From an uncultured virus (IMG/VR IMGVR_UViG_3300021093_006163) (taxonomy: Duplodnaviria > Heunggongvirae > Uroviricota > Caudoviricetes), in the IMG/VR virus record IMGVR_UViG_3300021093_006163: a DNA stretch of 64,000 nucleotides, one strand, 5' to 3'. How positions within the stretch are numbered: the stretch's first letter is position 1; each line of letters starts with the position of its first letter. A program made the position numbers and the translations under genes. The notes beneath the pieces are model-generated. The model did not search any database, was not told where the DNA came from, and saw only the letters and a program-made list of their open reading frames with translations. Below are positions 1 to 64,000 of the stretch, in pieces.

Positions 1-232
1 CGATGATGAGGAAGCCCTTCGCCTCCCCCATCAGCCTCTTTGTCGTCGCGTTGTCGTACGAGAAGTCAAGGACGACGACATTCTTACCCTTCACGTCTGG
101 GGGTGGCTCACCGTACTTCGCAGCGTGGTACTCCGACCTGTCACCGAGGAGCTTCCAGGCCGAGTAGGCTGCGCCAAAGCCGTCGGTGCAGTTTGCGTGG
201 TAGATTACAAGGTCTACGCTATGAGGGTCCAT
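1..232 (-). CDS. DHH-family phosphoesterase (NrnB/DHHA1-like), 3' end outside window
   Basis: Not in ORF track. Manual translation from ATG at 232 (overlapping the tdk stop, TAATG) gives MDPHSVDLVIYHANCTDGFGAAYSAW...VVVLDFSY...FLII, matching the YHxxCxDG and DF motifs of this family. Confidence 0.75.
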   Translation of the reverse strand, partial: MDPHSVDLVIYHANCTDGFGAAYSAWKLLGDRSEYHAAKYGEPPPDVKGKNVVVLDFSYDNATTKRLMGEAKGFLII

Positions 233-804
233 TAGAAATCCTGCACACGATTGTGGTGATGCCAGCACTTTGGCTCATAGAGCTCTGCACCGCCGATTGC
301 GATCTCGCTCAAGTCTTCGACTTTGCGTGCTGTGAAATACGCATCTGCTCCACACGTGGTGCAAACAGCAGAGCATTTCTCAACATGAGTCGCCCAGGGC
401 AAGAGCTCCTTTATCTCATCAAAAACATTGCAAGATGCTGACATCTCAATCGAGGAGATCACAACAGTAAATCCCGTTCGGTATAAAGAAATCAGAGCAT
501 CTGCAACGCCATCAATTAGAAATGCCTCATCGACAGCAATAACATCGGGGCGTTTGTCTTGTGAAGTAACAATCCTGAGAATGTCTTCACCTTTGGAAAC
601 GTTGATTGCTGGTATTTTTGCACCGTTATGTGTGCAAATCTCACTTTCAGCGTATCTGTCATCGAGCCCAGGCTTGAAAGCAAGAATTTTTAGACCCTTA
701 TATCTGAACCTATCGACAAGAGCAATGAGCCGTGTTGTCTTAGACCCCATCATAGGACCAGTAAAAACATAGAACGCAGGATTGATCATTTGAGCTTCCA
801 CCAC
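232..804 (-). CDS. tdk: thymidine kinase (likely start at 789, MINPAF)
   Basis: GPMMGSKTT P-loop, VDEAF Walker B, CxxCG zinc site, IGGAELYEPKC motif. Confidence 0.93.
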   Translation of the reverse strand: MVEAQMINPAFYVFTGPMMGSKTTRLIALVDRFRYKGLKILAFKPGLDDRYAESEICTHNGAKIPAINVSKGEDILRIVTSQDKRPDVIAVDEAFLIDGVADALISLYRTGFTVVISSIEMSASCNVFDEIKELLPWATHVEKCSAVCTTCGADAYFTARKVEDLSEIAIGGAELYEPKCWHHHNRVQDF

Positions 805-1781
805 TTTAGAGTCCTCTCAAGTCCGTCCCAGAACGTGACCTTTGGTACATATCCAAAGTCACGCTGAGCAGCGCTGTAATCTCCTAGCGTGTGCATTACG
901 TCTCCTGCGCGCCACGGCGCGTCGACTATATTAACATCTTTGAACAGGTTTCGCAGGAACTCGAGAATTTCTCGATTTGTGGTCCTCTCTCCGCAGCAAA
1001 CGTTATAACACTCCCCCGAAAAAATTCTGTCAGAAAAAGCAGAAAGAACATTGGCGTCGACGACGTTCTCAACATAGCACATATCACGAGATTGACTTCC
1101 GTCTCCATCAGATCGCAGAGAGCGACCATCAACTATCGCATTGCACCATGCAGACACTGCTGTCGAGTAAGGAGAATCTCCAAGCTGTCCCGGGCCAAAG
1201 ACGTTAAAATATCTAAGAAGCACAACATCAAGCTGATATAGTGAGCTAAAAAGTCTAGAAAAGTCTTCAAGGCAGGACTTTTGAAGTGCATACGGTGATT
1301 TTGGATTTTTAGGCTCATTCTCAGAAGTTGGCAGATTCTCGGCTCCTCCGTAAACAGAAGAAGACGAAGCAGCAACAACACGCCTGACATTTCCTACACA
1401 AGCACTCAAAAGCTCAACAGACTTCATAAGATTTTCGTCCGTTGTCTCAACAGGATGCTCCACCGAGAAAGAGACACGTGGTACTGCCGCCTGATGGAAA
1501 ACTACATCATAATATTTTTTCTGGATTCTCGACAAAATCACAGGAGAGGCAAAATCGTTTTCAATGACCCAAACCTGGGTGTCGGGTCTTTCGTGATTCT
1601 GAGATTCATAGATTTCTATCAGATCTCCGATAAATGTTCTTACATTCAATTCTGATAAATTGCTTAAAAATCCGTTTGTCATGTTATCAACTACATCGAC
1701 AGTGTGGCCTTCAGAGACAAGCCTTTTTACAAGATTAGATCCGATAAATCCGGCTCCGCCGGTGACAAGTACATGTGACAT
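786..1781 (-). CDS. NAD-dependent nucleotide-sugar epimerase/dehydratase (extended SDR)
   Basis: TGGAGFIGS, ASSSSVYG, YALQK (YxxxK), LRYFNVFGP, GDGSQSRD. Confidence 0.92.
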   Translation of the reverse strand: MSHVLVTGGAGFIGSNLVKRLVSEGHTVDVVDNMTNGFLSNLSELNVRTFIGDLIEIYESQNHERPDTQVWVIENDFASPVILSRIQKKYYDVVFHQAAVPRVSFSVEHPVETTDENLMKSVELLSACVGNVRRVVAASSSSVYGGAENLPTSENEPKNPKSPYALQKSCLEDFSRLFSSLYQLDVVLLRYFNVFGPGQLGDSPYSTAVSAWCNAIVDGRSLRSDGDGSQSRDMCYVENVVDANVLSAFSDRIFSGECYNVCCGERTTNREILEFLRNLFKDVNIVDAPWRAGDVMHTLGDYSAAQRDFGYVPKVTFWDGLERTLKWWKLK

Positions 1782-1818
1782 GTGTTATACGATAGCTCCT
1801 ATTCTCAATATTAACACG

Positions 1819-2691
1819 CTACGGGATGATGTGCGCACAATTTAGATTTACTCGCATCTTAATGCCTCTTTGATTGGCACCAATCAGTGATTGCGCCTTA
1901 AATCCGATGTGAACAAGAGCATCAAGATCTATTTTCAAATTCTTCGGTACGTTGGTTGACCTGCACGTGACATCGAGAATGTCGTGTTCTGGTCTGTGAA
2001 CAAATCGAACATACGATATGCAGCTTGAATTTGCGGTGATAAACCTTCTTGATCCAGCAGCCTGACCAGATTCAAGCTCTTTTACGATCCTTCCCATAAG
2101 ATCGTCGTTGATCTGCCTATAGTATTCCTCTTCACCCGGTACTTCGAGAGTGCTTGGTCCAAGATCATCAGACTGAGATGCAGTCACTTCAAACTTCAAA
2201 TCAAGGGATTCATTTCGCCCTGTGGAAGCAAGCGCATTCTCTGCGTATTTTGCCAGCTTTTCCGTGTTCACAAATTCTCTGCTGCAAACAATATCACGAA
2301 TAGCCTCAGGATCGGGCGCCGTCTTGCATACAATCACAGAAGGATGGTCTCTCAGCGCCAGAGATTGCGCATTGAATTCTTCCCACGTGGTCCGTAGTGA
2401 ACCAAGGTCGTGCATCTCATCGCCCCTGGCAGCAAACCGCGCTTCGACTGTGCTCCACTCCGGTGCAAGAAAGACGACAATATTGTTCAAATCATCGAGG
2501 AATCGATGAAGCTCTCCGGCCTCGCGGCTATTGTCCCGACCAAAGATCTTTGGGTACACAGCACGACTGATGTGACCTCGATCTCGGATGTCATACCTAA
2601 AGTTTGTCGACTTGTGGAGTTGACAGTAGAAAGTTGATTTTCCTGAGAGATCGCAACCCTCGAGCACGATCTGCCTTGTTGGTAGCCTCAT
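1819..2691 (-). CDS. dNMP kinase-like domain fused to a truncated thymidylate-synthase-fold domain
   Basis: N-terminal LEGCDLSGKST and DRGHIS; C-terminal SRR...SC...RSTNV...D...AH aligns by eye to ThyA SRR/PC/RSCD/N/TH motifs. Confidence 0.65.
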   Translation of the reverse strand: MRLPTRQIVLEGCDLSGKSTFYCQLHKSTNFRYDIRDRGHISRAVYPKIFGRDNSREAGELHRFLDDLNNIVVFLAPEWSTVEARFAARGDEMHDLGSLRTTWEEFNAQSLALRDHPSVIVCKTAPDPEAIRDIVCSREFVNTEKLAKYAENALASTGRNESLDLKFEVTASQSDDLGPSTLEVPGEEEYYRQINDDLMGRIVKELESGQAAGSRRFITANSSCISYVRFVHRPEHDILDVTCRSTNVPKNLKIDLDALVHIGFKAQSLIGANQRGIKMRVNLNCAHIIP

Positions 2692-5600
2692 ACCTGAATC
2701 TTCCTCATCTTGTTGTTGTTTGTGGAGAATCCCCAGTTCGGATCCTTGCTGACCTCTGCGATGTAGATCTCATAGTGGTTCAGCGGCATCTCACCCCAGA
2801 TCCGCAGGTTGACTGTCTGCATCTCATTATCGCACACCTGGGCACGAATGAAACCCTTGCCGTTCTTGGTCTTCTTTACATTGAAGTCCTTCACCAGGAA
2901 CCAGCAGATCCCCTTCTCGTTGTCGCCAACCTCAGTGATCGGTCCGACCTGTGCCTTTTTGATCTTCGCGATAATGTCCTCGGGGAACATCAGGTCCTCA
3001 CGGGAGGTTGATGTAAGATCGAAGTACATCTTCAGCTTCTCAGATCGAGTCCAGTCAGGAAGATTCTCATAGTTCTCGAACAGCTTCCAGAACGTGACCT
3101 CGGGCTGACGACCTTCCTTGAGCAGCTTCTTCATCTCAGTCTTAGTGTATCCGAACCGGCCACGCCTGAGGATGTCGTAGTTCTTCTCCTCAGTCAAGGT
3201 CGCCAGAAGCTGCCTGTGATTTGTCACCTTTCCAGACTTGAAGTCTTCCAGAGATCGTAGCGCCTCGACACTGCAAAGAGAGGTGAGTGTGGTCTTGTTC
3301 ACCTTTGAGTGCCTCCATGCACCGTCCTCTGTATACAACATGGATTCAATCGAGACATAGGGTCGATTATCCATGATCTCAGCGACAGCAGTCTCACCAA
3401 CACCCTTGATCGAGGATAGAGGTGGAACGAAGCCCTGTAGCTCGTGACTGTACATCCAGACAAGACCCGAGCTGTTAATATCAGGCGGATGGATCTTGAA
3501 TCCCTGCTCCTTGATCTCAGTGGCAACCTTGGCAAGGCCATCAGGATTAGTGTTCTCGGACTGAAGGCAGGTGGCAAGCCACTCCTCCTCGTAGTGCTTG
3601 TGAAGCCAAGCAGCGTAGTAGGAATCGACAGCGTAAGATACAGAGTGCGACTTGTTGAAGCCGTAAGCTGAGAATGCCTCGATTGTCTCGTAGAGCTCCG
3701 TAGCATCCTTGACGGACATACCGTTCAGATTGACCGCGCCATCAACGAACCGTTTGCGCAGATCCTCGCGTTCCTTTGCCTTCTTCTCATTCATGTCAAG
3801 GGACTTCTTGACCAGTGTCTTACGCATCTGGTCAGATTCGCCTGGATTGAATCCAGCAAGCTTCTGTGCCAAGAGCATGAACTGCTCCTGGTAGACGACG
3901 AATCCGTGCGTCGGACCAAGCACATCCTTCAGAAGCGGATGTTTGTAGGTTGCAAGGCCCTTGTTCTTGACCTCGACGTACTTCTTGTGGACGCCTGCGG
4001 CGAGAGGGCCCGGACGGTAGATAGCTGTGATGGCAGACAGATCCTCGATCGAGGTGGGCTTTGCCTCGAGGCAGAACTTGCGAGCACCGCTGTTGGTGAA
4101 CTGGAAGACCTGAGTGAACCGGCCCTCGTGGTAGACGTGCTTCCAGACATCCTGATCATCCAGCTCATTGTAACGGATGTTGAGGTTCTTGTCGAAGAAG
4201 TCCTTGACCTGCGCAAAGGTCGGATCCTTGATGCCATGCCGCGTCTGGAGGACCATTCGAATGCAGTCCTCGACCATCTTCAGAAGCGAGAGACCAAGGA
4301 AGTCGAACTTGAGGAAGCCGTTCTCCTCGAGATGCCGGAAGTTCATGCCCTCAGACCACGGTGTCTGGATCTCGCCGCGAACTGAGATGACCGGCATATG
4401 GTCCTCAAGCTTTGGGCAGATGAGAACACCGCCAGCATGTCGACCGATCGACCTCGTCTCCATGAAGAGCGACTGGACCTGTTCACAGAGCTCCGGATGC
4501 TTCTCCATGAAGATCTTGTACTTCTCAGAGTACTTCATGCAATCAGCGTGCGATAGGACGTAGGTGCTCTTTTCCTCGTGGTCACCCAGTGCCCTGTGCA
4601 TGACGTCATCCTGCAGCGGCCCAGTGACCTCGTTCACCTCCTCGAATGGAATACCGTGGAACTTAGCGATGTCCTTGATCAGGGACTTCAACTTCAGAGT
4701 GTTGAAGTTCGAGACCGGAACAACGGAGTCCTCACCAAACAGCTTGCGCGCCTCATCGATCAGGACATCACGATCACCGACGTCAGTGTCGATGTCGGGC
4801 CACGCGACCTTGTGGCGACCGAGGAACCTCTCCCAGAGGAGGTCGTACTTGATCGGATCGACCGATGTGATGCCGAGGACGTAGTTGACCAGAGATCCTG
4901 CACCCGATCCGCGGCCAGGACCGATTAGGGTCCGATGCTGCGCGCGGTCGAAGACGAAGTAGAGCGTGAGGAAGTAGTTCTCAAACTTGAGATACTTGAT
5001 GTCATCAAGTTCCATCTTCAGTCGTTCAACGTACTCAGGCTTCGTGTGAAGACCGAGCTCAACAAGTCCTTTCTTGCACATGTCAAGGAGCTGGTTGAAA
5101 GCCGTCTGCTCAGGCTTGTTGAAGCTCGGGAGCTTTGCAGAAGAATCGAAGGTGACCTCCTCGCACTTTTCCCACGCAATGTCATGAGTCCGCTCGATCG
5201 ACTCCTTGACCAGGAGCTCAGTGTCCCTGTAGAAGTCATGCTGGTCCTTGTGAGCCAGGTACTCATCCCACATCTGCTGTGCATTCTTGGGATACAGCTC
5301 GCACTTGAGCTCATCAAACGTGGGAAGCACCTGCTTCTGCATGTCATCAGATCGACCGCCCATGCGGCCCAACTTCTTGTAGAGCTCACGCGCCTGCCAG
5401 ACATTCGGGCTGTAGTAATGAGAGTCCGCAGTGGCGATGGTCTTAATTCCGGTGCGCTTTGAGAGCTCAATCAGGTGTTTGTTCGTCGTGTGCTGGATGT
5501 CGAGCTTGTTGAATTGAAGCTCAAGGAAGAAGTTATCAACACCGACAGCATCGACAAATTTGTCAGTGTGATTCTGGAGCTCACGCTGAATCTGCTCAAA

Positions 5601-6271
5601 AGGCTTCTTCAGCGCCTCGCCTCGGATTGAAGTAGAGGCAAGCAGACCACCGACACAAGCTGTGGAGACAACGAGTCCCTCGCTGTGCTGCTTGAGCATG
5701 TTGTAGTCGATGCGAGGAAACTTGTAATAACCCTCGACATAGGACCGTTTGACAAGATTGAACAAGTTCTTGAGACCAGTTCGATTCTTGGCAAAAACGA
5801 CCAGATGATACCGCCGCTTCCATTCATCAGCATCATCAGCATCTACGGTCTTGGTCTCCTCCTCGTCCTCGACAACAAGGCCGCCGGTCACCTCCTCCTC
5901 GGCAAGGATGTCAACCTGTTCGGGCTTCCCCTCCTCGTTCTTGGCGCGCTTCGCCTCGAAGTGAGCAGCACGCTTCTTCTCCCAGTCGAGAAGGGACGGA
6001 ACGAAGTAGAACTCAACACCGTAAAGCTGCCGGTACTTTCGGCCCTTACCCTTTATCTTCTTGGAATAGGTGTGTGCATGAGCGAGACCATTGCCGCTGC
6101 CGTGATCGGTCAGCGCCCAAGCATCCATTCCGTTCTGGAGGACGAAGTCGATGTGACGATCAGGATAGCCAAGTCCATCATTTACAGCATTCAGGAGAAG
6201 CCGGAGTGCGCATGCAAACCGACAAATCGGTTAGGCGCACAAACCGGCTTCTCAGAGCTCCAGTTTGACAT
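2688..6271 (-). CDS. dnaE: DNA polymerase III alpha subunit; main ORF 2688..6128, N-terminal PHP motif on a separate frame at 6191..6271
   Basis: ALTDHG, GPGRGSGAGSLV, PDIDTD, KFDFLGL, YGFNKSH, C-terminal OB fold. Upstream 26-codon ORF ends FVGLHAHSGFS-stop. Confidence 0.93.
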
Positions 6272-6307
6272 TTTTATTCTTCCCTACGTGTGAATTTTTA
6301 TATCACT

Positions 6308-6336
6308 ATCTTACAATGAAATCAAGTAGAATACAA
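6308..6336 (-). promoter_or_regulatory. sigma70-like promoter upstream of dnaE
   Basis: TTGTAT-N17-TAAGAT on the minus strand. Confidence 0.45.
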
Positions 6337-6337
6337 G

Positions 6338-6838
6338 TTAGCTGTCGAAAGCAATGACCATTCGGATCTTATCAGATAGATCCTGGTCTCCTACAATCTC
6401 AGCAAGCGTTCCTGCCCAGGTCATCTCTTTGTATTGATTCTCAGGACCTGGCAGAAAGATTCGAGACACTTCCATCTTAGGATCTGGAATGGTCTCATGG
6501 TAGTGGTCAGCAGCAAAGAGATCCTCGGGCGCAACGTTCTCACCGTCGTCCTTCTTGTACATCAGGAAGAGCTCGCGATTTGCTTGCTTGACCTCTTCGG
6601 GTGTCAACCACGTGTGGCTGTGAAGATCGCTCCCCCAGGCATCAACAAGCTGATGCCAGGCATTAGAGCTGTTATCAGGGACGCCTCGGCTTTCTGTGCC
6701 TAGATTTCCAGATGGGTACCTGACACCAGCGATGAGACCGAACCACCAGTAGCTTCGAGCATCATTGATGAGTTCAAATGCAATCCAGGCGCCCTCGGGC
6801 GACCTGAATTCCCAAAATCCGTGGATATCGCAACCCAT
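6338..6838 (-). CDS. hypothetical phage protein (MGCDIH... type)
   Basis: ORF with AGGAG RBS and upstream TGcTAGAAT extended -10; MGCDIH start and C-terminal FD motif. Confidence 0.75.
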   Translation of the reverse strand: MGCDIHGFWEFRSPEGAWIAFELINDARSYWWFGLIAGVRYPSGNLGTESRGVPDNSSNAWHQLVDAWGSDLHSHTWLTPEEVKQANRELFLMYKKDDGENVAPEDLFAADHYHETIPDPKMEVSRIFLPGPENQYKEMTWAGTLAEIVGDQDLSDKIRMVIAFDS

Positions 6839-6868
6839 GTCCTGGCTCCTATGGATTCATTCTAGCAC

Positions 6869-6904
6869 AAAAATGGACCGTCGCACGAGAGCGTGCGAGG
6901 TCCA
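6869..6904 (-). terminator. Rho-independent terminator
   Basis: Minus strand TGGACC-TCGCACG / CGTGCGA-C-GGTCCA hairpin followed by TTTTT. Confidence 0.7.
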
Positions 6905-6928
6905 GCCTGTTTTATCGCTGACCAGCGA

Positions 6929-7534
6929 TTAGTATCCGCCTGGGCCCTCGTTCTTTCTCGCAGGCTTTCCCTTCACAGCCATGATGGCAGCGTTGACGAC
7001 GGCGTCAGGGTTGTCTGCCCAATTTGCCATCTTCTTGAGCTCTTCATAGGAGGCACCCTTCTCGATGGCCTTTGCCATTGCTGATGTTGCCTTGTATGTC
7101 TCACCGCGGTACTTGCCCTTGACAACACGACCGTTCTTCTTCTTGCCTTCCATCATTGGCATGTCCATGTATCCTATTGCGCTGTGAGAAGACATTGGCA
7201 TTTCAGGAGGCATTTCCGGCTGATTGAACTTGTGATATTCATACCTAAGGTAGTCATGCACAGTCCCCATCATTGAATCAATAACAGCAATCTTCTCCTG
7301 CACCCACTCAGGAAGGTCATCGTAATCGTTGATCATGTCATGAAGCTCATGTGCCTTTTGACCTGTTGTGAACAGATTTGACTTAATCATTCCGGTCTCT
7401 TCTCCCGGAGAATTATCATGGAAAACTCTACCCTGCGGAGTTCCCATGTGATCCTGATGCATCTGGTCAATGCCCATCTCATGCATCTCTCTGAGAACCA
7501 TCTTTCTAATCTTTAGTCTATCAATTGGTGACAT
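6929..7534 (-). CDS. hypothetical protein, possible internal head protein
   Basis: ATAATTA motif upstream; N-terminal KIRKMVLREM helix; LPEWVQEKI motif. Confidence 0.7.
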   Translation of the reverse strand: MSPIDRLKIRKMVLREMHEMGIDQMHQDHMGTPQGRVFHDNSPGEETGMIKSNLFTTGQKAHELHDMINDYDDLPEWVQEKIAVIDSMMGTVHDYLRYEYHKFNQPEMPPEMPMSSHSAIGYMDMPMMEGKKKNGRVVKGKYRGETYKATSAMAKAIEKGASYEELKKMANWADNPDAVVNAAIMAVKGKPARKNEGPGGY

Positions 7535-7583
7535 TGCTCGCCTCTGTGCTCTAATTATACACCAGAGGCGAGCAATTTCCTAC

Positions 7584-8018
7584 TTACTCAATGTGACCGT
7601 AGTAGGGCTCAAAGAGAGGCTTCCCTGCCTCAACGGAGCGCTGCAGGTAATCGCGGAGCTCGTCGTAGGATGTGGTGACCTTGACACCGGACTGTGCCAG
7701 CATCAGGTTGAAGTTGCCGGTGAGCCCCTGGGCGAAGTAGACGATCGGAACATTGGCATTGTATGCCACGCCGGCCTCAAAGATCGTCCCCATGTCCTTG
7801 TCACGGGTGTTGCACAGGACGAAGTCTGCAGTGCGAATGTGATCGACATTGCCCTTGAACGTGTCCTTCTGGACATCGAGCGGCGCGCTGGGCGGGCAGA
7901 TGAAGATCTTGCGAGGTGAGGCCACATTTAGGCCGAGCTCTTCGAGCAGAACTTCCAGTGCCTCGACCTCTTCGAGTGCCTTGGGGGTGAACCATCCAGA
8001 TGCGAGATAAACCTTCAT
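7584..8018 (-). CDS. nucleoside 2-deoxyribosyltransferase / nucleotide N-hydrolase family (likely start MKVYLASG)
   Basis: KVYLASGWF, ADFV, DMGTIFEAGVAY, NLML motifs. Confidence 0.82.
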   Translation of the reverse strand: MKVYLASGWFTPKALEEVEALEVLLEELGLNVASPRKIFICPPSAPLDVQKDTFKGNVDHIRTADFVLCNTRDKDMGTIFEAGVAYNANVPIVYFAQGLTGNFNLMLAQSGVKVTTSYDELRDYLQRSVEAGKPLFEPYYGHIE

Positions 8019-8019
8019 G

Positions 8020-8970
8020 TTATGCTTCCTTATTGTTCCTGTAGTTAGTAACGATTGTATCAATGTCTGAGAGGACCTCGTTCCAGTGCTTGCGGAAGTG
8101 AGGAACGCCACCACCAGTTCCGTTCATGTCGTCACGAGTCGCCTGATAGATCGTGTCATCTGGGTGATAGGTGAGGTGCTTCTCACTGTCATCATCGGGC
8201 CAGTAGAGGTTGGTACCCGTGCCATTGCGGAACGTCTTGATGTAGTGCCAAGCAGGCTCGCGAAGGTTGATCGCAACGTGTGCCTCAGGGAAGACTCGGA
8301 GGATCTCACGTGCCATGAGAGCCGCGAGCATGTTGTCCTCCTCGGGCTGGATCTGCTTGTCCTGGCGCTGCTTGATGAACATGAAGGCATCCCTGATGTT
8401 CATGCGCATGTAGTAGAAAGTCTCGAGGCACTTCGGGAGGATATGACGAGCATCCATGAGAGAGATCTTCTGGGAGTCGACCATATCAACGTAAAGTGCC
8501 TTTGCATCCTCTACGTGATTCTTCCAGCGCTTGTAGAACTCCGGGCTATTCTGGATAGAGCCTGGAACAAGGCTGCGCTCGTGAGAGAGCCAGCGGTCAC
8601 CTGTGCACTGTGCAGCAAAAGATCCAGCACGATGGCGGATGAGATGAGTCACAGTTTGTGTATCAATTCCGCCAACAAGGAACGTGAGACCAATCAGCTC
8701 CATTGCTGCCGGAAGCGCACGACCTGCAAAGACATCCTCCAGGGTCTTTGAGAGATCCGCATCAGAAGCCTCAGCATAGGGAACATGCTTGTCAGCCCAT
8801 GTGGACTTTACGAAACAATAAACGGCCTGGCGGATTGTCTTTGGATCAGGGCTGTCTACGAGCTCGAGCTTGAGTGCATCGAGGCTGTTGATAAACTCAG
8901 TTGTAGGCCGCTCGTCGAAACGAATGGCCATGGGAAGAGTAATCGGTTGAAGATCAAGATTTTGAGGCAT
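8020..8970 (-). CDS. divergent ThyX-family flavin-dependent enzyme
   Basis: HLIRHRAGSFAAQC (RHR motif) and DARHILP; Cys at the usual Ser position. Confidence 0.72.
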   Translation of the reverse strand: MPQNLDLQPITLPMAIRFDERPTTEFINSLDALKLELVDSPDPKTIRQAVYCFVKSTWADKHVPYAEASDADLSKTLEDVFAGRALPAAMELIGLTFLVGGIDTQTVTHLIRHRAGSFAAQCTGDRWLSHERSLVPGSIQNSPEFYKRWKNHVEDAKALYVDMVDSQKISLMDARHILPKCLETFYYMRMNIRDAFMFIKQRQDKQIQPEEDNMLAALMAREILRVFPEAHVAINLREPAWHYIKTFRNGTGTNLYWPDDDSEKHLTYHPDDTIYQATRDDMNGTGGGVPHFRKHWNEVLSDIDTIVTNYRNNKEA

Positions 8971-8979
8971 TAATTTCTC

Positions 8980-9897
8980 CTATCGAAGATTATCGATGAT
9001 TTTGGTCAAGTTTTCAACTAGAATCACACCCTCTTGACGCTGGAGTGATTTATTGTAGGGCTGAACGGGGCTAAAGGTCTTGAGGCCGTGGGAGGCAAAC
9101 TCTGCTGCATGCTTTGGCGAGTCATCAACGCAAAACGCAACGTGCCCAGCAAACTTTGACTGAATGATCCAGAGGAACTTCTCTCCGCTGAAAGCAACGT
9201 CATCAAAATAGAGACCTGAATTATGAAGCCAGCGTGCTGTGTCAAAAAGACAAAGAGGATTATCTGCAGGACGTGCTGTGAGGATCTGAACCCAATATCC
9301 GAGGCGCTGAAGCTCATGTGTGAACTCGGCGGCGTCACTGACTGCAGGAATGTCGCGAAGCTTGCGCTCTGCTATGAACTCTTTAAAGAGGCTCTCTGTG
9401 TTATGTCCTAGATTTTGGGCTGCTGATGCAGCATAATATTCCGGACAGTCATACGAGATTACTGCTCCCTTTGTCTCAGCAAGCCACTCAAAGAAAGCGC
9501 GTCTAAACTCTGCAAGGACATCATCCATGTCAAGGATGACTACTGGACGACCATCCCAGGTCTTCTTTGAGAGATTGTGCCTGAAATGAAGGTAGGCATC
9601 CTTGTCCTCGAAGGCATCAATGAACTCTCTCTCATTGATGTCCCAAACATTCATGATTGCCACAAGGTACCTGATCACGTCAATGCTCTCATACAGGATC
9701 TTTGTCCGATCTGGCATCTTGCGATCCATCCGGTGATCCTTGAAATTGATCGATGACACAAGATCTGATACTTCAGAATGCAATTCAAGAGCGAATGATT
9801 TTGTCATCTGCTCCTTTTCTGCATCTGTGAATGTCCTACTATCGAAGAAAAGATTAGAGAATGCACGCTGACATTGCAGTATCTCTTTTAGGGTCAC
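8980..9897 (-). CDS. all-alpha NTP pyrophosphatase (dUTPase/MazG-like) fused to HAD 5'(3')-deoxyribonucleotidase
   Basis: LHSEVSDL...YESIDVIRY in the N-terminus; LDMDDVL, ILTARP, VDDSPK in the C-terminus. Confidence 0.78.
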   Translation of the reverse strand: MTLKEILQCQRAFSNLFFDSRTFTDAEKEQMTKSFALELHSEVSDLVSSINFKDHRMDRKMPDRTKILYESIDVIRYLVAIMNVWDINEREFIDAFEDKDAYLHFRHNLSKKTWDGRPVVILDMDDVLAEFRRAFFEWLAETKGAVISYDCPEYYAASAAQNLGHNTESLFKEFIAERKLRDIPAVSDAAEFTHELQRLGYWVQILTARPADNPLCLFDTARWLHNSGLYFDDVAFSGEKFLWIIQSKFAGHVAFCVDDSPKHAAEFASHGLKTFSPVQPYNKSLQRQEGVILVENLTKIIDNLR

Positions 9898-9906
9898 GTT
9901 AGTCCT

Positions 9907-10278
9907 CTAGTATTTGCTCTTAATCCTATCGTGAATAATCCTGTCTTTATTAACGTATGCCTCAAAAAGCTCATCTGGGGTAATGCCCATGATGATGAGG
10001 AGGGAGAGAAAGTAGTTGAAAGAGTCAACCATCTCCTCCTTGAAGGCAGCTCGATCAAAATCTCGAATCTCTGTCTGTCGATGAGACTTTGCATTCTTCA
10101 GCTCTTGCACCGCCTCAAAGACCTCCTCGACACCTCGAAGTGCAAGATCTCTGAGATGCTGCTGCGTAGCCTTGTTTGTCAGATCAACAGGCATCTCTGG
10201 ATAGACATCTGGGACCTGCTTCTGTAGAGCCATCATAAAGGCTCTGCGAAGGTCAAACATCTGATCGAGCTTGTCCAA
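9907..10278 (-). CDS. all-alpha dUTPase/MazG-like NTP pyrophosphatase
   Basis: VEEVFEA...KSH...EEMVDSFNY...YVNK...R motif. Confidence 0.8.
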   Translation of the reverse strand: MDKLDQMFDLRRAFMMALQKQVPDVYPEMPVDLTNKATQQHLRDLALRGVEEVFEAVQELKNAKSHRQTEIRDFDRAAFKEEMVDSFNYFLSLLIIMGITPDELFEAYVNKDRIIHDRIKSKY

Positions 10279-10279
10279 A

Positions 10280-10519
10280 TTATTCCTCTAGAGACTCAGG
10301 TGGTGACATGGCTGCAATGGCAGCAATCATTCTGTTAAGATTCTCATCAAAGTTGCTGAGATAGGCGGTATCAGGAGAAAGCTGACCTCGTTCATCAACA
10401 ACCAGTCGAATCGTCCTGAGGTTGTCAACGATGTCAGTGCCTGATAGAATCGCGATCTGAAGAAGCTTCGCAATCTGTGAGATTGTGTCATCTGAAAGTC
10501 CGTATACTGATGTTGTCAT
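10280..10519 (-). CDS. hypothetical protein
   Basis: Compact ORF with AAGGA RBS in operon context. Confidence 0.7.
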   Translation of the reverse strand: MTTSVYGLSDDTISQIAKLLQIAILSGTDIVDNLRTIRLVVDERGQLSPDTAYLSNFDENLNRMIAAIAAMSPPESLEE

Positions 10520-10529
10520 TTTATTTTCC

Positions 10530-11333
10530 TTAATTCTGAATTTCTGGGATCCAGAAGGTAGTCCGTCCGTCCTTCGTCGTCTCTCTCTTTACCTCTCTAC
10601 CTTCTGGATCCTTGAGCTGATTGTAGACTGCAAAGCGGCGACTGTAATCTCCCTTTTTTCCATCGAATCCTGAAAATGTGTAAATGGTAGCGCCACCAGT
10701 CTCATATGACTTCCTAATTACATTTTTAATCACAAAATTGAGAGTTTTCAACTCATTTTCAGATAAAGAACTAGTCATTCTATGCGGGCTAAGTCTACTA
10801 AAATACAAGCATTCAGACTTTAGATAGTTTCCTACTCCGCTGATTATAGACTGATCCATAAGAACTTCTGCTAGCGTTCTATTCTTCTTCTTAATAGATC
10901 TAATAAATACAGAATCTAATACATCCTCAGCAAGCATGTCTGGGCCTAAAGTCTTCAGCTTCTCTGCCAGTGAATCTTTTTTGTCAATTAGTTTTAACGT
11001 GCCGAAGTTTCTCATATCATTGAAGTAGATCCTTCCTCCGTCGTCCAGATCAAACTGAATTCTGCTGTGCTTTCTCTCGACAGCTGACCAGCTTCCGGTC
11101 ATTCCTAAAGTATTGAAAACGTGCTTTCCATTTTCAAGACTAATGAAAATGAACTTTCCCTTACAGCCAACCTCAGAAACTTTAATATTTAGAAAACGAT
11201 TCAGATTTTCCCAACCTTCAGGGTTCTTCTTTGTGTAGCGACCAGATAAGATCTGCACATTCACAATGCCTCTGTCAAGGATGTAATTTCTAATTCCATC
11301 AGACACAACTTTTACTTCAGGTCCTTCAGGCGT
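10530..11333 (-). CDS. mutM: Fpg/Nei-family DNA glycosylase; probable ACG start at 11333
   Basis: In-frame PEGPEV upstream of the ORF-track start; KGK, LGMTGSW, NDMRNFG, LGPD, DQSIISGVGNY (H2TH), zincless finger GRTTFW. Confidence 0.88.
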   Translation of the reverse strand, partial: TPEGPEVKVVSDGIRNYILDRGIVNVQILSGRYTKKNPEGWENLNRFLNIKVSEVGCKGKFIFISLENGKHVFNTLGMTGSWSAVERKHSRIQFDLDDGGRIYFNDMRNFGTLKLIDKKDSLAEKLKTLGPDMLAEDVLDSVFIRSIKKKNRTLAEVLMDQSIISGVGNYLKSECLYFSRLSPHRMTSSLSENELKTLNFVIKNVIRKSYETGGATIYTFSGFDGKKGDYSRRFAVYNQLKDPEGREVKRETTKDGRTTFWIPEIQN

Positions 11334-11763
11334 AGCACACCTCCTTTTTTTGTTGAGAATTTACCCACTTCCAGTAATTCTTTAGCGCGCCATCCTTCGG
11401 TTCAGGAATTCCTGCCCAGTTGTGGCGACAGAAAATCTCATATGCTGCAGCTGCATACTCTCCGACACCATGAAGATCTTTCGGCTCAGACCCTTCCCAG
11501 GAAAGATAGTCAGATGACATCTTGATTAAGGTCTTTGCACGTCGCTCTCCAAGTCCCAGATTCTTTACAAGTTCATGCACATCATCAAATCGAGCACATG
11601 ACGCTTGCTTTGCACTGGGCCATCTATCAAAGAAACGCCACATGATTGGCTCAGCATCGACGCGCTTGGTTAGATTGCAGAAGATACAAACAACAAAAAT
11701 ACGCCAGGGGTCATGCTGGACGTGCTCTTGAATGAGATTATATGGCGAATGCGGTGCGTGCAT
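11326..11763 (-). CDS. MBD4-like HhH-GPD DNA glycosylase
   Basis: SPYNLIQE..HDPWRIFVVCIFCN, LHGVGEY and PKDGALKNYWKW resemble the MBD4 catalytic domain. Confidence 0.8.
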   Translation of the reverse strand: MHAPHSPYNLIQEHVQHDPWRIFVVCIFCNLTKRVDAEPIMWRFFDRWPSAKQASCARFDDVHELVKNLGLGERRAKTLIKMSSDYLSWEGSEPKDLHGVGEYAAAAYEIFCRHNWAGIPEPKDGALKNYWKWVNSQQKKEVCYA

Positions 11764-11808
11764 GTCATATAATAAAGTAAAAATATGATTTTTATAAATT
11801 GAGACCTG

Positions 11809-12081
11809 TCAAGAGGTTTTTGGAAGCTTCTTTAAAAGACTTCCTGCCCATTTTGGTGCCTGATCGATGTAGACCTTTAGCGCATATCTGTGGGCCCGGC
11901 GTCGATCCTGATCTTTCTCTTTCATCGCGTGATGAACAACAGAGCTATAGATCGACCTAAATCGACGGCTCTCCTTGTCGATTTCATCTTCGTCTCTGTC
12001 TGATTTCTCAAGCATAGCTCTAAAGAACCTTATCACCCTGCTTGAGATCTTGTCAGGCTTCGGTGCGTACTTCGATGGCAT
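11809..12081 (-). CDS. hypothetical protein
   Basis: ORF preceded by ATAGTTA motif. Confidence 0.6.
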   Translation of the reverse strand: MPSKYAPKPDKISSRVIRFFRAMLEKSDRDEDEIDKESRRFRSIYSSVVHHAMKEKDQDRRRAHRYALKVYIDQAPKWAGSLLKKLPKTS

Positions 12082-12090
12082 AAATTCTAA

Positions 12091-12345
12091 CTATCGATGT
12101 ACACCGCAGTGAATGCGACTGTCTCTGTGACGGTGACAATCTCTGGCAGGTGCCGGAGGAGATACGTGACGAACTTGCATTGCAATCCATCTTCCTGGCA
12201 CCCAGTATCCCCAGCGATCATAGTGTCCAGGTACCCAGCGTGAGGCAGGAGCTGTGTACACGACAACCTGTGCGTAAGGAGCTGGTGGATGCTTAACCGG
12301 GTGAGCGTGTGCTATGCAAGAAAAGAGAAGTCCGATTAAAAACAT
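12091..12345 (-). CDS. small exported protein with WVPG(H/R)(Y/W) repeats (YXWGXW-like)
   Basis: Hydrophobic N-terminus ending AHA; WVPGHY and WVPGRW; AGGAGG RBS. Confidence 0.6.
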   Translation of the reverse strand: MFLIGLLFSCIAHAHPVKHPPAPYAQVVVYTAPASRWVPGHYDRWGYWVPGRWIAMQVRHVSPPAPARDCHRHRDSRIHCGVHR

Positions 12346-12386
12346 TTTGCCTCCTAATATTAGTACCGGCTAAGCAATCAAAATAT

Positions 12387-13019
12387 TCAATAGCCAAATG
12401 CCTCAATTGTGTTTCGGAACGGATTTCCTGGGATTTCTTTGACCTGCTTTAGCATGTCCTCTGCGAGCCAGCAGATCTCGCGCTGAGCATCTGGCTTTAG
12501 TCGAAGACCGAGAAAGTGAGCAAATGATCTCCAGTTGAACATTATGTCCATTGTGATCTGATTGCCGTATGGAAGGTAAAATCGAGCAGATTCCTTCGCG
12601 CGCTTACGATCCATCCCACTATCCACCAGTCGCTTTAGGGTATCATGGTAGCGCATGAGAGCGTCCTCCATGAACGCGATGTAACGTGCCTGCTCCTCTA
12701 GCGACCAGTCCTTGGGCAGATAATACTTGTCGTCCTTGAGCTCTTTATAGCGGGAGCTTTCTGCATTAACAGATACGCCAACTCGATGCTTGATGACATG
12801 TATATGTGTAGCCACATCGGTTGTCACAAGAAAATGCAATGAACTCTTCTCAAAAACCGTGTGGTGCCCATTGTCGGCAAGCATTTTCAAAAGCTGCGGC
12901 ATTCTACCACGCTTCTCGTCTGAAAGATCTCGGGATGTAGATGTCCACGCGGACAGCGCATGAGTCTCATCTGAGCCATACCAGCCTGTCAGTTCTACCT
13001 TATTTTCTTGAAATGGCAT
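12387..13019 (-). CDS. thyX: flavin-dependent thymidylate synthase
   Basis: GHHTVFEK, KHRVGVSVNAESSRY, ESARFYLP, NWRSFAHFLGLR..AQREI. Confidence 0.9.
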   Translation of the reverse strand: MPFQENKVELTGWYGSDETHALSAWTSTSRDLSDEKRGRMPQLLKMLADNGHHTVFEKSSLHFLVTTDVATHIHVIKHRVGVSVNAESSRYKELKDDKYYLPKDWSLEEQARYIAFMEDALMRYHDTLKRLVDSGMDRKRAKESARFYLPYGNQITMDIMFNWRSFAHFLGLRLKPDAQREICWLAEDMLKQVKEIPGNPFRNTIEAFGY

Positions 13020-13224
13020 CCCTTATTTGCTCCCTTGCATATTTGTCCCAAACTATCTCAAATAACCACTGAAGAAGCGTGAGTGACATACCCGATACAA
13101 GAACAATCATTGATGATGCAACAATGTCTCCTGTAAAAAGGTATGTCACCCACGCTCCAAACAGCATTGAGAACACTCTCCAGACGACTGTCTTGATAAG
13201 CAGCTCAAAGCTGTTTGAGTTCAC
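13000..13224 (-). CDS. small membrane protein (DUF2061-like)
   Basis: LIKTVVWR...YLFTG...FEIVW pattern; two hydrophobic segments. Confidence 0.65.
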   Translation of the reverse strand: MNSNSFELLIKTVVWRVFSMLFGAWVTYLFTGDIVASSMIVLVSGMSLTLLQWLFEIVWDKYAREQIRDAISRK

Positions 13225-14246
13225 TATGATGCCTCGAGAAGGAGGCGAGTGACAACGTAGGGATCAATGTTTGCGCATGGACGCCGATCCTCAAAATACC
13301 CGCATCCTGCTTTTGCAACGTGCAATGGAATTCTGATAGAGGCACCCCTATCTGAAACACCGCACCTAAACTCCTTGTATGAGCAGGTCTCATGCTGCCC
13401 AGTTAGTCTCTGTTCAATGCCATGCCCATAATGGGGGATGTAGTCATCATGCAGCCTTCTCAGTATGCTGATGATTCGATCAATCTCTGTCATTCCTCCA
13501 GACTCGTCACGAGTTGCAGCAGTCGACCAATTCGTGTGAGCACCAGCACCATTGAGCTCTCGAACGGGCTTTGGATCAAGCTTGGCGTTGATGCCATGCT
13601 TCTCTCCGATCCTATACAAGAGCCACCTTGCCAGCCACAGATGATCAGAAACTTTGACAGGATCACCTGTTCCAATCTGAAACTCCCACTGGCCGGGCAT
13701 AACCTCAGCGTTTAGGCCGCAGATCAAAAGCCCTGCATCCATGCATGCCTTCATGTGGTCCTCAACCAGATCACGCCCACACACTTCATCAGCGCCAACC
13801 CCGCAGTAATAGGGTCCTTGCTGCGGAGGATACCCGCCATCAGGCCACCCAAGAGGAGTGCCACCTCTGAAAAGCGTGTATTCCTGCTCGATTCCGCACA
13901 TTGGAGCCTTGCTGCTCTTCCTCTCCATCATCTTGACAAGATGGTGACGTGTGTTTGTCCTGTGAGGAGTTCCGTCTGCATTATAGACTTCACAAAGAAC
14001 AAGAATTGCAGGCCGATCTGCTGATCTTATTGGATCCTTGCAGAAAGAGACAGGAACAAGAATGCAGTCGCTCTTGTCTCCGGGTGCCTGGCCAGTTGAA
14101 GAGCCGTCAAAGGTCCACTGAGGAATATCAGATATTCCTAGGGAATCGCCCCCAAACTGAAAAATTTTTGTCTTACTTCTTAGTTTAGAAGTGGGAGTCG
14201 TTCCATCTATCCAAATGTATTCTGCTATTACGTTTAACATTTTCAC
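13224..14246 (-). CDS. glnII: glutamine synthetase type II
   Basis: AEYIWIDG, FDGSST, GIEQEY, NAEVMPGQWEFQ, NGAGAHTN, RLTGQHET, EDRRP. Confidence 0.93.
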   Translation of the reverse strand: MKMLNVIAEYIWIDGTTPTSKLRSKTKIFQFGGDSLGISDIPQWTFDGSSTGQAPGDKSDCILVPVSFCKDPIRSADRPAILVLCEVYNADGTPHRTNTRHHLVKMMERKSSKAPMCGIEQEYTLFRGGTPLGWPDGGYPPQQGPYYCGVGADEVCGRDLVEDHMKACMDAGLLICGLNAEVMPGQWEFQIGTGDPVKVSDHLWLARWLLYRIGEKHGINAKLDPKPVRELNGAGAHTNWSTAATRDESGGMTEIDRIISILRRLHDDYIPHYGHGIEQRLTGQHETCSYKEFRCGVSDRGASIRIPLHVAKAGCGYFEDRRPCANIDPYVVTRLLLEAS

Positions 14247-14849
14247 CTACTCAAAACTGTACTTTATGTCCACTTTGATCTTCATGTTTGGCGACCTCAG
14301 ATGATTTGCGAGGCCGTGTCGCAAAGCTTCGTTTGCATCAATGTACCAATCAGCGTGACTCTTCTCGTGGATGATGTTGAGGAAATACTCAGGCTCCTTT
14401 CCGCAGTTGGCTGCCATCATTCGATAGACCTTCTGGTTGAGCCGTTCTGCCTCCTTTGAGTCTGCCTTAATATCCTCAATCTTTCCAATGGCTCCAGACG
14501 AAACATCGTGAATCATGATCGTAGCGTCGGGATCCATAAATCTGTATCCCTGAGTCCCAAAGGAAAACAGGATCGCTCCGCAGCTCATTGCCTTGCCTTC
14601 AACGATTGTAGCAATTGTAGTTCGAGATGACTTGATGTTACCAATCATTGACATGAGCGAATAGACCTGACCACCGTAAGAGTCAATGATGATTGGAACA
14701 ACAGGCTGCCCGGTTGATTGTGCCAGCGACATCTGCTGTGCAAACTCCTTCGCGGAGTCCTCATCGAACTTGTTGACCCGAATTATTACCGGGCTAGATC
14801 GAAGCTCGACTTCTTTGACAAGAGGAGACACACACGTGATTATGTTCAT
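14247..14849 (-). CDS. clpP: ClpP-like serine protease
   Basis: IDSYGGQV, GKAMSCGAIL, MIHD, and WY..ANEAL..GL motifs. Confidence 0.85.
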   Translation of the reverse strand: MNIITCVSPLVKEVELRSSPVIIRVNKFDEDSAKEFAQQMSLAQSTGQPVVPIIIDSYGGQVYSLMSMIGNIKSSRTTIATIVEGKAMSCGAILFSFGTQGYRFMDPDATIMIHDVSSGAIGKIEDIKADSKEAERLNQKVYRMMAANCGKEPEYFLNIIHEKSHADWYIDANEALRHGLANHLRSPNMKIKVDIKYSFE

Positions 14850-14884
14850 GAATACAAGGATACTGCGTGCGTGGCTGTTTTATC

Positions 14885-17800
14885 CTATGAGCACTTGGAA
14901 TATGAGCAATTCTTGCAGGAAAGACAGCCTTCCTGGTACACAAGCTCGGTATTTCCACATTGCGGGCACCCCTTCTCTGATGATGCAGTTCCATCCTTGA
15001 TGTACCCCTTCAGCACTCTTGCAATGACTCTTGCAAAAGAGAACATGTCGCTGTTCTTGTCCTTCTGGAGCTGCTCAACAACGTAATGAAGAGGAACCTC
15101 ATGACGGAGCGCAAGAGACACTGTCCGAGAGAATGCGCCCTGTGTGGGATTATCAAACAGGTTGATGATGTCCTTAAAGACGAGATTCTCGTCGTCGCCA
15201 ACAGGAACCTGCAAATTGTACGTGGTTACACCCTCGCGCTTGCCGTTCTTGACAAGAATACCAGACTTATACTTCTTTGGAATCTCAATATTCTCAGGTA
15301 TTCCGCAGAACACCTCGTATGGCTTTCCATCGAGGAGACCGACAAGGACAAGCCAGGATTCTGATGCTTCACCGTTTCGAACATTTGCACGGTGAATATC
15401 ACAGGGAAGAGACTTGGCACGCTTAGGAATGAGCCTTCCATCGTCTACCTTCTTTTCCTTCCTTGACTCATCTGCCTGGACTAGAACACCTGTACGACAT
15501 CCATCCCGGTAAACAGTGAATCCCTTACAACCTGACTTCCAAGCCTTCATGTAGACGTCATTGACGGTCTCACGGGTAGCTGAATTGGGGAGGTTGCAAG
15601 TTTTTGATATTGAGTGATCAACCCATCGCTGCGCAGCTGCCTGGATCTCCACGCTCTTCACCCAGTCGATGTCATTTGCTGTGCTGCCCCAGTATGGGCT
15701 CTCCTGCGGATCCGTTTTACCTGTCACGTCCATCCACTTCTTGAACCAGTGATGGTAGACCGTGTACTCCTGCCACTTATCACCCATCGGGTCTATGAAA
15801 TCAACTCGTGACGCAAAGTCGCCCTGAGTTATCTTCTTTCTGCGCTTGTATGAGAGGAGGAAGGCAGGCTCGATGCCAGATGTTGTCTGTGTGAGAATAG
15901 AAACAGAACCGACTGGTGCTGTGGTGGTGAGTGCGATGTTGCGTCGACCTGTGGTCTGCCACATGTTGCGCGTCTCCGCGCTAAGCTCGCTGACTGCATC
16001 CATGACATTGTTTAGATACCTGTGGTCCTTCTCCTTCTCGTAGTCCCAGACAGGGAATGCTCCGCGCTCCTTAGCCATGACGAGCGAGGAATAGTGTGCC
16101 CACCGCGCCAGGTTGCGGTATATTACCTCTGTCATTTGAATTGAATCGTCGGAGCCGTACTTGAATCCAAGCGCTGCAAGCGCATCACCAAGCCCTGTGA
16201 TGCCGAGACCAGTACGGCGGCCGTTGAGACCGGCGGCTCTGATCTTCGCCCAGAGGTCGCGCTCAATCTTCTTCACGTGCTCAGGCTGCGGGTCACGATC
16301 GATCTTTGTAAGCACTCGATCGACACATTCAACCTCAAGATCGACAAGGTCATCCATGAGACGTTGCGCTGCGTAGACAACCTTTCCGAATCTCTCAAAG
16401 TCAAAGCCGGCATTTCCCGTGAAGGGCTCATTCACGAATGTGGTGAGATTAACAACCATAAGGCGGCAGCTGTCATAGGGACTGAGTGGGATCTCACCGC
16501 ATTGACGACTCGCAAGAATCAGGTCAGCCCTGTTCCTGAACCTCTCGATCTCCTCGCTGCCAACCCTGAAGCAGAAAGTGTGAACATCGTCAACGGTTCC
16601 GTTGTAGACATCCTCACTTCCTGCAGGCTCAACTGAGATTACACGATGGTTGAAGCTCTCGGCAGCGGACTTGAGATCGCTCCACGAGGCGAATCCATTC
16701 TGGGTTCCGATGCGAGGCGAGCATCCAGCCTGCTTGCAAGCAGCCTCCCACTCCTTAAAGAAGGGCATCCTGCTCAGATCGCTGCGAACAGACGTGAACA
16801 CGCTGAGCTGCGCCTGACGCTTCTTTTCACCTCTGGCAGTATGCATCGATCTTAGTGTCGCAGCTCGACGCTGATTCTTTCCAGCTCGTCGATTAGCGTA
16901 GGTGTTGGAGCAAGAATGACTGCAGAAAGAAACCTCGCGTCTGTCATACTCTGACCAGAACGAGCCCTTGCACCACTCACATGTCTTTTCCACGTGAAGC
17001 TCGCCGTTGGTCAATTGCCAGCGATAGCCGTTGGACTCTGCGTGAAGAGCGCGTCGTGCCATACGAGGATCCATGTCGCAGATATCAGAATCGATACCGC
17101 AAGAAATTGCGATTTCATAGCAGGCTTCAGAGAAACTCTTACCACCAAGCCTAAAGTTATTCAGGAAGGTCGGGAAGTTGTTCTCCTTGGCGAACGCCAC
17201 CCAGTCCGAGAGCGTCACGCGTCGATTGATGCTAATCGTCAGCTTCATGATAGCGTCGACGATCGAATCATTTGAGGCTTCGTAGGCACGAGGATTGTTC
17301 ATGCCACCCACTGACTTCGACATTTTTTCAGAGTATTCGGCGAACTTGACGGGGTCTGCCTTGATCTTGAAGATCGGATTATTCTCGCCCTTGATCAGAT
17401 CAGCGTGATAGCGATCATGAGCTTCCTTGCTCATCAATACGAGATTACTCGGATGATTGTTTAGAGAATTGAAGTCAGCGTGATGAATGACCTCATCCTT
17501 TCCAATCTTTTTGCCGTTGAAGTGTTCCCACATAATGCGGTGAGCAGCCTTCCAGGTTCGATTTCCACCACTTCGAATCCAGCTGTAGTCCTGGGATGCC
17601 GTCGCGCGGAGCCCTGGCATTGCCTCATTGAACTTGCCATTGACATGATGAGAGATCCAGAGCGAATCACCGGTGATCAGGTCTTTCACCTCACGCTCAC
17701 TTCCATCGCGCATGATCATCTTGTGATTGCCAGTTGCTCGGAACGAGTGTCCACCCTCGACGGTCACACGATAGATCTGTGCGCTCTTTCCAGTGACACG

Positions 17801-18823
17801 AGGATTTCTCATCGTCTTGATGACAAGCTTACCGTCTTCATCGCATGCGAAGACAGGCACGTCGCTTCCTTCATCTGCGAGCGTCTTGATAGCGACAAAA
17901 CCACGACCATCTGCGACCATGACCTCTGTGTCGCCGGTCACGCAAGGATTCGTGGAGATCGTCTTGTAACCTACATCCCTGTAGTTGTCTACGATGCCAT
18001 TGTTGACGACAGTGTCCCAGAAGAGCGCACCCGGTTCGGCGGAGGACCACGCCGCGTCGACAAACTTGTCCCAGACCTGCTTGGCATTGACAGTCTTTGT
18101 GATCTGTGCACTCTCCACTGGAGCTTCAACGGGCCAACGCAACGTGAAGTCTTCACCGCTCTCGACCGCCTGCATGAACTCGTCTGTGAAGCGGATGGAG
18201 ATGTTCGCACCCGTCACCTTCTTCAGGTCACGCTTGATGTCAATGAAGGTCTCGATCTCGGGATGGCGACAGTCGATTGTGAGCATGAGCGCGCCACGAC
18301 GTCCGCCCTGGGCAACCTCACGGGTGGAGTTGCTGAACCTCTCCATGAACACGCCGATGCCGTCGGTCGTTCTTGCAGCGTTAGTGGTGGGTTGGCCCTT
18401 TGGACGAATCGTCGAAACGTCAAAGCCAACACCACCACGACGCTTCATGATCTGGACTTGTTCCTGATCGGTGAAGAGGATTCCTGCGTAGCTATCGTGA
18501 GGCTGTTCCACAACGAAACAGTTAGAGAGTGACTGGAGCTGGTACGGGTTGCCTATTCCGGACATCGGTGATCCCTGTGGGACGACCTGGGCAAACCCCT
18601 TCAGGAGGTCGTAGATCTCCTCCTCTCCCATCGGGTTCGGGTACTTGGCCTCGATCCTCGCAAACTCCCTTGCCAGACGACGATGCATCTGGTCGGGATT
18701 CGCCTCAAGAAGATCTTCACCGTTGCGAAGTGCATACTTCAAAAAAACGTCAGGAGCTAGCTCATCACCGCCGAAATATTCAGACGTTTCACGAAGCGCT
18801 CTAGCTTTGACAGACTCAGACAT
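14885..18823 (-). CDS. nrdJ: class II (AdoCbl-dependent) ribonucleotide reductase containing an intein
   Basis: LSNCFV, RRGGVG, GGRRGA, TNP/CGE, TAPVGS, GIEP, KGFTVYRDG, C-terminal Zn ribbon; no R2 gene in the window. Confidence 0.92.
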   Translation of the reverse strand: MSESVKARALRETSEYFGGDELAPDVFLKYALRNGEDLLEANPDQMHRRLAREFARIEAKYPNPMGEEEIYDLLKGFAQVVPQGSPMSGIGNPYQLQSLSNCFVVEQPHDSYAGILFTDQEQVQIMKRRGGVGFDVSTIRPKGQPTTNAARTTDGIGVFMERFSNSTREVAQGGRRGALMLTIDCRHPEIETFIDIKRDLKKVTGANISIRFTDEFMQAVESGEDFTLRWPVEAPVESAQITKTVNAKQVWDKFVDAAWSSAEPGALFWDTVVNNGIVDNYRDVGYKTISTNPCVTGDTEVMVADGRGFVAIKTLADEGSDVPVFACDEDGKLVIKTMRNPRVTGKSAQIYRVTVEGGHSFRATGNHKMIMRDGSEREVKDLITGDSLWISHHVNGKFNEAMPGLRATASQDYSWIRSGGNRTWKAAHRIMWEHFNGKKIGKDEVIHHADFNSLNNHPSNLVLMSKEAHDRYHADLIKGENNPIFKIKADPVKFAEYSEKMSKSVGGMNNPRAYEASNDSIVDAIMKLTISINRRVTLSDWVAFAKENNFPTFLNNFRLGGKSFSEACYEIAISCGIDSDICDMDPRMARRALHAESNGYRWQLTNGELHVEKTCEWCKGSFWSEYDRREVSFCSHSCSNTYANRRAGKNQRRAATLRSMHTARGEKKRQAQLSVFTSVRSDLSRMPFFKEWEAACKQAGCSPRIGTQNGFASWSDLKSAAESFNHRVISVEPAGSEDVYNGTVDDVHTFCFRVGSEEIERFRNRADLILASRQCGEIPLSPYDSCRLMVVNLTTFVNEPFTGNAGFDFERFGKVVYAAQRLMDDLVDLEVECVDRVLTKIDRDPQPEHVKKIERDLWAKIRAAGLNGRRTGLGITGLGDALAALGFKYGSDDSIQMTEVIYRNLARWAHYSSLVMAKERGAFPVWDYEKEKDHRYLNNVMDAVSELSAETRNMWQTTGRRNIALTTTAPVGSVSILTQTTSGIEPAFLLSYKRRKKITQGDFASRVDFIDPMGDKWQEYTVYHHWFKKWMDVTGKTDPQESPYWGSTANDIDWVKSVEIQAAAQRWVDHSISKTCNLPNSATRETVNDVYMKAWKSGCKGFTVYRDGCRTGVLVQADESRKEKKVDDGRLIPKRAKSLPCDIHRANVRNGEASESWLVLVGLLDGKPYEVFCGIPENIEIPKKYKSGILVKNGKREGVTTYNLQVPVGDDENLVFKDIINLFDNPTQGAFSRTVSLALRHEVPLHYVVEQLQKDKNSDMFSFARVIARVLKGYIKDGTASSEKGCPQCGNTELVYQEGCLSCKNCSYSKCS
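16502..17944 (-). mobile_element. 481-aa intein with HNH endonuclease in nrdJ
   Basis: Inserted in TNP|CGE; starts CVTGDTEV, block B ATGNH, HNH HHADFNSLNN..NL, block F DVYNGTV, ends SRQ before Cys+1. Confidence 0.9.
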
Positions 18824-18854
18824 TCAATGCTCCCTGGTGTCCATTATACCTGAA

Positions 18855-20048
18855 CTACTTACCGTTAATCTCTTTCCATTTCTCTTTGAGAAGAGTTTTC
18901 ATTGATGTTCCGTCTGCCTTGACCACGTCATTGAGTGACATTTCGTCCGTGTTAAGCAGAGTGAACTTTGACATGGAAGTATCTATCTGCATGGGAAACA
19001 ACATGCCGTCACGACCAGCTCGATTCTTGGCGACAAAGATTCGACCAGCACCTGTTGATTTTTCATTTGGCTTTCTCGAAATTGACAAAACAACGTCGGC
19101 TACCATCGCCTTTCCATAAGCTTCGGACATATTTTCAAGCCCAACGATGTCTGAGTTGGAAGCATCACGATTTGCCTGTGATGCGGTCCAGATCGGGATG
19201 CTCATCTCCATCGACATGTTTCGAAGCTCTTCGTAAACAAGCTTCAATTCATGGCGCAGTGAATCAAACTTTCTTGATGACTTCATAATATCAGCATAAT
19301 CGATAATGACTACGCTTGGAACAAAGCCCTTAAGCAGGAGCTTTTCAATATGGTTTCGTAAAGTCTGGACGGAAGGTGTGCCTGTTGGATATTCTTTGAT
19401 AATCAGGCGACCAAGCTGAGAGTTCTTATAGAAGTCGATGACCTCTTCCTTGCGGTCAATGACATCATTGCTTGGAATGTTGCAGAGATTGGAGTCATAC
19501 CGAAGTCCGACTGCGGACTCCGAGAGTTCAAATGTGTAATGAACAACATTCTTTCCGACACGCAATGCTTCCGCACCCATTTGCACAAGGAAGTGCGAAT
19601 TGTGCGACAAGATATCATTCGTGTAATAAGAGTGAGAAATTGCAACCTGCAGGTCGCACAGACGCTCCACCCTTTTCAGCTTCTCAACTGAGGTAACTTC
19701 TCCTACTCCCTCTCGATCGACAACTTTCGATCCAGGAACCAGGTCAATCACTTTCTTCCATTGCGCAGGCTCTTGACAAAGAATCAGATGGTTATCTGCG
19801 CACTCGATGACCCGGATACCGCTCACTGTGCTAACAGTTACACGATATACCTCATCTTCCTTTGTCCAGCGGACTCCTTCAACTGGGTAGTATCCGTCTA
19901 GAGAAAGAACCTCTACTGGCCAGCTACAGCCCATGTATGAGTCTCCATCAGACGATGTGGGCTTGGCATCACTACTAAATCCAATAGAGTCAAAAAATTG
20001 ACCAATTTGGACTTTTTCATCCAAATCTTCATACTGAATCGAAAGCAT
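18855..20048 (-). CDS. dnaB: C-part of split intein (150 aa) fused to C-terminal half of DnaB/gp41-like helicase
   Basis: ECADNH (block B), DLQV..HSYYTNDILSHN|SHFL; then YTFELSE, IIDYAD, TASQANR, AKNRAG. Confidence 0.9.
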   Translation of the reverse strand: MLSIQYEDLDEKVQIGQFFDSIGFSSDAKPTSSDGDSYMGCSWPVEVLSLDGYYPVEGVRWTKEDEVYRVTVSTVSGIRVIECADNHLILCQEPAQWKKVIDLVPGSKVVDREGVGEVTSVEKLKRVERLCDLQVAISHSYYTNDILSHNSHFLVQMGAEALRVGKNVVHYTFELSESAVGLRYDSNLCNIPSNDVIDRKEEVIDFYKNSQLGRLIIKEYPTGTPSVQTLRNHIEKLLLKGFVPSVVIIDYADIMKSSRKFDSLRHELKLVYEELRNMSMEMSIPIWTASQANRDASNSDIVGLENMSEAYGKAMVADVVLSISRKPNEKSTGAGRIFVAKNRAGRDGMLFPMQIDTSMSKFTLLNTDEMSLNDVVKADGTSMKTLLKEKWKEINGK

Positions 20049-21240
20049 CTTTTATCCTTTGTAGCTGATTTTCTCTATCGAGTCGCCAATCTCTTTCCCA
20101 AACAACAATAACCTTAAAACCTCTATTTTTTAAGTCACTTATCTTTCTTTCATCCCGAGACCAGACTTGAGGTGATGTTCTTTTTGTAAAGGGATTAATC
20201 CAATCTTTGGAGTATTTTCTTGGGTTATGATGCCAAAAGTCACCAAAAAATTCAACGATTATTTTCTTCTCGTGATTGACATAATCACAACACCAGCCAT
20301 CAACATAGTCATTTTTATTTCCCCCATAGAAGGAGATGATTCTGTCTGACATCTCGTGTTCTATCTTCGATTTTTGTCCGAAATTGAGGTGATTTCCTAT
20401 TTTCTTTATTGCTTCTGGCGTGTGTTTTTTGCCAAACATCGGGTGTAAAGAGCCCAACCTCCCGTAGCATGGGGTCAATTTTATTGCTTCTGAAACGGAG
20501 ACGCCATTCTTTTTCGACAAACTCTGCAAGGACATAGGATTGTTCTCGCCAGAATATAGCTTGCTTCTTAGTTCTCTCGTTTCGTCATTGTTGCCCTTTA
20601 GAGACTGCGTCCTCTGAAAGTCAGCAATCTTCTGAAGTGCCTCTTCTTCAGAAAATCCCTTGCGTGTCCAATACTTGACTTCGGATGGAAACGACCGCCA
20701 TTCCATGAATTGAAGACGCTCATTTTCATCTTCAAGCTTCTTTTTTAGAACATCTGACAAACTTTTTGATTGCGAAGGAGCACTTCTCTGAACAGACGCA
20801 TTTGGATATCTCTGCCTGTAATCAGACATTAGCATGCTGTGCTTTCGCGTGATGTGAGAAATCAAAGAGAGCGCCGATTCAAAGCCACAAATCTCGCAAC
20901 GAAGTTGCTCCTGATTGGCAACTTCGTTGCGTCGCTCCTGCATCGCGCGCTTATTCTGCTTGTTCTTGGTCTCTTTTGCGCGCTTTGTCTCTATCATCTT
21001 TTGTTTTTGAGCATCTGTTAATTGTGACAGCTTTGCACCTGGAAACGCGATGTAATAGTCTTCTGTCTTCATCTTGTGCTTTCGAGTGACATGACTAACA
21101 AGCTGGTTGGCTTTCAAGCCGCACAGCATGCAGGTTAAAGTCACTTCTTCAGATGAGATCGTCTGTTGCGATGACATCTCTTGCGTAGATTCGACCGCGC
21201 CTGGTGCTGACTCGGTCCCAGGGCTTGTAGAGTTTTCCAT
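20029..21240 (-). CDS. free-standing homing endonuclease (two C2H2-like fingers, NUMOD3-like motif, Vsr/DUF559-like nuclease)
   Basis: CxxC...SHxTRKH twice; HPMFGKKHTPE; D...IVEFFGDFWH...VWE. True start may be later (ATG at 21177). Confidence 0.8.
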   Translation of the reverse strand: MENSTSPGTESAPGAVESTQEMSSQQTISSEEVTLTCMLCGLKANQLVSHVTRKHKMKTEDYYIAFPGAKLSQLTDAQKQKMIETKRAKETKNKQNKRAMQERRNEVANQEQLRCEICGFESALSLISHITRKHSMLMSDYRQRYPNASVQRSAPSQSKSLSDVLKKKLEDENERLQFMEWRSFPSEVKYWTRKGFSEEEALQKIADFQRTQSLKGNNDETRELRSKLYSGENNPMSLQSLSKKNGVSVSEAIKLTPCYGRLGSLHPMFGKKHTPEAIKKIGNHLNFGQKSKIEHEMSDRIISFYGGNKNDYVDGWCCDYVNHEKKIIVEFFGDFWHHNPRKYSKDWINPFTKRTSPQVWSRDERKISDLKNRGFKVIVVWERDWRLDRENQLQRIKDAFDSV

Positions 21241-21916
21241 TTATTTTTATCCCAGTGTATCGGATATAAATATCTGTTTCTTTAGATAAACATTTGCCCA
21301 CACCCGTCGGCGCGATAACAACTCCAAGCTCACCACGACCAAGGCCGCCGTTAAGAATATCAGGTGCATCAATTTGTGGCAAACCCGTAGGACACACCTG
21401 GCGGCGAGTCCTCACAAATCGCGCCTCAATATCCTCAAAGAAGTCGTGACCAACAGACGCGGGAGTTCCGGCAGCCAGCGCGTCCTTCATCAGTCCAACA
21501 ACTGAATCAAGATTGTCAGTTGCAATCATCTCGACAGCTTTCTCGAGTGCTTCCTTCATCGCCTGCTTCTTGCAGAAGTCGAGCGACTTGTCCTTGACGT
21601 ATTCAAGGTCTCCTACATTTGGATTAGTCCTGATACGCTGCAGAAAGTCAATGATCTGATCTCGGAGAATTGTATCCTTCCCCTCACGTAGATCATCCTT
21701 GATGATTGTGACAAGCAGAGGTAGCGTTGGAAAGTCCTTGTACTTCTGGTGGTACGAGAAGTATGACTTGCAAAGATACTGCAAGTACTTCAGGTCAAAG
21801 TACTCAGGTGTCATGATCTCGATCATCTGCATCGCCCAACCGCGATCGGTCAGAAATGCCTGAAAGATCTTTTCCTGGAACTGTTTTCCATACTGGCTAA
21901 AAAACGCTTCGCTCAT
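21149..21916 (-). CDS. dnaB: N-terminal half of DnaB/gp41-like helicase fused to N-part of split intein (47 aa, 21152..21292)
   Basis: PTGLPQID, GGLGRGELGVVIAPTGVGK|CLSKETDI (Walker A interrupted by intein block A). Confidence 0.9.
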   Translation of the reverse strand: MSEAFFSQYGKQFQEKIFQAFLTDRGWAMQMIEIMTPEYFDLKYLQYLCKSYFSYHQKYKDFPTLPLLVTIIKDDLREGKDTILRDQIIDFLQRIRTNPNVGDLEYVKDKSLDFCKKQAMKEALEKAVEMIATDNLDSVVGLMKDALAAGTPASVGHDFFEDIEARFVRTRRQVCPTGLPQIDAPDILNGGLGRGELGVVIAPTGVGKCLSKETDIYIRYTGIKINGKLYKPWDRVSTRRGRIYARDVIATDDLI

Positions 21917-22869
21917 TCGGCACCAATGTGATTCATTGAGTAGAACATGCTGTCAATGTCAAAATTTCTAATTCCAATTGATTGTGCTTCCCGCATGAAG
22001 CCAATCTTATCCCGACGAGGGGCCCATTTTTCATTCGTAAACTTAATCTTTTCAATCTGTTGCGGAGGTATCGAGGATGAGTCAAGGTAGACAAGCTTCC
22101 AGTTACGCCTGATTAGATCCTCTGATTCACAGATGGAGTCAAAGATCTTCACCTTTCCGGTCCTCCGCTGATCTGAAAGTGAGATGAAATCATCCAAAAG
22201 GACATCACCAACTGCACTCAGCTCTGGAAATCTCTTCGCTAGGGTCTTGAATCCCACGCCCTGAACACCGGGAATATTATCTGAATCATCTCCGCAGACA
22301 GACTTTGCAAGTGCAAAGTTATTTGGGTGTATGCTAAACTTGAATATCACCTCATCCGTGTCCACAATCTTCTTCCATGTCGGCGAGTAGATGATTGAGT
22401 TATCCCGGATGAGCTGATAGTAATCTTTGTCAGCAGAAAGGATGATGTGCAGACACTCTGGGTGCATATATCGACAGATGTACGCAATAACGTCGTCTGC
22501 TTCACAATCCTGACCATACATCTGTACGATAGGCAGGTGATTTAGCAGCTTCACTATTGCGACAATCTGGCTATTGCGATCAGACACAGTCTGCGGAATA
22601 TCTTCCTCGTAATACCTGTTTAGCTTCTCTGGTCTCCTGTGAGACTTATAGCCTGGATAGAGAGAGCGCCTTCTTGCAGACCCACCGCTTTCCCAGACAA
22701 CGTATATTCTCTTGGGTCTAAAACGTGTGCTAAGAGATCGAAGCTCTCCTAAAAACCCGACAACACCACCCAGGTGATTACCGTTCACGCCCATTGCTGG
22801 GTGTGCAACGAAGTGACGAGTAAAAAGGTTGAGAGCATCGACCATTAAGATCGATGCCTCACCTTTCAT
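21913..22869 (-). CDS. 5'-3' exonuclease / flap endonuclease (T4 RNase H or Pol I N-domain-like)
   Basis: VDALN, YKSHR, EADDVIA, SADKDYYQL, GDDSDNIPGVQGVGFKT. Confidence 0.9.
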   Translation of the reverse strand: MKGEASILMVDALNLFTRHFVAHPAMGVNGNHLGGVVGFLGELRSLSTRFRPKRIYVVWESGGSARRRSLYPGYKSHRRPEKLNRYYEEDIPQTVSDRNSQIVAIVKLLNHLPIVQMYGQDCEADDVIAYICRYMHPECLHIILSADKDYYQLIRDNSIIYSPTWKKIVDTDEVIFKFSIHPNNFALAKSVCGDDSDNIPGVQGVGFKTLAKRFPELSAVGDVLLDDFISLSDQRRTGKVKIFDSICESEDLIRRNWKLVYLDSSSIPPQQIEKIKFTNEKWAPRRDKIGFMREAQSIGIRNFDIDSMFYSMNHIGAE

Positions 22870-24026
22870 TCTTCTTCCGTCCCTTCTGCGTCTTGCATCT
22901 CATCGGGCTGTTCATTGCCCGTTCGAATCAGAACGTTCTCAATCAGGGCATCAAGATACGGCTTGTATTCCGGATTTGCCAGAAGCTCTCCGAACTCTGC
23001 CTTGTAGAACTTCTTCTCAATGATTGCAGATCCCTTGTCGATGTCTGTCACTGAGAAGACTTTCCAAGCTGTTGTTCCCGAGACGCAGATAATCTTGTTT
23101 CCGATTGTCCGCTCACCAGCCTCGCGCAGGACATCAAAGACCTCCTCGTGCTCCATGATGCCCTTTCCGAAGTGAATCTGAAAATTCGCCATGCGGAATG
23201 GAGGTGCAACCTTGTTCTTGACTGTCTTCGCTGAGACATTGATTCCGATGATGTCACCATTCTTATTCTGGATCTGCTGTCCTGCACCGAGCTTGATACG
23301 CACTGACGCGTGGAATGGAATCGCCATACCGCCCGGTACTGTCGTCGGGTCGCCGTGAAGAACACCGATCTTTGTGCGTGTCTGATTGAGACAAACCATT
23401 AGGACGGACTGGTCACCGATGACACCCGTAATCTTGCGCATGCCCTTTGAGATCGCGCGTGCCTGCAGTCCGATGCTGTCCTTGTCATAGTCGCCAAGAA
23501 GCTCAGCCTTCGGGGATGATGCAGCAACGCTGTCCCAGATGATGGTAATTGGCACATCCTTCTGCATCGCCTTCGCCTTGACAATCGTCTTCTCTGCGAC
23601 GTCAAACACCTCCTCAGTGCAGTGAGTATCGACATAGACGAACCGCTTGGCGACATCAACGCCCAGAGCTGCCAGGTTCTCAACTGATGTTGCATTCTCT
23701 GTGTCGATGTAGACGCAGATACCACCCATCTGCTGGGTTGAACGCGCAATCTGTGTAGCAATATGCGACTTACCAATGGAGGGCGGACCGAAGATCTCGA
23801 CGATGCGCCCTTCTGGCAATCCTCCGTTCGCGCGGTTTGAAACGATGTAGTCAAGAAGCGTAGAACCAGTAGAGATCCATCGCTTAACGTGTGTAGGCGA
23901 CTCATCCTCTGACAAATTATAAGCAATTCTGGATCCGTGCTCTTTGTTTAGAGATGAGATCAACTCCGAGGTAAAATCACCGGATGAATCCTCTCCTCGA
24001 TTCTTTTCCTTTGAAATTCTTGCCAT
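22866..24026 (-). CDS. recA: RecA/UvsX recombinase
   Basis: ISTGS, GGLPEGRIVEIFGPPSIGKS, DTE, WDSVAA, NQTR, PGGMAIPFHAS, KNKVAPPFR. Confidence 0.95.
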   Translation of the reverse strand: MARISKEKNRGEDSSGDFTSELISSLNKEHGSRIAYNLSEDESPTHVKRWISTGSTLLDYIVSNRANGGLPEGRIVEIFGPPSIGKSHIATQIARSTQQMGGICVYIDTENATSVENLAALGVDVAKRFVYVDTHCTEEVFDVAEKTIVKAKAMQKDVPITIIWDSVAASSPKAELLGDYDKDSIGLQARAISKGMRKITGVIGDQSVLMVCLNQTRTKIGVLHGDPTTVPGGMAIPFHASVRIKLGAGQQIQNKNGDIIGINVSAKTVKNKVAPPFRMANFQIHFGKGIMEHEEVFDVLREAGERTIGNKIICVSGTTAWKVFSVTDIDKGSAIIEKKFYKAEFGELLANPEYKPYLDALIENVLIRTGNEQPDEMQDAEGTEEE

Positions 24027-24048
24027 TTTTTCTCCTTATAAACAGTAA

Positions 24049-24079
24049 GGGCCCGAAGCATGGTTTATACTCCGGGCCC
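24049..24079. terminator. intergenic hairpin between ssb and recA
   Basis: GGGCCCGAAG...CTCCGGGCCC inverted repeat; weak U-tract on the minus strand. Confidence 0.45.
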
Positions 24080-24088
24080 AAAGAATCA

Positions 24089-24910
24089 TCAAGAGTCGAT
24101 TAGATCATTGAAAGCATCATCAAGCGACTTGAATGTCTTCTTTGAAGCATTCGCAGCAGGCTTGGATGGGGGAGAATCATCCTCTTCATCAGCTGCTACC
24201 GCGGCAACCTTGTTATCATTTCCGCCGCGCTGCGTACCATCGGACTCGGTCGGCATCCCACCCTCAACCCAGTCATTCACGATCTTCGTAAGATCCTCGT
24301 AGGACTTGAGCTCGAACATCTTGTTGACATCCGGAATGCTCTCGAGCCACTGCTTTGCGGTTGCAGAATTCGGAGACAGCGCGCTCGCCTTACCACGAGG
24401 CATAACCTCAGTCTCCGCAAACTTCTTGCCCTGCGGCTTGAAGCACTTGACCTTCACATCGCGGCCACTCTCAGGATCGGTGATGTCACCGTAATCCTCG
24501 TCGAGCATGATGCCGAGGAGCGCCTGGTAGACCTGCTTGCCAAAGCCCCAGATCTGGACACCCTTGTCCTCCTCGCCGCGAACAACGACCGCGGCATAGC
24601 AGCGCATCTTCGGGTAGAGCTTCTTGGCGAGCTCGTAGGACTCCTTGGTCCCCTCAGCACGAAGCTTGGTGATCAGCTCCTGGATCGGATCGGGCTTGCC
24701 GAACTGGTTTGGCGTGAGAAGACCCGGGTTGTTGCCGATGTTGTAGTAGAACCAGAGCTCCTTGAACGGCTGTCCATCGTTGTTAGGGAACGAGAGAAGT
24801 CGAACAGTGTATTCCTCGCCCTCCTTGGGCTTCCAGGAGGTGGAGGACTTCTTCGTATTTCCAGACAGGTTGTCGAGACGCTTGCGAATAGCGTCGAAGT
24901 TAATTGCCAT
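24089..24910 (-). CDS. single-stranded DNA-binding protein (gp32-like)
   Basis: WKPKEG..VRLL, YGDITDPESGRD, acidic C-terminal tail LDDAFNDLIDS. Confidence 0.85.
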   Translation of the reverse strand: MAINFDAIRKRLDNLSGNTKKSSTSWKPKEGEEYTVRLLSFPNNDGQPFKELWFYYNIGNNPGLLTPNQFGKPDPIQELITKLRAEGTKESYELAKKLYPKMRCYAAVVVRGEEDKGVQIWGFGKQVYQALLGIMLDEDYGDITDPESGRDVKVKCFKPQGKKFAETEVMPRGKASALSPNSATAKQWLESIPDVNKMFELKSYEDLTKIVNDWVEGGMPTESDGTQRGGNDNKVAAVAADEEDDSPPSKPAANASKKTFKSLDDAFNDLIDS

Positions 24911-24996
24911 TTTTTCTTTCCTTTTAATGTTTAATGTGCAACTTACAAGGATTAAGTCTCAAGAGAATTCTTGCGGCTTGTGTTGTAAGCTCACAC
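24911..24996 (-). promoter_or_regulatory. structured 5' leader of ssb
   Basis: Stem GUGUGAGCUUACAA/UUGUAAGUUGCAC enclosing CAAGA-AUUC-UCUUG, followed by an ACAUUAA repeat before the RBS. Confidence 0.5.
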
Positions 24997-25025
24997 CCCA
25001 ATCATAGACTGGAGAGCGAGAGTTT

Positions 25026-26345
25026 TCATGGTCTAGGCTTGGATTTTTTTACTGGATCAACCAGATATTCACTTCCTGCAGCCTTTGCCATGGTGGAGTA
25101 AAATTGTTGCGGATCTCTTGGGCCCTGCATGGGGCCTGCATACCCAGCGACACCTGCTGTCGTGCTCATCTCATTAGCGCGCTTCTTTCTCCTCAGACGG
25201 CGCTCAGGTAAAATTTCTGAAGATTCATCAGCACCTGCAGGCTGATTCATGGAAAGCGCCTTTCTTATAAGGGCTAGATTTCCAATTAAGTTGACGACAG
25301 AATGCATATTTTCAAATGAATCGCCCGGTATCACGCTTCTGATGGCTTGCTCGGCTTGCCCGATGGTGCTAATGTAGCGTTCAGAAAAATCTAGTAATGC
25401 ACCTGCTGTCCGCAATCCATCTGGATCTGTCAAAGGAAGTGCGCCAGCAGCGACATTTATTCCGAGCTCTGAAGCAAAATCGACAGGCTTCAGCGTCTTG
25501 AACAGCTCAAGAGGAAGAGCAGCAAGAGTATTATTTAAAAACTGTATACAATTAAGAGATATCTTGATAACCGATTGCTTCAGAGCCTCTCTATTTGCAG
25601 GAGAGGAGACAGGTATCTCTCGTATTTCAACTACGTTTCTTTCGACAGGCGCAAAAAGATCAACTTCAACGCCCAGATCTTTTAGATTCTGCTGTAAAGA
25701 GCTAATGCTCTCTTGTATCTGTCCAAAGCTCTCATAGGCGCGGTAACCGTACCAAAGATCTCCCACAATCGGAACAAAGGGTGCAGCAAAATCTGCAAGC
25801 CTCTTTAATCCTGACAATGAGAAGAAAGAGTCTTTCTCCTCCGGCGTCTGCTTGGCTGCTATTGCCATCTTATCAGAATCGACTCCGAATGGGTCCGCTT
25901 GTCTAATCCTTTCGAAGTATTCGTTTAGATCTTTCTCGTATCTTGAAAAGGCCAAATACGATTCCGCTTCGTTTTTGTTTAGCGCCTCTTCTAGCGGAGT
26001 TGTATGCAGATATTTCTTCATATTTCCAAGCTTTTTAGGTAAATATCTTCTATCAGATGTTTTTCTGTCAACTATCGATGCAATATTGACCTGGTCCTCT
26101 GGAATTTCCTCTTCAATGTTGTGCCTGCCCATTCCAATTGACATCATCGTGTCAGCAGAGGCGCTCATCCCGCCAGTAGATCGAAACGGCTTAGGGACAA
26201 ACGGCCTTGCGAGCCTCGACATTGCAGTATCTGCCCCGCCAAACGCACCTGCAGCAGGCGGGGCTGTGAATCTTCCTGATCTTTGTGTTCCGTCTGGTTT
26301 TCTGCTCACTCTATTAAGTATTATCCTGCCCGCACAAATCAACAA
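25026..26345 (-). CDS. hypothetical protein, possibly virion-associated (likely start GTG at 26309)
   Basis: Long ORF; ATACTTA motif just before GTG; LEE/LNE sites; EMSTTAGVAGYAGP motif. Confidence 0.7.
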   Translation of the reverse strand: MLICAGRIILNRVSRKPDGTQRSGRFTAPPAAGAFGGADTAMSRLARPFVPKPFRSTGGMSASADTMMSIGMGRHNIEEEIPEDQVNIASIVDRKTSDRRYLPKKLGNMKKYLHTTPLEEALNKNEAESYLAFSRYEKDLNEYFERIRQADPFGVDSDKMAIAAKQTPEEKDSFFSLSGLKRLADFAAPFVPIVGDLWYGYRAYESFGQIQESISSLQQNLKDLGVEVDLFAPVERNVVEIREIPVSSPANREALKQSVIKISLNCIQFLNNTLAALPLELFKTLKPVDFASELGINVAAGALPLTDPDGLRTAGALLDFSERYISTIGQAEQAIRSVIPGDSFENMHSVVNLIGNLALIRKALSMNQPAGADESSEILPERRLRRKKRANEMSTTAGVAGYAGPMQGPRDPQQFYSTMAKAAGSEYLVDPVKKSKPRP

Positions 26346-26910
26346 TGCTGGTGATCTTGATCGCGGTGTGCAAAAGTGTCATCAGGGACGATTCATTTCC
26401 TGCATAGAACTTGCTCTCTTCGTAGGCGTTTGATTGAGACACAATTGCCATCCATTCATCCTGCGTCAAATTTATTCCTTCTCTTTGAATCAGGTACAAA
26501 CCCCTGTGCGGATGTGTCATCCGTTTGATATCCTGGTTGTACGTGTATAGATTTCCTCGTTCAACATGCCAAGAGGAAGTCTGAGGCACATAGAAGTCGC
26601 CTACATCGTCTCCGATTCGTCCAATGTCGTGCAGAAGAGAGACGATAATGACAGAACCTGGATCAATGTTCTTATCTGCAAACGCTGACATACCGCAGAG
26701 CTCTCTCGCGTTGACAAGTGTCTGAAGAGATCTCTTTACTAGGCCTCCTGGAGATGCTGACTTTCTGTTGCTCTTGTCGTGTGCGGGTGCTGTTGCAATT
26801 CTTTCTCCGTATTTTTCAAGGAATTTAGAGAGAGAATCTCTCCTATCAGAGACTTTCAACAGAACCTTGCTGAATTTTTCAAAATTTGAAATAATCTCAC
26901 TCTCACTCAT
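26314..26910 (-). CDS. HD-domain protein, apparently degenerate
   Basis: PGGLVKRSL...LLHDIGRIG; the other expected metal ligands are not evident. Confidence 0.72.
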   Translation of the reverse strand: MSESEIISNFEKFSKVLLKVSDRRDSLSKFLEKYGERIATAPAHDKSNRKSASPGGLVKRSLQTLVNARELCGMSAFADKNIDPGSVIIVSLLHDIGRIGDDVGDFYVPQTSSWHVERGNLYTYNQDIKRMTHPHRGLYLIQREGINLTQDEWMAIVSQSNAYEESKFYAGNESSLMTLLHTAIKITSIVDLCGQDNT

Positions 26911-28051
26911 CTTTCATTCTCCGCATCTTTACTGGTAGATGTTGATCAATTAAACTAACAAACAGCCCTGTATTACAAATCTTCTGCAGCTCATCAAGGT
27001 ACCCTGATTTGATGTCTAAGATTATGGCATCGTGAATGAGAAAGACCGGAAGTGCAGAGGCTGGATCAATCTGATCGACAAGCCACTTGAATCCGTGACA
27101 AGCAATATCGACAGACGAGGACTGAACATAGTGGCTGATTGATGAATTTTCTTGACGCAGCGAGCGGCCAAATTGGTTTTGAAAGACTGGGAGCGCGGAG
27201 ATCTTTCGATCAAGATCTGAGATTTTCATGATTCTCTTGACCTGATCGTACGCTATCAGCGCATCAGGCGCGTCCTGAAATCTTAAAGCAAAATTTCTTT
27301 TTGACATCCCGTAGACAGCTGAAAGAGTCGCTTCCTTGATTATGCTCCTTGGCATGCTGCCAAGTTCTGAATTTTTTCCAATCCACTCGTAGAGGTCACC
27401 GCTAACGGGATCATTTCCTGCCATCCAGGATAAAACACGCGCCTCAAGTGCGTTGAAATCAATCTCTACGAGCTCTCCGTCTCGCCAACGAGATGCAAGG
27501 CGTTTTCTCATTTCTTTCGGCAGAGTCAAAATTCTAGGGCCTTGCGTGACACTCATCCGCCCCGTCGATGAGCTGAAATTATCGTATGTAGGAACCGAGA
27601 TGAATCCACGATCATCTGGTAAAAATCCGTGCTCAGAAAGAGAGTCGTCTAGGACCTTGCACTGACAAAGGCTGTCGAGCAGTTCCTGCTGAATCTGATA
27701 GTGGGTCGTAAAGTATCTGTGATTTGATCCGTCTAGAAATTTTATGACAGCATCTATTTGATTGCGAAGGTGAGATGCAAAAGCATCCTTTGACAGTATT
27801 CTGGACCACGCTGGGTGCTGCGTGTGCTTTCTCCAGAACGAAGCCTGTGGTGCATCAGGGCTTAAGACCAGACTCAATCCTGCAGCTTCTGAAGCAGCTC
27901 TCACACATCCTCGCCTGGCTGCTGGAACACCAAAGCGCCAATCAGCCTCGTAGGACCTACCAATTGAGATTTCGCCATCATTCCAGATAAAATCTACTGA
28001 TGCTCCTGTCACTCTTGCGTCAAAAAATATAATCACACTACAATATTTCAC
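26903..28051 (-). CDS. minimal family-A DNA polymerase domain
   Basis: TGRMS, motif A IDFNALEARV, motif B R...K...YG, VQSS..D, motif C IHDAI. Confidence 0.8.
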   Translation of the reverse strand: MKYCSVIIFFDARVTGASVDFIWNDGEISIGRSYEADWRFGVPAARRGCVRAASEAAGLSLVLSPDAPQASFWRKHTQHPAWSRILSKDAFASHLRNQIDAVIKFLDGSNHRYFTTHYQIQQELLDSLCQCKVLDDSLSEHGFLPDDRGFISVPTYDNFSSSTGRMSVTQGPRILTLPKEMRKRLASRWRDGELVEIDFNALEARVLSWMAGNDPVSGDLYEWIGKNSELGSMPRSIIKEATLSAVYGMSKRNFALRFQDAPDALIAYDQVKRIMKISDLDRKISALPVFQNQFGRSLRQENSSISHYVQSSSVDIACHGFKWLVDQIDPASALPVFLIHDAIILDIKSGYLDELQKICNTGLFVSLIDQHLPVKMRRMKDE

Positions 28052-28074
28052 GCATGGATGCAGGTTTTTAAGTT

Positions 28075-30999
28075 CTATAATGATACTTTTACGCCGCTAG
28101 AACTAGATGCAGGCTTATTTGGATCTGTGGCGGTGCCCGTCTTTCCTTTTATCTTTATCGCGACCTCCTGCAGCTGTCTAGATATTGATCTCATTGTTGC
28201 GGAGTTTGTCGGAACAAGAGTTGCTGAGGTTGTGAAAGATCCTGGACGCAAAGCGTGAGAAACAGCTTGGACCGTGTAGGAGTTATCCAGAGTTGTTCCT
28301 GTGTTAAAATCAACGTAGAATGTCTGCCCTCTATTTATGCACACATTTCCGAGCATTGAGAGTGTGACATTTGATGGCAAGATGAACACATCATCAACGA
28401 GATCGTTTGTAACGCTCTGACCCGTGCTTGACGAGGATTTTCCGCCCTGGAGTGCGGTGAGAAGATAAGCTGATTGCACCTCGCCGGACGGTTGTGAGGA
28501 ATATGTCGCATTTGAGATGCAGGAATTGTCAGCACCAATGATGAGAGTAGGGTACATGTTTGACGCGATCTGGCGTGCAACTGCCTTGTCTGTAAGCGCA
28601 AAGTTGACAAGCACCTCCTTGGCGACATCTGTGTTCTCAGTTGATCTTATTTTTGAGAATAGATCGTCAACCGTGTAGGCGCTTGATATCTCCTTCACCT
28701 GTTCGTCAATGATCGACGTTGCATTCCCGGATTTGTTCAGTCTCGCAATTCCGTTCGTGTTGATCATTGAAAAGATCAAATTTCCAAGCTTGTTGAATCC
28801 TCCAGATCTTTCGTCATAAATGACTATTCGAGCAATCTTTCTATCGGGCTTCTCGGGATTTCCCTTGCTTCCGTCCCGGCTGGTGGTGTCATACGCAGGC
28901 AAAACATCAATTTGAGACTTTATGCGTGCCGGGACAAATGCCGTGTCAACGAGAGCAATCTGCTTTTTCTCAAGATATTCAGCATTTTTTGTGTCAACAG
29001 CAGCCTCAGAAGTCTCAACGATCGTGTCGACTTCTTCCTGTAACTTCTCTGAGTCGCTCTCTGCGTCTTTCATCATTTCGACAAGCTTCTCTCTTGACAA
29101 AAGCTCAGAATTGTGACCGTAAAAAGGAGAAGCAGGATTATTGACGTATTTCAATAATAGGCCTAGCGCCTTCTCTGCAGACGATCTCTGATTTATTCCT
29201 GATTTCTTCTCTTCTTTCTCAGTTATCTCAATGAGATCCTTGACTACGATTGGAAAATTTCCAATGTTTTCCTCAGACATGAGTCCGCACGCAGAGTTGA
29301 ATGAGAAAAAATGAATCCTAACCTCATCAATGTCGGGCTGTGTCAGAACAAGAGGCTTTGCAACAAGCTTGGCAACAAGCGCGGAAAGAGGAACAGTTGT
29401 AGGCCTGTCTCCGGTGCTCTTTGGTGAGAAAAGATTGTCTTGTTTCATTACAGGGTTGATAAGATCTCTAAACTTGCTAGAAACTTTTGCAAGGTTCTCT
29501 GGCGCCAAATTTCCGTACTCGACCTCTCCTCTATCGTTTGAGACCTGACCAAACCTGAAGATGTTGTTAAATTCTTCATCAGGTGTTACAACAATTCCCG
29601 ATGTTTCAATCTGATTAAGCTTGGTAATTATCTGCTCAAGATTTGAGACATCGAGGCTCGGGTTGTCGCCTGACAACTCGCTGACAAGCTTATAAAGCGA
29701 GTAAAAATCCTCAATTCGAACAAATTTACTGTTTGTTGTTCCTGCGCCTGTGCTTGCAATGATTGTTGTCCCGACAGATGAAAATTCCGTTGTATCACTT
29801 TTTGACTTTTCCTTAACAGACTTAACGCGGATGAACTGCTTCAGAAGCGTCTGAATTGCTGTGTATGGGATTAAATTTCCGCCCGCGGTCATGACCTTTG
29901 CGCCCTTCGCAACCTGATTTCCCATTGAAATTAGAGAAATTGAGAGGTTCATAGAGGCGGCGTCTTTGGTTGATAGGCTGACAGAAGAGACTGCAAAATC
30001 CTGTACGACTCGCATGCTGTTCAGGAGCTTGGCATACACGTTACCTGCAAGCTTGTTATCGTCTGGGTGAATCCAGCCGTATGTTACTCGAAATGTAGCG
30101 GTTGGAAAAATTTCTGCTGAAGTTAGGGGCTCGATATCAGACAGCCTCGATCTATCGTGCAGCACAAGCTTTAGATCGATCTTCGTCTGTGCATACAATG
30201 ATCCATTGATTCCTGTCTGCTGGATATTGGCGCTCTCTAGCGTTAAAAGGGGCATTATCGGGTCGAGAAGCTGGACACCTCTTTGCTGGAGGTCAGACTC
30301 AGAATTTGATGCATAGCCTGGCGCTGCTAGGGTCTGTGGCATGCAAAAAATTTCCATGCCAGCGACATCATATCCAAACTTCGTCTTTGTGTCGGTCGAA
30401 TTGTATCCGTGAAGAACTGAGGGTGATAGGGGATCGCCTTTGTCACCAGGCTTTGCCCCTACAAATCTAAGCGTGCTAAGCTGCCCAAGGCCAGAAGACT
30501 CCTGTGGATAGATGATTTTGACATCAAAATATGGCACGCAAAGTGACATTTCAACAGGAGGAACAAGGTTGCAAAACGCTGCTGCAATATCAGTCAGCGT
30601 CGAGGAGAAATCGACGCGCGTCAATGCAGCATGCTGCATCATTGATATTTTCTTCTTTTTAAGATCGCTAGATTCTGCTTCTTCCGGCTTGGCAAAAATA
30701 ACAGCGTAGTCTAGATTTGAATTTCCCGATTCGTCAACAGCGACGGCGCCTGATTCAACAATCTCTATCACCATCTGATCATAGAGCGGAATTGCACCTG
30801 TTGATCCTAGCAGCTTTTCTGTGAGCGCTCCTTCGTCTGTGGCAAAAGAATTTTGTGCCACTGACTGGACACTCTGCGCTTGAGTCGAGATAATCTCAGA
30901 CAAAGATGCGAAGGAGACATACCTGAGTAGTTCGTTTGCAGCGTTTCTTATCTCTGTGTATGATTTTATGTTTTCAGTAAGACTGCTAAGGGCAGGCAT
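28075..30999 (-). CDS. putative baseplate hub / tail-associated structural protein
   Basis: Position in the baseplate module; VTYGW and C-terminal MLGN...GQ.FYVDFNTGT..DN.Y.V..VSH pattern typical of hub proteins. Confidence 0.55.
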   Translation of the reverse strand: MPALSSLTENIKSYTEIRNAANELLRYVSFASLSEIISTQAQSVQSVAQNSFATDEGALTEKLLGSTGAIPLYDQMVIEIVESGAVAVDESGNSNLDYAVIFAKPEEAESSDLKKKKISMMQHAALTRVDFSSTLTDIAAAFCNLVPPVEMSLCVPYFDVKIIYPQESSGLGQLSTLRFVGAKPGDKGDPLSPSVLHGYNSTDTKTKFGYDVAGMEIFCMPQTLAAPGYASNSESDLQQRGVQLLDPIMPLLTLESANIQQTGINGSLYAQTKIDLKLVLHDRSRLSDIEPLTSAEIFPTATFRVTYGWIHPDDNKLAGNVYAKLLNSMRVVQDFAVSSVSLSTKDAASMNLSISLISMGNQVAKGAKVMTAGGNLIPYTAIQTLLKQFIRVKSVKEKSKSDTTEFSSVGTTIIASTGAGTTNSKFVRIEDFYSLYKLVSELSGDNPSLDVSNLEQIITKLNQIETSGIVVTPDEEFNNIFRFGQVSNDRGEVEYGNLAPENLAKVSSKFRDLINPVMKQDNLFSPKSTGDRPTTVPLSALVAKLVAKPLVLTQPDIDEVRIHFFSFNSACGLMSEENIGNFPIVVKDLIEITEKEEKKSGINQRSSAEKALGLLLKYVNNPASPFYGHNSELLSREKLVEMMKDAESDSEKLQEEVDTIVETSEAAVDTKNAEYLEKKQIALVDTAFVPARIKSQIDVLPAYDTTSRDGSKGNPEKPDRKIARIVIYDERSGGFNKLGNLIFSMINTNGIARLNKSGNATSIIDEQVKEISSAYTVDDLFSKIRSTENTDVAKEVLVNFALTDKAVARQIASNMYPTLIIGADNSCISNATYSSQPSGEVQSAYLLTALQGGKSSSSTGQSVTNDLVDDVFILPSNVTLSMLGNVCINRGQTFYVDFNTGTTLDNSYTVQAVSHALRPGSFTTSATLVPTNSATMRSISRQLQEVAIKIKGKTGTATDPNKPASSSSGVKVSL

Positions 31000-31001
31000 G
31001 T

Positions 31002-31295
31002 CTACCTCAGAAGCCTGTAGATTGCATTGAGGTCAGTTGGCACTCTGAGCGTGGTTCCAGGCGGGCATTGAAGAGCCCATCCGATACCAGAGGCAGATGC
31101 AATCACCCACCACAGGGTTGGATCTCCGTAGTTTTTTGCTGCTATGTGATCTAGACGCTGCTTGTCTGCAAGACTGATGACATTGTGGCGCACCTGGTTA
31201 TTTTTGACAGCAAAGTATATTTTTGAACTTATTACGCTGGTCGATATCTTTTCTCCGTTGATCCTGTTCAAAAATGAGTATCTGCTTGTCGCCAT
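31002..31295 (-). CDS. LysM-like baseplate protein (gp53/tail X-like)
   Basis: RLDHIAAKNYGDPTLWWVIA...GTTLRVP. Confidence 0.75.
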   Translation of the reverse strand: MATSRYSFLNRINGEKISTSVISSKIYFAVKNNQVRHNVISLADKQRLDHIAAKNYGDPTLWWVIASASGIGWALQCPPGTTLRVPTDLNAIYRLLR

Positions 31296-31316
31296 TTTTC
31301 CCTCTGCATCTTAAAA

Positions 31317-34300
31317 TTATTCGATCCTAAACGGATCTGTTGACTGCGCGTACTCCGCCGTTGCGCCTGACTTCTTGTAGAAGTACCTGCTGGCATTACC
31401 GCCGTCAGCACGAGAATGACCGAACGCATCGTGCATAATCTGTCCAACGTTGTAAATTGGTGCTCGATTAAATCCGTTAGAGTCAAGGCCTGGAGATATA
31501 TCGTGAATTGGAGCAAATCTCATTGTGACTTTGCAAGATGTTGGTGCTCGAGAATTCCAGTCAACCTCCCAGGGAGTTTCCATCCAGGAGAATGACATGC
31601 TCTTCGCAACACCTGCCAGTCCTTCGCCCATTCGATCCTCAAAAGCGCGAGTAATGGGGTTGTTATAAGGAGATGTGAAAGTTCTTCCTAGGGATCCAAA
31701 AAGATCTGCGAGAGGTGTGTCTATTGGTGCATCAAAGCTAGTGTTTGATGCTAGCGCTGTGTTTATTCCGTTTGTCGCCGAGGTGCTAACAACTCCAGTG
31801 AGTCCGGTGATCAGTCCCGCTGATAAAAGCACGCCGGGCCAGGATCCCGGATCAACTATCTGCCCTGCATCAACAAATAGATCTGCGGCTGAAACATCAA
31901 ATTTTGTGCCGTTTAGCGTGGTTCCGACTGTTGTGTCGTCTATTGTAATATTGTAAACGACTCCTGTATTTCCTGACTTGGCAGAGTTTATCTTCACAAA
32001 GACGGGTCTGCGCAACCTGACATATGTCGGGCTATCACCTGACGTGGCAGCATAGGGTGTTGAGCGCGCCTTCAAAAGGGTCCTGCCAGATATTCCAACT
32101 TTTTGTAAAAATTCATCCAATTCTGCGCTACCAAACAAATTGAAATCTCTGTTGATTCCAAAATTGGAAGGCTCAGTAATTCCATTTCTAAAGAAAGCCT
32201 CACGATCGGCTGCGAGCAGAGGATTCACAAATCCATTCTTCAGCAGGTATGCGGCGAGTTCAGCAGCAACATCGATTCCGGCTAGAGCGGCTCCGGATCC
32301 AAGCCCAGTTCCTATCATCGAAGAGAACTGTGTAAGCTCCATCGGAGATGCAGCAAACAAAAGGAAGGGCGCAAGCCGCAGATCAAAGTTTCCAATATCC
32401 TTCAAAGGAGATGCTAAGTCAGAAATTCCCTTTGCTACACTTTCAGCACCTCCTGAAGGAGTATCAAGTGTGTAAGCATTAAATGTATCGTTTCCAACTC
32501 CAAAAAGTTTTGCAAAGTTAGAGCGTGTATAGTTTGTCTTGATTAGGTCTCCTACGCGCAATCTTATCACTGGAGTCCCACCAGCAAGCTGGCTGAAAGG
32601 TTGCTCAAAGTTCAAAACCTGGCCCGTAAATACAGCGTCAGATATTGTCAATCCATCACCTTGAGACACAAGCCTGCCGCGTGTATACTTCGGGTACAGA
32701 AGAGTTGTGAGCTTATTGATTTTGTACCACATCTCATCAAAGTCCTCTCGGGACGTGGATATTAGCCAAAAAGAGATCTGGATGTCTCGAGAGGTGTTAG
32801 AGTAGTTTTGGACCGCATCAGATCTACCGAAACCCTTGGTCTCCGAGAAGTTAGCGGTGAACCCGTCAGTGATCGTGTCAAGAAAGCCGTGAAAGGCAAC
32901 AATTTCATTTGTTCGAAGGTCTCTAAAGTAAAACGGCAGGTACTCCGCGCCAAGTCTATCCTCTAGCAGGCGCGCTGTCACCGAGGGAATTATACCAGAA
33001 TTTCTGATTCCTTTTACATAGGTCTTGTCGTACAGCGTTGACCCGAGCATTCCCTTGATAGGGTTTGAACCCTTGGTCTGGTCAAACATGTAGTCGAGAT
33101 CAAAAGCAGCTGCCATCGCCTCGACTGGCAGGATCAAAGCACTGGGTAATGCGCTGTTTCTCCAGGCTAGAGACGATCGACTCAACAGTTTTCCATCTCT
33201 GGATTTCATCTGCCTCGTGCCGGCAACACTCGGGTAGGCGTTCATATCATAGGGATTCTTAAAGTCTATGTTTCCAGAATCAATCTCTGCGGTCGTGGTT
33301 CCGCTCTGTATTACAAGATGCTGGTAGCCTATAGAAGCAAAAACGTTCATGATCTTGAATATGAGAGAATCCTTCATTCCAAGGAGGCAGCGTGCGTAAT
33401 CAGTGCCGTCAAGCTGAGTCGCTGCTGATTGAATGCTCGAAGCAGTCCTGATTGCGTTCTCTGATATTGACCGCCAGAAACCGTGCGAGAGACCCATATA
33501 GGATTGAAAGTAATCTCGATTTAGGTCTTTTGCAATCTTTTCGACCTGTACCCTATAGAGGGAAGCAATTGAATTCCCAGTTATCTCTGCTGGTACAATC
33601 TTAGGAGGGCCAGAGACGTTGGTCGCTGCGCTCCTGGAAAGCAACTCGAATCCCATACAGGCGTACAATCCCTCAGAAACACATGCAGTGTAGCTATAGA
33701 TTCCAGTCTGAAACATAAAAGATCTGATTAGCGCGCGGGTCTTTGTTGTGACAACTGACTTTATGCTCGACCCAGGCTTATAAGGACCTCGGAGAACATC
33801 GTCATTTTGGATCTGCATCTCACTGTAATACGACTCATAGTTGACGAGCTTTTTCTCAATTAAGGATCCAAGCGCAAGCATTGAAATCGCAGCTTGCAGA
33901 GACTGAATCTTAAGTGAAGATGCGCTGTAAGGATTTTCTCCGAATGTCTGATCAGGTGTGTACATCGAGCCTCTGGTTCTCATGTACACTGAATCTTCAA
34001 CAGATCGCTGTATTGCGTCGCCTCTGCCGTCCAAAAAGCTGCTGCCATCGGAATTTGTAGGCATCCCATAGGAATTCTGTGCCCTAAACGGTTCAACCTC
34101 TGATTGGTTTGTGCGAGAAATTTCGGGGAACCTACCTAAAGTGCTTGCGGAGATATCGTCAAATGCTCGATTTGGATCTGTTGCATCTGCAGGATTTGTC
34201 GAAGAATCCCAGCCTGCTGCCTTGAGGAGCATGCTCCTTGCTATCTTTGAGAGTGCCGTCTGATCAATCTCGGCAGAGACTTCAACAACATTAGGTTCAT

Positions 34301-34955
34301 AGACACCTTCTCCTGTCTGAAATCTAAGGTTTCGACTTGAATCATAGTCGGATTCTGTGATTGTGCTCTCGCTTGAGTCAATAGCAAATCCAGGCGGCTC
34401 AGAGGTTGGTGAAAACTGATTGTACTTGCGAAGAAATGCGAAGGAAGCTACGACGGCTTGGGACTGGTCTACAGCTGCATCCGAATTTGATTCAGCGCTT
34501 ACAACATCCTGTAGCAGACTATTTCCGGACGTGGCGGATCCATCACCCGTCTTGTCCACAATTTCACCCAGCGGGTATCCCGCGCTATCAAATATCAGAC
34601 TGTTTGAACGATTTAAACTTTCAACGCTCTCGCTATCGCTCGAGCCAGCAAAAACCCGGGCCGCGCTGCTCGTCTCTGCATCTGGAATGGCGTTGCCCCT
34701 GATAGGTGGCACTGCCTCGTGGACACCCGGTGATATCGGATAATCATTGTCCTGTGTGACGTGTGCGATATAGTCTCCAAGCAGTGACTCACCGGTGGAA
34801 AACTTTAGAAGCTCCCGACCGGTGCCAGGCTCGATGCCAAGATCATCTCCATCGCCAACAATCAGATCTGAACCCGGATCAACGGGCATGGAAATGCTAT
34901 TATTGGTCGACCCGATGCTGGTCAGGAAGTCACGGAGTGTTTGACGAGTTGGCAT
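31317..34955 (-). CDS. large baseplate/tail-tube-initiator-like structural protein
   Basis: PFYFRDLR...F...GRSD.VQNY..T.R.I.ISF...P.IRLRVGDLI tube-fold-like segment; located after the tape measure gene. Confidence 0.55.
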   Translation of the reverse strand: MPTRQTLRDFLTSIGSTNNSISMPVDPGSDLIVGDGDDLGIEPGTGRELLKFSTGESLLGDYIAHVTQDNDYPISPGVHEAVPPIRGNAIPDAETSSAARVFAGSSDSESVESLNRSNSLIFDSAGYPLGEIVDKTGDGSATSGNSLLQDVVSAESNSDAAVDQSQAVVASFAFLRKYNQFSPTSEPPGFAIDSSESTITESDYDSSRNLRFQTGEGVYEPNVVEVSAEIDQTALSKIARSMLLKAAGWDSSTNPADATDPNRAFDDISASTLGRFPEISRTNQSEVEPFRAQNSYGMPTNSDGSSFLDGRGDAIQRSVEDSVYMRTRGSMYTPDQTFGENPYSASSLKIQSLQAAISMLALGSLIEKKLVNYESYYSEMQIQNDDVLRGPYKPGSSIKSVVTTKTRALIRSFMFQTGIYSYTACVSEGLYACMGFELLSRSAATNVSGPPKIVPAEITGNSIASLYRVQVEKIAKDLNRDYFQSYMGLSHGFWRSISENAIRTASSIQSAATQLDGTDYARCLLGMKDSLIFKIMNVFASIGYQHLVIQSGTTTAEIDSGNIDFKNPYDMNAYPSVAGTRQMKSRDGKLLSRSSLAWRNSALPSALILPVEAMAAAFDLDYMFDQTKGSNPIKGMLGSTLYDKTYVKGIRNSGIIPSVTARLLEDRLGAEYLPFYFRDLRTNEIVAFHGFLDTITDGFTANFSETKGFGRSDAVQNYSNTSRDIQISFWLISTSREDFDEMWYKINKLTTLLYPKYTRGRLVSQGDGLTISDAVFTGQVLNFEQPFSQLAGGTPVIRLRVGDLIKTNYTRSNFAKLFGVGNDTFNAYTLDTPSGGAESVAKGISDLASPLKDIGNFDLRLAPFLLFAASPMELTQFSSMIGTGLGSGAALAGIDVAAELAAYLLKNGFVNPLLAADREAFFRNGITEPSNFGINRDFNLFGSAELDEFLQKVGISGRTLLKARSTPYAATSGDSPTYVRLRRPVFVKINSAKSGNTGVVYNITIDDTTVGTTLNGTKFDVSAADLFVDAGQIVDPGSWPGVLLSAGLITGLTGVVSTSATNGINTALASNTSFDAPIDTPLADLFGSLGRTFTSPYNNPITRAFEDRMGEGLAGVAKSMSFSWMETPWEVDWNSRAPTSCKVTMRFAPIHDISPGLDSNGFNRAPIYNVGQIMHDAFGHSRADGGNASRYFYKKSGATAEYAQSTDPFRIE

Positions 34956-35127
34956 GATTCTCCGCAGAATTTATGGGGTCCGCCATATTAGGTATCTCTC
35001 CTAGCGACTCTTCAAGAGAAACAAGGAATGCGTCGGACATATGAGCGGAGTCTATCGCATCGGCAGTCTCGTCCATGAGGGACATGAGTGCCGTTATAAA
35101 GCTGTCATCCCTGTCAATTTCGCTCAT
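34930..35127 (-). CDS. hypothetical protein
   Basis: ATGA overlap with the upstream gene; operon context. Confidence 0.55.
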   Translation of the reverse strand: MSEIDRDDSFITALMSLMDETADAIDSAHMSDAFLVSLEESLGEIPNMADPINSAENHANSSNTP

Positions 35128-36941
35128 TGCCTGACTCCGTCGGCGTCGGTGGAACCCCTAACGACAAATTGCAAGGTAGTACCTCCAACGCTGACACCGT
35201 TTGTAAGATCTCTTGCAACCTCGGCTGTTAGTCCTGGCCCCAAATTTAATTCAACAATGTGTCGGTACTCGGTAGATTGAGCCGGAGCGGCCGGAGAAGG
35301 CGACGGCGACGGCGCCGCGGCTGGCGCAGGTGCAGTACCCGATTCAGAAGTTGCAGGTGCAGGAACTGGAGCAGCCGGCGCGACAGGCACTGCAACGGGA
35401 GCCGGAGCCGAAACTGTGCCCTCGACCGGCACGAGCTGAGGAACCGCGGGCGCGCGGGCAGCATCAGGCTCAGGGACGGCAGCTGCCGGAGATCCAAGCG
35501 TTTTTTCAGAGAATTTATCTAGGGCGCCCCTGTATAGCTCAATCTTGCTCCTGTAAGAATCAAGCTGCTCTCCTGCTGCATCAATGATATCAGCGGTTAT
35601 TCTTGTCGATGCTGAGTATGCTCGCTCTATGCTTGTGGCATATTCGAGAGTTGCTGACTTCATGCCTGCGAGACGTTTCGTCAAATCCTCGGCAGTTACA
35701 TCATCAAGTCGCTTCATGCTAGCCACTAGAGACTTTGTCTCCTCGTCGCCAAGCTTTTCTTTCTTCGCTGCTATTTCTTCCTGCGCGCTCTCAATATCAT
35801 CAAAGTTGTCGCTCAGGATTCTCTTCATTATCAGCGGATCGACGCCAAAAGCCTGCGCGATGTTCTTCTGCTGGATGAAGTTCATCTCCTCAAACTCAAC
35901 TCCCTGTGATTCAAGCTGATCACGCAGCGAGAGAAGAAATGCCTCCTGATCTGTGTTTGCAAGCTCAAATAGCTCCAGAGTATCAAGCGTCGCGCCTGTT
36001 GATGCTGCTAGGTTGCTCATTGTGGCAGCAGCCCTGTCAAAGCTCTGGAAGTTATTTGCCAAAGATGTCACGTCCGAAATATTCATACCGAGCTTCGATA
36101 CCGTGACGCTAAGCGCAGACATCTGATCGATTGTCATCATTCCAAATGTGTTGAAGTTATTCAACATCGCATTCAGGTCCTTTGTCACCTGCTCAATTGG
36201 CTGACCTGTTGCCTGCGCTGTTGCAATTGCAGTCTTCTGGTAGTTCATCAGAAACTCACCGGATATCTTTCCTGTCTCTGATAGCTCATACTGCAATATT
36301 TTGTTAATCTGCTGTGAGCTTAGACCTAGATTTCTCTGAGCCAAACGCGTCATCTCGAGCATCTCCTTGGTCGTGCCTTCGGTCGCAGCACGAAATAGTC
36401 TCGAATCTCTCAGCGCAGACTCAGAGTAAGAAGACAAAAAGTCTGACGCATCCCCGAAGGCCGCTAGCGCAACCTTGGTCCCGTTAGCAAGCTGAATCTC
36501 AGCATCAGCTATGTCATTGACAGCCTTGAAGGCATTCCTAGACATTTGCTCAGCAACTGTATCAACACCAAACTTTCCCGATGATATAGCCTCTGCATTT
36601 AGGCCAGAGATTCCCTCGATTACCGATGCTATCTCGATTGTCTGTACGCCTAGCTCTTCAGCGCTCGTTAGCACTTCCTTGAGTGGCTTGATGATGGTAT
36701 CAGCGATCCCCAGAATTGCCATATCTGCGGCTGTCTTCAGTGAGTAGCCAAGTATGCCAAGTGCATCGTCAGAGAAGGAAGTCACAACATCTTTGTATTT
36801 TTCAGCAACTTGATCAAAAGTTGCAGCTGCGCGGTCAGCCACAAGGCCATCGCCGGTCGAGCCTCCGAGGCCGCGTCCGGCGGCTGGTGGTGCTCCAGCA
36901 GGAGCCGGCTGCGCTGTTGGGATATCGATAGGATTTGCCAT
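35124..36941 (-). CDS. putative tape measure protein
   Basis: Ala/Leu/Gln-rich helical protein directly after tube and chaperone genes; Ala/Pro-rich C-terminus. Confidence 0.65.
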   Translation of the reverse strand: MANPIDIPTAQPAPAGAPPAAGRGLGGSTGDGLVADRAAATFDQVAEKYKDVVTSFSDDALGILGYSLKTAADMAILGIADTIIKPLKEVLTSAEELGVQTIEIASVIEGISGLNAEAISSGKFGVDTVAEQMSRNAFKAVNDIADAEIQLANGTKVALAAFGDASDFLSSYSESALRDSRLFRAATEGTTKEMLEMTRLAQRNLGLSSQQINKILQYELSETGKISGEFLMNYQKTAIATAQATGQPIEQVTKDLNAMLNNFNTFGMMTIDQMSALSVTVSKLGMNISDVTSLANNFQSFDRAAATMSNLAASTGATLDTLELFELANTDQEAFLLSLRDQLESQGVEFEEMNFIQQKNIAQAFGVDPLIMKRILSDNFDDIESAQEEIAAKKEKLGDEETKSLVASMKRLDDVTAEDLTKRLAGMKSATLEYATSIERAYSASTRITADIIDAAGEQLDSYRSKIELYRGALDKFSEKTLGSPAAAVPEPDAARAPAVPQLVPVEGTVSAPAPVAVPVAPAAPVPAPATSESGTAPAPAAAPSPSPSPAAPAQSTEYRHIVELNLGPGLTAEVARDLTNGVSVGGTTLQFVVRGSTDADGVRQ

Positions 36942-36952
36942 ATTTTTATGTA

Positions 36953-37163
36953 TTACCTACGTGTGATCGGAGTGTCATCATCGAGGCCGTACTGATCAAG
37001 AGGCTGAGCAGATCTTTGCTCCTTTGCAAGCCGGGCCAGAAACCAGCGTCGATATGATATTGGCATACATCGTAGCGCCTCGTAGCTCACATGAAGCCGG
37101 CGCATCAGGAAGAAAAACTCCTCCAATATGACTTCTCTACTTTCGTTATTCAGGCCAAAAAAA
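36953..37163 (-). CDS. frameshift extension of tail assembly chaperone (GT-like)
   Basis: Reading frame entered at the T7 run 37157..37163: FFGLNNESREVILEEFFFLM...MPISYRRWFL. Confidence 0.65.
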
Positions 37164-37982
37164 TGTAGCACCCAAGGGCAGACCCACCTTTGACTCAGCG
37201 CCACACAGCTTGCAGCTGAAATCAACTTGCATCTTAAGGCCGGGCTCTATCTCGACCATGAAGTTTCTAAGTGCTCTGCTGTCTGCTGCAGGCATCGCCC
37301 TCACAAAGGCGCTGATAGCTGCTCTGTCATTTTTTCCATCGATGCTAACAATTTGATTTTCAAGCTGCGTAGTTACAGTGCCTTCAACCTTTGCATCCGG
37401 AAACAGGCGCCTCATCCGCTCTCTGGTGCGTGTCGCCTCTTCCTCATCTCCGTTCGTCATCAGCTTAAAGATGACAGACTTTTTGGTGATCGGAAGCGTG
37501 AATGAGAATTCATTAATTCCGTGCTTGATCGGATTCGCGCCAAGGCGCTTGATCTCGAGACCCGCCAGATCAAACACGTCTGTGCTCTGTCTGTCGCAAG
37601 AGGGGCAAGTGACCGTGGCTTTGTAGTCAGTGCCGTAGCCTGTGATCCTGATCGATACGAGCATAGCATTTCTATCACCAGTCAGCAGGTCTTTCGGATC
37701 GACATTCTTGTCAATTAGGCAGCTCTTAATTAGGTTGTGAAGAACTGTGCCCTCCTTGATGAGAGCACGTGACATTAGAATGTCTTCCTCTTGAGCGGTC
37801 ATTGCCTTTATCTGCAAGGTCTGCCGATTGTGAAGTGGGCTGTTGGGAGGATATATTACTCCGCCAGAAGGAAGCGGAACATCCTCAACCGGAACAGACC
37901 ATCCGAAGACGTCCTGCACGGGTGATGATCTTGGGATCTGGCTGACTGGATCTTGAGTTGGGATGTCTGTCTTTTTTGGCAT
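37146..37982 (-). CDS. baseplate hub assembly / tail assembly chaperone (T4 gp26-like)
   Basis: LPSGG.IYP, MTAQEEDIL, GDRNA.L..IRI..YG, two CxxC, ends FFWP. Confidence 0.75.
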   Translation of the reverse strand: MPKKTDIPTQDPVSQIPRSSPVQDVFGWSVPVEDVPLPSGGVIYPPNSPLHNRQTLQIKAMTAQEEDILMSRALIKEGTVLHNLIKSCLIDKNVDPKDLLTGDRNAMLVSIRITGYGTDYKATVTCPSCDRQSTDVFDLAGLEIKRLGANPIKHGINEFSFTLPITKKSVIFKLMTNGDEEEATRTRERMRRLFPDAKVEGTVTTQLENQIVSIDGKNDRAAISAFVRAMPAADSRALRNFMVEIEPGLKMQVDFSCKLCGAESKVGLPLGATFFWPE

Positions 37983-38069
37983 GCTCTCTCTGTAGGCATT
38001 AATTAAAACTGCCTAAACACCCTTTATAATAGATGCTCAAGCAGTTTTAGTTAAGGTATTTTACAGAGA

Positions 38070-38567
38070 TTAGTACTGAAGCACGCACTGATCAAATCTG
38101 ATAGTAAGCGCGATGTCAATTGGATCATCCGCGTTGTAATCAAGCGTCTGGAAGTTTGCTGACTCAAGGAAGGCTCCTTTGATGTCCCAGAGCTCAACAA
38201 CAGTTCCAATTGGATCGAGCATCTTGAGCTGGATGTCACGCTTGTAAAAGTCAGCGTAACCTGAGCGGCCTGACACTGACTCATGATGCGTGCGGATCCA
38301 CTCCATCACCTGTTGCGCGCCAGAAGGAGCAATAGGATCGTGCAGGTTGACGGTCATCGTCTGGAACTCCAGCCGCTTTGAGATGTACCTCTGCGTGTTC
38401 ATCCATGGAATCTTGATGCTTGCCATCTGGAATTGAGGACGTGCTGCCGTCTTGATGATAAATGCGTCAATTCCTTCGATTGTAAAGATCCAGCGGTGCT
38501 TTCTCTTTGGCTCGAACTTATTGGGAAGCATATCTGTGACAGAAAGCGTCTCTGCCGATGTTGCCAT
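38070..38567 (-). CDS. gp19: tail tube protein (gp19-like)
   Basis: FEPKR..RW, GYADFYKRDI.L.MLDP.G.VVE.W...GAF; follows the sheath genes. Confidence 0.85.
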   Translation of the reverse strand: MATSAETLSVTDMLPNKFEPKRKHRWIFTIEGIDAFIIKTAARPQFQMASIKIPWMNTQRYISKRLEFQTMTVNLHDPIAPSGAQQVMEWIRTHHESVSGRSGYADFYKRDIQLKMLDPIGTVVELWDIKGAFLESANFQTLDYNADDPIDIALTIRFDQCVLQY

Positions 38568-38632
38568 TTGTTGCTCCTGATATTCTTACTTATCTTGAAG
38601 TGTGAGTTCTTAACTAATTCAGCTGCCCTAGA

Positions 38633-41521
38633 TTATGCTGCTGCGCTGCGACCTGAAACTACGAAGTCAATTGAGATGAACTCCGCAGTCCTTGTTGGCT
38701 GCAAGAAGATCTTGCCCCTAATTGTGTTATTCTCGATGTCGGCCTGTGTCGTTGTTGTCGTATCAATGATAACCTTGTATCGATCGACACCGCCGCCAGA
38801 CTGGATTCTCTGCAGGATAGGATTGACCAGTGAGTTGAACTTGTCAAGTGTTGCCTGCGTATTCGGCTCAAACAAGAGGCTGTTCGCAACCTGCCTAACC
38901 TGTCTACGAAGGAATATGAGAAGCCTTCTCACGTTGATCCTGTCGAGAGAAGAGGCAGCCTGCAGAAGAGTCTTCTGTCCCCATACCACGAAACCTGTGC
39001 CCGGGAATGCCACTATTGGATTGATGGATGAATCATAAAGGGTATCAAGATCATCCTGCGTGAGCTGAACTGATGCCTCGACAACATTCGAGAGAGATGC
39101 CCTATTGAATCCTGCAGGTGCATTCCAGTAATATCCGATCCTGTCATTTGTTGACATCGCGCCGAGTGCAGCAACGCTGGGCGGTACTTCCATCAGATCG
39201 CCAGTGTCTGGGTTTGTGATTGTGACGTCTGGGAAGTAAGCAGCAGCAAATGATGTGTTCAGGCTCCTGTTCTCGAATGCGTCGACTGTGAATGAAACAT
39301 CTGGAGCAGATTCTGATCCTGTTATTACGGCATTGAACTCATCTCTTTCCTCGATATCCATGATGTACATCGCATCGAATCTATTTTCGACCGCTGTGAT
39401 TGCATAATTCGTGATAGAGGAGTGTCTAATTCCGGGTATTGTCAACAGCTGGATATCTGTGTCTGACTTACTACCCATAATGTCAACAGCTTTCTTGTAG
39501 GCAGAGACTGTCGGACCTGACGATGCGCCGCCTTGATTTCCTGCATCATCGATCTCTCGCTTGATTGCAAGGTTCGTTAGATTTGACTTTTGCGCGTCAA
39601 ATACGTTGACACCATCAAACCCTCCCTGCATTATCACTGCAAATGAGACATACAGGCCGGACTTTGAGGTCGTGCTAGCAAGGTCTGAGACTGAAAGTGC
39701 ACGAGTCTTTGCAGATTCATTAGCAACGATTCCTCCTTCTCTGACGTATGTTGCAGAAGCCCAATAGTTAGGATCAGCAATTCCGTTTGATGCTGTGACA
39801 ACCTTTATCTTTTCGATCGAGAACAGGTTGTTGTTAAAGGTATCTGCAGAATCGCTATTCTCAACGTAAAAATTTGCAGCCGATGGTGCAAATGATGGAA
39901 AGAACTTTGTAAAGCTCTTTATCGACTCATCCTGGGTGTCGGTGAAGTTATAATCAGACAACTGTTGCAACGTGAGCTGCGTTCCCCAGGCGATGCCTGC
40001 CCTTGCAACTGATCCATCTACGACGTTCTTTCGCATAGGAACAGGTGGAATCAATGCACGTCTTAGATCATTGACTCTATCAGAGAAGAACTGACCGTCA
40101 CCTGAACCAGGTGCAGTTGACAAAATGCTTCCTGATGTGACTAAGAATCCGTATCCTCGATATCCAAATGGAAGCGCATCGCTTGGCACATTTCCTTGAA
40201 TGATGTCATCTGACATCTCAACCCTAATATAGCTGTTGACTACGGGATAGTCTCCTTCAATCGCTATCTTCTGTGAGCTTGCTGACCTGTCAAAGTCAAA
40301 GTACACATTTTGGTCTCCGATCATGCGTGCAATGTATGAGGTTGACGTAGGATCAAGAGATAGCCCGGGAAAGCGAATTACAAACTTTGCTGTGTCGTAT
40401 TCATAGACTGATAGGTCAAATTTTCCAAAGTTGTACTCAGGATCTCTCGAAGGAGTAATGTTCTCAACTATTATCTTGTATTTAGAGTTTGCATTCTCTC
40501 CGTCTGAAAGTGAGAAAATTCTGAATAGTGGATACTTTGTTCCTCCAAAATTTTGCGAGATTAAGAAAGGAGTATGCGGTGTTGCGTATCTTTCTCTGAA
40601 GTTCTCAAAATTCGGTATGGTCGTGTTTGAGGTGTCTCGAGCCAGGGAGCTGGTCGTAAGGAAAACAACATCCTGCTTGAAGGCATCTTGTCGTGTAGTT
40701 GGTGATGAAAAAACTCCAGTACCTGTAAAGAAGGCTAGAGATGTCGGAACATCATAGTATGTGTAAAGATAGTGCCCTGCCTCCTCAATCAATGTAGGAT
40801 CTTTGTTGAGCTTCAATGAGATGTGATTATCTCCTGTCTCAAGTGACGCTGTTATTATGTTTGGATAATCAGTCGTGCTCTTATGTCCATTGAGGAGCAT
40901 GACAAACAGCGACCCAGTTATCGACATCGAACCAGTAATGCCACCGCCTAGAGTTGTTGAAATTGATGTCGGATCGTTAGATAGATTGTGATTTCCTGAC
41001 AGAGTCAATGCTACACCAGAGGGCGTCATGATGATGCCTCTGATTATTGGATGCGATGCAGATGTTGTTTGGATGCCGGCTTCGCTGAATATTGTGGATC
41101 CTGCTGATTCTGACATGAATGCGCCCAGGAAATGGGTTCTTCCAAGGGGGCCGCCATAATTTGCATACAGATTCGATGAGACGATTCCGCTTTCCTGCAC
41201 CTGCTGACTTCCAACGACGAAGCCTGCATTTGTAACCTGTCCGGTCGATGTGCTACGCTTCTTTCCATCTCCGATTCCGAGAACCCTGACGTAGGTTGCC
41301 TGGCTTGCGTTGGCAAGCCACTGGCTCACTGCAACCGGTCCAAACCTATCTCCACTCTCTCCAAAGAGAGTCTTCCAAGACCCATATGTTGTAAAAGTAA
41401 CCGGAACAAATGCGGGACCAGTCTCTGCAGTGCCAACAATTCCTGCAGGAATTCCAGTTGCAGCTGCAACAGTCGGCTGCGACTGATCTATGATGTTAAT
41501 TGTTACTTTGGCGCTTCCCAT
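38633..41521 (-). CDS. gp18: tail sheath protein, copy 2
   Basis: GPAFVP, PPSVAALG, APAGFNR, INPI, WGQKTL, LDRINVRRL, FEPN, PTRTAEFISIDF. Confidence 0.92.
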   Translation of the reverse strand: MGSAKVTINIIDQSQPTVAAATGIPAGIVGTAETGPAFVPVTFTTYGSWKTLFGESGDRFGPVAVSQWLANASQATYVRVLGIGDGKKRSTSTGQVTNAGFVVGSQQVQESGIVSSNLYANYGGPLGRTHFLGAFMSESAGSTIFSEAGIQTTSASHPIIRGIIMTPSGVALTLSGNHNLSNDPTSISTTLGGGITGSMSITGSLFVMLLNGHKSTTDYPNIITASLETGDNHISLKLNKDPTLIEEAGHYLYTYYDVPTSLAFFTGTGVFSSPTTRQDAFKQDVVFLTTSSLARDTSNTTIPNFENFRERYATPHTPFLISQNFGGTKYPLFRIFSLSDGENANSKYKIIVENITPSRDPEYNFGKFDLSVYEYDTAKFVIRFPGLSLDPTSTSYIARMIGDQNVYFDFDRSASSQKIAIEGDYPVVNSYIRVEMSDDIIQGNVPSDALPFGYRGYGFLVTSGSILSTAPGSGDGQFFSDRVNDLRRALIPPVPMRKNVVDGSVARAGIAWGTQLTLQQLSDYNFTDTQDESIKSFTKFFPSFAPSAANFYVENSDSADTFNNNLFSIEKIKVVTASNGIADPNYWASATYVREGGIVANESAKTRALSVSDLASTTSKSGLYVSFAVIMQGGFDGVNVFDAQKSNLTNLAIKREIDDAGNQGGASSGPTVSAYKKAVDIMGSKSDTDIQLLTIPGIRHSSITNYAITAVENRFDAMYIMDIEERDEFNAVITGSESAPDVSFTVDAFENRSLNTSFAAAYFPDVTITNPDTGDLMEVPPSVAALGAMSTNDRIGYYWNAPAGFNRASLSNVVEASVQLTQDDLDTLYDSSINPIVAFPGTGFVVWGQKTLLQAASSLDRINVRRLLIFLRRQVRQVANSLLFEPNTQATLDKFNSLVNPILQRIQSGGGVDRYKVIIDTTTTTQADIENNTIRGKIFLQPTRTAEFISIDFVVSGRSAAA

Positions 41522-41547
41522 TTATTTGCTCCTAGTCCTTAATTATC

Positions 41548-44500
41548 TTAGACGAACTCTACGCCAGCATTGGTGATGATGAAATCAATTGCAATGTATT
41601 CAACAGCTCGCGTAGGGACAATCAAAATTCTACCATTAAGCTTGTTCTGCTCAATATCAGATTGTGCGTTGTTGGTGTCATCCATGACTATGGAGAACGA
41701 GTCTATTCCGCTTTGGCTCTGAATCAGCGTCAACTCGGGTGTGAGCTGACTTACAAACCTCGCCCTGGTCGAAGCTGTGTTCTGCTCGAAGACATACAGC
41801 AATCCAATAGCTGTGACCCTTCTTGCGAGCTCAATGAGCATTCTCACCACATTGACACGATCAAGTGCAGACCTGGAGATCTGTAGCGTCTTCTGTCCAA
41901 AGATTACAAATCCTGCGCCCGGGAATGAAGTGATTGGATTTATACGAGAATCATAGAGGCTGTCCCTGTCTGCACTCGTTAGGCGAGTTGCCAATCCGGT
42001 TACATCCGCAAGGGATGCACGATTGAATCCTGCAGGTGCATACCACGGGAAGGCAAGCCTGTCATTTTGCGAAATAGCACTTAGCGCTGCCACCGATGCG
42101 GGCACTCGGACACGCCTTCCAGAGGTTGAGTCTGTAAGATTGACATCGGGGAAGTATGTTGCTGCGTATCTGTTATCTATTGATCTGGCTGCAAACTTCT
42201 GGATTGTCTTATCGACATCGGGCTGAACCGTAGAGGTGAATATTCTTTCGCCCGTATCATCGTACGTTGGAATATCCATGAGATAGAATGCACGTGCGAA
42301 ATTTTCTGCTTTCAGGAGCGCGTAATTTGTGACGCTAGAATCTCTAATGCCCGGGATTGTTATGGTGTTGACGCGCGATGCAAGCGGATCTGTGATTATT
42401 CCAATTGCACCCCTGTAAGAGTTGACAACTGAATTTGTTGCGCCGGTTCCAAATCCGTTCGAAGTGGCGCTAAAGTTCAGACCGATGTCTAGCGATGTTG
42501 TTGCCTTTCCTCCTGACTCTTGCGATGACGCGCGATCATTCATTGCTGACATATCAGCATCAAGAATGTTTGTTCCGTCCCATCCTCCATACATGACGTT
42601 AGTAAACTTTGTGAAATCGCTGAATCTGTTAAACTGGTATGAAGAAGTAAGTGAACACAGCGTAGCGAGAGTTATTCTAGTCGAACCATCAGATAGCTTG
42701 TACGTGTAATTAGGAAGCGTTACAGCTTTGTTCCTTCCATAGAATGCGTTGATCATGTGCTGATTAAGCGTGCCAGTTAGATCGTTGACTGATTGATTGA
42801 ATAGTGAGACACGTGCCAGAGTAAACTTGTTTGATCCAAATGTGTCTGCACCTGATCCTGTTAGCAGTGTATCAAGCTTCTGAATTCCTGCGAACTTTAC
42901 AATGTTCTCAATGTACTGGTCCCGTGATGTCCCAGAATTTGGATCCAGGTCATTTTCAGTCCTCTCAAACTTGTAGCCCCAGTAGAGCCTCGCGTCTACA
43001 TTCTCAGTAAACCCTGCTTGACCTAAGAAGCTCGGGCTCGTTTGCGTCTCTCCGGTGGTGACCTTAAATCGCATCGGAACAGGTGGCAGAATAGATGCTG
43101 TAAGACTCGTGTTAGGTCCGCCAAGAAGTGCAAGCCTTCTCGATACAAGCTCAGATCCTGCATCGGTCAGGCTATCATTTGTCTTAAGGAGAGGTATTCC
43201 TCTGAATCCAAATGGCAGTGCTCCAGGAGGCACGTTCTTGGACTCTACCTGCGAGCTCATTACTACTCTAATTCTTCTGGACCTGTTTGGATATTTTCCA
43301 GAGGATACAAATCTACGCTCGCTCTCTGCTGCAGCATCAAAGTTGAAATAGACCTTCTTGTCGCCTATGAGTTTTGCAATATAATTTGGACTTGACGGAT
43401 CTAAAGTGCACTGAGGATACTGCTCGTAGACTTTGACGTTAAAATCAGAATCGTAGAAATCTCTGACTGATAGCGTGAATGTTCCGTAGGGATTCGTTGG
43501 ATCGTCTGATTTGCGCAAATTCGAGATTGATATCTTGAACATCGTGTTTGTATCATTTCCGGCACTAATCGTCTCAACGTGGAATAGATCGTATTCCTTG
43601 TCTGCGAATGGCTGGCTTATGAACGATGTTGTCCTTGCTGACTGGAATCTTGTGTTAAATTTCCCAAATGCGGTTTCAAAGGCAACAGTTGATTCTCCAG
43701 ATGTCGCTGAGGTTCTCTGCGATCCGCTCGCAAGCGCAACAGAATTTGCAGCAGTTGCAAGGTTTGCTATTGTCGAATCAACTGGGAAGTGAAGGTAGAG
43801 AAGATGCTCTTGACTCTGGAAGAGTGTGGGTGATGTATTAAGAATCTTTGAAATGTAGTTATCACTATCTGGATTGAGGGATGCTGTGTAGATTCTTATG
43901 CCAGTTGACCTATCAGCAGTTCCAAATCCAGGAGAAGAGCTAGAGATGACAAGCTTGAAGTCGCCTGTCGATCCTGCAGTCGCTATATCGTCGAGCGTGT
44001 TGGAAACAGAGTATGTGTGATTGTCAGACATTATCTGCGCACGGGTTCCAGACGCTAGCAAGAGAACCCCTCTTACCAGGAGAGCAGACTGCTGCCCAGC
44101 AGATGTGTATGAGTCGTTTAAAGTAAAAATTGGATAGGACGCATCGATGTCACCCGTTGCAAGAGTGTGATTTGCAACAATAAACTGAACAGACCCTTTG
44201 GACCTATTATCTCCTTGCCCAACAACAGATCCAGAAATAACAAATCCTGATCCTACGACAGTTCCTTTCGTTTGTGTGTTGAGAGAGTCGCCTGCTGAAG
44301 AATTTCCTCCTGCGCCTAGCACCCTAATGAATGTAAGCGCCTCACCGTTTTTAAAGTGCTCCTGGGCTGCATAGTACGCAGGTGAGCGATTTATTTCAGC
44401 ATCACCGAACACGGTGACAAAATCACTCAGCGACGTTACAGTTGTAGGTATAAAGGCAGGACCCATAGGAGAAGTTCCAATTAATCCCGCTGGTGTTCCA

Positions 44501-44577
44501 ACAACACCTTCAGCAGGAGCGCTCAAGTCAATCTCAGCCTCAAAAAATCCGGGAGACCGATAGGTTACCTCTGCCAT
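41548..44577 (-). CDS. gp18: tail sheath protein, copy 1
   Basis: SPGFFEAEIDLS, GPAFIP, PWYAPAGFNR, INPI, FGQKTL, LDRVNV, PTRAVEYIAIDF. Confidence 0.92.
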   Translation of the reverse strand: MAEVTYRSPGFFEAEIDLSAPAEGVVGTPAGLIGTSPMGPAFIPTTVTSLSDFVTVFGDAEINRSPAYYAAQEHFKNGEALTFIRVLGAGGNSSAGDSLNTQTKGTVVGSGFVISGSVVGQGDNRSKGSVQFIVANHTLATGDIDASYPIFTLNDSYTSAGQQSALLVRGVLLLASGTRAQIMSDNHTYSVSNTLDDIATAGSTGDFKLVISSSSPGFGTADRSTGIRIYTASLNPDSDNYISKILNTSPTLFQSQEHLLYLHFPVDSTIANLATAANSVALASGSQRTSATSGESTVAFETAFGKFNTRFQSARTTSFISQPFADKEYDLFHVETISAGNDTNTMFKISISNLRKSDDPTNPYGTFTLSVRDFYDSDFNVKVYEQYPQCTLDPSSPNYIAKLIGDKKVYFNFDAAAESERRFVSSGKYPNRSRRIRVVMSSQVESKNVPPGALPFGFRGIPLLKTNDSLTDAGSELVSRRLALLGGPNTSLTASILPPVPMRFKVTTGETQTSPSFLGQAGFTENVDARLYWGYKFERTENDLDPNSGTSRDQYIENIVKFAGIQKLDTLLTGSGADTFGSNKFTLARVSLFNQSVNDLTGTLNQHMINAFYGRNKAVTLPNYTYKLSDGSTRITLATLCSLTSSYQFNRFSDFTKFTNVMYGGWDGTNILDADMSAMNDRASSQESGGKATTSLDIGLNFSATSNGFGTGATNSVVNSYRGAIGIITDPLASRVNTITIPGIRDSSVTNYALLKAENFARAFYLMDIPTYDDTGERIFTSTVQPDVDKTIQKFAARSIDNRYAATYFPDVNLTDSTSGRRVRVPASVAALSAISQNDRLAFPWYAPAGFNRASLADVTGLATRLTSADRDSLYDSRINPITSFPGAGFVIFGQKTLQISRSALDRVNVVRMLIELARRVTAIGLLYVFEQNTASTRARFVSQLTPELTLIQSQSGIDSFSIVMDDTNNAQSDIEQNKLNGRILIVPTRAVEYIAIDFIITNAGVEFV

Positions 44578-44631
44578 TTCAACTCCGGTTGCTTTCTTAT
44601 CAAATACATATCCTGACTAATTATGAAATGA

Positions 44632-45819
44632 CTAGTCCTTAGACTCTTCGATCTGCGTGAGGATTCTTCCCGTAGATATTTTTTCCCCTTTTCTTGGCTT
44701 CCTTGTTACAAGAGGCTCATATCTGGGTTTTTCGCTCGATCTATCGACTGCCTTGACCTCAAGATCAGATCTATCAGTTCTTGGGACGCCGTCAGGCGTG
44801 AGAGTTTCAACATCGCTTAGAGTAAATGCATTTACTCGAGCGTTAGCACCTACCCTATACGGAGGAGAAGCGACCTGCTGTCTGATTTCATAATTCTGGA
44901 AGACAAATTCAGGTGCTGTGTGAAACACCCTATAGGGAGTGCTAATTCCAGGATGTCTAGGGGCAAGAATGTACGCAGGAACTCTCATGTTAAAAGAGTA
45001 CTTTATAATTCTTTCTGTTCCTGAAAAATTCTCAAAGTTATCACCTGAGCTCATTGGGCCCATCATTATTGCAGTAAACTTGAATCCCTTGTTAGACACA
45101 AGCTGAAATTCACGTCCTTGTCCGTCTGTCTTTACAAGGAGTGTCTCAAGCAGCTGATTCATCTGCGACATGTATTGTGTCCAAAAGGTGATCTCATAGT
45201 TGAGCTGTATGAAAATAGGATAGGGTATTGTTATGACCTCAACTATGCTATTCGAAATGTCGTTCTCAAGAGGAAATCCTATTCTGCCTCCGCCAAAAGA
45301 AAGACCTGCGCCAGGCCTTCTTGACGTTTTTGTTCCTGGAATTGCGCCATATCCCGGAGAAACATCGTTGTTCAGAAAATGCGCTCGGGATGTCACGTTG
45401 TCCTGGTTTTTTATCGATAGCTTATTTAGCGCATTTTGATAGTCTCGATCTGACGTATCGAGTCGCTTTCTTATAACGTAGTCTGTATTTTGTCTAAATG
45501 AAATTGCGGTACCGCCTGCCTCTTGATCTGTCTTAAATCCGATTGCTTGCCTCTTAACTGCGATCAGAGGAAGAATAAGCGCGTTATTCTTGTCTCGAAT
45601 CGGCTTCTGACGTCGAGTTAATGCAAATCTTTCTCCGGCTGCAAAGACGACTGGAACCTTGGTTGTCTGCTCATTGACCTTTATCTCAAAAGCGAGGCGC
45701 TTATCAAAAAGCTCAAAAAGCGCACGGTCGACGTCCTCAATTCCGCACGAGGGAAAAGAGAAGTTGTTTGGGACATTGAATCCTTCATATCCTTTTTTCA
45801 GCTGTTCTTTAGGTGGCAT
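44632..45819 (-). CDS. tail completion / sheath terminator protein (gp15-like)
   Basis: IEDVDRA..., VPVVFAAGER, LPLIAVKR, TIPYP...YEITFWT; lies between neck and sheath genes. Confidence 0.65.
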   Translation of the reverse strand: MPPKEQLKKGYEGFNVPNNFSFPSCGIEDVDRALFELFDKRLAFEIKVNEQTTKVPVVFAAGERFALTRRQKPIRDKNNALILPLIAVKRQAIGFKTDQEAGGTAISFRQNTDYVIRKRLDTSDRDYQNALNKLSIKNQDNVTSRAHFLNNDVSPGYGAIPGTKTSRRPGAGLSFGGGRIGFPLENDISNSIVEVITIPYPIFIQLNYEITFWTQYMSQMNQLLETLLVKTDGQGREFQLVSNKGFKFTAIMMGPMSSGDNFENFSGTERIIKYSFNMRVPAYILAPRHPGISTPYRVFHTAPEFVFQNYEIRQQVASPPYRVGANARVNAFTLSDVETLTPDGVPRTDRSDLEVKAVDRSSEKPRYEPLVTRKPRKGEKISTGRILTQIEESKD

Positions 45820-45821
45820 GA

Positions 45822-46487
45822 TTAAGACTCATCATAGAAAGATGACCCAACTCCATCAGGATCTCCCTTCGCAGAAACCTCTGCCGGGCCTGTGATTGGC
45901 TGTGCGAGAACTCCATTCTGTTGAAGAGCGCGAATATCTCCTGTCTTTCCAAGTCGATTTTCTTCGAAGCCCCTCTGCTGGACAAAAGTGTTTTGAACAG
46001 CGTCTTCGTCCGAGTACCACTCTGATGTTGGCCCAAAGACCTTCGAGAGGAACTGTCCTTTTCTTGACTGCTTACCGGTAATCGTAATATAGCTTTTATG
46101 TTCGATCTGTCCGAAGATAGTATCAGTTCGTGGAGCTTTCACTATTTCAAAGAATGTATCACCGTATGTGAAAAAGTCCCCTTCCATTAAATCAATCTGC
46201 TTGTCAATCAGGTCTCTGACCTGAATGTAGCACTCAACTGTGTAGTATTCTTCAGAACCAAACTTGTTTGTGACAATCTCTTGCGGTGAATACTTTACCA
46301 GGCACTCAAGCTCAATGGGAGTCTCAAATATTTTATCAGCTGATTCTTCATAGATGTCATGAGCCCGCGACTTGACTTCGTTGATTGAAAAGTAGTAGAT
46401 TTTTTGACCAATGACGTCCTTGACAATCTCTTTTGCAATGTCGTTTATGAAGTTTATCTCTCTAGGTGTAATAAAAAGTCTAGCCAT
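45822..46487 (-). CDS. neck / head closure protein (gp14-like)
   Basis: GQKIYY, IYEES, EGDFF.YG..FFEI; synteny with gp13. Confidence 0.7.
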   Translation of the reverse strand: MARLFITPREINFINDIAKEIVKDVIGQKIYYFSINEVKSRAHDIYEESADKIFETPIELECLVKYSPQEIVTNKFGSEEYYTVECYIQVRDLIDKQIDLMEGDFFTYGDTFFEIVKAPRTDTIFGQIEHKSYITITGKQSRKGQFLSKVFGPTSEWYSDEDAVQNTFVQQRGFEENRLGKTGDIRALQQNGVLAQPITGPAEVSAKGDPDGVGSSFYDES

Positions 46488-46495
46488 TTTCTACA

Positions 46496-47671
46496 TCACC
46501 CCATAAATATTGCTTTTCCATTTGGAATAGGGATCTTAGAAAGCTGCTTTGTGAGATTTTCAGCTCGAGCTGCAGCCGTCTCAATCAGCTTATCATAAGT
46601 TAATGTATCGAGCATTTCCCTAAGCTTCGTCGCTAGATTTGTCTTGTCCTCTCTGCCTTTTGAAATTAGGTCAGCACCGTTAAGCGTCACTGTTCCTCCT
46701 GGAATCGGAACATTTCCAAATTTATTTCTAATCATTCCAAGCTGCTCCATGCAAAGAGCTAGCGTATATTGCCTGATCCATTGTCTTCCTATACTGTTCA
46801 CATTTGTATAGTTGACATTCCCGTAAGGAATGTTAGAGATGTTTGAAACACCGCCTATTGTCTCGTCTCCGTATGCTGGGTCAAGAGGATTAGAAAAATA
46901 CCTTACACGAACCCAAAGCTTGTTTGGGACCTCATTTTGTGTAGGAGCAGGAAATATTCTAATGTTTGTTCCTGTGACCTTGTATGAGTAGTTTGATCTT
47001 CTGACTCTGTTTGACAGATCAAGCATTCCTGCTCGAAGTATGTCCTCAAAGACAGGTAGGACATAAAAAATTGTCTCAGGAGTGAAAGATTCAAAAGAAA
47101 ATGCGTTATTAAGGTAATTAATTGCTGATGTTGTATCAAAAAATCTATAGGCAGCTTGCGGGCTAAAATGGAAGACTTCCATTATTCTCATCTTTGTTCT
47201 TGGCGATGAGTTGTCACTTCCGCTAAATAAGGGTACGCTACTTGCATCTACCAGATCTCTGTACAGGTCGTAGTCTTGCTGTCCTGCTTGAAGTGAGATA
47301 GATCCTGAATATTGGTTGTATGAGCCTCCCAATCCGGCCTCTGTAGCATAAGGCTCTGCAAAGCGTCCGAGATACTCAAGACTCTCTCTTGGTAGTTTAT
47401 TGGTTGCCTCGGTTCCTGATCCTGTGGTGTATCCCAGATAGGTTAGAAGCTGAGATTTTGCCTGGTACTGATTAAGTATTGATCCGTATTCCAGGGTGGC
47501 CTCTTCGAAGTTTCCCCAGATCATCTTCTTGGTCAACTCAACAGACAGCACGTCGTCTCCCATCCTGCGCTTGACAAATGTAATCATCTTGTCAGCTTCG
47601 TCCTGGAAGTCAGTGTTTGAATCAAAAATTGCAAACGGAGTAGGATTTAATGTTGTGCTAAATGTAGACAT
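46496..47671 (-). CDS. neck protein (gp13-like)
   Basis: RRMGDDVLSVEL, WIRQYTLALC.E.LG.IR.KF...PGGTVTLNG. Confidence 0.82.
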   Translation of the reverse strand: MSTFSTTLNPTPFAIFDSNTDFQDEADKMITFVKRRMGDDVLSVELTKKMIWGNFEEATLEYGSILNQYQAKSQLLTYLGYTTGSGTEATNKLPRESLEYLGRFAEPYATEAGLGGSYNQYSGSISLQAGQQDYDLYRDLVDASSVPLFSGSDNSSPRTKMRIMEVFHFSPQAAYRFFDTTSAINYLNNAFSFESFTPETIFYVLPVFEDILRAGMLDLSNRVRRSNYSYKVTGTNIRIFPAPTQNEVPNKLWVRVRYFSNPLDPAYGDETIGGVSNISNIPYGNVNYTNVNSIGRQWIRQYTLALCMEQLGMIRNKFGNVPIPGGTVTLNGADLISKGREDKTNLATKLREMLDTLTYDKLIETAAARAENLTKQLSKIPIPNGKAIFMG

Positions 47672-47713
47672 ATCTTCTTTCCGCTGAATCTATCAATAAA
47701 TAGGCATCAGACG

Positions 47714-47747
47714 CACATCAGGCGCCCTTAGCAGAGCGCCTGATGTG
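47714..47747. terminator. 12-bp intergenic hairpin
   Basis: CACATCAGGCGC-N10-GCGCCTGATGTG; no clear U-tract on the minus strand. Confidence 0.5.
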
Positions 47748-47755
47748 TATCTTTT

Positions 47756-47998
47756 CTACTTTCTTTTCTTGTAGGACTTGAAAGAATTTGAATCAGATAA
47801 TTCAGCCACAGGTGCGTCTTCTGCATCTGTCTTTGCCTCACCTTCACTCTTTAGAGGTTCAAGATCTTGTTTTTCCTCTTGGCCTGGAAGAGAAACGATC
47901 TCAGACTTCTTTTGAGATGCTTGTTTTGAAGCCTTTTCTTTCTCGAGAGACCGCTTGAGGCTCTCTACCTGATCCTCAGTCAATGGAACTATTGCCAT
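47756..47998 (-). CDS. hypothetical protein
   Basis: GGAG RBS; charged low-complexity ORF. Confidence 0.6.
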   Translation of the reverse strand: MAIVPLTEDQVESLKRSLEKEKASKQASQKKSEIVSLPGQEEKQDLEPLKSEGEAKTDAEDAPVAELSDSNSFKSYKKRK

Positions 47999-48034
47999 TA
48001 TTTTCTCCGGTTATTTCTCAAAACTCAAACTAGA

Positions 48035-48496
48035 TCACAGCCCGGCGATTGTGCAAGATCCTGAGAGCCCAGTAACTAGAAAGCTCTTGCCATCTGACAC
48101 AAAGGCAGCTGAGGAACCGAGAACACCAGGAAGTGTAAGTCTGCTACCCTGCGCAGCCACTCCAGCAACAGAAGATCCTGGAATTCCAGCAAACACCTTT
48201 GTTCCAGCCGTCTCCTGGGATCCGGTTAAAATGTGAGCATCAGCTGAAAGAGTCCTGAAAACAAATTGTGCGCCAGGAACAGCAGATGCAAGCGGCATCA
48301 CAACTGTTAGAATGCCTGTTCCGGTTGATCCTGAAATTGTATAAACACCTGCTGCTGTTACAGTTGAACTTGTCGTGACGGCCTGCACGTCTGACTTTGG
48401 CATGGATGAAAATGTGATGGAATCTGAGTTAAAAGTAACACCAGATCCTGTCTCCTGAACTAGTCCCTTTGCTGAATCGTACGTAATCTTTGGCAT
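48035..48496 (-). CDS. putative virion (head decoration/fibre-like) protein
   Basis: Gly/Ser/Thr/Ala-rich beta-type protein; strong AGGAGG RBS; late-type motif upstream. Confidence 0.6.
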   Translation of the reverse strand: MPKITYDSAKGLVQETGSGVTFNSDSITFSSMPKSDVQAVTTSSTVTAAGVYTISGSTGTGILTVVMPLASAVPGAQFVFRTLSADAHILTGSQETAGTKVFAGIPGSSVAGVAAQGSRLTLPGVLGSSAAFVSDGKSFLVTGLSGSCTIAGL

Positions 48497-48576
48497 GTGA
48501 ACCTCCTTTTGCTCCGAATGCTTCCAATCCCCCGTCGGTGCCAGGTGTTCACTGGATTGGGCTTAAGATTATGTAT
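48497..48576 (-). promoter_or_regulatory. late-type promoter motif plus structured leader with possible RBS-adjacent pseudoknot
   Basis: ATACATA; CCAAUCC/GGAUUGG stem; GUGAAC complementary to GUUCAC immediately before AUG. Confidence 0.5.
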
Positions 48577-48581
48577 CTAGC

Positions 48582-50393
48582 TCAGAAAAATCTTAGACTC
48601 TCTCTTATGAAATATCTTATGGAAGACTCTGAAATTTTGCCTGTTTTGTACAGTATTTTCCAGATTGAATCCTTTGCTTCTGTAGAGAGATCATCAGGAA
48701 GAAGTAATTCAAATTCCTCTTTTGATCCTTGAGAAAGGAGCTCTCTCATGTATGTGCCTTTTATTCTAACTCCCGGCACTAAATCCACATTCTTAACAGT
48801 CTCGGACTTAACCCGCCCTTCTGCAAATTGAACCGGGTAATCATTTGCAAGTTTTTCATCGCTAAATCTTTCTTTGTCATCTTCGCCTGCATACAGAGTG
48901 AAGAAGACTTCAGGATCGTTTGAGTATGCCCTAACAGCGCCTCTTGTGTCTCCGACAGGCTCTCCGCTATAGCTAATATCAACATTTGAAGGAAGAATTG
49001 GCTCAAGATATCTTTTCCAGATCTTTATCATGTCCGATCCAGAAATCTCAAAGCCCCCACTCTCTCTTGATTTTGCTGACACGATTAGAAAAACTTTTTC
49101 ATTTTCTTTTGCAGCCTGCTCGATGACAGACCAGTGGCCTCTGTGCACAGGTTTGACTGCCATTGGCACTACACCAATTTTGACAATATCACCCGATCGA
49201 CCGATTCCAGCAGAAGCTCTTTTGCCAGCAACGTTTCTTGCTGATGAAATTAGATCTTCCTGCATAGTAATTAAGGTCTTCCTGGAAGCAGGATTTCCAT
49301 CTTCATCTCTTCCAATGACACCTAAATCTGCAAAATCTTCAAGCGTCATTGAAAATGCAATCTCTGATATTTTTGCAAGAAGAGTGGGAAGCGACTCATC
49401 ATCTAGGTCATCTTCTTCGATCTTTTGTCTCACAAATCTTGAAATAGCGCCGTGGTATCTTGCTTCTTCTTCTTTGGAGCCTTCTCCAAATTCTGCCTGC
49501 TTTGTCTGTGCCCTTACAGCTTGTGAGTGTTGTTCCGGGTGAGTGACTTTAAACAACTTGCCTGTGTACTTCGTTGTCTGTCCAGTTTCGGGATCTGCTA
49601 ACGGTGTAATAACAATACCCTCAGCTTCACCCCCTAGTGTTGAAATAAATTTAGAGAGTATTCCTGGAATTTTTACAGTTTTATTATCGATCTTCTTTTT
49701 GGTGCCCGCAAGAAATGCAATGAGATCTTTCCAGGCTCCGACACTTATGAGTGAACTAATCTTAGGAAGATTAGGTAAAATTACTGCCGCAAGCTGCGGT
49801 GATTTGACTCCTTCTTGAATACTATCTGCAGAATCCCAGCGCCCTTCAAACAAAGCTGGGTAATCAGAAAGTTCGAGAGCATCTCTGAATGCTTCAAATT
49901 TATCAGCATCATTCTCAAATTCTGCAAGAGACGTAACTCTTGCGCCCTTGAGAGAAAAGACAGTCGGGCCAAATCCCGTTAGGTATAGGCCGCCTGTCTT
50001 CTCATAGCTTCTTGAAATTGTCGGCTTACGCTGTATAAACTCAACAAAGAACTCATAGTCTGTTGGAAAGTCCGCAGTATTCGTATGAACACGCTTTAGG
50101 TGATCATGAATAAAAGAGTACTGACTTCTACCAGAAGACTGATATTTGATTTCCTCTTCTCTGCCGCGTCCAGCAATCCCAACAAATTCCTCGGGAAAAA
50201 CAACGCCCTCTTTGTAGGAGATGATCCAGTTGTTCAGGTAGTTGTCTTTATCAAAGGGTTCACCGTTTCTGATAAGCGTAAGCTTTGTTCCATCGAGCTT
50301 CTCAACAATTTTTAAATACTGATTACAGAATTCTTCTGCAGAGGCTGCTGATGTTACAACATCGTAAACAGGTGGAATTGAGATATCAAGCAT
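48582..50393 (-). CDS. ATP-dependent (RNA) ligase-like domain fused to HIGH-family nucleotidyltransferase
   Basis: VEKLDGT (motif I), VEF, EGIVI (IV), LFKV (V); C-terminal KPVHRGH and GTYMRELL. Confidence 0.65.
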   Translation of the reverse strand: MLDISIPPVYDVVTSAASAEEFCNQYLKIVEKLDGTKLTLIRNGEPFDKDNYLNNWIISYKEGVVFPEEFVGIAGRGREEEIKYQSSGRSQYSFIHDHLKRVHTNTADFPTDYEFFVEFIQRKPTISRSYEKTGGLYLTGFGPTVFSLKGARVTSLAEFENDADKFEAFRDALELSDYPALFEGRWDSADSIQEGVKSPQLAAVILPNLPKISSLISVGAWKDLIAFLAGTKKKIDNKTVKIPGILSKFISTLGGEAEGIVITPLADPETGQTTKYTGKLFKVTHPEQHSQAVRAQTKQAEFGEGSKEEEARYHGAISRFVRQKIEEDDLDDESLPTLLAKISEIAFSMTLEDFADLGVIGRDEDGNPASRKTLITMQEDLISSARNVAGKRASAGIGRSGDIVKIGVVPMAVKPVHRGHWSVIEQAAKENEKVFLIVSAKSRESGGFEISGSDMIKIWKRYLEPILPSNVDISYSGEPVGDTRGAVRAYSNDPEVFFTLYAGEDDKERFSDEKLANDYPVQFAEGRVKSETVKNVDLVPGVRIKGTYMRELLSQGSKEEFELLLPDDLSTEAKDSIWKILYKTGKISESSIRYFIRESLRFF

Positions 50394-51732
50394 TGAGAAT
50401 AAACCTCACAAAGTGACGCACGTTTTCTTCAAGCTCAACCGGTGCAAGCTCTTCTTCGTCACTAACAAGAGATCCGCGCTTGGACATCTTGTCTACAAAT
50501 CTTCCATAATATTTCTCAATAATTGATTCCATCTCTTCCTGCGGCAGTACTTCGTTCAGAAGATCATCAAAACCCATCGTTCGTATGGTGGCAATAGCAG
50601 CAGCCTTGGGTTGCTGATCTTTCATTATGCTGTAGGTGCTAATCTCCTGTCCTGCATCTCCGATTAACTTGTAGATGAAAGACTTCAAAACGCTTCCACA
50701 AAATTTTCTACCTTGATCTGTGGGCAGAAGATTCTCTCTCATTATCTCGAGAAGCCCTACAAATGATCTCGTCTTCTCGAGATCTTCGCTGTCAGGATCA
50801 AATCCAAAGGCCGCTGTAAAGATCTCCTCAACATCAGTTGAATACTTCTTTTTTTCAGGCTCAGTGAGCTTGTAAAGCGGCTGATCTTCGTATTCAGCTT
50901 CGACTTCTTCTCCTGTCTGGGGATCAGTGTACTTCTGTCTAGTCAGACGAGTCTGACCAAGCGCCTTCTCAACTGAGAAAGATCTCATGTAAAGATCAGA
51001 TTGATATCCTTTTGCGACTTTTACCTTTTCTGGTGGGTAGACAGGCGACTTCGCTGTTGCAATAACACCGGTTGACATTCTAGACGCAACAGATACTAGA
51101 GACTGCAAAAGGTACTTGTGAAAGACTCCTTTAACAGCTGTCTGAACATCTCTCCAGTTAGATGAATGGCTAAGTTTCACCCAGCGCTTCAGCGCAGCAG
51201 CAGTCCGATCATCTTCGCCTTCGACAGGAATCGGTTGCGGCATAAAGTCAAATTGAACGTATGGATCTCCTTTTCCATCCACGTATTGAAAGATTGAGTT
51301 TGTTCCTCGAGAATCAGCTGTGCCATCTTCAGTGTGCATCTTTGTACAGACAATCTTAAACTTAGAACCGGAAATCATCTGCCCTGAGTTCTTGTTGATT
51401 GTGTGCATAAGCTTTGATCCTCGAGATCCAGCCTGCGGCACGTAGATGTCAATGTCACTAAAGGAGCCCTTGTATTTATTAAATTCATCATCTGTGATGC
51501 TAGTGTCAAAGACGTGCTCTGTTGATCCACCAAAGATCAGTAACTCATCTATGTTGCCAGAAAGTTCAGGCCACAAAAACATGCCGTTTTCTTTTTCAAA
51601 CATATCGTTTAGGCCACTAAGCATGGCTTTTACATCTTCTGTAAATCCAGCTCTTGCACTACTCCTGGAGACTCTTAGGGTGCGACCAGATATCAATTTA
51701 CCATCAATCTCGCAACGAAAGTTTCCACCCAT
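50386..51732 (-). CDS. Pol-beta-superfamily nucleotidyltransferase-like protein
   Basis: FGGS...SDIDIYV and a third acidic strand VQFDF; MGGN N-terminus. Confidence 0.6.
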   Translation of the reverse strand: MGGNFRCEIDGKLISGRTLRVSRSSARAGFTEDVKAMLSGLNDMFEKENGMFLWPELSGNIDELLIFGGSTEHVFDTSITDDEFNKYKGSFSDIDIYVPQAGSRGSKLMHTINKNSGQMISGSKFKIVCTKMHTEDGTADSRGTNSIFQYVDGKGDPYVQFDFMPQPIPVEGEDDRTAAALKRWVKLSHSSNWRDVQTAVKGVFHKYLLQSLVSVASRMSTGVIATAKSPVYPPEKVKVAKGYQSDLYMRSFSVEKALGQTRLTRQKYTDPQTGEEVEAEYEDQPLYKLTEPEKKKYSTDVEEIFTAAFGFDPDSEDLEKTRSFVGLLEIMRENLLPTDQGRKFCGSVLKSFIYKLIGDAGQEISTYSIMKDQQPKAAAIATIRTMGFDDLLNEVLPQEEMESIIEKYYGRFVDKMSKRGSLVSDEEELAPVELEENVRHFVRFILNA

Positions 51733-51756
51733 TATTGTCTCACTCTTTTTAGATAA

Positions 51757-53214
51757 CTATCGTGAAAGTGTTAAAATCTTGGAACCGGCTCCCCAGATTC
51801 TGAACACACCTGATTTTGATGCGATTTCTCTCTCAGAAATTCCGCCAGAAGCTCTAAATTTGAACCTGTCAAATCGAGATCTCATGTCTGTATACCAGTA
51901 ATCATGACCGGTCTGCCCGACCTCTTCAAACCCGCATGAGAGATATCCCGTGCCAAATCCAACCCGTCTATCGACATATGTCATTAGACCAGATAGCCCT
52001 GACTCAATTGCATGCGCTAGGGCTGCACTTGCCAGTCTTGATAGACCGCCTACAACAATCACACCCGGTGTCGTTGCATACCTTGAAATCTCTAACCTGT
52101 CTCTCCACTTTTCCTGTCTCGGAACTCTGACAGAGAGACATGACAAAATTTCACCTTTATATTCAAGAGCCCATGCACTCTGAGCTGGTGCATATCCTGC
52201 CAGATGAGAAGATTCAAAGAATTGACGCTGTGTTTTTGCATTAATCTGGACCAGTTTACACTTTCTAGCACCGATCTTTCTATCAGCGATCCCAAGCCGA
52301 CTTCGAATCATCTCTTTGACAATGTAATTCCTGTCTCTCCACTCATCCTGAAATATTTGCAGTAGTCGAACTCCGGCATTCTCAGCAAGCGCTGCCTTTG
52401 TTGCATGCAACTTCGGATCGCATCCATCCTTTGCCTCTGAGTGAAAGTAAAGGCCATGACATTCAATTCCAAAGCGTTTGCCTGGAACGAAGATGTCAAT
52501 TTCTTTTGGGAAAATGGTCTTTCTGTTTCCTCTCTCGACGTTAAATCCTAGAGAAGTAACAAATTCTTCGACTTCAAGTTGCCACTGTGATGTTGATAGT
52601 GGGTGGCACTTTTCACAAAGTGAGCCTCTTTCAAAGGCTTGCAAGGTTTTTTGCTGTATGTCTCCGCACTTCTTGCATCTAAATTCAAGATATTGGTGCT
52701 GTCTGCTCACATATTCTTCGATAGGAGTGATAAGCTCAAAATCAGAAGATCGAGACAAAACTCGAGACTCAATTGTCTCACCCATGAGCCGCTTTGATAT
52801 GCTAATCTTTGTTCGAGCTAGATCATCATGTGTCCTTCCAAAGAAGGGATTTCCAGATCCTCTCATCTTGTCTGCAATCTGCTTTATGCGCAGGTCACAG
52901 CCAGAAGTCTTGCCTTTGTTCCAGGCCTCTGCTTTTCCACCTTTCGATCCGCCTTCTCTCATTGCAATCGAGGAGCATGATTTGCAGTATTTCTTGAATT
53001 TGAATGACGAGTACCTTGTTTGAGATCCGCATGATAGGCAAAGGGGTCTCTGGCCTGTGTGCATGTGCTTGACAGTGTAATCTTCTCCCTTCATGCTGTG
53101 ACATGTCTTAATATGATTTGAGAGAGATTTACCATTGAGAAAACTAGAATCACATTCAAGACATTTCAAGTCATTTTGCCCTTGCATGATAACTATTCTA
53201 GAAAAATGATGCAA
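51757..53214 (-). CDS. Hef-like endonuclease: Zn fingers, PD-(D/E)xK-type domain, C-terminal GNAT/Mom-like domain (likely start 53187)
   Basis: Multiple CxxC, AWNKGKT, NPFFGRTH, EIDIF...GIECHGLYFHS, IFQDEW; C-terminal EISRY...GGLSRL...TYVDRR..G.GY...GF. Confidence 0.72.
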   Translation of the reverse strand: MHHFSRIVIMQGQNDLKCLECDSSFLNGKSLSNHIKTCHSMKGEDYTVKHMHTGQRPLCLSCGSQTRYSSFKFKKYCKSCSSIAMREGGSKGGKAEAWNKGKTSGCDLRIKQIADKMRGSGNPFFGRTHDDLARTKISISKRLMGETIESRVLSRSSDFELITPIEEYVSRQHQYLEFRCKKCGDIQQKTLQAFERGSLCEKCHPLSTSQWQLEVEEFVTSLGFNVERGNRKTIFPKEIDIFVPGKRFGIECHGLYFHSEAKDGCDPKLHATKAALAENAGVRLLQIFQDEWRDRNYIVKEMIRSRLGIADRKIGARKCKLVQINAKTQRQFFESSHLAGYAPAQSAWALEYKGEILSCLSVRVPRQEKWRDRLEISRYATTPGVIVVGGLSRLASAALAHAIESGLSGLMTYVDRRVGFGTGYLSCGFEEVGQTGHDYWYTDMRSRFDRFKFRASGGISEREIASKSGVFRIWGAGSKILTLSR

Positions 53215-53218
53215 TTAT

Positions 53219-53253
53219 AAACAAAGATGGCGCCCTTTTTAGGGGGCGCCATC
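53219..53253 (-). terminator. Rho-independent terminator after major capsid gene
   Basis: GATGGCGCCC/GGGCGCCATC stem followed by TTTGTTT. Confidence 0.75.
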
Positions 53254-53295
53254 CATATAGTTGAATCTAAACCGTAAGATTTAGATTACATTCAA

Positions 53296-55197
53296 CTATA
53301 TTATGTTCATGTCAAGACACGTGACCGTACCGTAGAAGTCGGCGCGAACCATCTTCTTACCGTAGCGAGTCATGACGCCCTTACGAGGAGTGAAATCCTC
53401 GGGAGCGAAGATCGTCGGGGTGACGATGAGCGGGACGTACGGAGCGTAGACGTAGCCGGTCTCGAGGTAGCTGCCGCCCTTGTAGCCGACGAGAACCTTG
53501 TTCCTGGGGAAGTAGGGGTCCTTGTAGACGGTGAAGCGGTTGGACAGGGTACCGATGGGGGAGGCGCCGATGGACATCGCGCCGCCGACCTGACCCTGGC
53601 CGTCGATCGAGTAGTTAGGCTTGTACATGACCGAGGCCTCGAGGACGGTGGCAACATCGGGTGAAACCACGATGAAGTTCGCCGAACCGCGAAGGGTCTT
53701 GCGGTGGATCTCATTGGCGACGTCGATGATCGTCTCGATGAGGGTCTCGTACCACTCGCGGACCGTGCCGGTGAAGGCAGGACCAGGGGTGAGCGAAGAA
53801 CCGCGAGAAACTTCAGTTCCAGTTGTCTTGTTGACGAACTTGCCTGGAGCGCGGCTCCAGAAGAAGTTCGCGCCACGAGCCTCGGTGAGCAGGTCGTTGA
53901 GGATCTCACGGTCAATCTCAAGAGCGATCTGCTCGGAGAGGATCTGTGTAAGCTCAACCTCAGCGTCCATGCTGTGGTAGGCGTTCAGGTCCTGCGCGAG
54001 CTCCGGTGACCAGCGAGCGCGCAGCTTGCGGGTCGTGGCGGTGACTGGGATGCTCTCGATCTTGATGTCGATCTCGGGGATGATCGGCGAGGGCGAGCTG
54101 CCGAAGTTCGACTCGAACGAGGGGATCGTGAGAGTCGAGGCGTCGGAGCTGTCGACGTTGAGTGAATCAGCGATCGCGTACGAAGCTGTGAGAGCTGTCG
54201 AGGCGGCTCCGGCAGCCGGAGTGTAAGCGCCTGAAACAACTGTGAGAACGACAGCGTTGGCTGATCCAGAGGCAAGGAGCGGGTTAGGGGTGAAGACACC
54301 TCCGACCAGAGTTCCAAGCTGATTCAGACGACGAACGTTAAGAATGTTGTTTCCGCCCTGGAAGGTCTCACCTGGAGCCGCAAGGCCGGTGACTGATGCA
54401 GCCTGTGCTGAGTGGAGAGCAACCTCCTTGACCTGCTGGAAGTCAACGTTGGCAGGGAAAGACGAGCAGTTCAGGAAAAGGAACTGGAATCTTCCACTTC
54501 CAACGTGACCGGGATCTTCCTCGATGAGGGTCGAGATCTGCGGATCAAACTGGAGGAAACGTCCGTCCGTACCTGTGGCAAAGCAGGTGACGCTGTTGGT
54601 GATCGAGCTTCCGCCCCTGAAGGCGCCGCGCTGCGCGACTGAGACACCAGTTGAGGAGGAGTGAACCTTCGTGAATCCTGTTCCAACGAGATCGTACTGT
54701 CCACCAGCAGCGAGGGATCCGGAGCGGACACCCTTGCCAGTTGGGTTGTTGTAGATGGACTGACCGGACTTGTAGGTGGCACCCGAGCTTGACTCGCCTG
54801 TCGTGAGCGAGGAATCACCGCCAACATCAGAGCCGTAGGTGTAATCCAGGTAGAAGAGCAGACCAGAAGGAAGGCTCATGGGCTGGATCGAGACGAGCTC
54901 GTTGGCCACAAGACCGCCGAACACGCGACGAACGATCGGGAAGGCGATGTTGGTGAAGCCGCGGATGTCGCCGGATGAAGTGCCAGCGCCGGCGCCCGTG
55001 CCGAGGGTGTTAACCTCGCGGAGGAGCTGTGCAGCCTGGTTCTCCATGAGGCGAGCCATGTTGTCACGCTTAACGCCATCGAGACCACGAAGAAGACCTG
55101 TGCGGGTCCACTTCTCAACGAGGCGGCGGCCCTCCTCGGTGATATTGCGATCACTGATTCCCTCAGTGAGCATGTTTAACGAAAAATTCTTAGACAT
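53296..55197 (-). CDS. gp23: major capsid protein (T4 gp23 family)
   Basis: FPIVRRVF, VSIQPMSLPSGLLFYLD, TRKLRARWSPELAQDL.AYH, EIDREI, YAPYVPL, GVMTRYG. Confidence 0.96.
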   Translation of the reverse strand: MSKNFSLNMLTEGISDRNITEEGRRLVEKWTRTGLLRGLDGVKRDNMARLMENQAAQLLREVNTLGTGAGAGTSSGDIRGFTNIAFPIVRRVFGGLVANELVSIQPMSLPSGLLFYLDYTYGSDVGGDSSLTTGESSSGATYKSGQSIYNNPTGKGVRSGSLAAGGQYDLVGTGFTKVHSSSTGVSVAQRGAFRGGSSITNSVTCFATGTDGRFLQFDPQISTLIEEDPGHVGSGRFQFLFLNCSSFPANVDFQQVKEVALHSAQAASVTGLAAPGETFQGGNNILNVRRLNQLGTLVGGVFTPNPLLASGSANAVVLTVVSGAYTPAAGAASTALTASYAIADSLNVDSSDASTLTIPSFESNFGSSPSPIIPEIDIKIESIPVTATTRKLRARWSPELAQDLNAYHSMDAEVELTQILSEQIALEIDREILNDLLTEARGANFFWSRAPGKFVNKTTGTEVSRGSSLTPGPAFTGTVREWYETLIETIIDVANEIHRKTLRGSANFIVVSPDVATVLEASVMYKPNYSIDGQGQVGGAMSIGASPIGTLSNRFTVYKDPYFPRNKVLVGYKGGSYLETGYVYAPYVPLIVTPTIFAPEDFTPRKGVMTRYGKKMVRADFYGTVTCLDMNII

Positions 55198-55224
55198 TTC
55201 TTTATTTCTCCTAAGTGCTTATGA

Positions 55225-56574
55225 TTACTTGATGCCTGCAAGGGTTGCCCAACGATCAACCTCATCTGCACCGCTCATTCGGGCAGCTGAAGACGTGACC
55301 GGGCGTGATGCCAAGCCGGCTGTGTGCTTGACTGACTCATTGAGAGACTCATTCTTCTTTGTGATGGAAGTGGAGAGGCTCTCGTAAAGCAACTTGGCCT
55401 CGCGAAGATTAGATGCGCCATCAAGTGCCTCAATGATTGCGCGACGTTGATTTGGTGCAACGTCCTTGTTCTGGAGGATCTTGTTGACGTAAAGAAGCTT
55501 TGCGTTGAACAAGTTAAGATCGGAAAGTTGCTCACGAAGCGTTTCAACTGCGCCTCTGTAATCATTGAGCTGTTGTCTTAGAGCACGATTTTCCCGTGCC
55601 TCTTTCATAAGTGCGTGCTTCATCTTCTCTGTCTTGGCAGCTGTCTTGTTGATTTCAACCTCAAGAACGTCTCCCTCAAGAGTTCCACCGCCAAAAGCAT
55701 TTGCTGCGGCTGTGTGAGAAGCATGTGAAGATCCTTTCTTCTTGCCTGACTTGGCTTCGCGAAGCCTCATAAGCTCGCGACGAAGCATATTTTCGTCTAT
55801 CTCGTAGACTGCCTCAGCCATCTCTGCAGGCTCTCCTTCGGCTGGAGGTGCCTCGGCGCTTGGTTCTTCCTCGGCAACCTCAACCTCTTCTCCCTCGCCT
55901 TCCTCTTCAACGAAATCAATATCTGGAAAGAGATCAGACGCCATCTGTTTCTCATCTGTTGTTCCGAAGATCTTAAAGACTGCTTCATCGAGATCATCAT
56001 CATCATCATCCATATTCATCATCTCGTCGAGTTCATAGAGATCTTCATCCATGCCATCCATGTCCTTTATGTCCTTCATGCCTTTCTTCATTGATTTATC
56101 TCCGTTTAATTTTTTTGAATGCTTAGCCTCAGAAACAATGGAAGCCTTAAGCTCATCAAGATCTATCTCATAGGCTTCACCAGTTGCAGCTTTTTCGGCA
56201 TTGCTCTTTTCGTCTTCTTCACGAAGCATACTCATGAGCTTATTCTGCTCATCATCTGTCAAAGAAGAAAAGGCCTCAGAGAGCGCCGCAAAATCTTTTG
56301 ACTTCTTAGAAGATCCACTGTTAAGAAGTCCTGCAAGAGAACGAAGAGCAGATTCATCAAGCTCAACCTCTTCACCCTCCTGCTCTTCATCTAGCGCAGA
56401 TGACAAAAAATCAGCATCCTCATTGATTGAGTTGCCTCCAACAAGCTGATTTTCAATTAGTTCTCTAATTCTTGGAGTAACAGCCTCAATGATGGCATTC
56501 TTTGCGTTCTGCTCGGCAGCTTCTCTAAGCTGTCTTGCATCTGCTATTGCTTCTTCGAAGAGTGATTTTGACAT
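55225..56574 (-). CDS. prohead core scaffold protein (gp22-like)
   Basis: Acidic coiled-coil protein with many LxE sites; NLFNAKLLYVNK; ends RWATLAGIK; directly upstream of the capsid gene. Confidence 0.75.
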   Translation of the reverse strand: MSKSLFEEAIADARQLREAAEQNAKNAIIEAVTPRIRELIENQLVGGNSINEDADFLSSALDEEQEGEEVELDESALRSLAGLLNSGSSKKSKDFAALSEAFSSLTDDEQNKLMSMLREEDEKSNAEKAATGEAYEIDLDELKASIVSEAKHSKKLNGDKSMKKGMKDIKDMDGMDEDLYELDEMMNMDDDDDDLDEAVFKIFGTTDEKQMASDLFPDIDFVEEEGEGEEVEVAEEEPSAEAPPAEGEPAEMAEAVYEIDENMLRRELMRLREAKSGKKKGSSHASHTAAANAFGGGTLEGDVLEVEINKTAAKTEKMKHALMKEARENRALRQQLNDYRGAVETLREQLSDLNLFNAKLLYVNKILQNKDVAPNQRRAIIEALDGASNLREAKLLYESLSTSITKKNESLNESVKHTAGLASRPVTSSAARMSGADEVDRWATLAGIK

Positions 56575-56632
56575 GCGTCAATTAGCCTCATTGCTAAAAT
56601 TATGTATATCTATTCTTTCCATTCTTCCCGAT

Positions 56633-57163
56633 CTACTTAATCCTTGCTATTTTTAGCTTTTTCCCAACTCTGTCTCTTATCTCTGGATCAATCGCATCAA
56701 GAAATCTAGAGGGTGCATCAGGTGTATCAATCATCGGAGAGAGAACTCCCTTTGTCCATCCATAAGGAGACCCATCAATCCTACCTGGTGCAACCGTATA
56801 TGCTGGATTAACAGAAGTACCGCCAATCGCTGGTCCGTCAAATCCTTTCATTGGAAAAGGAACAAGCCCTGAAAGGATTGAAATGTGCGACTCGCTCTCA
56901 GCAAGATTGAGTCTATTCTTAGAAAGCGTGAACCTATCAGTCCTGCTGTATGACTCAGGAGGTCTTCCTAGATTTCCATAAGAAAGCTTCTTATTAATCA
57001 TAGCCTTGAGATCTAGCATCTCATCTTCGATTTCTTCTTTCGGGCCATCTTCTTGTGTGTATGGAAAAGTATTTCCTGACTTTGTAGGCTCGGTTTGGAA
57101 TCCTTTTCTTCCAGTAAAACCGTATCCTGCGCCTGTCCTCTGGTCATGGACAAATTTAGGCAT
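56633..57163 (-). CDS. hypothetical protein (head module)
   Basis: TAATG coupling to the upstream gene. Confidence 0.65.
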   Translation of the reverse strand: MPKFVHDQRTGAGYGFTGRKGFQTEPTKSGNTFPYTQEDGPKEEIEDEMLDLKAMINKKLSYGNLGRPPESYSRTDRFTLSKNRLNLAESESHISILSGLVPFPMKGFDGPAIGGTSVNPAYTVAPGRIDGSPYGWTKGVLSPMIDTPDAPSRFLDAIDPEIRDRVGKKLKIARIK

Positions 57164-57693
57164 TAGGTCCGACCATCAGACCCAAGATATGACCGACCAA
57201 TGATGTATGATCCAATTGTCTGACCTCTAATTCCGTCGGTTGTAAGGCTCGGTGAGACAGCGCCTAAACCAAATCCATACTCATTGCCCTTCTCGGGAAG
57301 ATTGCCTGTGTACTCGGGCTGGTCAGCAGGTTGAGTGCTGCCTGGCCCAGGAGAAGCCGGATTAGGTACATAAGCAGATGCAGGCAATCCTTCACCACCT
57401 GTAGCAACTGTATCTAGATCAGGTGCATTAGGGAAATTCAAATTAAAAGTTCCAAACATGTATCCGCCATCATTGATGACTCCTTCTGTTACTCCAATGT
57501 TTGGAATCAAATCTCCTGCGCCGCCGCCACCGTTAAGCGCAGATATTCCTGCATTTCTAACAGCAGTCTCGCTGTAAATGGTACCAACAGGAGTCGCAAA
57601 CATCGCAGACAAGTTGACATCACTCCTGTGCCCATAGCCTCCCTCACCGGGAACGCCTAAAGGAACAACTGTGCCAAATTTGACTGATGACAT
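57163..57693 (-). CDS. hypothetical Gly/Pro-rich protein (head module)
   Basis: AGGAG RBS; operon context. Confidence 0.7.
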   Translation of the reverse strand: MSSVKFGTVVPLGVPGEGGYGHRSDVNLSAMFATPVGTIYSETAVRNAGISALNGGGGAGDLIPNIGVTEGVINDGGYMFGTFNLNFPNAPDLDTVATGGEGLPASAYVPNPASPGPGSTQPADQPEYTGNLPEKGNEYGFGLGAVSPSLTTDGIRGQTIGSYIIGRSYLGSDGRT

Positions 57694-57718
57694 TGCGACT
57701 CCTGTCTAGTTTTTTAAG

Positions 57719-58027
57719 TTACTCAATCTCAGAGATGATCTGACGGCGGAGAGCAAGGCGACGCTCCTGGAGACGTCGAAGCTGATTGCGAAGATTTTCC
57801 TCGTGCTCCTTGAGCATCTTCATGGCCTCGAGCTTCTTGCCAGGAGTTTGTTTCTTGGCGTGAGGAGGAGTGCCAGGATAGTCCTCATCCATCTCCATAT
57901 ACATTTCCTTCTTGGCCTTTGGATCGAGCGCGTGCTTCTTTTCTTCCTTGCTCATCTTTGCAGTCATCTTTGCCTTCTCCTCAAGAACGAGGCGACGAAG
58001 TGTCTCTGGTGTCAACTTGATTGCCAT
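57719..58027 (-). CDS. small prohead core-like protein
   Basis: KLTPETLRRLVLEEK N-terminal helix, coiled coil; ATAAATA upstream. Confidence 0.65.
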   Translation of the reverse strand: MAIKLTPETLRRLVLEEKAKMTAKMSKEEKKHALDPKAKKEMYMEMDEDYPGTPPHAKKQTPGKKLEAMKMLKEHEENLRNQLRRLQERRLALRRQIISEIE

Positions 58028-58067
58028 TTTAAAACCCCTTAGGTTACATTATTATTTATTACGCTGC

Positions 58068-58556
58068 CTAGAATTTTCCAGGCAACTTCTCAGCAAAAGC
58101 GAGAGATGCCCACTTTTCAGCGCTCTCTCCAAAAATATCTGTGGGATCACTTCTGAGCATTGCTTTTGCAGCTGCATCTCCAGCAGATGCAACCATTTGC
58201 TCGTGATTTGTCATTGATGTCGACTCATTCATCTGTCTATGCGCACCGCTTCTAGCAGTATCAGCAAAAATGTCTGCAAGAACAGGATCAGACGTCAAAG
58301 ATCTTGCAAGATTCTGATTTTGAATAGGCGATTGAGCTGCCTGACTTTGTCTAATTTCATTCTTACTAGGCAAAAAGCTAATTTTGTCAGCTATGTTTGT
58401 CCTTCGGACTGGTGCCGGAGGGTCTGCTTGTCTAGCTCGAGTCTGCACAGATTTGTTTTCATTTATTGAATGCGATGTCTCATTCAATCCTTCCGATAGA
58501 ATCTCGACCAAACACTCCTTAACAAGACCTTTTAAATCATGCCTTGTCATTTTCAT
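58068..58556 (-). CDS. hypothetical protein (head module)
   Basis: LKGLVKECLVEILSE helix; LNE/INE/MNE sites. Confidence 0.7.
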   Translation of the reverse strand: MKMTRHDLKGLVKECLVEILSEGLNETSHSINENKSVQTRARQADPPAPVRRTNIADKISFLPSKNEIRQSQAAQSPIQNQNLARSLTSDPVLADIFADTARSGAHRQMNESTSMTNHEQMVASAGDAAAKAMLRSDPTDIFGESAEKWASLAFAEKLPGKF

Positions 58557-58559
58557 GGT

Positions 58560-59165
58560 TCACTTCCAAGCCTTTATGTCATTGAAAATTCTATTAATTC
58601 TGTCCGATCTATTAAAGGTTGCACGTAGGTCAGCTGGATTAATTAATCTAGACTCCTTAAGCATAAATGCACCGGGTGTGCTAGGCTCAGAAACTATATC
58701 AAAGCATATGAGCTGAAAATCTTCCTGAACAACAAGATTTCCACCTTGCTGCTTTGTAGATCCTACACCGCGACTTGATATTCCGAGAGTAACTCCGGAT
58801 TCAATGAGACTCTGCAGTATTTTTCCACTAGGAGTATCTAGAAGCTCAACAGCACCGTAGACAGTGTCACCTTCCATCCTGGCTTCTCTAACAATGTGAG
58901 AAGCGTTCTTTAGCTCAACAACTGACGTGTCTGGATGGTCGCATTCTCCGAGCGCACGATTTTCTTTTATAAATTTTTGATAATTTACAATTTCTCTTTC
59001 CAAAATTGGCTTTGGATAGATTCTTCCATTTTGGTTCAATGTATCAGAACGCTGGATCACACCTCTTAGAAAGATCTTTCCGTTGTTTTGAGACCTCGAC
59101 TCCTTGACAAGCGAGGGATTTATTGAAAGCGGCATCCACTCTGTCAACAAAGAAAGCGCGCTCAT
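58560..59165 (-). CDS. gp21: prohead protease (T4 gp21 family)
   Basis: NQNGRIYP, ALGECDHP, ASH, TPSGKI, GISSRGVGS, DIVSEPSTPGAF. Confidence 0.93.
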   Translation of the reverse strand: MSALSLLTEWMPLSINPSLVKESRSQNNGKIFLRGVIQRSDTLNQNGRIYPKPILEREIVNYQKFIKENRALGECDHPDTSVVELKNASHIVREARMEGDTVYGAVELLDTPSGKILQSLIESGVTLGISSRGVGSTKQQGGNLVVQEDFQLICFDIVSEPSTPGAFMLKESRLINPADLRATFNRSDRINRIFNDIKAWK

Positions 59166-60022
59166 TTTTCCTCCCTGGACTCTTCAATGAGCTGTGCAAG
59201 AGTCATAAGCTTTCCAAGATTATCATCATTCAGTATTTTAATGTCAAGAAACTCAACTTTTCTTCTAACATCTTTCAGATTTTCTTGGATAATTTGATTT
59301 TTTTCTGATTTTTCTAAAACTTCGAGACAAATCAAAGAATTTGACTTAATCTTCTGTGCTCTATCAATCATGTTCTGCGTTGGGCCCGCTGCTGTGTCAA
59401 GCATGACATAGTCTCTGATCAGGCTTCTCTGATCCTCAGTTAGCCTACCCATATACTTCTTGTTAAATTTCTCGTTCAAGATCTTCACTACAAGAGTATC
59501 AATAGGAGTTTCTGGATTCTCAAGCGTTATAGGCTCAATTTTTTCGCTCTTTAGCATCTCAACAAGCTTTGTTTCAACAAGCAGAGTCTTAGAGAGGTCA
59601 GATCTGTCACCTAGCGACCACTCGTTCAAGGCTATTTGAATTGTTGCGAGATCTCTATAGTTTGATATTCTCCTGTGAAAGAATAGATCATCATTAAGCC
59701 TGTGATTAATATCTCTTATGAGTAAAGATTTTTCCCTGTCAAGCTTGGCATGATCAATTCTTTTGGCAGCTGATTTAGTTTCAGTCAAGATTACGGCTGA
59801 GACAGCAGAATCGGATACACGAGTCTTTGAAAGAGCGTTAAAAAGCCTGAATTCCTTGAATAGCTCTGTATCTTTCGAAAATCTCTGAGCGATGATGTCA
59901 AGCGCTATCTGCGCTTTTTGCTTGTCGCCTTCAATTAAATACGAGGAAACAGAGCGTAGCAATAGCTCATAAACTATTCCAACATTTCTTTTTTTATTGT
60001 GATTTATCAATGATTGATTCAT
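59162..60022 (-). CDS. conserved hypothetical protein between portal and protease
   Basis: HNKKRNVGIVYELL N-terminus; ATGA coupling on both sides. Confidence 0.75.
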   Translation of the reverse strand: MNQSLINHNKKRNVGIVYELLLRSVSSYLIEGDKQKAQIALDIIAQRFSKDTELFKEFRLFNALSKTRVSDSAVSAVILTETKSAAKRIDHAKLDREKSLLIRDINHRLNDDLFFHRRISNYRDLATIQIALNEWSLGDRSDLSKTLLVETKLVEMLKSEKIEPITLENPETPIDTLVVKILNEKFNKKYMGRLTEDQRSLIRDYVMLDTAAGPTQNMIDRAQKIKSNSLICLEVLEKSEKNQIIQENLKDVRRKVEFLDIKILNDDNLGKLMTLAQLIEESREEK

Positions 60023-62040
60023 GTTTCCTCCTCTGGCGTATTTGACGCAGAGATTGTGTTCCCTAATGATCTAATTATTCCCTCGACCTCAAGATCGCTT
60101 CTCTCGATTTGACCAATTTTTCTAGAAAGATAGTTTTCAACAAATTCATCATTTTCTGAAAGATCTGGCTTGTGGGCATTCTTAAGCGGGTTGATCAGGT
60201 CTTGCTTTTCTCCAAATGGATGTGCAATTGAATCTCTTGGATCTTTCTTGTCAGATCTTACCATGTCATGGTGATGTGTTCTGGTGCCAATTGTTCCAAC
60301 AGGCTTTCTTCTAGACTTGTTGTATATCTCTCTTTCTGCATAATTAGGACCAATCTTTGTTTTTTCGTCGAGCAAGCTTCGAACTGACGGTTCTTTTCTT
60401 GTCAATCCAGAAAAAGCTCTAACTGGTAGTCCCTTAGCTGCAGCTATTTTTGAAAAATCAACATTTTCCTCATCTTCAAGCTCAGTAACCACTGGGAGTC
60501 GGTCTTGATTTCTAGAGTCGCTAGCTGTCAAAGGGCCAGGCTCTTCAGATCCAAGCTCGAGACTTCCAGTCGGCTCAGCGCCTGGCTCCTCTTCACCACC
60601 GGATTCTCCTTCCGCGCCTGGTCCCTTCTCTGGTTCGGGAAGCTTTACTGCTTCTATCTTGAGTGAAAATTCCTTATCCTGAATGATGCTCTTCTCAATT
60701 TCAGAAATCTCTTCATCAGGCATCATGAACACATTTTTTCTTATCCAGTCCATGCTTACAAGGTTTTCAATATTCTTTGCTGCCTGGGCAATTGTAAATT
60801 TTGTGTTGTAGAGCTCAAGCTTTTGCTGTTGCGCAATCGTTGAGGGGTTTGTGAGCTTGAGTTCGAAATCGAGAAGATCGTGACCATCAAAGCCATTACA
60901 GTAAAGATGAACGATTGCAAGCTTGTTAAGTTCAGAAACTATGGTTCTTTGAATTCTATTGATGGACCTTGAAAACCTGATGTCTTCCTGCGAAAGAGTA
61001 GCCTTGGCACCCAGACCCTCATCGTATCCAAGATATGCCTTTGGAATCTTGAGTGCTGCAAAGAGCTTCTTTTGGATGTATTGAACATCCTCAATTGCAG
61101 CTGCATTTTGTCCTCCAGCAAGATTATCAACCTTTGTACCTGTTTGACCGCCTCTGACTGGAATGAAGTAGTCCTCATCAACAGACATCGGATTGTATCT
61201 CAGATCAACTCTTCCCGTTGACCTATCAATAACTTGGCTCTTTTTGAGTGTAGCCTGAGCCTGCTCCATGTAGTTTGGAATTTCTTCCGGTGGAACATTT
61301 CCAACATCAACGTAGAAAACTCGACGATCCGGTGCTCTTACAATTCTATAGACTAACATTGCATCTTCGACAAGAATCATCTGACGCCAGATCCTTCTTG
61401 CTGCCTCAAGAACAGATGTTCCATATGGCAAGAAGGCATCATTTCCAAGCAACCTGAAATGTGACACTTGCCAGTTCTGAAGTGTTTGATTTCCCTGCGT
61501 TACCCACCGATATCTAACCGCTAGTGGATCATTCTTATCAAATCCCTCTTCACGCTCGATCTCGTTGACTGCAATAGGAAAAACATTTATAACACCGTGT
61601 TCAGGAGAAACGTCATTAAAAAGAAAGAAGTCTCCGTACTTGCACATATTTCTGACCCACGACGTCATATTGAAGTTGACGTTTAGTGTGTCAAAGAATA
61701 ATTCGTTAAGCAACCTCTGAATTTGAGCATTTTCAGAATAAATGTGTAGAACATTTCCCTTGTCGTCTGGCGAGACTGATTCTTCAGAGTAAATGTCAAG
61801 TGCGCTCGCGATTTCAGGAGTGTATTCCATCTCTTGAAAATCTGAGTACCTTGCCATTCTATCATAGGCGCCGTAGGCACTCATGGCTGTACTGTAGACG
61901 TTGCTCTGCGTTTTTCTGAAAAGCTCATATGCTGATGAGCTTGCCTCGCTAGGCTTGTACTCTCTTACTCTTCTCTTAACGACTGGTCCGCTTCTGAAGA
62001 GCGTAGTCAGTCGACCGAAGATGTTTTCATTTTTTGCCAT
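60019..62040 (-). CDS. gp20: portal protein (T4 gp20 family), likely start MAKNEN
   Basis: PEIASALDIY, EDAMLVYRIVRAPDRRVFYVDVGN, EDYFIPVR, KKLFAALKIPK, EDIRF. Confidence 0.95.
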   Translation of the reverse strand: MAKNENIFGRLTTLFRSGPVVKRRVREYKPSEASSSAYELFRKTQSNVYSTAMSAYGAYDRMARYSDFQEMEYTPEIASALDIYSEESVSPDDKGNVLHIYSENAQIQRLLNELFFDTLNVNFNMTSWVRNMCKYGDFFLFNDVSPEHGVINVFPIAVNEIEREEGFDKNDPLAVRYRWVTQGNQTLQNWQVSHFRLLGNDAFLPYGTSVLEAARRIWRQMILVEDAMLVYRIVRAPDRRVFYVDVGNVPPEEIPNYMEQAQATLKKSQVIDRSTGRVDLRYNPMSVDEDYFIPVRGGQTGTKVDNLAGGQNAAAIEDVQYIQKKLFAALKIPKAYLGYDEGLGAKATLSQEDIRFSRSINRIQRTIVSELNKLAIVHLYCNGFDGHDLLDFELKLTNPSTIAQQQKLELYNTKFTIAQAAKNIENLVSMDWIRKNVFMMPDEEISEIEKSIIQDKEFSLKIEAVKLPEPEKGPGAEGESGGEEEPGAEPTGSLELGSEEPGPLTASDSRNQDRLPVVTELEDEENVDFSKIAAAKGLPVRAFSGLTRKEPSVRSLLDEKTKIGPNYAEREIYNKSRRKPVGTIGTRTHHHDMVRSDKKDPRDSIAHPFGEKQDLINPLKNAHKPDLSENDEFVENYLSRKIGQIERSDLEVEGIIRSLGNTISASNTPEEET

Positions 62041-62041
62041 T

Positions 62042-63652
62042 TTATCCTCTATAGACCCACGCAAATTCTGGTGGTATCATTCCCGGTTGTGATCTTTTTC
62101 CGCCTGTAACCAGATCTCTCTTGGCTTGAACATTTTTTATGTGTTCATTATTCATAATACTATTCGAGGCACCGTTAAAGTGATTAGTATTGACTGACAT
62201 TCCTGCCAGCATTGCTTTGTTTATTGCTCCTGAATCTCTAGAGTGCTCAGATGATGCATCGTACAGCCATGCTCCAATAGCGAGAGACATAACAAGGTCG
62301 TCATTCTCTCCCTTCATTGCAGCAACTCGATTATCTTGCCAGACGAAAGTCTTTAGTTCGTCATAGAATCTCGAAGAATAGGTTATTAGAAGCTTGTTTC
62401 TTATAAGCTCCTCAAGCTTTGTCAAAATAAGGCCGCGTGTCTTTCCGCTTGTGTTAAATCCGGCAGACTCAGTATTTCCTGGAGGAACATAATCTCCAAT
62501 GTAGACCGCGTTGCTCTTTTGATAATACATTCTCGGATAGTTCAGATCTCGAAGTCGAATGATTGTCGCATATCCGTATGTGTTATTTTCTGGGCAGAGA
62601 AGTGCCTTATTATACAACAATCCGTATTCACACAGGAGATCACCAAAACGGTCTGGGGCAATCTTTCCTTTGTACTCTGCTACGATCTCTCCGGTCGTTA
62701 GATCTATGATGTGAAATGTGGAATAATCTTTTCCGTCGCCTCTTGAGACGTCGGCTGATATCAGGTATTTGTTCTCAGAAAGCGGGTACTTCCAGACCCA
62801 AACGTTCCTGTCAAATCCCTTTCTCTCTATTGGATTCTTGATATTGTTGAAAACCCACTTCAGCTCATCATCTCCTAGAAATGTCTCACCAGAAGATGCA
62901 AAATCGCACAGGAGCTCCTGTGCGATCTGTCGTGGGGACATGTTTCTTGTCTCTTTTTCAAACCATTCCTGATCTCTCTCGGGATGAACATCCCAGTTCA
63001 GCTTAATTGCTTTGAACTCGTTGATACCAGACTCAGCCTCCTTATAAAGCTTGTAGTATTGTCCACCAACTCCGTTAGGGGTTGAAAGAACAATTGCACG
63101 ACCTCCTGTGGACAGAGTAGGGTAGAGACCAGTCCAGAGCTCATCAAAGTTCTTAACGAAAGCAGCCTCATCAACAATTAGAAGTGATAGAGACTCAGAT
63201 CGGCCTGCATCATCAGATGTTGGAATTGCTTTAATAGAGGATCCATGGCTGAATTCTACAAATTGCTTATTATCAGCAACTATCTGCGGAAGCATCAGCC
63301 AAGGCGGTAAGTTTCGAAGTATAGTTTTTGTTTTCTTTATGAAGTTCTGTGCCACCTGAAGCTTTGTGGCAATAATGAGAATATTTTTGTCTTTTTGGAA
63401 GAGTGCAAGCCATACTGCATAGGCAGCGACAAGCGTTGACAGTCCAAGCTGTCTTCCCTTAACAACAACAGTGAATCTATTTTCTATAAAGCCTCTGACG
63501 CATTCGTCCTGGAATTGATACGTCTTAAACGGGAGCAATCCCTTGGTTGGGTGCTGAATCTTAACATACATGTTGAAAAAATAGATTGGGTCCTTTCCGC
63601 ACCTTATTATTTCCTGAACTTGACGCTGTTTGTTAGGTGCTTGTGTGGACAC
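62042..63652 (-). CDS. gp17: terminase large subunit (T4 gp17 family)
   Basis: DPIYF, KGRQLGLST, LIVDEAAF, LSTPNG, ADVSRG...DYS, DDLVMSLA. Confidence 0.95.
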   Translation of the reverse strand: MSTQAPNKQRQVQEIIRCGKDPIYFFNMYVKIQHPTKGLLPFKTYQFQDECVRGFIENRFTVVVKGRQLGLSTLVAAYAVWLALFQKDKNILIIATKLQVAQNFIKKTKTILRNLPPWLMLPQIVADNKQFVEFSHGSSIKAIPTSDDAGRSESLSLLIVDEAAFVKNFDELWTGLYPTLSTGGRAIVLSTPNGVGGQYYKLYKEAESGINEFKAIKLNWDVHPERDQEWFEKETRNMSPRQIAQELLCDFASSGETFLGDDELKWVFNNIKNPIERKGFDRNVWVWKYPLSENKYLISADVSRGDGKDYSTFHIIDLTTGEIVAEYKGKIAPDRFGDLLCEYGLLYNKALLCPENNTYGYATIIRLRDLNYPRMYYQKSNAVYIGDYVPPGNTESAGFNTSGKTRGLILTKLEELIRNKLLITYSSRFYDELKTFVWQDNRVAAMKGENDDLVMSLAIGAWLYDASSEHSRDSGAINKAMLAGMSVNTNHFNGASNSIMNNEHIKNVQAKRDLVTGGKRSQPGMIPPEFAWVYRG

Positions 63653-64000
63653 TAATCACCAATTCTAAATGAAGTCTTTCTCCGATAGTAAGCTGTGCGC
63701 TTTGGATTGTGAGGAGACATTGAGATCATCTCAACAGAATCGTCTGAGCCTATTTCTTTTAGTTTTAGACTTTTTCCAGTCGACTCCTTGAAAGACTTCT
63801 CAAGATTCTTGACAAACTGCTTAAGCATCTCAACCGACTCTCTCTCTTGCTCTCTGACTTGGTCTCTTGGGTTTATTCCCATGACAATGTTTGTAATCGT
63901 AGTGTATGTCAGAGTGATTACGTCGCCCTGCATTGTGTGCTTGATGGAGCACGTAGGCGAGACAGAAGTTGAAGTTCCGCCCCACGTCGTATTAAGAATC
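63652..64000 (-). CDS. hypothetical protein, 5' end outside window
   Basis: Frame stays open upstream of 63933 to the window edge (ILNTTWGGTSTS...). Confidence 0.65.
   Translation of the reverse strand, partial: ILNTTWGGTSTSVSPTCSIKHTMQGDVITLTYTTITNIVMGINPRDQVREQERESVEMLKQFVKNLEKSFKESTGKSLKLKEIGSDDSVEMISMSPHNPKRTAYYRRKTSFRIGD

Follow-up and report, generated by a model that had tools for sequence, protein, structure and literature searches.

Phages that make hydroxymethylcytosine (T4) or hydroxymethyluracil (SPO1) combine a TS-type enzyme with a dedicated dNMP kinase and a pyrophosphatase near the polymerase. AfhB (HY126), RB69 gp48, DLP3 gp80 and T4 gp42 have in common the ThyA fold, Cys146, Arg166-Ser167, N177D and His207, and Asn169 is the published signature of 5-hydroxy-dCMP synthases. 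A different system is that of SP-15, which comprises gp127 (NDT), gp129 (SDR) and gp130 (Thy1). This system modifies uracil and has a family A polymerase fused to a UDG, and GC-only palindromes are depleted. Homologues of gp130 are present in SP-15, Carin-5 and YerA41, three phages with a proven linker-modified T. Published papers describe gp130 as a hydroxymethyl-dUMP synthase, and by the title of a 1978 report (Walker and Mandel) ribose label enters the SP-15 chain. The pathway to the pentyl linker has been unexplained since the 1970s and was still called 'undeciphered' in a 2025 paper.

The window, i.e. the whole stretch of 64,000 nucleotides analysed here, is part of a large, T4-like, DnaE-encoding myovirus. 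Its nearest record was a 13.7-kb fragment without ThyX2, and the rest of its genome was inferred from relatives. The genes that a first-pass annotation had placed around dnaE were all real and correctly positioned, and all lie on the minus strand:

232..804, minus: thymidine kinase (Pfam TK, 6e-35)
786..1781, minus: NAD-dependent epimerase/dehydratase (profile match, 1e-46)
1819..2691, minus: fusion of a YorR-like dNMP kinase and a truncated ThyA fold (AlphaFold model and structure matches)
2688..6271, minus: DnaE polymerase
7584..8018, minus: nucleoside deoxyribosyltransferase-family (NDT) enzyme (2e-12; true start 8018)
8020..8970, minus: ThyX2, a divergent ThyX paralogue (Thy1, 2e-19)
8980..9897, minus: fusion of an all-alpha pyrophosphatase-like domain (dUTPase_2-like, 0.011) and an NT5C-type HAD nucleotidase (NT5C, 1e-6)
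9907..10278, minus: all-alpha NTP pyrophosphatase of dUTPase_2/dCTPase type (profile match, 1e-4)
10530..11306, minus: Fpg/Nei-family glycosylase
11326..11763, minus: MBD4-like HhH glycosylase (6e-35 to MBD4)
12387..13019, minus: ThyX1, canonical flavin-dependent thymidylate synthase (TIGR02170, 99.9 bits)

The cluster shares the logic of T4 and SPO1, yet its modifying enzyme is probably of the ThyX rather than the ThyA type.

Conservation of the gene set

A pyrophosphatase, a phosphatase, ThyX2, NDT and the kinase recurred in 80 related loci as well as in phages outside this clade, among them the cultured Geobacillus phage GR1, which is unrelated; G028 has this set too. Because the clustering is conserved across relatives it exceeds chance. 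Co-occurrence of the surplus enzymes, which the first-pass annotation had named as a test of its base-modification proposal, was thus seen in relatives and beyond. NDT accompanied ThyX2 in all 56 loci with 9 kb downstream. The stand-alone pyrophosphatase was present in 77 of 78 loci, the pyrophosphatase-HAD fusion in 73, the Fpg/Nei glycosylase in 46 and the MBD4-like glycosylase in 40. Both pyrophosphatase assignments correspond to weak profile matches (PHROG 1e-18 and 5e-5), and neither protein had a meaningful sequence match in the PDB.

In 61 of 69 loci of the clade the epimerase came after the kinase fusion; in GR1 it was not annotated. The conserved clade neighbours, of which only some clusters are annotated, included no recognisable glycosyltransferase; the complete relative G027 encodes several elsewhere in its genome. 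Epimerase and glycosyltransferases are outside the core of the module. L165 and L166, which have a full-length TS instead, were rejected, as was L170, which is unrelated. An SPbeta-like match was weak (HMM, 39.5 bits).

The divergent ThyX and its NDT partner

ThyX1 exceeded the TIGR02170 cut-off; its folate-binding His53 and its ES-RY loop are intact, and its flavin motif reads KHR rather than RHR. The assumption that one ThyX serves as the source of dTMP held up, ThyX1 being canonical; among the relatives, a second, canonical ThyX is kept by G027, which is complete, and by 14 of the 25 that are partial. In the complete genomes of GR1 and G028, ThyX2 was the sole TS-type gene detected by Pfam, an observation that counts against ThyX2 as a dedicated base-modifying enzyme.

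ThyX2 shares with canonical ThyX (T. maritima TM0449; PF02511, TIGR02170), of which ThyX1 is a member, the fold (Foldseek E ~1e-9 to ThyX), the RHR flavin motif and the equivalents of Arg147 and Arg174. With 47 bits it stayed under the TIGR02170 cut-off of 87.9, and its C-terminus is ~90 residues longer than that of TM0449. Unlike TM0449-type ThyX it lacks His53, Arg74, Glu86, Ser88, Arg90 and Tyr91, which are replaced by Leu86, Thr108, Ala120, Cys122, Gly124 and Asp125, respectively. Leu86, Ala120, Cys122, Gly124 and Asp125 were invariant in 26 of 26 aligned ThyX2 sequences, and 144 of the 145 distinct copies from the loci carried the Cys motif. According to passages of PMC11940539, His53 of ThyX stacks folate, carbinolamine transfer is driven by Tyr91, and the enzyme has a known formaldehyde shunt. 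We propose that ThyX2 is a base-modifying flavoenzyme. On the other hand, T. maritima ThyX S88C is still active, which counts against this. The ThyX2 family comprised 1,059 proteins at E<=0.001, and a search of 185,579 prokaryote species genomes with two patterns confirmed no relative in cells. In the literature we found no paper on the ThyX2 subfamily, a kinase-fused mini-TS or an NDT-ThyX link.

The NDT gene starts one base past the ThyX2 stop. The NDT of the window has Asn56, where 6evs, 7m5h and wild-type CtNDT carry Asp. Where an NDT was linked with a divergent ThyX, it had Asn in all 10 cases; the unlinked NDT of GR1 has Asp. Asn at this position has been proposed as a ribonucleoside gatekeeper. 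Yet CtNDT D62N showed no better kinetics with ribonucleosides, and trypanosomal NDTs likewise carry Asn, both of which speak against this argument.

An Asn-type NDT also accompanied the gp130-type ThyX of SP-15, Carin-5 and YerA41, a link that is new; the word 'deoxyribosyltransferase' is absent from PMC13326640, PMC12686479, PMC13697223 and PMC7824862. Of 7 gp130-type loci, 6 had an NDT within the flank retrieved, and in Carin-5 it lay ~11 kb off. Three further divergent ThyX/mini-TS loci had no NDT in records that are 46-64% complete, a point against the link. What SP-15, Carin-5 and YerA41 share with the window is an Asn-type NDT together with a second divergent ThyX, often with an adjoining HD phosphatase or pyrophosphatase; SP-15 and Carin-5 also resemble it in a separate canonical TS. 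The linked Asn-type NDT and the second canonical TS are features derived here, and the system of the window has both. The gp129-type SDR has no counterpart in its module, and gp130 is longer than ThyX2 and a different paralogue. Orthology of gp130 and ThyX2 was rejected: the common patch spans only 32-41 columns (hhalign 11-30%), and hhalign from a single sequence gave 0.3%. By their sequences the two are analogues, not orthologues. The proven product of gp130 is on uracil, not cytosine, which is against a carry-over to dCMP.

A candidate pathway to a modified pyrimidine

The cluster very probably makes some modified pyrimidine. Our preferred reading, which we hold tentatively, is that ThyX2 equips C5 of dCMP with a carbon substituent, probably one derived from a pentose. 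It is drawn from the fixed rewiring of ThyX2, the parallel canonical ThyX, the co-occurring set in GR1 and G028 and the precedent of SP-15. Taken singly, the version with a pentose-derived chain is doubtful, and that with a methyl or hydroxymethyl group is very unlikely.

We infer every step of the mechanism from folds, residue swaps and co-occurrence. dCTP would be replaced by a C5-substituted dCTP ahead of replication, while ThyX1, thymidine kinase and dCMP deaminase would keep T canonical. The all-alpha pyrophosphatases would convert dCTP and dUTP to the monophosphates, and the Asn-type NDT, together with the HAD enzyme (whose place an HD enzyme takes in other phages), would strip nucleotides down and free a pentose. 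ThyX2, its folate site lost, would use FAD and Cys122 to join the pentose aldehyde to C5 of dCMP, followed by reduction, with ThyX and formaldehyde as the model; less likely, it may attach a one-carbon unit. The product would then be phosphorylated by the YorR-like kinase. The folate-less ThyA domain would hold the cytosine nucleotide (Asp255/Cys224) and may act in accessory selection, finishing or proofreading. Finally DnaE would incorporate the modified dCTP, and the MBD4-like and Fpg enzymes would repair deamination and oxidation products.

A folate-less ThyX with an Asn-type NDT may even constitute a general, hitherto undescribed C-C route that places a pentose-derived chain onto pyrimidine C5, although we rate this as rather unlikely. 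On dUMP it would yield the pentyl linker of SP-15, Carin-5 and YerA41 (gp127 + gp130 + gp129), on dCMP a new base, 5-(hydroxypentyl)cytosine, in the abundant aquatic clade and GR1. The NDT link offers the SP-15 linker a concrete route that can be tested and, if true, would represent new chemistry of the ThyX fold. With a family as large as that of ThyX2 and no cellular relative found, an undescribed base may be widespread among aquatic phages. The proposed modification is testable at once in the cultured carrier GR1, whose host, G. stearothermophilus ATCC 10149, is harmless; the searched passages of the GR1 paper report no DNA chemistry.

The kinase fusion and the choice of base

The kinase fusion had no Pfam match. 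Its AlphaFold model (pLDDT 97.6) consists of a YorR-like kinase (~residues 1-140) and a truncated ThyA fold (~141-290), and matched YorR kinase (Z 12.7), ThyA (Z 11.2) and AfhB (Z 11.1). Of three TS-type genes claimed for the cluster, ThyX1 and ThyX2 therefore stand, while the third is a truncated fold of ~150 residues. This mini-TS is a stand-alone protein of 151 residues in GR1; AfhB has 234-238. In the window protein the domain carries Arg215/216, Cys224, Arg244-Ser245, Asn247 (D169N), Asp255 (N177D) and His287. The cytosine-type Asp177 is present in 68 of 70 family members, while position 169 is N in 39 and D in 23 of them (44 N, 32 D and 14 E among 92 sequences in loci). A phmmer search of the PDB with the mini-TS alone found nothing, and no pattern of use emerged when distant kinase fusions were aligned.

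An alternative that we consider unlikely is that the mini-TS resembles AfhB or RB69 gp48 in being a 5-hydroxy-dCMP synthase dependent on flavin and O2, with ThyX2 as an accessory or flavin-reducing protein and distant glycosyltransferases adding sugar. The mini-TS of the window combines N177D with D169N, and in passages of Lee et al. 9 of 9 tested D169N homologues made 5hodC (PMC13326640). AfhB (9iqu/9iqc) provided the best Foldseek matches, in GR1 the stop of ThyX2 lies within the mini-TS gene, which a nitroreductase gene precedes, and G027 has its glycosyltransferases elsewhere. A dedicated kinase and a dCTPase-type enzyme are likewise shared with the AfhB/gp48/gp80/gp42 systems. Unlike these, however, the mini-TS is truncated and kinase-fused, Asn169 is not family-wide, a ThyX2/NDT pair is added and no arabinose/glucose transfer cluster adjoins the genes of the window. 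The mini-TS falls short of the full-length (~235 aa) catalytic domain of 5-hydroxy-dCMP synthases, and in the model the cofactor-covering insert appears to be missing. In addition, AfhB is tied with ordinary ThyA by Z-score and T4 hydroxymethylase ranks first by sequence. No mini-TS was found in complete G028, yet ThyX2, NDT, HD, MazG and the kinase are kept. Furthermore, 5-hydroxycytosine without protection would be a target of an Fpg/Nei enzyme.

Returning to the dCMP-C5 reading, we regard cytosine as the probable modified base on account of palindrome usage, Asp177, the MBD4-like glycosylase and domain enrichment. The O/E of GC-only palindromes was 0.79-1.22 in 10 ThyX2 phages and 0.08-0.73 in 4 of the gp130 type. 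RB69, the sole C-modified control of a comparison without unmodified control phages, had 1.07; six-base palindromes were too sparse to use. GTAC was avoided in G007 (0.12) and GATC in G028 (0.00), GR1 (0.46) and partly RB69 (0.31), which counts against the palindrome-based argument. The predicted MBD4-like glycosylase seems suited to the G:T/G:U-type mismatches that deamination of C5-substituted cytosine leaves. Thy1, dUTPase_2 and NT5C were enriched in C-modified contigs (MetaGPA, PMC8670742 supplement 2), an enrichment at domain level for which large phages are a confounder; Nuc_deoxyrib_tr itself showed none (1 vs 50). The initial proposal of a modified, possibly sugar-linked pyrimidine narrows towards cytosine, and any sugar link would more probably be an NDT-fed C-linked chain than an O-glycoside made via the epimerase.

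It is also unlikely that T is partly replaced, as in SP-15, by a C5-alkyl-dUMP that ThyX2 and NDT would produce, with the canonical ThyX alongside. The cassette logic and the two-ThyX layout are like those of SP-15 and the Arg174 equivalent is retained, but GC-only palindromes are not depleted as in 4 of 4 gp130-type phages, the mini-TS is cytosine-type, and Arg90 to Gly and Tyr91 to Asp would suit a C4 amino group. Moreover, ThyX2 genomes are easily sequenced as part of standard viromes (222 matches), unlike Carin-5. Housekeeping, with ThyX2 as an odd dTMP synthase or flavin oxidoreductase and the rest serving nucleotide salvage and pool sanitation for a large genome, would fit the Pfam result in GR1 and G028 and the presence of these families in ordinary phage metabolism (e.g. 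SPbeta YorR), but is very unlikely given invariantly replaced folate and one-carbon residues, a canonical ThyX in parallel, no confirmed cellular relative in the genomes searched and a gene set that moves as a unit between unrelated phages.

Finally, the homologous N-terminus of dnaE begins near 6271, out of frame, the frame break being an apparent 8-base insertion near 6186-6193. A weak PolA match at 26903-28051 lies apart from the cluster, and the polymerase adjoining the cluster is DnaE.

Gene content of the window

The window comes from a large myovirus. Its capsid, portal, sheath and gp32 genes are of T4 type, its polymerase is DnaE, and all of these lie on the minus strand. The first-pass annotation had proposed that a pyrimidine-gene cluster around dnaE makes a modified base, and each of the genes it named was found. 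Four further features were seen:

6186-6271, minus strand: dnaE N-terminus (PHP motif), out of frame with an apparent 8-base insertion relative to the related loci L001-L003, either an assembly error or a real lesion
13224-14246, minus strand: glutamine synthetase II (NF041605, 462 bits) and a DUF2061 gene, patchy across relatives
14885-18823, minus strand: ribonucleotide reductase with an intein bearing an HNH endonuclease; found in L013, missing from L001, L003 and others
20029-21240, minus strand: ORF with ROS/MucR, NUMOD3 and nuclease, splitting DnaB in two

Because this last ORF interrupts a DnaB that is undivided in relatives, an intron or homing element is suggested. At about 11000-18600 in the close relatives L001-L006 and L013 a structural-looking gene block of 6-8 kb, absent from the window, separates ThyX2 from the nucleoside deoxyribosyltransferase (NDT).

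The ThyX proteins and the kinase fusion

The canonical ThyX1 scored above the TIGR02170 cut-off with its folate His and ES-RY loop intact. The divergent paralogue ThyX2 belongs to a family of its own, with 1,059 proteins, and its predicted structure (pLDDT 79.7) has the ThyX fold. It was aligned with 25 proteins sampled across the top 120 of the 1,059 and compared with T. maritima ThyX, with the numbering anchored on mutant entries. RHR, Arg147 and Arg174 were retained, while His53 was replaced by Leu, Arg74 by Thr, Glu86 by Ala, Ser88 by Cys, Arg90 by Gly and Tyr91 by Asp, each in 26/26 aligned sequences. In passages of PMC11940539, folate stacking is assigned to His53, Tyr91 is required for carbinolamine transfer, and a formaldehyde shunt is described. 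The residues kept and those replaced make it very likely that flavin and a pyrimidine nucleotide bind to ThyX2 and that folate does not.

Besides ThyX2, a canonical ThyX was present in 14 of 25 partial relatives and in the phage genomes G027 (100% complete), G030 and G031. On the other hand, ThyX2 was the sole Pfam-detectable thymidylate synthase in the complete Geobacillus siphovirus GR1 and phage G028, which counts against a parallel canonical ThyX. No relative of ThyX2 was confirmed in the prokaryote genomes searched.

A profile-free search gave 191 relatives of the kinase fusion. Its predicted structure (pLDDT 97.6) consists of a YorR-like kinase half (Z 12.7, rmsd 2.8, 136 aligned) and a ThyA fold (mini-TS), for which ThyA (Z 11.2, rmsd 2.9, 139 aligned) and AfhB (Z 11.1, rmsd 3.1, 149 aligned) were tied; Foldseek ranked the dCMP hydroxylase AfhB first. 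In an alignment of the query with 69 mostly full-length relatives, out of 150 among the matches listed, the mini-TS Cys was conserved in 65/70, Arg-Ser in 66-67/70, Asp177 in 68/70 and His207 in 65/70; position 169 was Asn in 39/70 and Asp in 23/70. According to sections 24 and 28 of PMC13326640, dCMP use is determined by N177D, and D169N is a signature of 5-hydroxy-dCMP synthases. The fusion in the window carries both. Yet we did not place the mini-TS among these synthases, because the domain has only about 150 residues and D169N is not conserved in the family.

Recurrence of the gene set

Co-occurrence was assessed in the best 80 of 222 IMG/VR matches, which are related phages including near-duplicates and not independent events. 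Upstream of ThyX2 lay the small pyrophosphatase (77/78 loci), the HAD fusion (73/78), Fpg (46/78) and the MBD4-like glycosylase (40/78), downstream NDT (56/56) and dnaE (50/56). Kinase and mini-TS were fused in 80/80 kinase-centred loci, and the genes next to the fusion were the epimerase (61/69) and thymidine kinase (65/69), both after it. SAM methyltransferase genes, which possibly tailor the base, adjoin ThyX2 or NDT in some phages (L009 11801-12556, L164 8022-8891, L172 6722-7696).

The gene set recurs in independent phage lineages. GR1 has NDT, HD, glycosyltransferase, a stand-alone kinase, nitroreductase, ThyX2 (45% identity), a stand-alone mini-TS overlapping ThyX2, DnaE and dUTPase. 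G028 has MazG, NDT, HD, ThyX2, kinase, DnaE and glycosyltransferase; a search of the complete record gave no mini-TS. In L164, L167 and L168 the ThyX paralogues are more distant (14-22% identity, with the Cys retained in 2/3) and are accompanied by mini-TS, kinase, HAD and a Rossmann-type oxidoreductase; no NDT was present in these records, which are 46-64% complete. Glycosyltransferases and a carbamoyltransferase were found in G027 about 100 kb away (245/275 ORFs scanned). This large sugar cluster (L177-L178) comprises GT2/4/6/11, GDP-mannose dehydratase, carbamoyltransferase and radical SAM genes; the same phage has a PrkA-SpoVR-DUF444 operon. The module is real, conserved and mobile.

NDT, SP-15 and the proposed modified base

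According to parts of PMC5977210, SP-15 DNA contains 5-(4,5-dihydroxypentyl)uracil and the phage has two Thy1 genes, of which gp130 is guessed to be a hydroxymethyl-dUMP synthase. Its record groups gp127 (NDT), gp129 (SDR) and gp130, the last apparently made of two ThyX-like halves (L208 45670-46911). A gp130 search matched 10 phage records, including those of Carin-5 and YerA41. By passages of PMC12686479 and PMC13697223, these two and SP-15 are the three phages in which linker-modified T is confirmed. The family's distribution follows such phages and predicts linker-modified-T DNA in GXN1, phiXF1, GN1 and three Vibrio phages. Comparison of ThyX2 with gp130 led us to reject orthology.

Seven of nine distinct gp130-type phages were examined, and six had an NDT in the gp130 flank (two in the profile, four not); in Carin-5 it lies about 11 kb from the gp130 homologue. 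The GXN1 NDT is 40% identical to that of the window. YerA41 gp086 (L293 9380-9916), annotated as a mannosyltransferase, is actually an NDT-family protein. All ten ThyX-linked NDTs have Asn where 6evs, 7m5h, wild-type CtNDT and the second, not ThyX-linked NDT of GR1 have Asp. A preprint describes this Asn as a proposed gatekeeper for ribonucleosides, finds no improvement with CtNDT D62N and states that NDTs hydrolyse nucleosides without an acceptor base. By its title, Walker and Mandel 1978 reports incorporation of ribose label into the SP-15 chain. NDT may supply the aldehyde substrate to both folate-less ThyX paralogues, which would explain why they kept the same partner.

GC-only four-base palindromes were depleted in 4/4 gp130-type phages (O/E 0.08, 0.42, 0.71 and 0.73), the pattern that protection of T-containing sites alone would produce. 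RB69 (1.07) and most of 10 ThyX2 phages (0.79-1.22, the window at 1.05) showed no such depletion, in a set that includes partial genomes and is without an unmodified control phage. Some ThyX2 phages strongly avoided single sites (G007 GTAC, O/E 0.12; G027 TTAA, 0.60; G028 GATC, 0.00). In supplement 2 of PMC8670742, Thy1 (49 selected vs 275 unselected contigs), dUTPase_2 and NT5C were enriched in cytosine-modified contigs, at the level of domains and along with Gp23 and terminase. The palindromes, Asp177, the dCTPase-type family, the MBD4-like enzyme and these enrichments, each weak alone, lean towards cytosine.

That some modified pyrimidine is made appears highly probable, and cytosine is the somewhat favoured base. 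As the single best mechanism we tentatively propose a C5-carbon-substituted dCMP made by ThyX2, with a pentose-derived substituent as its favoured, though less certain, form. The module would work in the manner of the pool-level base replacement of T4 and SP-15, but it lies outside every characterised family.

Follow-up and report, generated by a model that had tools for sequence, protein, structure and literature searches.

The gene considered here raises the question of what a thymidylate synthase (TS) fold may do when it is cut down to about 150 residues (mini-TS below), carries an Asp at the position of the dUMP-specifying Asn, and is joined to a nucleotide kinase. Modified pyrimidines of phage DNA are known to arise through enzymes of the TS superfamily, whose flavin branch was described only in 2025–26. 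The gene lies in a window of 64,000 nucleotides, the whole stretch analyzed, from an uncultured virus (IMG/VR IMGVR_UViG_3300021093_006163). An earlier note, made from the sequence alone, had proposed a dNMP kinase fused to a ThyA-fold domain that would either modify dCMP or sense nucleotides. That interpretation is partly supported: the two folds, the conserved residues, and the dCMP-type Asp hold, whereas its regulatory branch and the idea of an NDP-sugar substrate have fared poorly.

RESULTS

The fusion gene and its family

The gene is real. Its ATG overlaps the stop codon of the DnaE gene as ATGA (Table 1), and the motifs listed in the earlier note are confirmed in the protein: GSRRFI at 213, SSC at 222, RSTNVPKNLKID at 244, and CAH at 285. 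On the kinase side are a P-loop at 12, DRG at 37, and RGDE at 89.

As a single sequence, the fusion protein gave no match in Pfam and nothing useful in the PDB. Searches by tblastn with the fusion protein, with P0044, and with the mini-TS of Patescibacteria returned zero full-length relatives from 50,697 phage records. A word search retrieved 37 relatives of the fusion protein with 54%–100% identity, and a profile built from 35 relatives matched 567 clusters at E < 0.001 and 67 at E < 1e-30 (clusters at 50% identity). The alignment A2 comprises 97 sequences: eight close relatives together with 89 of 91 distant matches of full length (one fragment and one unrelated kinase fusion were dropped). 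Its members were picked by profile score, the motif not being used as a criterion. Scanning IMG/VR with the motif yielded 61 loci, which fall into 37 groups at 70% identity; all of them are true members, 60 in the long form and one split.

The family profiles match YorR (E 6e-17), T4 gp42 (E 0.003), and AfhB (E 0.005), and the predicted model of the fusion protein has a mean pLDDT of 97.5. Both halves of the fusion, as first read from the sequence, are recovered in the predicted structure and in the profiles. A QueF identity for the family, hinted at by a weak Pfam signal (7/35, best E 0.08), was overruled by the structure.

In the kinase half, residues 6–150 of the predicted model align with YorR (VIA, Z 12.2–12.4, rmsd 2.8), and the features of the YorR-like and thymidylate-kinase family are present, namely the fold, the P-loop, the DR motif, and the lid Arg. 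Among the 97 sequences of A2, G12 is kept in 94, D14 in 95, and G17, K18, R38, and R85 in 96 each. A kinase of the T4 gp1 type was found in none of the five records searched.

Table 1. Features of the window and the related cassette loci (coordinates in nucleotides)
Feature	Coordinates	Strand	Evidence
Thymidine kinase; a DHH protein and dCMP deaminase come next in relatives	232..804	-	
NDP-sugar epimerase, directly downstream of the fusion gene	786..1781	-	
Fusion gene, YorR-like nucleotide kinase and mini-TS fold, 290 aa	1819..2691	-	Conservation, profiles, structure
Mini-TS domain, aa 141–290; R215–R216, C224, R244–S245, N247, D255, H287; without internal subdomain and C-tail	1822..2271	-	
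Kinase domain, aa 1–140; P-loop, DR motif, lid Arg intact	2272..2691	-	Residue counts, YorR fold match
DnaE polymerase; stop overlaps fusion-gene start	2688..6128	-	
Nucleoside 2-deoxyribosyltransferase-family protein	7584..8114	-	
Divergent ThyX-like flavoprotein, putative partner, 316 aa	8020..8970	-	Motifs, model, co-occurrence
dUTPase_2-like pyrophosphatase fused to NT5C/HAD nucleotidase	8980..9897	-	
Small dUTPase_2/MazG-like pyrophosphatase	9907..10278	-	
ThyX of more canonical type, the second in the window; has GHHTVFE and an RHR-like motif bearing SSRY	12387..13019	-	
Patescibacteria cassette, L082	557-4819	-	
Patescibacteria cassette, L081	6972-11303		
Patescibacteria cassette, L083	7015-11305		

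A reduced TS fold with a dCMP-type Asp

The best Foldseek match of the fusion model is AfhB of HY126 (9iqu), a dCMP hydroxylase (E 1e-5). Residues 139–290 align in VIA with ThyA (Z 9.7, rmsd 3.4, 143 residues), AfhB (Z 9.6, rmsd 2.7, 145 residues), and MilA (Z 10.4, rmsd 2.9, 143 residues); with T4 gp42 included, the ranges are Z 8.4–10.4, rmsd 2.7–3.7, and 136–145 aligned residues. The TS fold is thus found in the structure prediction, and the conservation of Cys, Arg, and Asp, on which the earlier note had staked its reading, is high. In A2, C224 is kept in 90 of 97 sequences (despite a mean column identity of ~23%), R244 in 91, and D255 in 94, together with R215 (91), R216 (82), S245 (92), and H287 (91). 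The domain profile aligns C224, R244–S245, D255, and H287 with gp42 and AfhB, with C148 and D179 of gp42 in register. Position 177, where ThyA has the Asn that selects dUMP, is thereby occupied by an Asp aligned to D179 of gp42, and the dCMP-type residue noticed at the outset is borne out. On a tree of 252 sequences, a set that takes in motif-selected members, D255 undergoes one change.

In the mini-TS, the Cys is preceded by 85 residues and the His is followed by 3; in two full-length TS homologues, 156 and 168 residues precede the Cys, and 58 and 119 follow the His. Missing are ~70 internal residues and the C-tail. Because the structural alignment reaches back to the very start of the TS chains, the domain retains their first helix and strand, and the loss is internal and C-terminal. 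By the established anatomy of ThyA, this loss takes away the folate pocket. The absence of a folate-binding region, noticed earlier, therefore stands, but not its N-terminal placement. Instead of the full-length gp42-type scaffold with a folate subdomain and Asp169, the fusion protein has Asn247 on a reduced scaffold, and instead of the full-length (~234 aa) flavin-holding domain of the 5-hydroxy-dCMP synthases, it has one of ~150 aa. An E-x-x-Y-Y motif (187–191) sits at the would-be start of the deleted subdomain. Its residues E187, Y190, and Y191 are kept in 90, 72, and 82 of the 97 sequences, are without a nameable counterpart, and may form a new active-site wall or a partner surface. In TS enzymes, W80 and Y94 are near C5 (passages of PMC13326640).

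Flavin-bound TS homologues make 5-hydroxy-dCMP and are marked by N177D and D169N, with a YorR-like kinase gene nearby (passages of PMC13326640). The fusion protein carries this signature (C146, D169N, N177D). Position 247, the equivalent of 169, is N in 56 and D in 30 of the 97 sequences of A2, and N in 207, D in 95, and E in 18 of a larger set of 334 that takes in motif-selected loci; it changes 37 times on the 252-sequence tree, vs. a shuffled mean of 75. With such N/D flips across the family, Asn247 is not diagnostic and cannot name the product. The missing Asp of RSxD, as first described, is an Asn in the fusion protein and an Asn or an Asp in most of the family. Position 247 looks relaxed in a domain without a cofactor pocket. 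At the L143 position, where the loop register is uncertain, the fusion protein has Asn221 (S 122, D 98, N 57 of 334), whereas the tested 5-hydroxy-dCMP synthases have Glu (passages of PMC13326640).

A divergent ThyX as proposed partner

The model of the ThyX paralogue encoded in the window matches the ThyX fold (E 2e-8). In T. maritima numbering, the RHR motif and R174 are kept (R174 in 26 of 26 paralogues), while H53 is replaced by Leu, S88 by Cys, R90 by Gly, and Y91 by Asp; one paralogue of Patescibacteria has Ala in place of the Cys. The replacements fall on residues with published one-carbon roles, S88, R90, and Y91 in methylene transfer and H53 in folate stacking; R174 acts in dUMP activation (passages of PMC8316439 and PMC11940539). 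The retained R174 suggests a uracil substrate for the paralogue. The two proteins may form a complementary pair, the mini-TS with a nucleotide site and a Cys, and the paralogue with a flavin motif and no one-carbon machinery. Two ThyX genes occur in the window and also in G031 and G494; since the canonical one can supply dTMP, the paralogue is free for another job.

At the record level, the paralogue is present in 36 of 44 records with a mini-TS (41 of the 61 loci, near-duplicates being left out, and three genomes), and the eight misses are fragments 3%–50% complete. In the converse direction, a mini-TS occurs in 11 of 45 paralogue-bearing records picked for lacking a mini-TS within 10 kb, a mostly uninformative count since the sequence breaks off <10 kb downstream in 32 of the 34 misses. 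The pairing is not obligatory: in the jumbo relative L097, the kinase gene (15304–15849) stops after 181 aa and lacks the TS core, and the ThyX paralogue is retained. L097 is a natural deletion control.

The jumbo-phage setting

The window belongs to a large phage with a contractile tail, which has genes for DnaE, ribonucleotide reductase, and RecA as well as T4-like head and tail genes. A genome of ~340–360 kb follows from two related records, one of 91 kb with an estimated completeness of 27% and one of 140 kb with 39%; one relative is complete at 284 kb. Within 10 kb of the 61 loci, the families encountered are DnaE (60), epimerase (53), dCMP deaminase (48), thymidine kinase (48), deoxyribosyltransferase (30), divergent ThyX (27), and dUTPase_2 (20). 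Because the jumbo records share descent, they are counted as one gene context. The dUTPase_2-like/NT5C fusion is a candidate for removing unmodified dCTP.

Other features of these genomes were observed. The N-terminal part of DnaE (~6130–6250, minus strand) is out of frame, the start of the PHP motif lying in another frame; in L001 and L002, DnaE is a single ORF of 1185 aa, and the break in the window is either an assembly error or real. Genes for Fpg-type and HhH-GPD glycosylases (10530–11763, minus strand), found also in G003 and G031, lie just upstream of the pyrophosphatase genes; these enzymes could repair decay products of modified cytosine. In this DnaE phage, an HD-domain gene adjoins a short degenerate family A polymerase gene (26314–28051, minus strand; 382 aa, E 2e-5), and G031 too has a PolA-like gene (372 aa). 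The window contains a glutamine synthetase-like gene (13224–14246, minus strand), inteins or HNH elements inserted into ribonucleotide reductase and between the pieces of DnaB (14885–21240, minus strand), and a homing endonuclease adjoining the capsid gene (51757–53214, minus strand). Of the 61 loci, 45 have a gene like Fe/Mn superoxide dismutase a few genes further downstream (e.g., L047 4585–5277).

Far from the module is a large glycosylation island (L226–L227, at ~125–150 kb of G031, and L012–L013 of G003) with GT2, GT4, GT6, GT10, GT11, GDP-mannose dehydratase, carbamoyltransferase, and radical SAM genes. The paired GT4 glycosyltransferases of the jumbo genomes, ~100 kb from the module, are not counted as DNA enzymes, since the tested GT4 matches only unassigned phage glycosyltransferases. 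As for palindrome avoidance, GATC is at 0.94–0.98 in the jumbo sequences, at 0.46 in 30 kb of Geobacillus phage GR1, and at 0.47 in 24 kb of Bacillus phage G. In G031, TTAA is the most avoided four-base palindrome (0.60; 1.03 in the window), and those containing C are near or above expectation.

Geobacillus phage GR1 and Bacillus phage G

The ThyX paralogue of the window matches a protein of the cultured phage GR1 (OK896991; 44.6% over 97%), which was located through this paralogue and not through the fusion protein. The next gene in GR1 encodes a stand-alone mini-TS of 151 aa (hhalign 96%, E 4e-9), and a mini-TS lies directly behind the paralogue in six of six GR1-like loci. Upstream of the pair, GR1 has a deoxyribosyltransferase, an HD hydrolase, a glycosyltransferase, a YorR kinase, RNase H, and a nitroreductase; downstream are DnaE and a dUTPase_2 protein. 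The nitroreductase is directly upstream of the paralogue in GR1 and in five of the six GR1-like loci, and two genes separate the GR1 mini-TS from the YorR kinase. In mini-TS domains of the GR1 type, Glu replaces the first phosphate Arg, and the Asp is preceded by a gap of one residue.

The GR1 glycosyltransferase belongs to the T4 alpha-glucosyltransferase family (phrog_2888, E 6e-53). It matches 440 phage records, mostly T-even agt, and is closest to gp313 of phage G (34.8%). This enzyme is present in 5 of 7 GR1-type records (it is absent from the complete G493), in 0 of 23 jumbo records, and in 0 of 3 Patescibacteria records. No PF00303 enzyme was found in GR1 (one of five records, G492, has one, a ThyA with Asn177), and no other thymidylate synthase in GR1 or G493. 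With no PF00303 enzyme in GR1, the module is the only candidate found there for making the acceptor base of the glucosyltransferase. The passages searched in the GR1 paper make no mention of DNA modification.

Phage G has a full-length TS homologue (gp319) with the Cys, RSND, and the dCMP-type Asp, and its neighbors are dCMP deaminase, a YorR kinase that carries a fused UDG-like part, and two agt genes. The genes gp315–gp319 correspond to L241 12928–16495; gp315 is a YorR-like kinase whose C-terminal half resembles UDG on a motif reading. Two agt homologues are confirmed in phage G in passages of PMC6024577 and PMC13216743, which give no chemistry. The Asp of gp319 together with the two agt genes predicts glycosylated hydroxymethylcytosine in phage G DNA.

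A cassette in Patescibacteria

Applied to GTDB, the same motif scan picked out three Patescibacteria genomes. These carry a cassette of six chromosomal genes, which encode a protein with a Rossmann motif and a fused dUTPase_2 part, the ThyX paralogue, a YorR kinase, a stand-alone mini-TS, a UDG-family protein, and NUDIX. Here and in GR1, the paralogue precedes the stand-alone mini-TS by one or two genes. The Rossmann match is weak (E 0.06), and the Rossmann/dUTPase_2 gene is shortened in L083, to which the split viral locus (L031) is nearly identical. A dCMP deaminase is absent from the cassette. The cassette is rare: among 401 Patescibacteria genomes, a family-level match to the ThyX paralogue occurs in the seed genome only, with two weak ones besides (E 1e-21 to 1e-23). 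With PADLOC, 4 of the 12 cassette proteins match, to generic kinase and NUDIX models only, and no model for the mini-TS or the ThyX paralogue was matched among the 12. The cassette may be a defence or self-modification system.

DISCUSSION

A proposed pre-replicative cytosine module

We lean, at slightly better than even confidence, toward the view that the mini-TS is the dCMP-binding, Cys-activating half of a pre-replicative module for C5 modification of cytosine, the other half being the ThyX paralogue. Beside the observed folds, residue conservation, and gene co-occurrence, we infer all the chemical steps and the physical contact between the two proteins. The mini-TS would bind dCMP, with Asp255 reading the cytosine, Arg215/216 and Arg244–Ser245 holding the phosphate, and His287 the sugar. 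Cys224 would add to C6, as in enzymes of the ThyA family. Since the cofactor pocket is lost, the mini-TS would rely on the co-inherited paralogue, which keeps the FAD-binding motif but not the folate or carbinolamine residues, and which would supply an electrophile or reduced flavin. By analogy with AfhB, the most likely product would be 5-hydroxy-dCMP, formed from flavin and O2, to which we give about half the weight; the other half goes to 5-hydroxymethyl-dCMP or a different C5 adduct. The fused YorR-like kinase would then phosphorylate the modified product, dUTPase_2-family enzymes would deplete dCTP, DnaE would incorporate the modified nucleotide, and, in some lineages such as GR1, an alpha-glucosyltransferase of the T4 type would add a sugar to the base on DNA. 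The RB69 kinase shown to act on 5hodCMP is gp1-like (passages of PMC13326640).

The pair is found in three gene contexts: the jumbo phages, the GR1-type siphophages, and the Patescibacteria cassette. We count in favor of the module the TS catalytic set, the near-constant Asp255, the co-occurrence with ThyX and the replaced one-carbon residues of the paralogue, the GR1 glucosyltransferase, the nitroreductase upstream of the paralogue in GR1-type loci, the failure to find a gp1-type kinase in five records, and the helper genes around the dCMP-type enzyme of phage G; against it we count L097, R174 of the paralogue, the variable position 247, the patchy alpha-glucosyltransferase, the gp1-like nature of the RB69 kinase, and the loss of one phosphate Arg in the GR1 type.

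We put forward only tentatively, and with more doubt than belief, a two-protein enzyme drawn from both of the unrelated thymidylate-synthase folds. The Cys of the ThyA-fold fragment would activate dCMP while the rewired ThyX, seated against the exposed side of that fragment, would hand over an oxygen or a carbon carried by its flavin. The pair would replace gp42 or AfhB in a wide clade of jumbo phages and GR1-like siphophages, and would be present in Patescibacteria in a chromosomal cassette with a UDG-like glycosylase. If so, Patescibacteria cells would place a modified base in their own DNA or in their pool of nucleotides.

Alternative readings

The mini-TS could also act alone as a 5-hydroxy-dCMP synthase, with free reduced flavin bound as in AfhB, the ThyX paralogue then serving a separate step of the same module. 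The fusion protein has the published signature, AfhB is its best structural match with a SAH-type His motif and a short tail common to both, and YorR-like kinases adjoin such synthases in DLP3, RB69, and RL38J1 (passages of PMC13326640). We nevertheless hold it to be unlikely: AfhB has 234 aa vs. ~150, the region walling the cofactor site is absent, Asp stands at 169 in one third of the family (Patescibacteria members included), and the L143 position is S, D, or N in place of the Glu of the tested synthases. The chance seems smaller still that the chemistry is on the uracil or thymine side, where the paralogue would modify dUMP from the dCMP deaminase, the mini-TS would interconvert, hydrolyze, or proofread a cytosine-type intermediate, and the DNA would contain modified T or U. 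The near-invariant Asp255 speaks against it, as do the separate ThyX of the jumbo phages, the separate Asn177 ThyA of G492, the same helper genes around a dCMP-type enzyme in phage G, and a Patescibacteria cassette devoid of deaminase. On the other side are the invariant R174, the deaminase in 48 of 61 loci, GR1 and G493 without another thymidylate synthase, and the UDG-like gene of the cassette.

Very improbable, finally, is the regulatory branch of the earlier note, taken here to mean that the TS-fold domain would be a non-catalytic sensor of dCMP or dCTP acting on the kinase or on the ThyX paralogue. Although the cofactor pocket and tail are absent and the domain can be lost from the kinase, as in L097, the Cys is retained at low overall identity, and the domain occurs as a separate protein right behind the paralogue, not the kinase, in GR1-type loci (two genes from the kinase in GR1), which argues against regulation. 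Likewise, an NDP-sugar as substrate of the mini-TS found no support, and sugar transfer is better given to separate glycosyltransferases.

Comparison with known systems

The family represents a smaller, apparently cofactor-less TS branch tied to a rewired ThyX, with at least 67 clusters at 50% identity (E < 1e-30). If the preferred cytosine module is correct, it would give a large clade of uncultured jumbo phages a new route to modified cytosine, with GR1 as a cultured carrier of the split module and of a DNA glucosyltransferase. A literature search that covered, among others, passages of PMC7824862 found no description of the module.

The kinase resembles YorR of Bacillus SPbeta (PDB 2axp/3kb2) and the thymidylate-kinase family in its fold, P-loop, DR motif, and RGDE lid motif, and differs from YorR in being joined to a TS-fold domain. 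The paralogue shares with canonical ThyX/FDTS (T. maritima TM0449) the fold, the RHR motif, and R174, but H53, S88, R90, and Y91 are replaced and its 316 aa include conserved extensions.

With the 5-hydroxy-dCMP synthases, AfhB (PDB 9iqu/9iqc), RB69 gp48, DLP3 gp80, and RL38J1 gp216 (passages of PMC13326640), the mini-TS has in common the TS fold, the Cys, the Asp at 177, the SAH-type His motif, a YorR-like kinase in the cluster, and, in the fusion protein, Asn at 169. Unlike them, it has ~150 aa instead of 234, an Asn169 that is not fixed in the family, a fused kinase, and a ThyX partner, and arabinose genes and a gp1-type kinase were not found alongside it. With T4 gp42 (PDB 1b49), MilA (5b6e), and the phage G cluster of gp319 (whose function is predicted from sequence), the Cys, RS, Asp177, and His are in register, and the helper genes are similar (dUTPase_2 family, dCMP deaminase, kinase, and agt in GR1). 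The mini-TS differs from gp42 and MilA in having neither the folate-binding subdomain nor the C-tail, and Asp169 is replaced in most members. By its size and its cofactor pocket, the mini-TS falls outside both the gp42 and the AfhB types, although its way of working would be similar.
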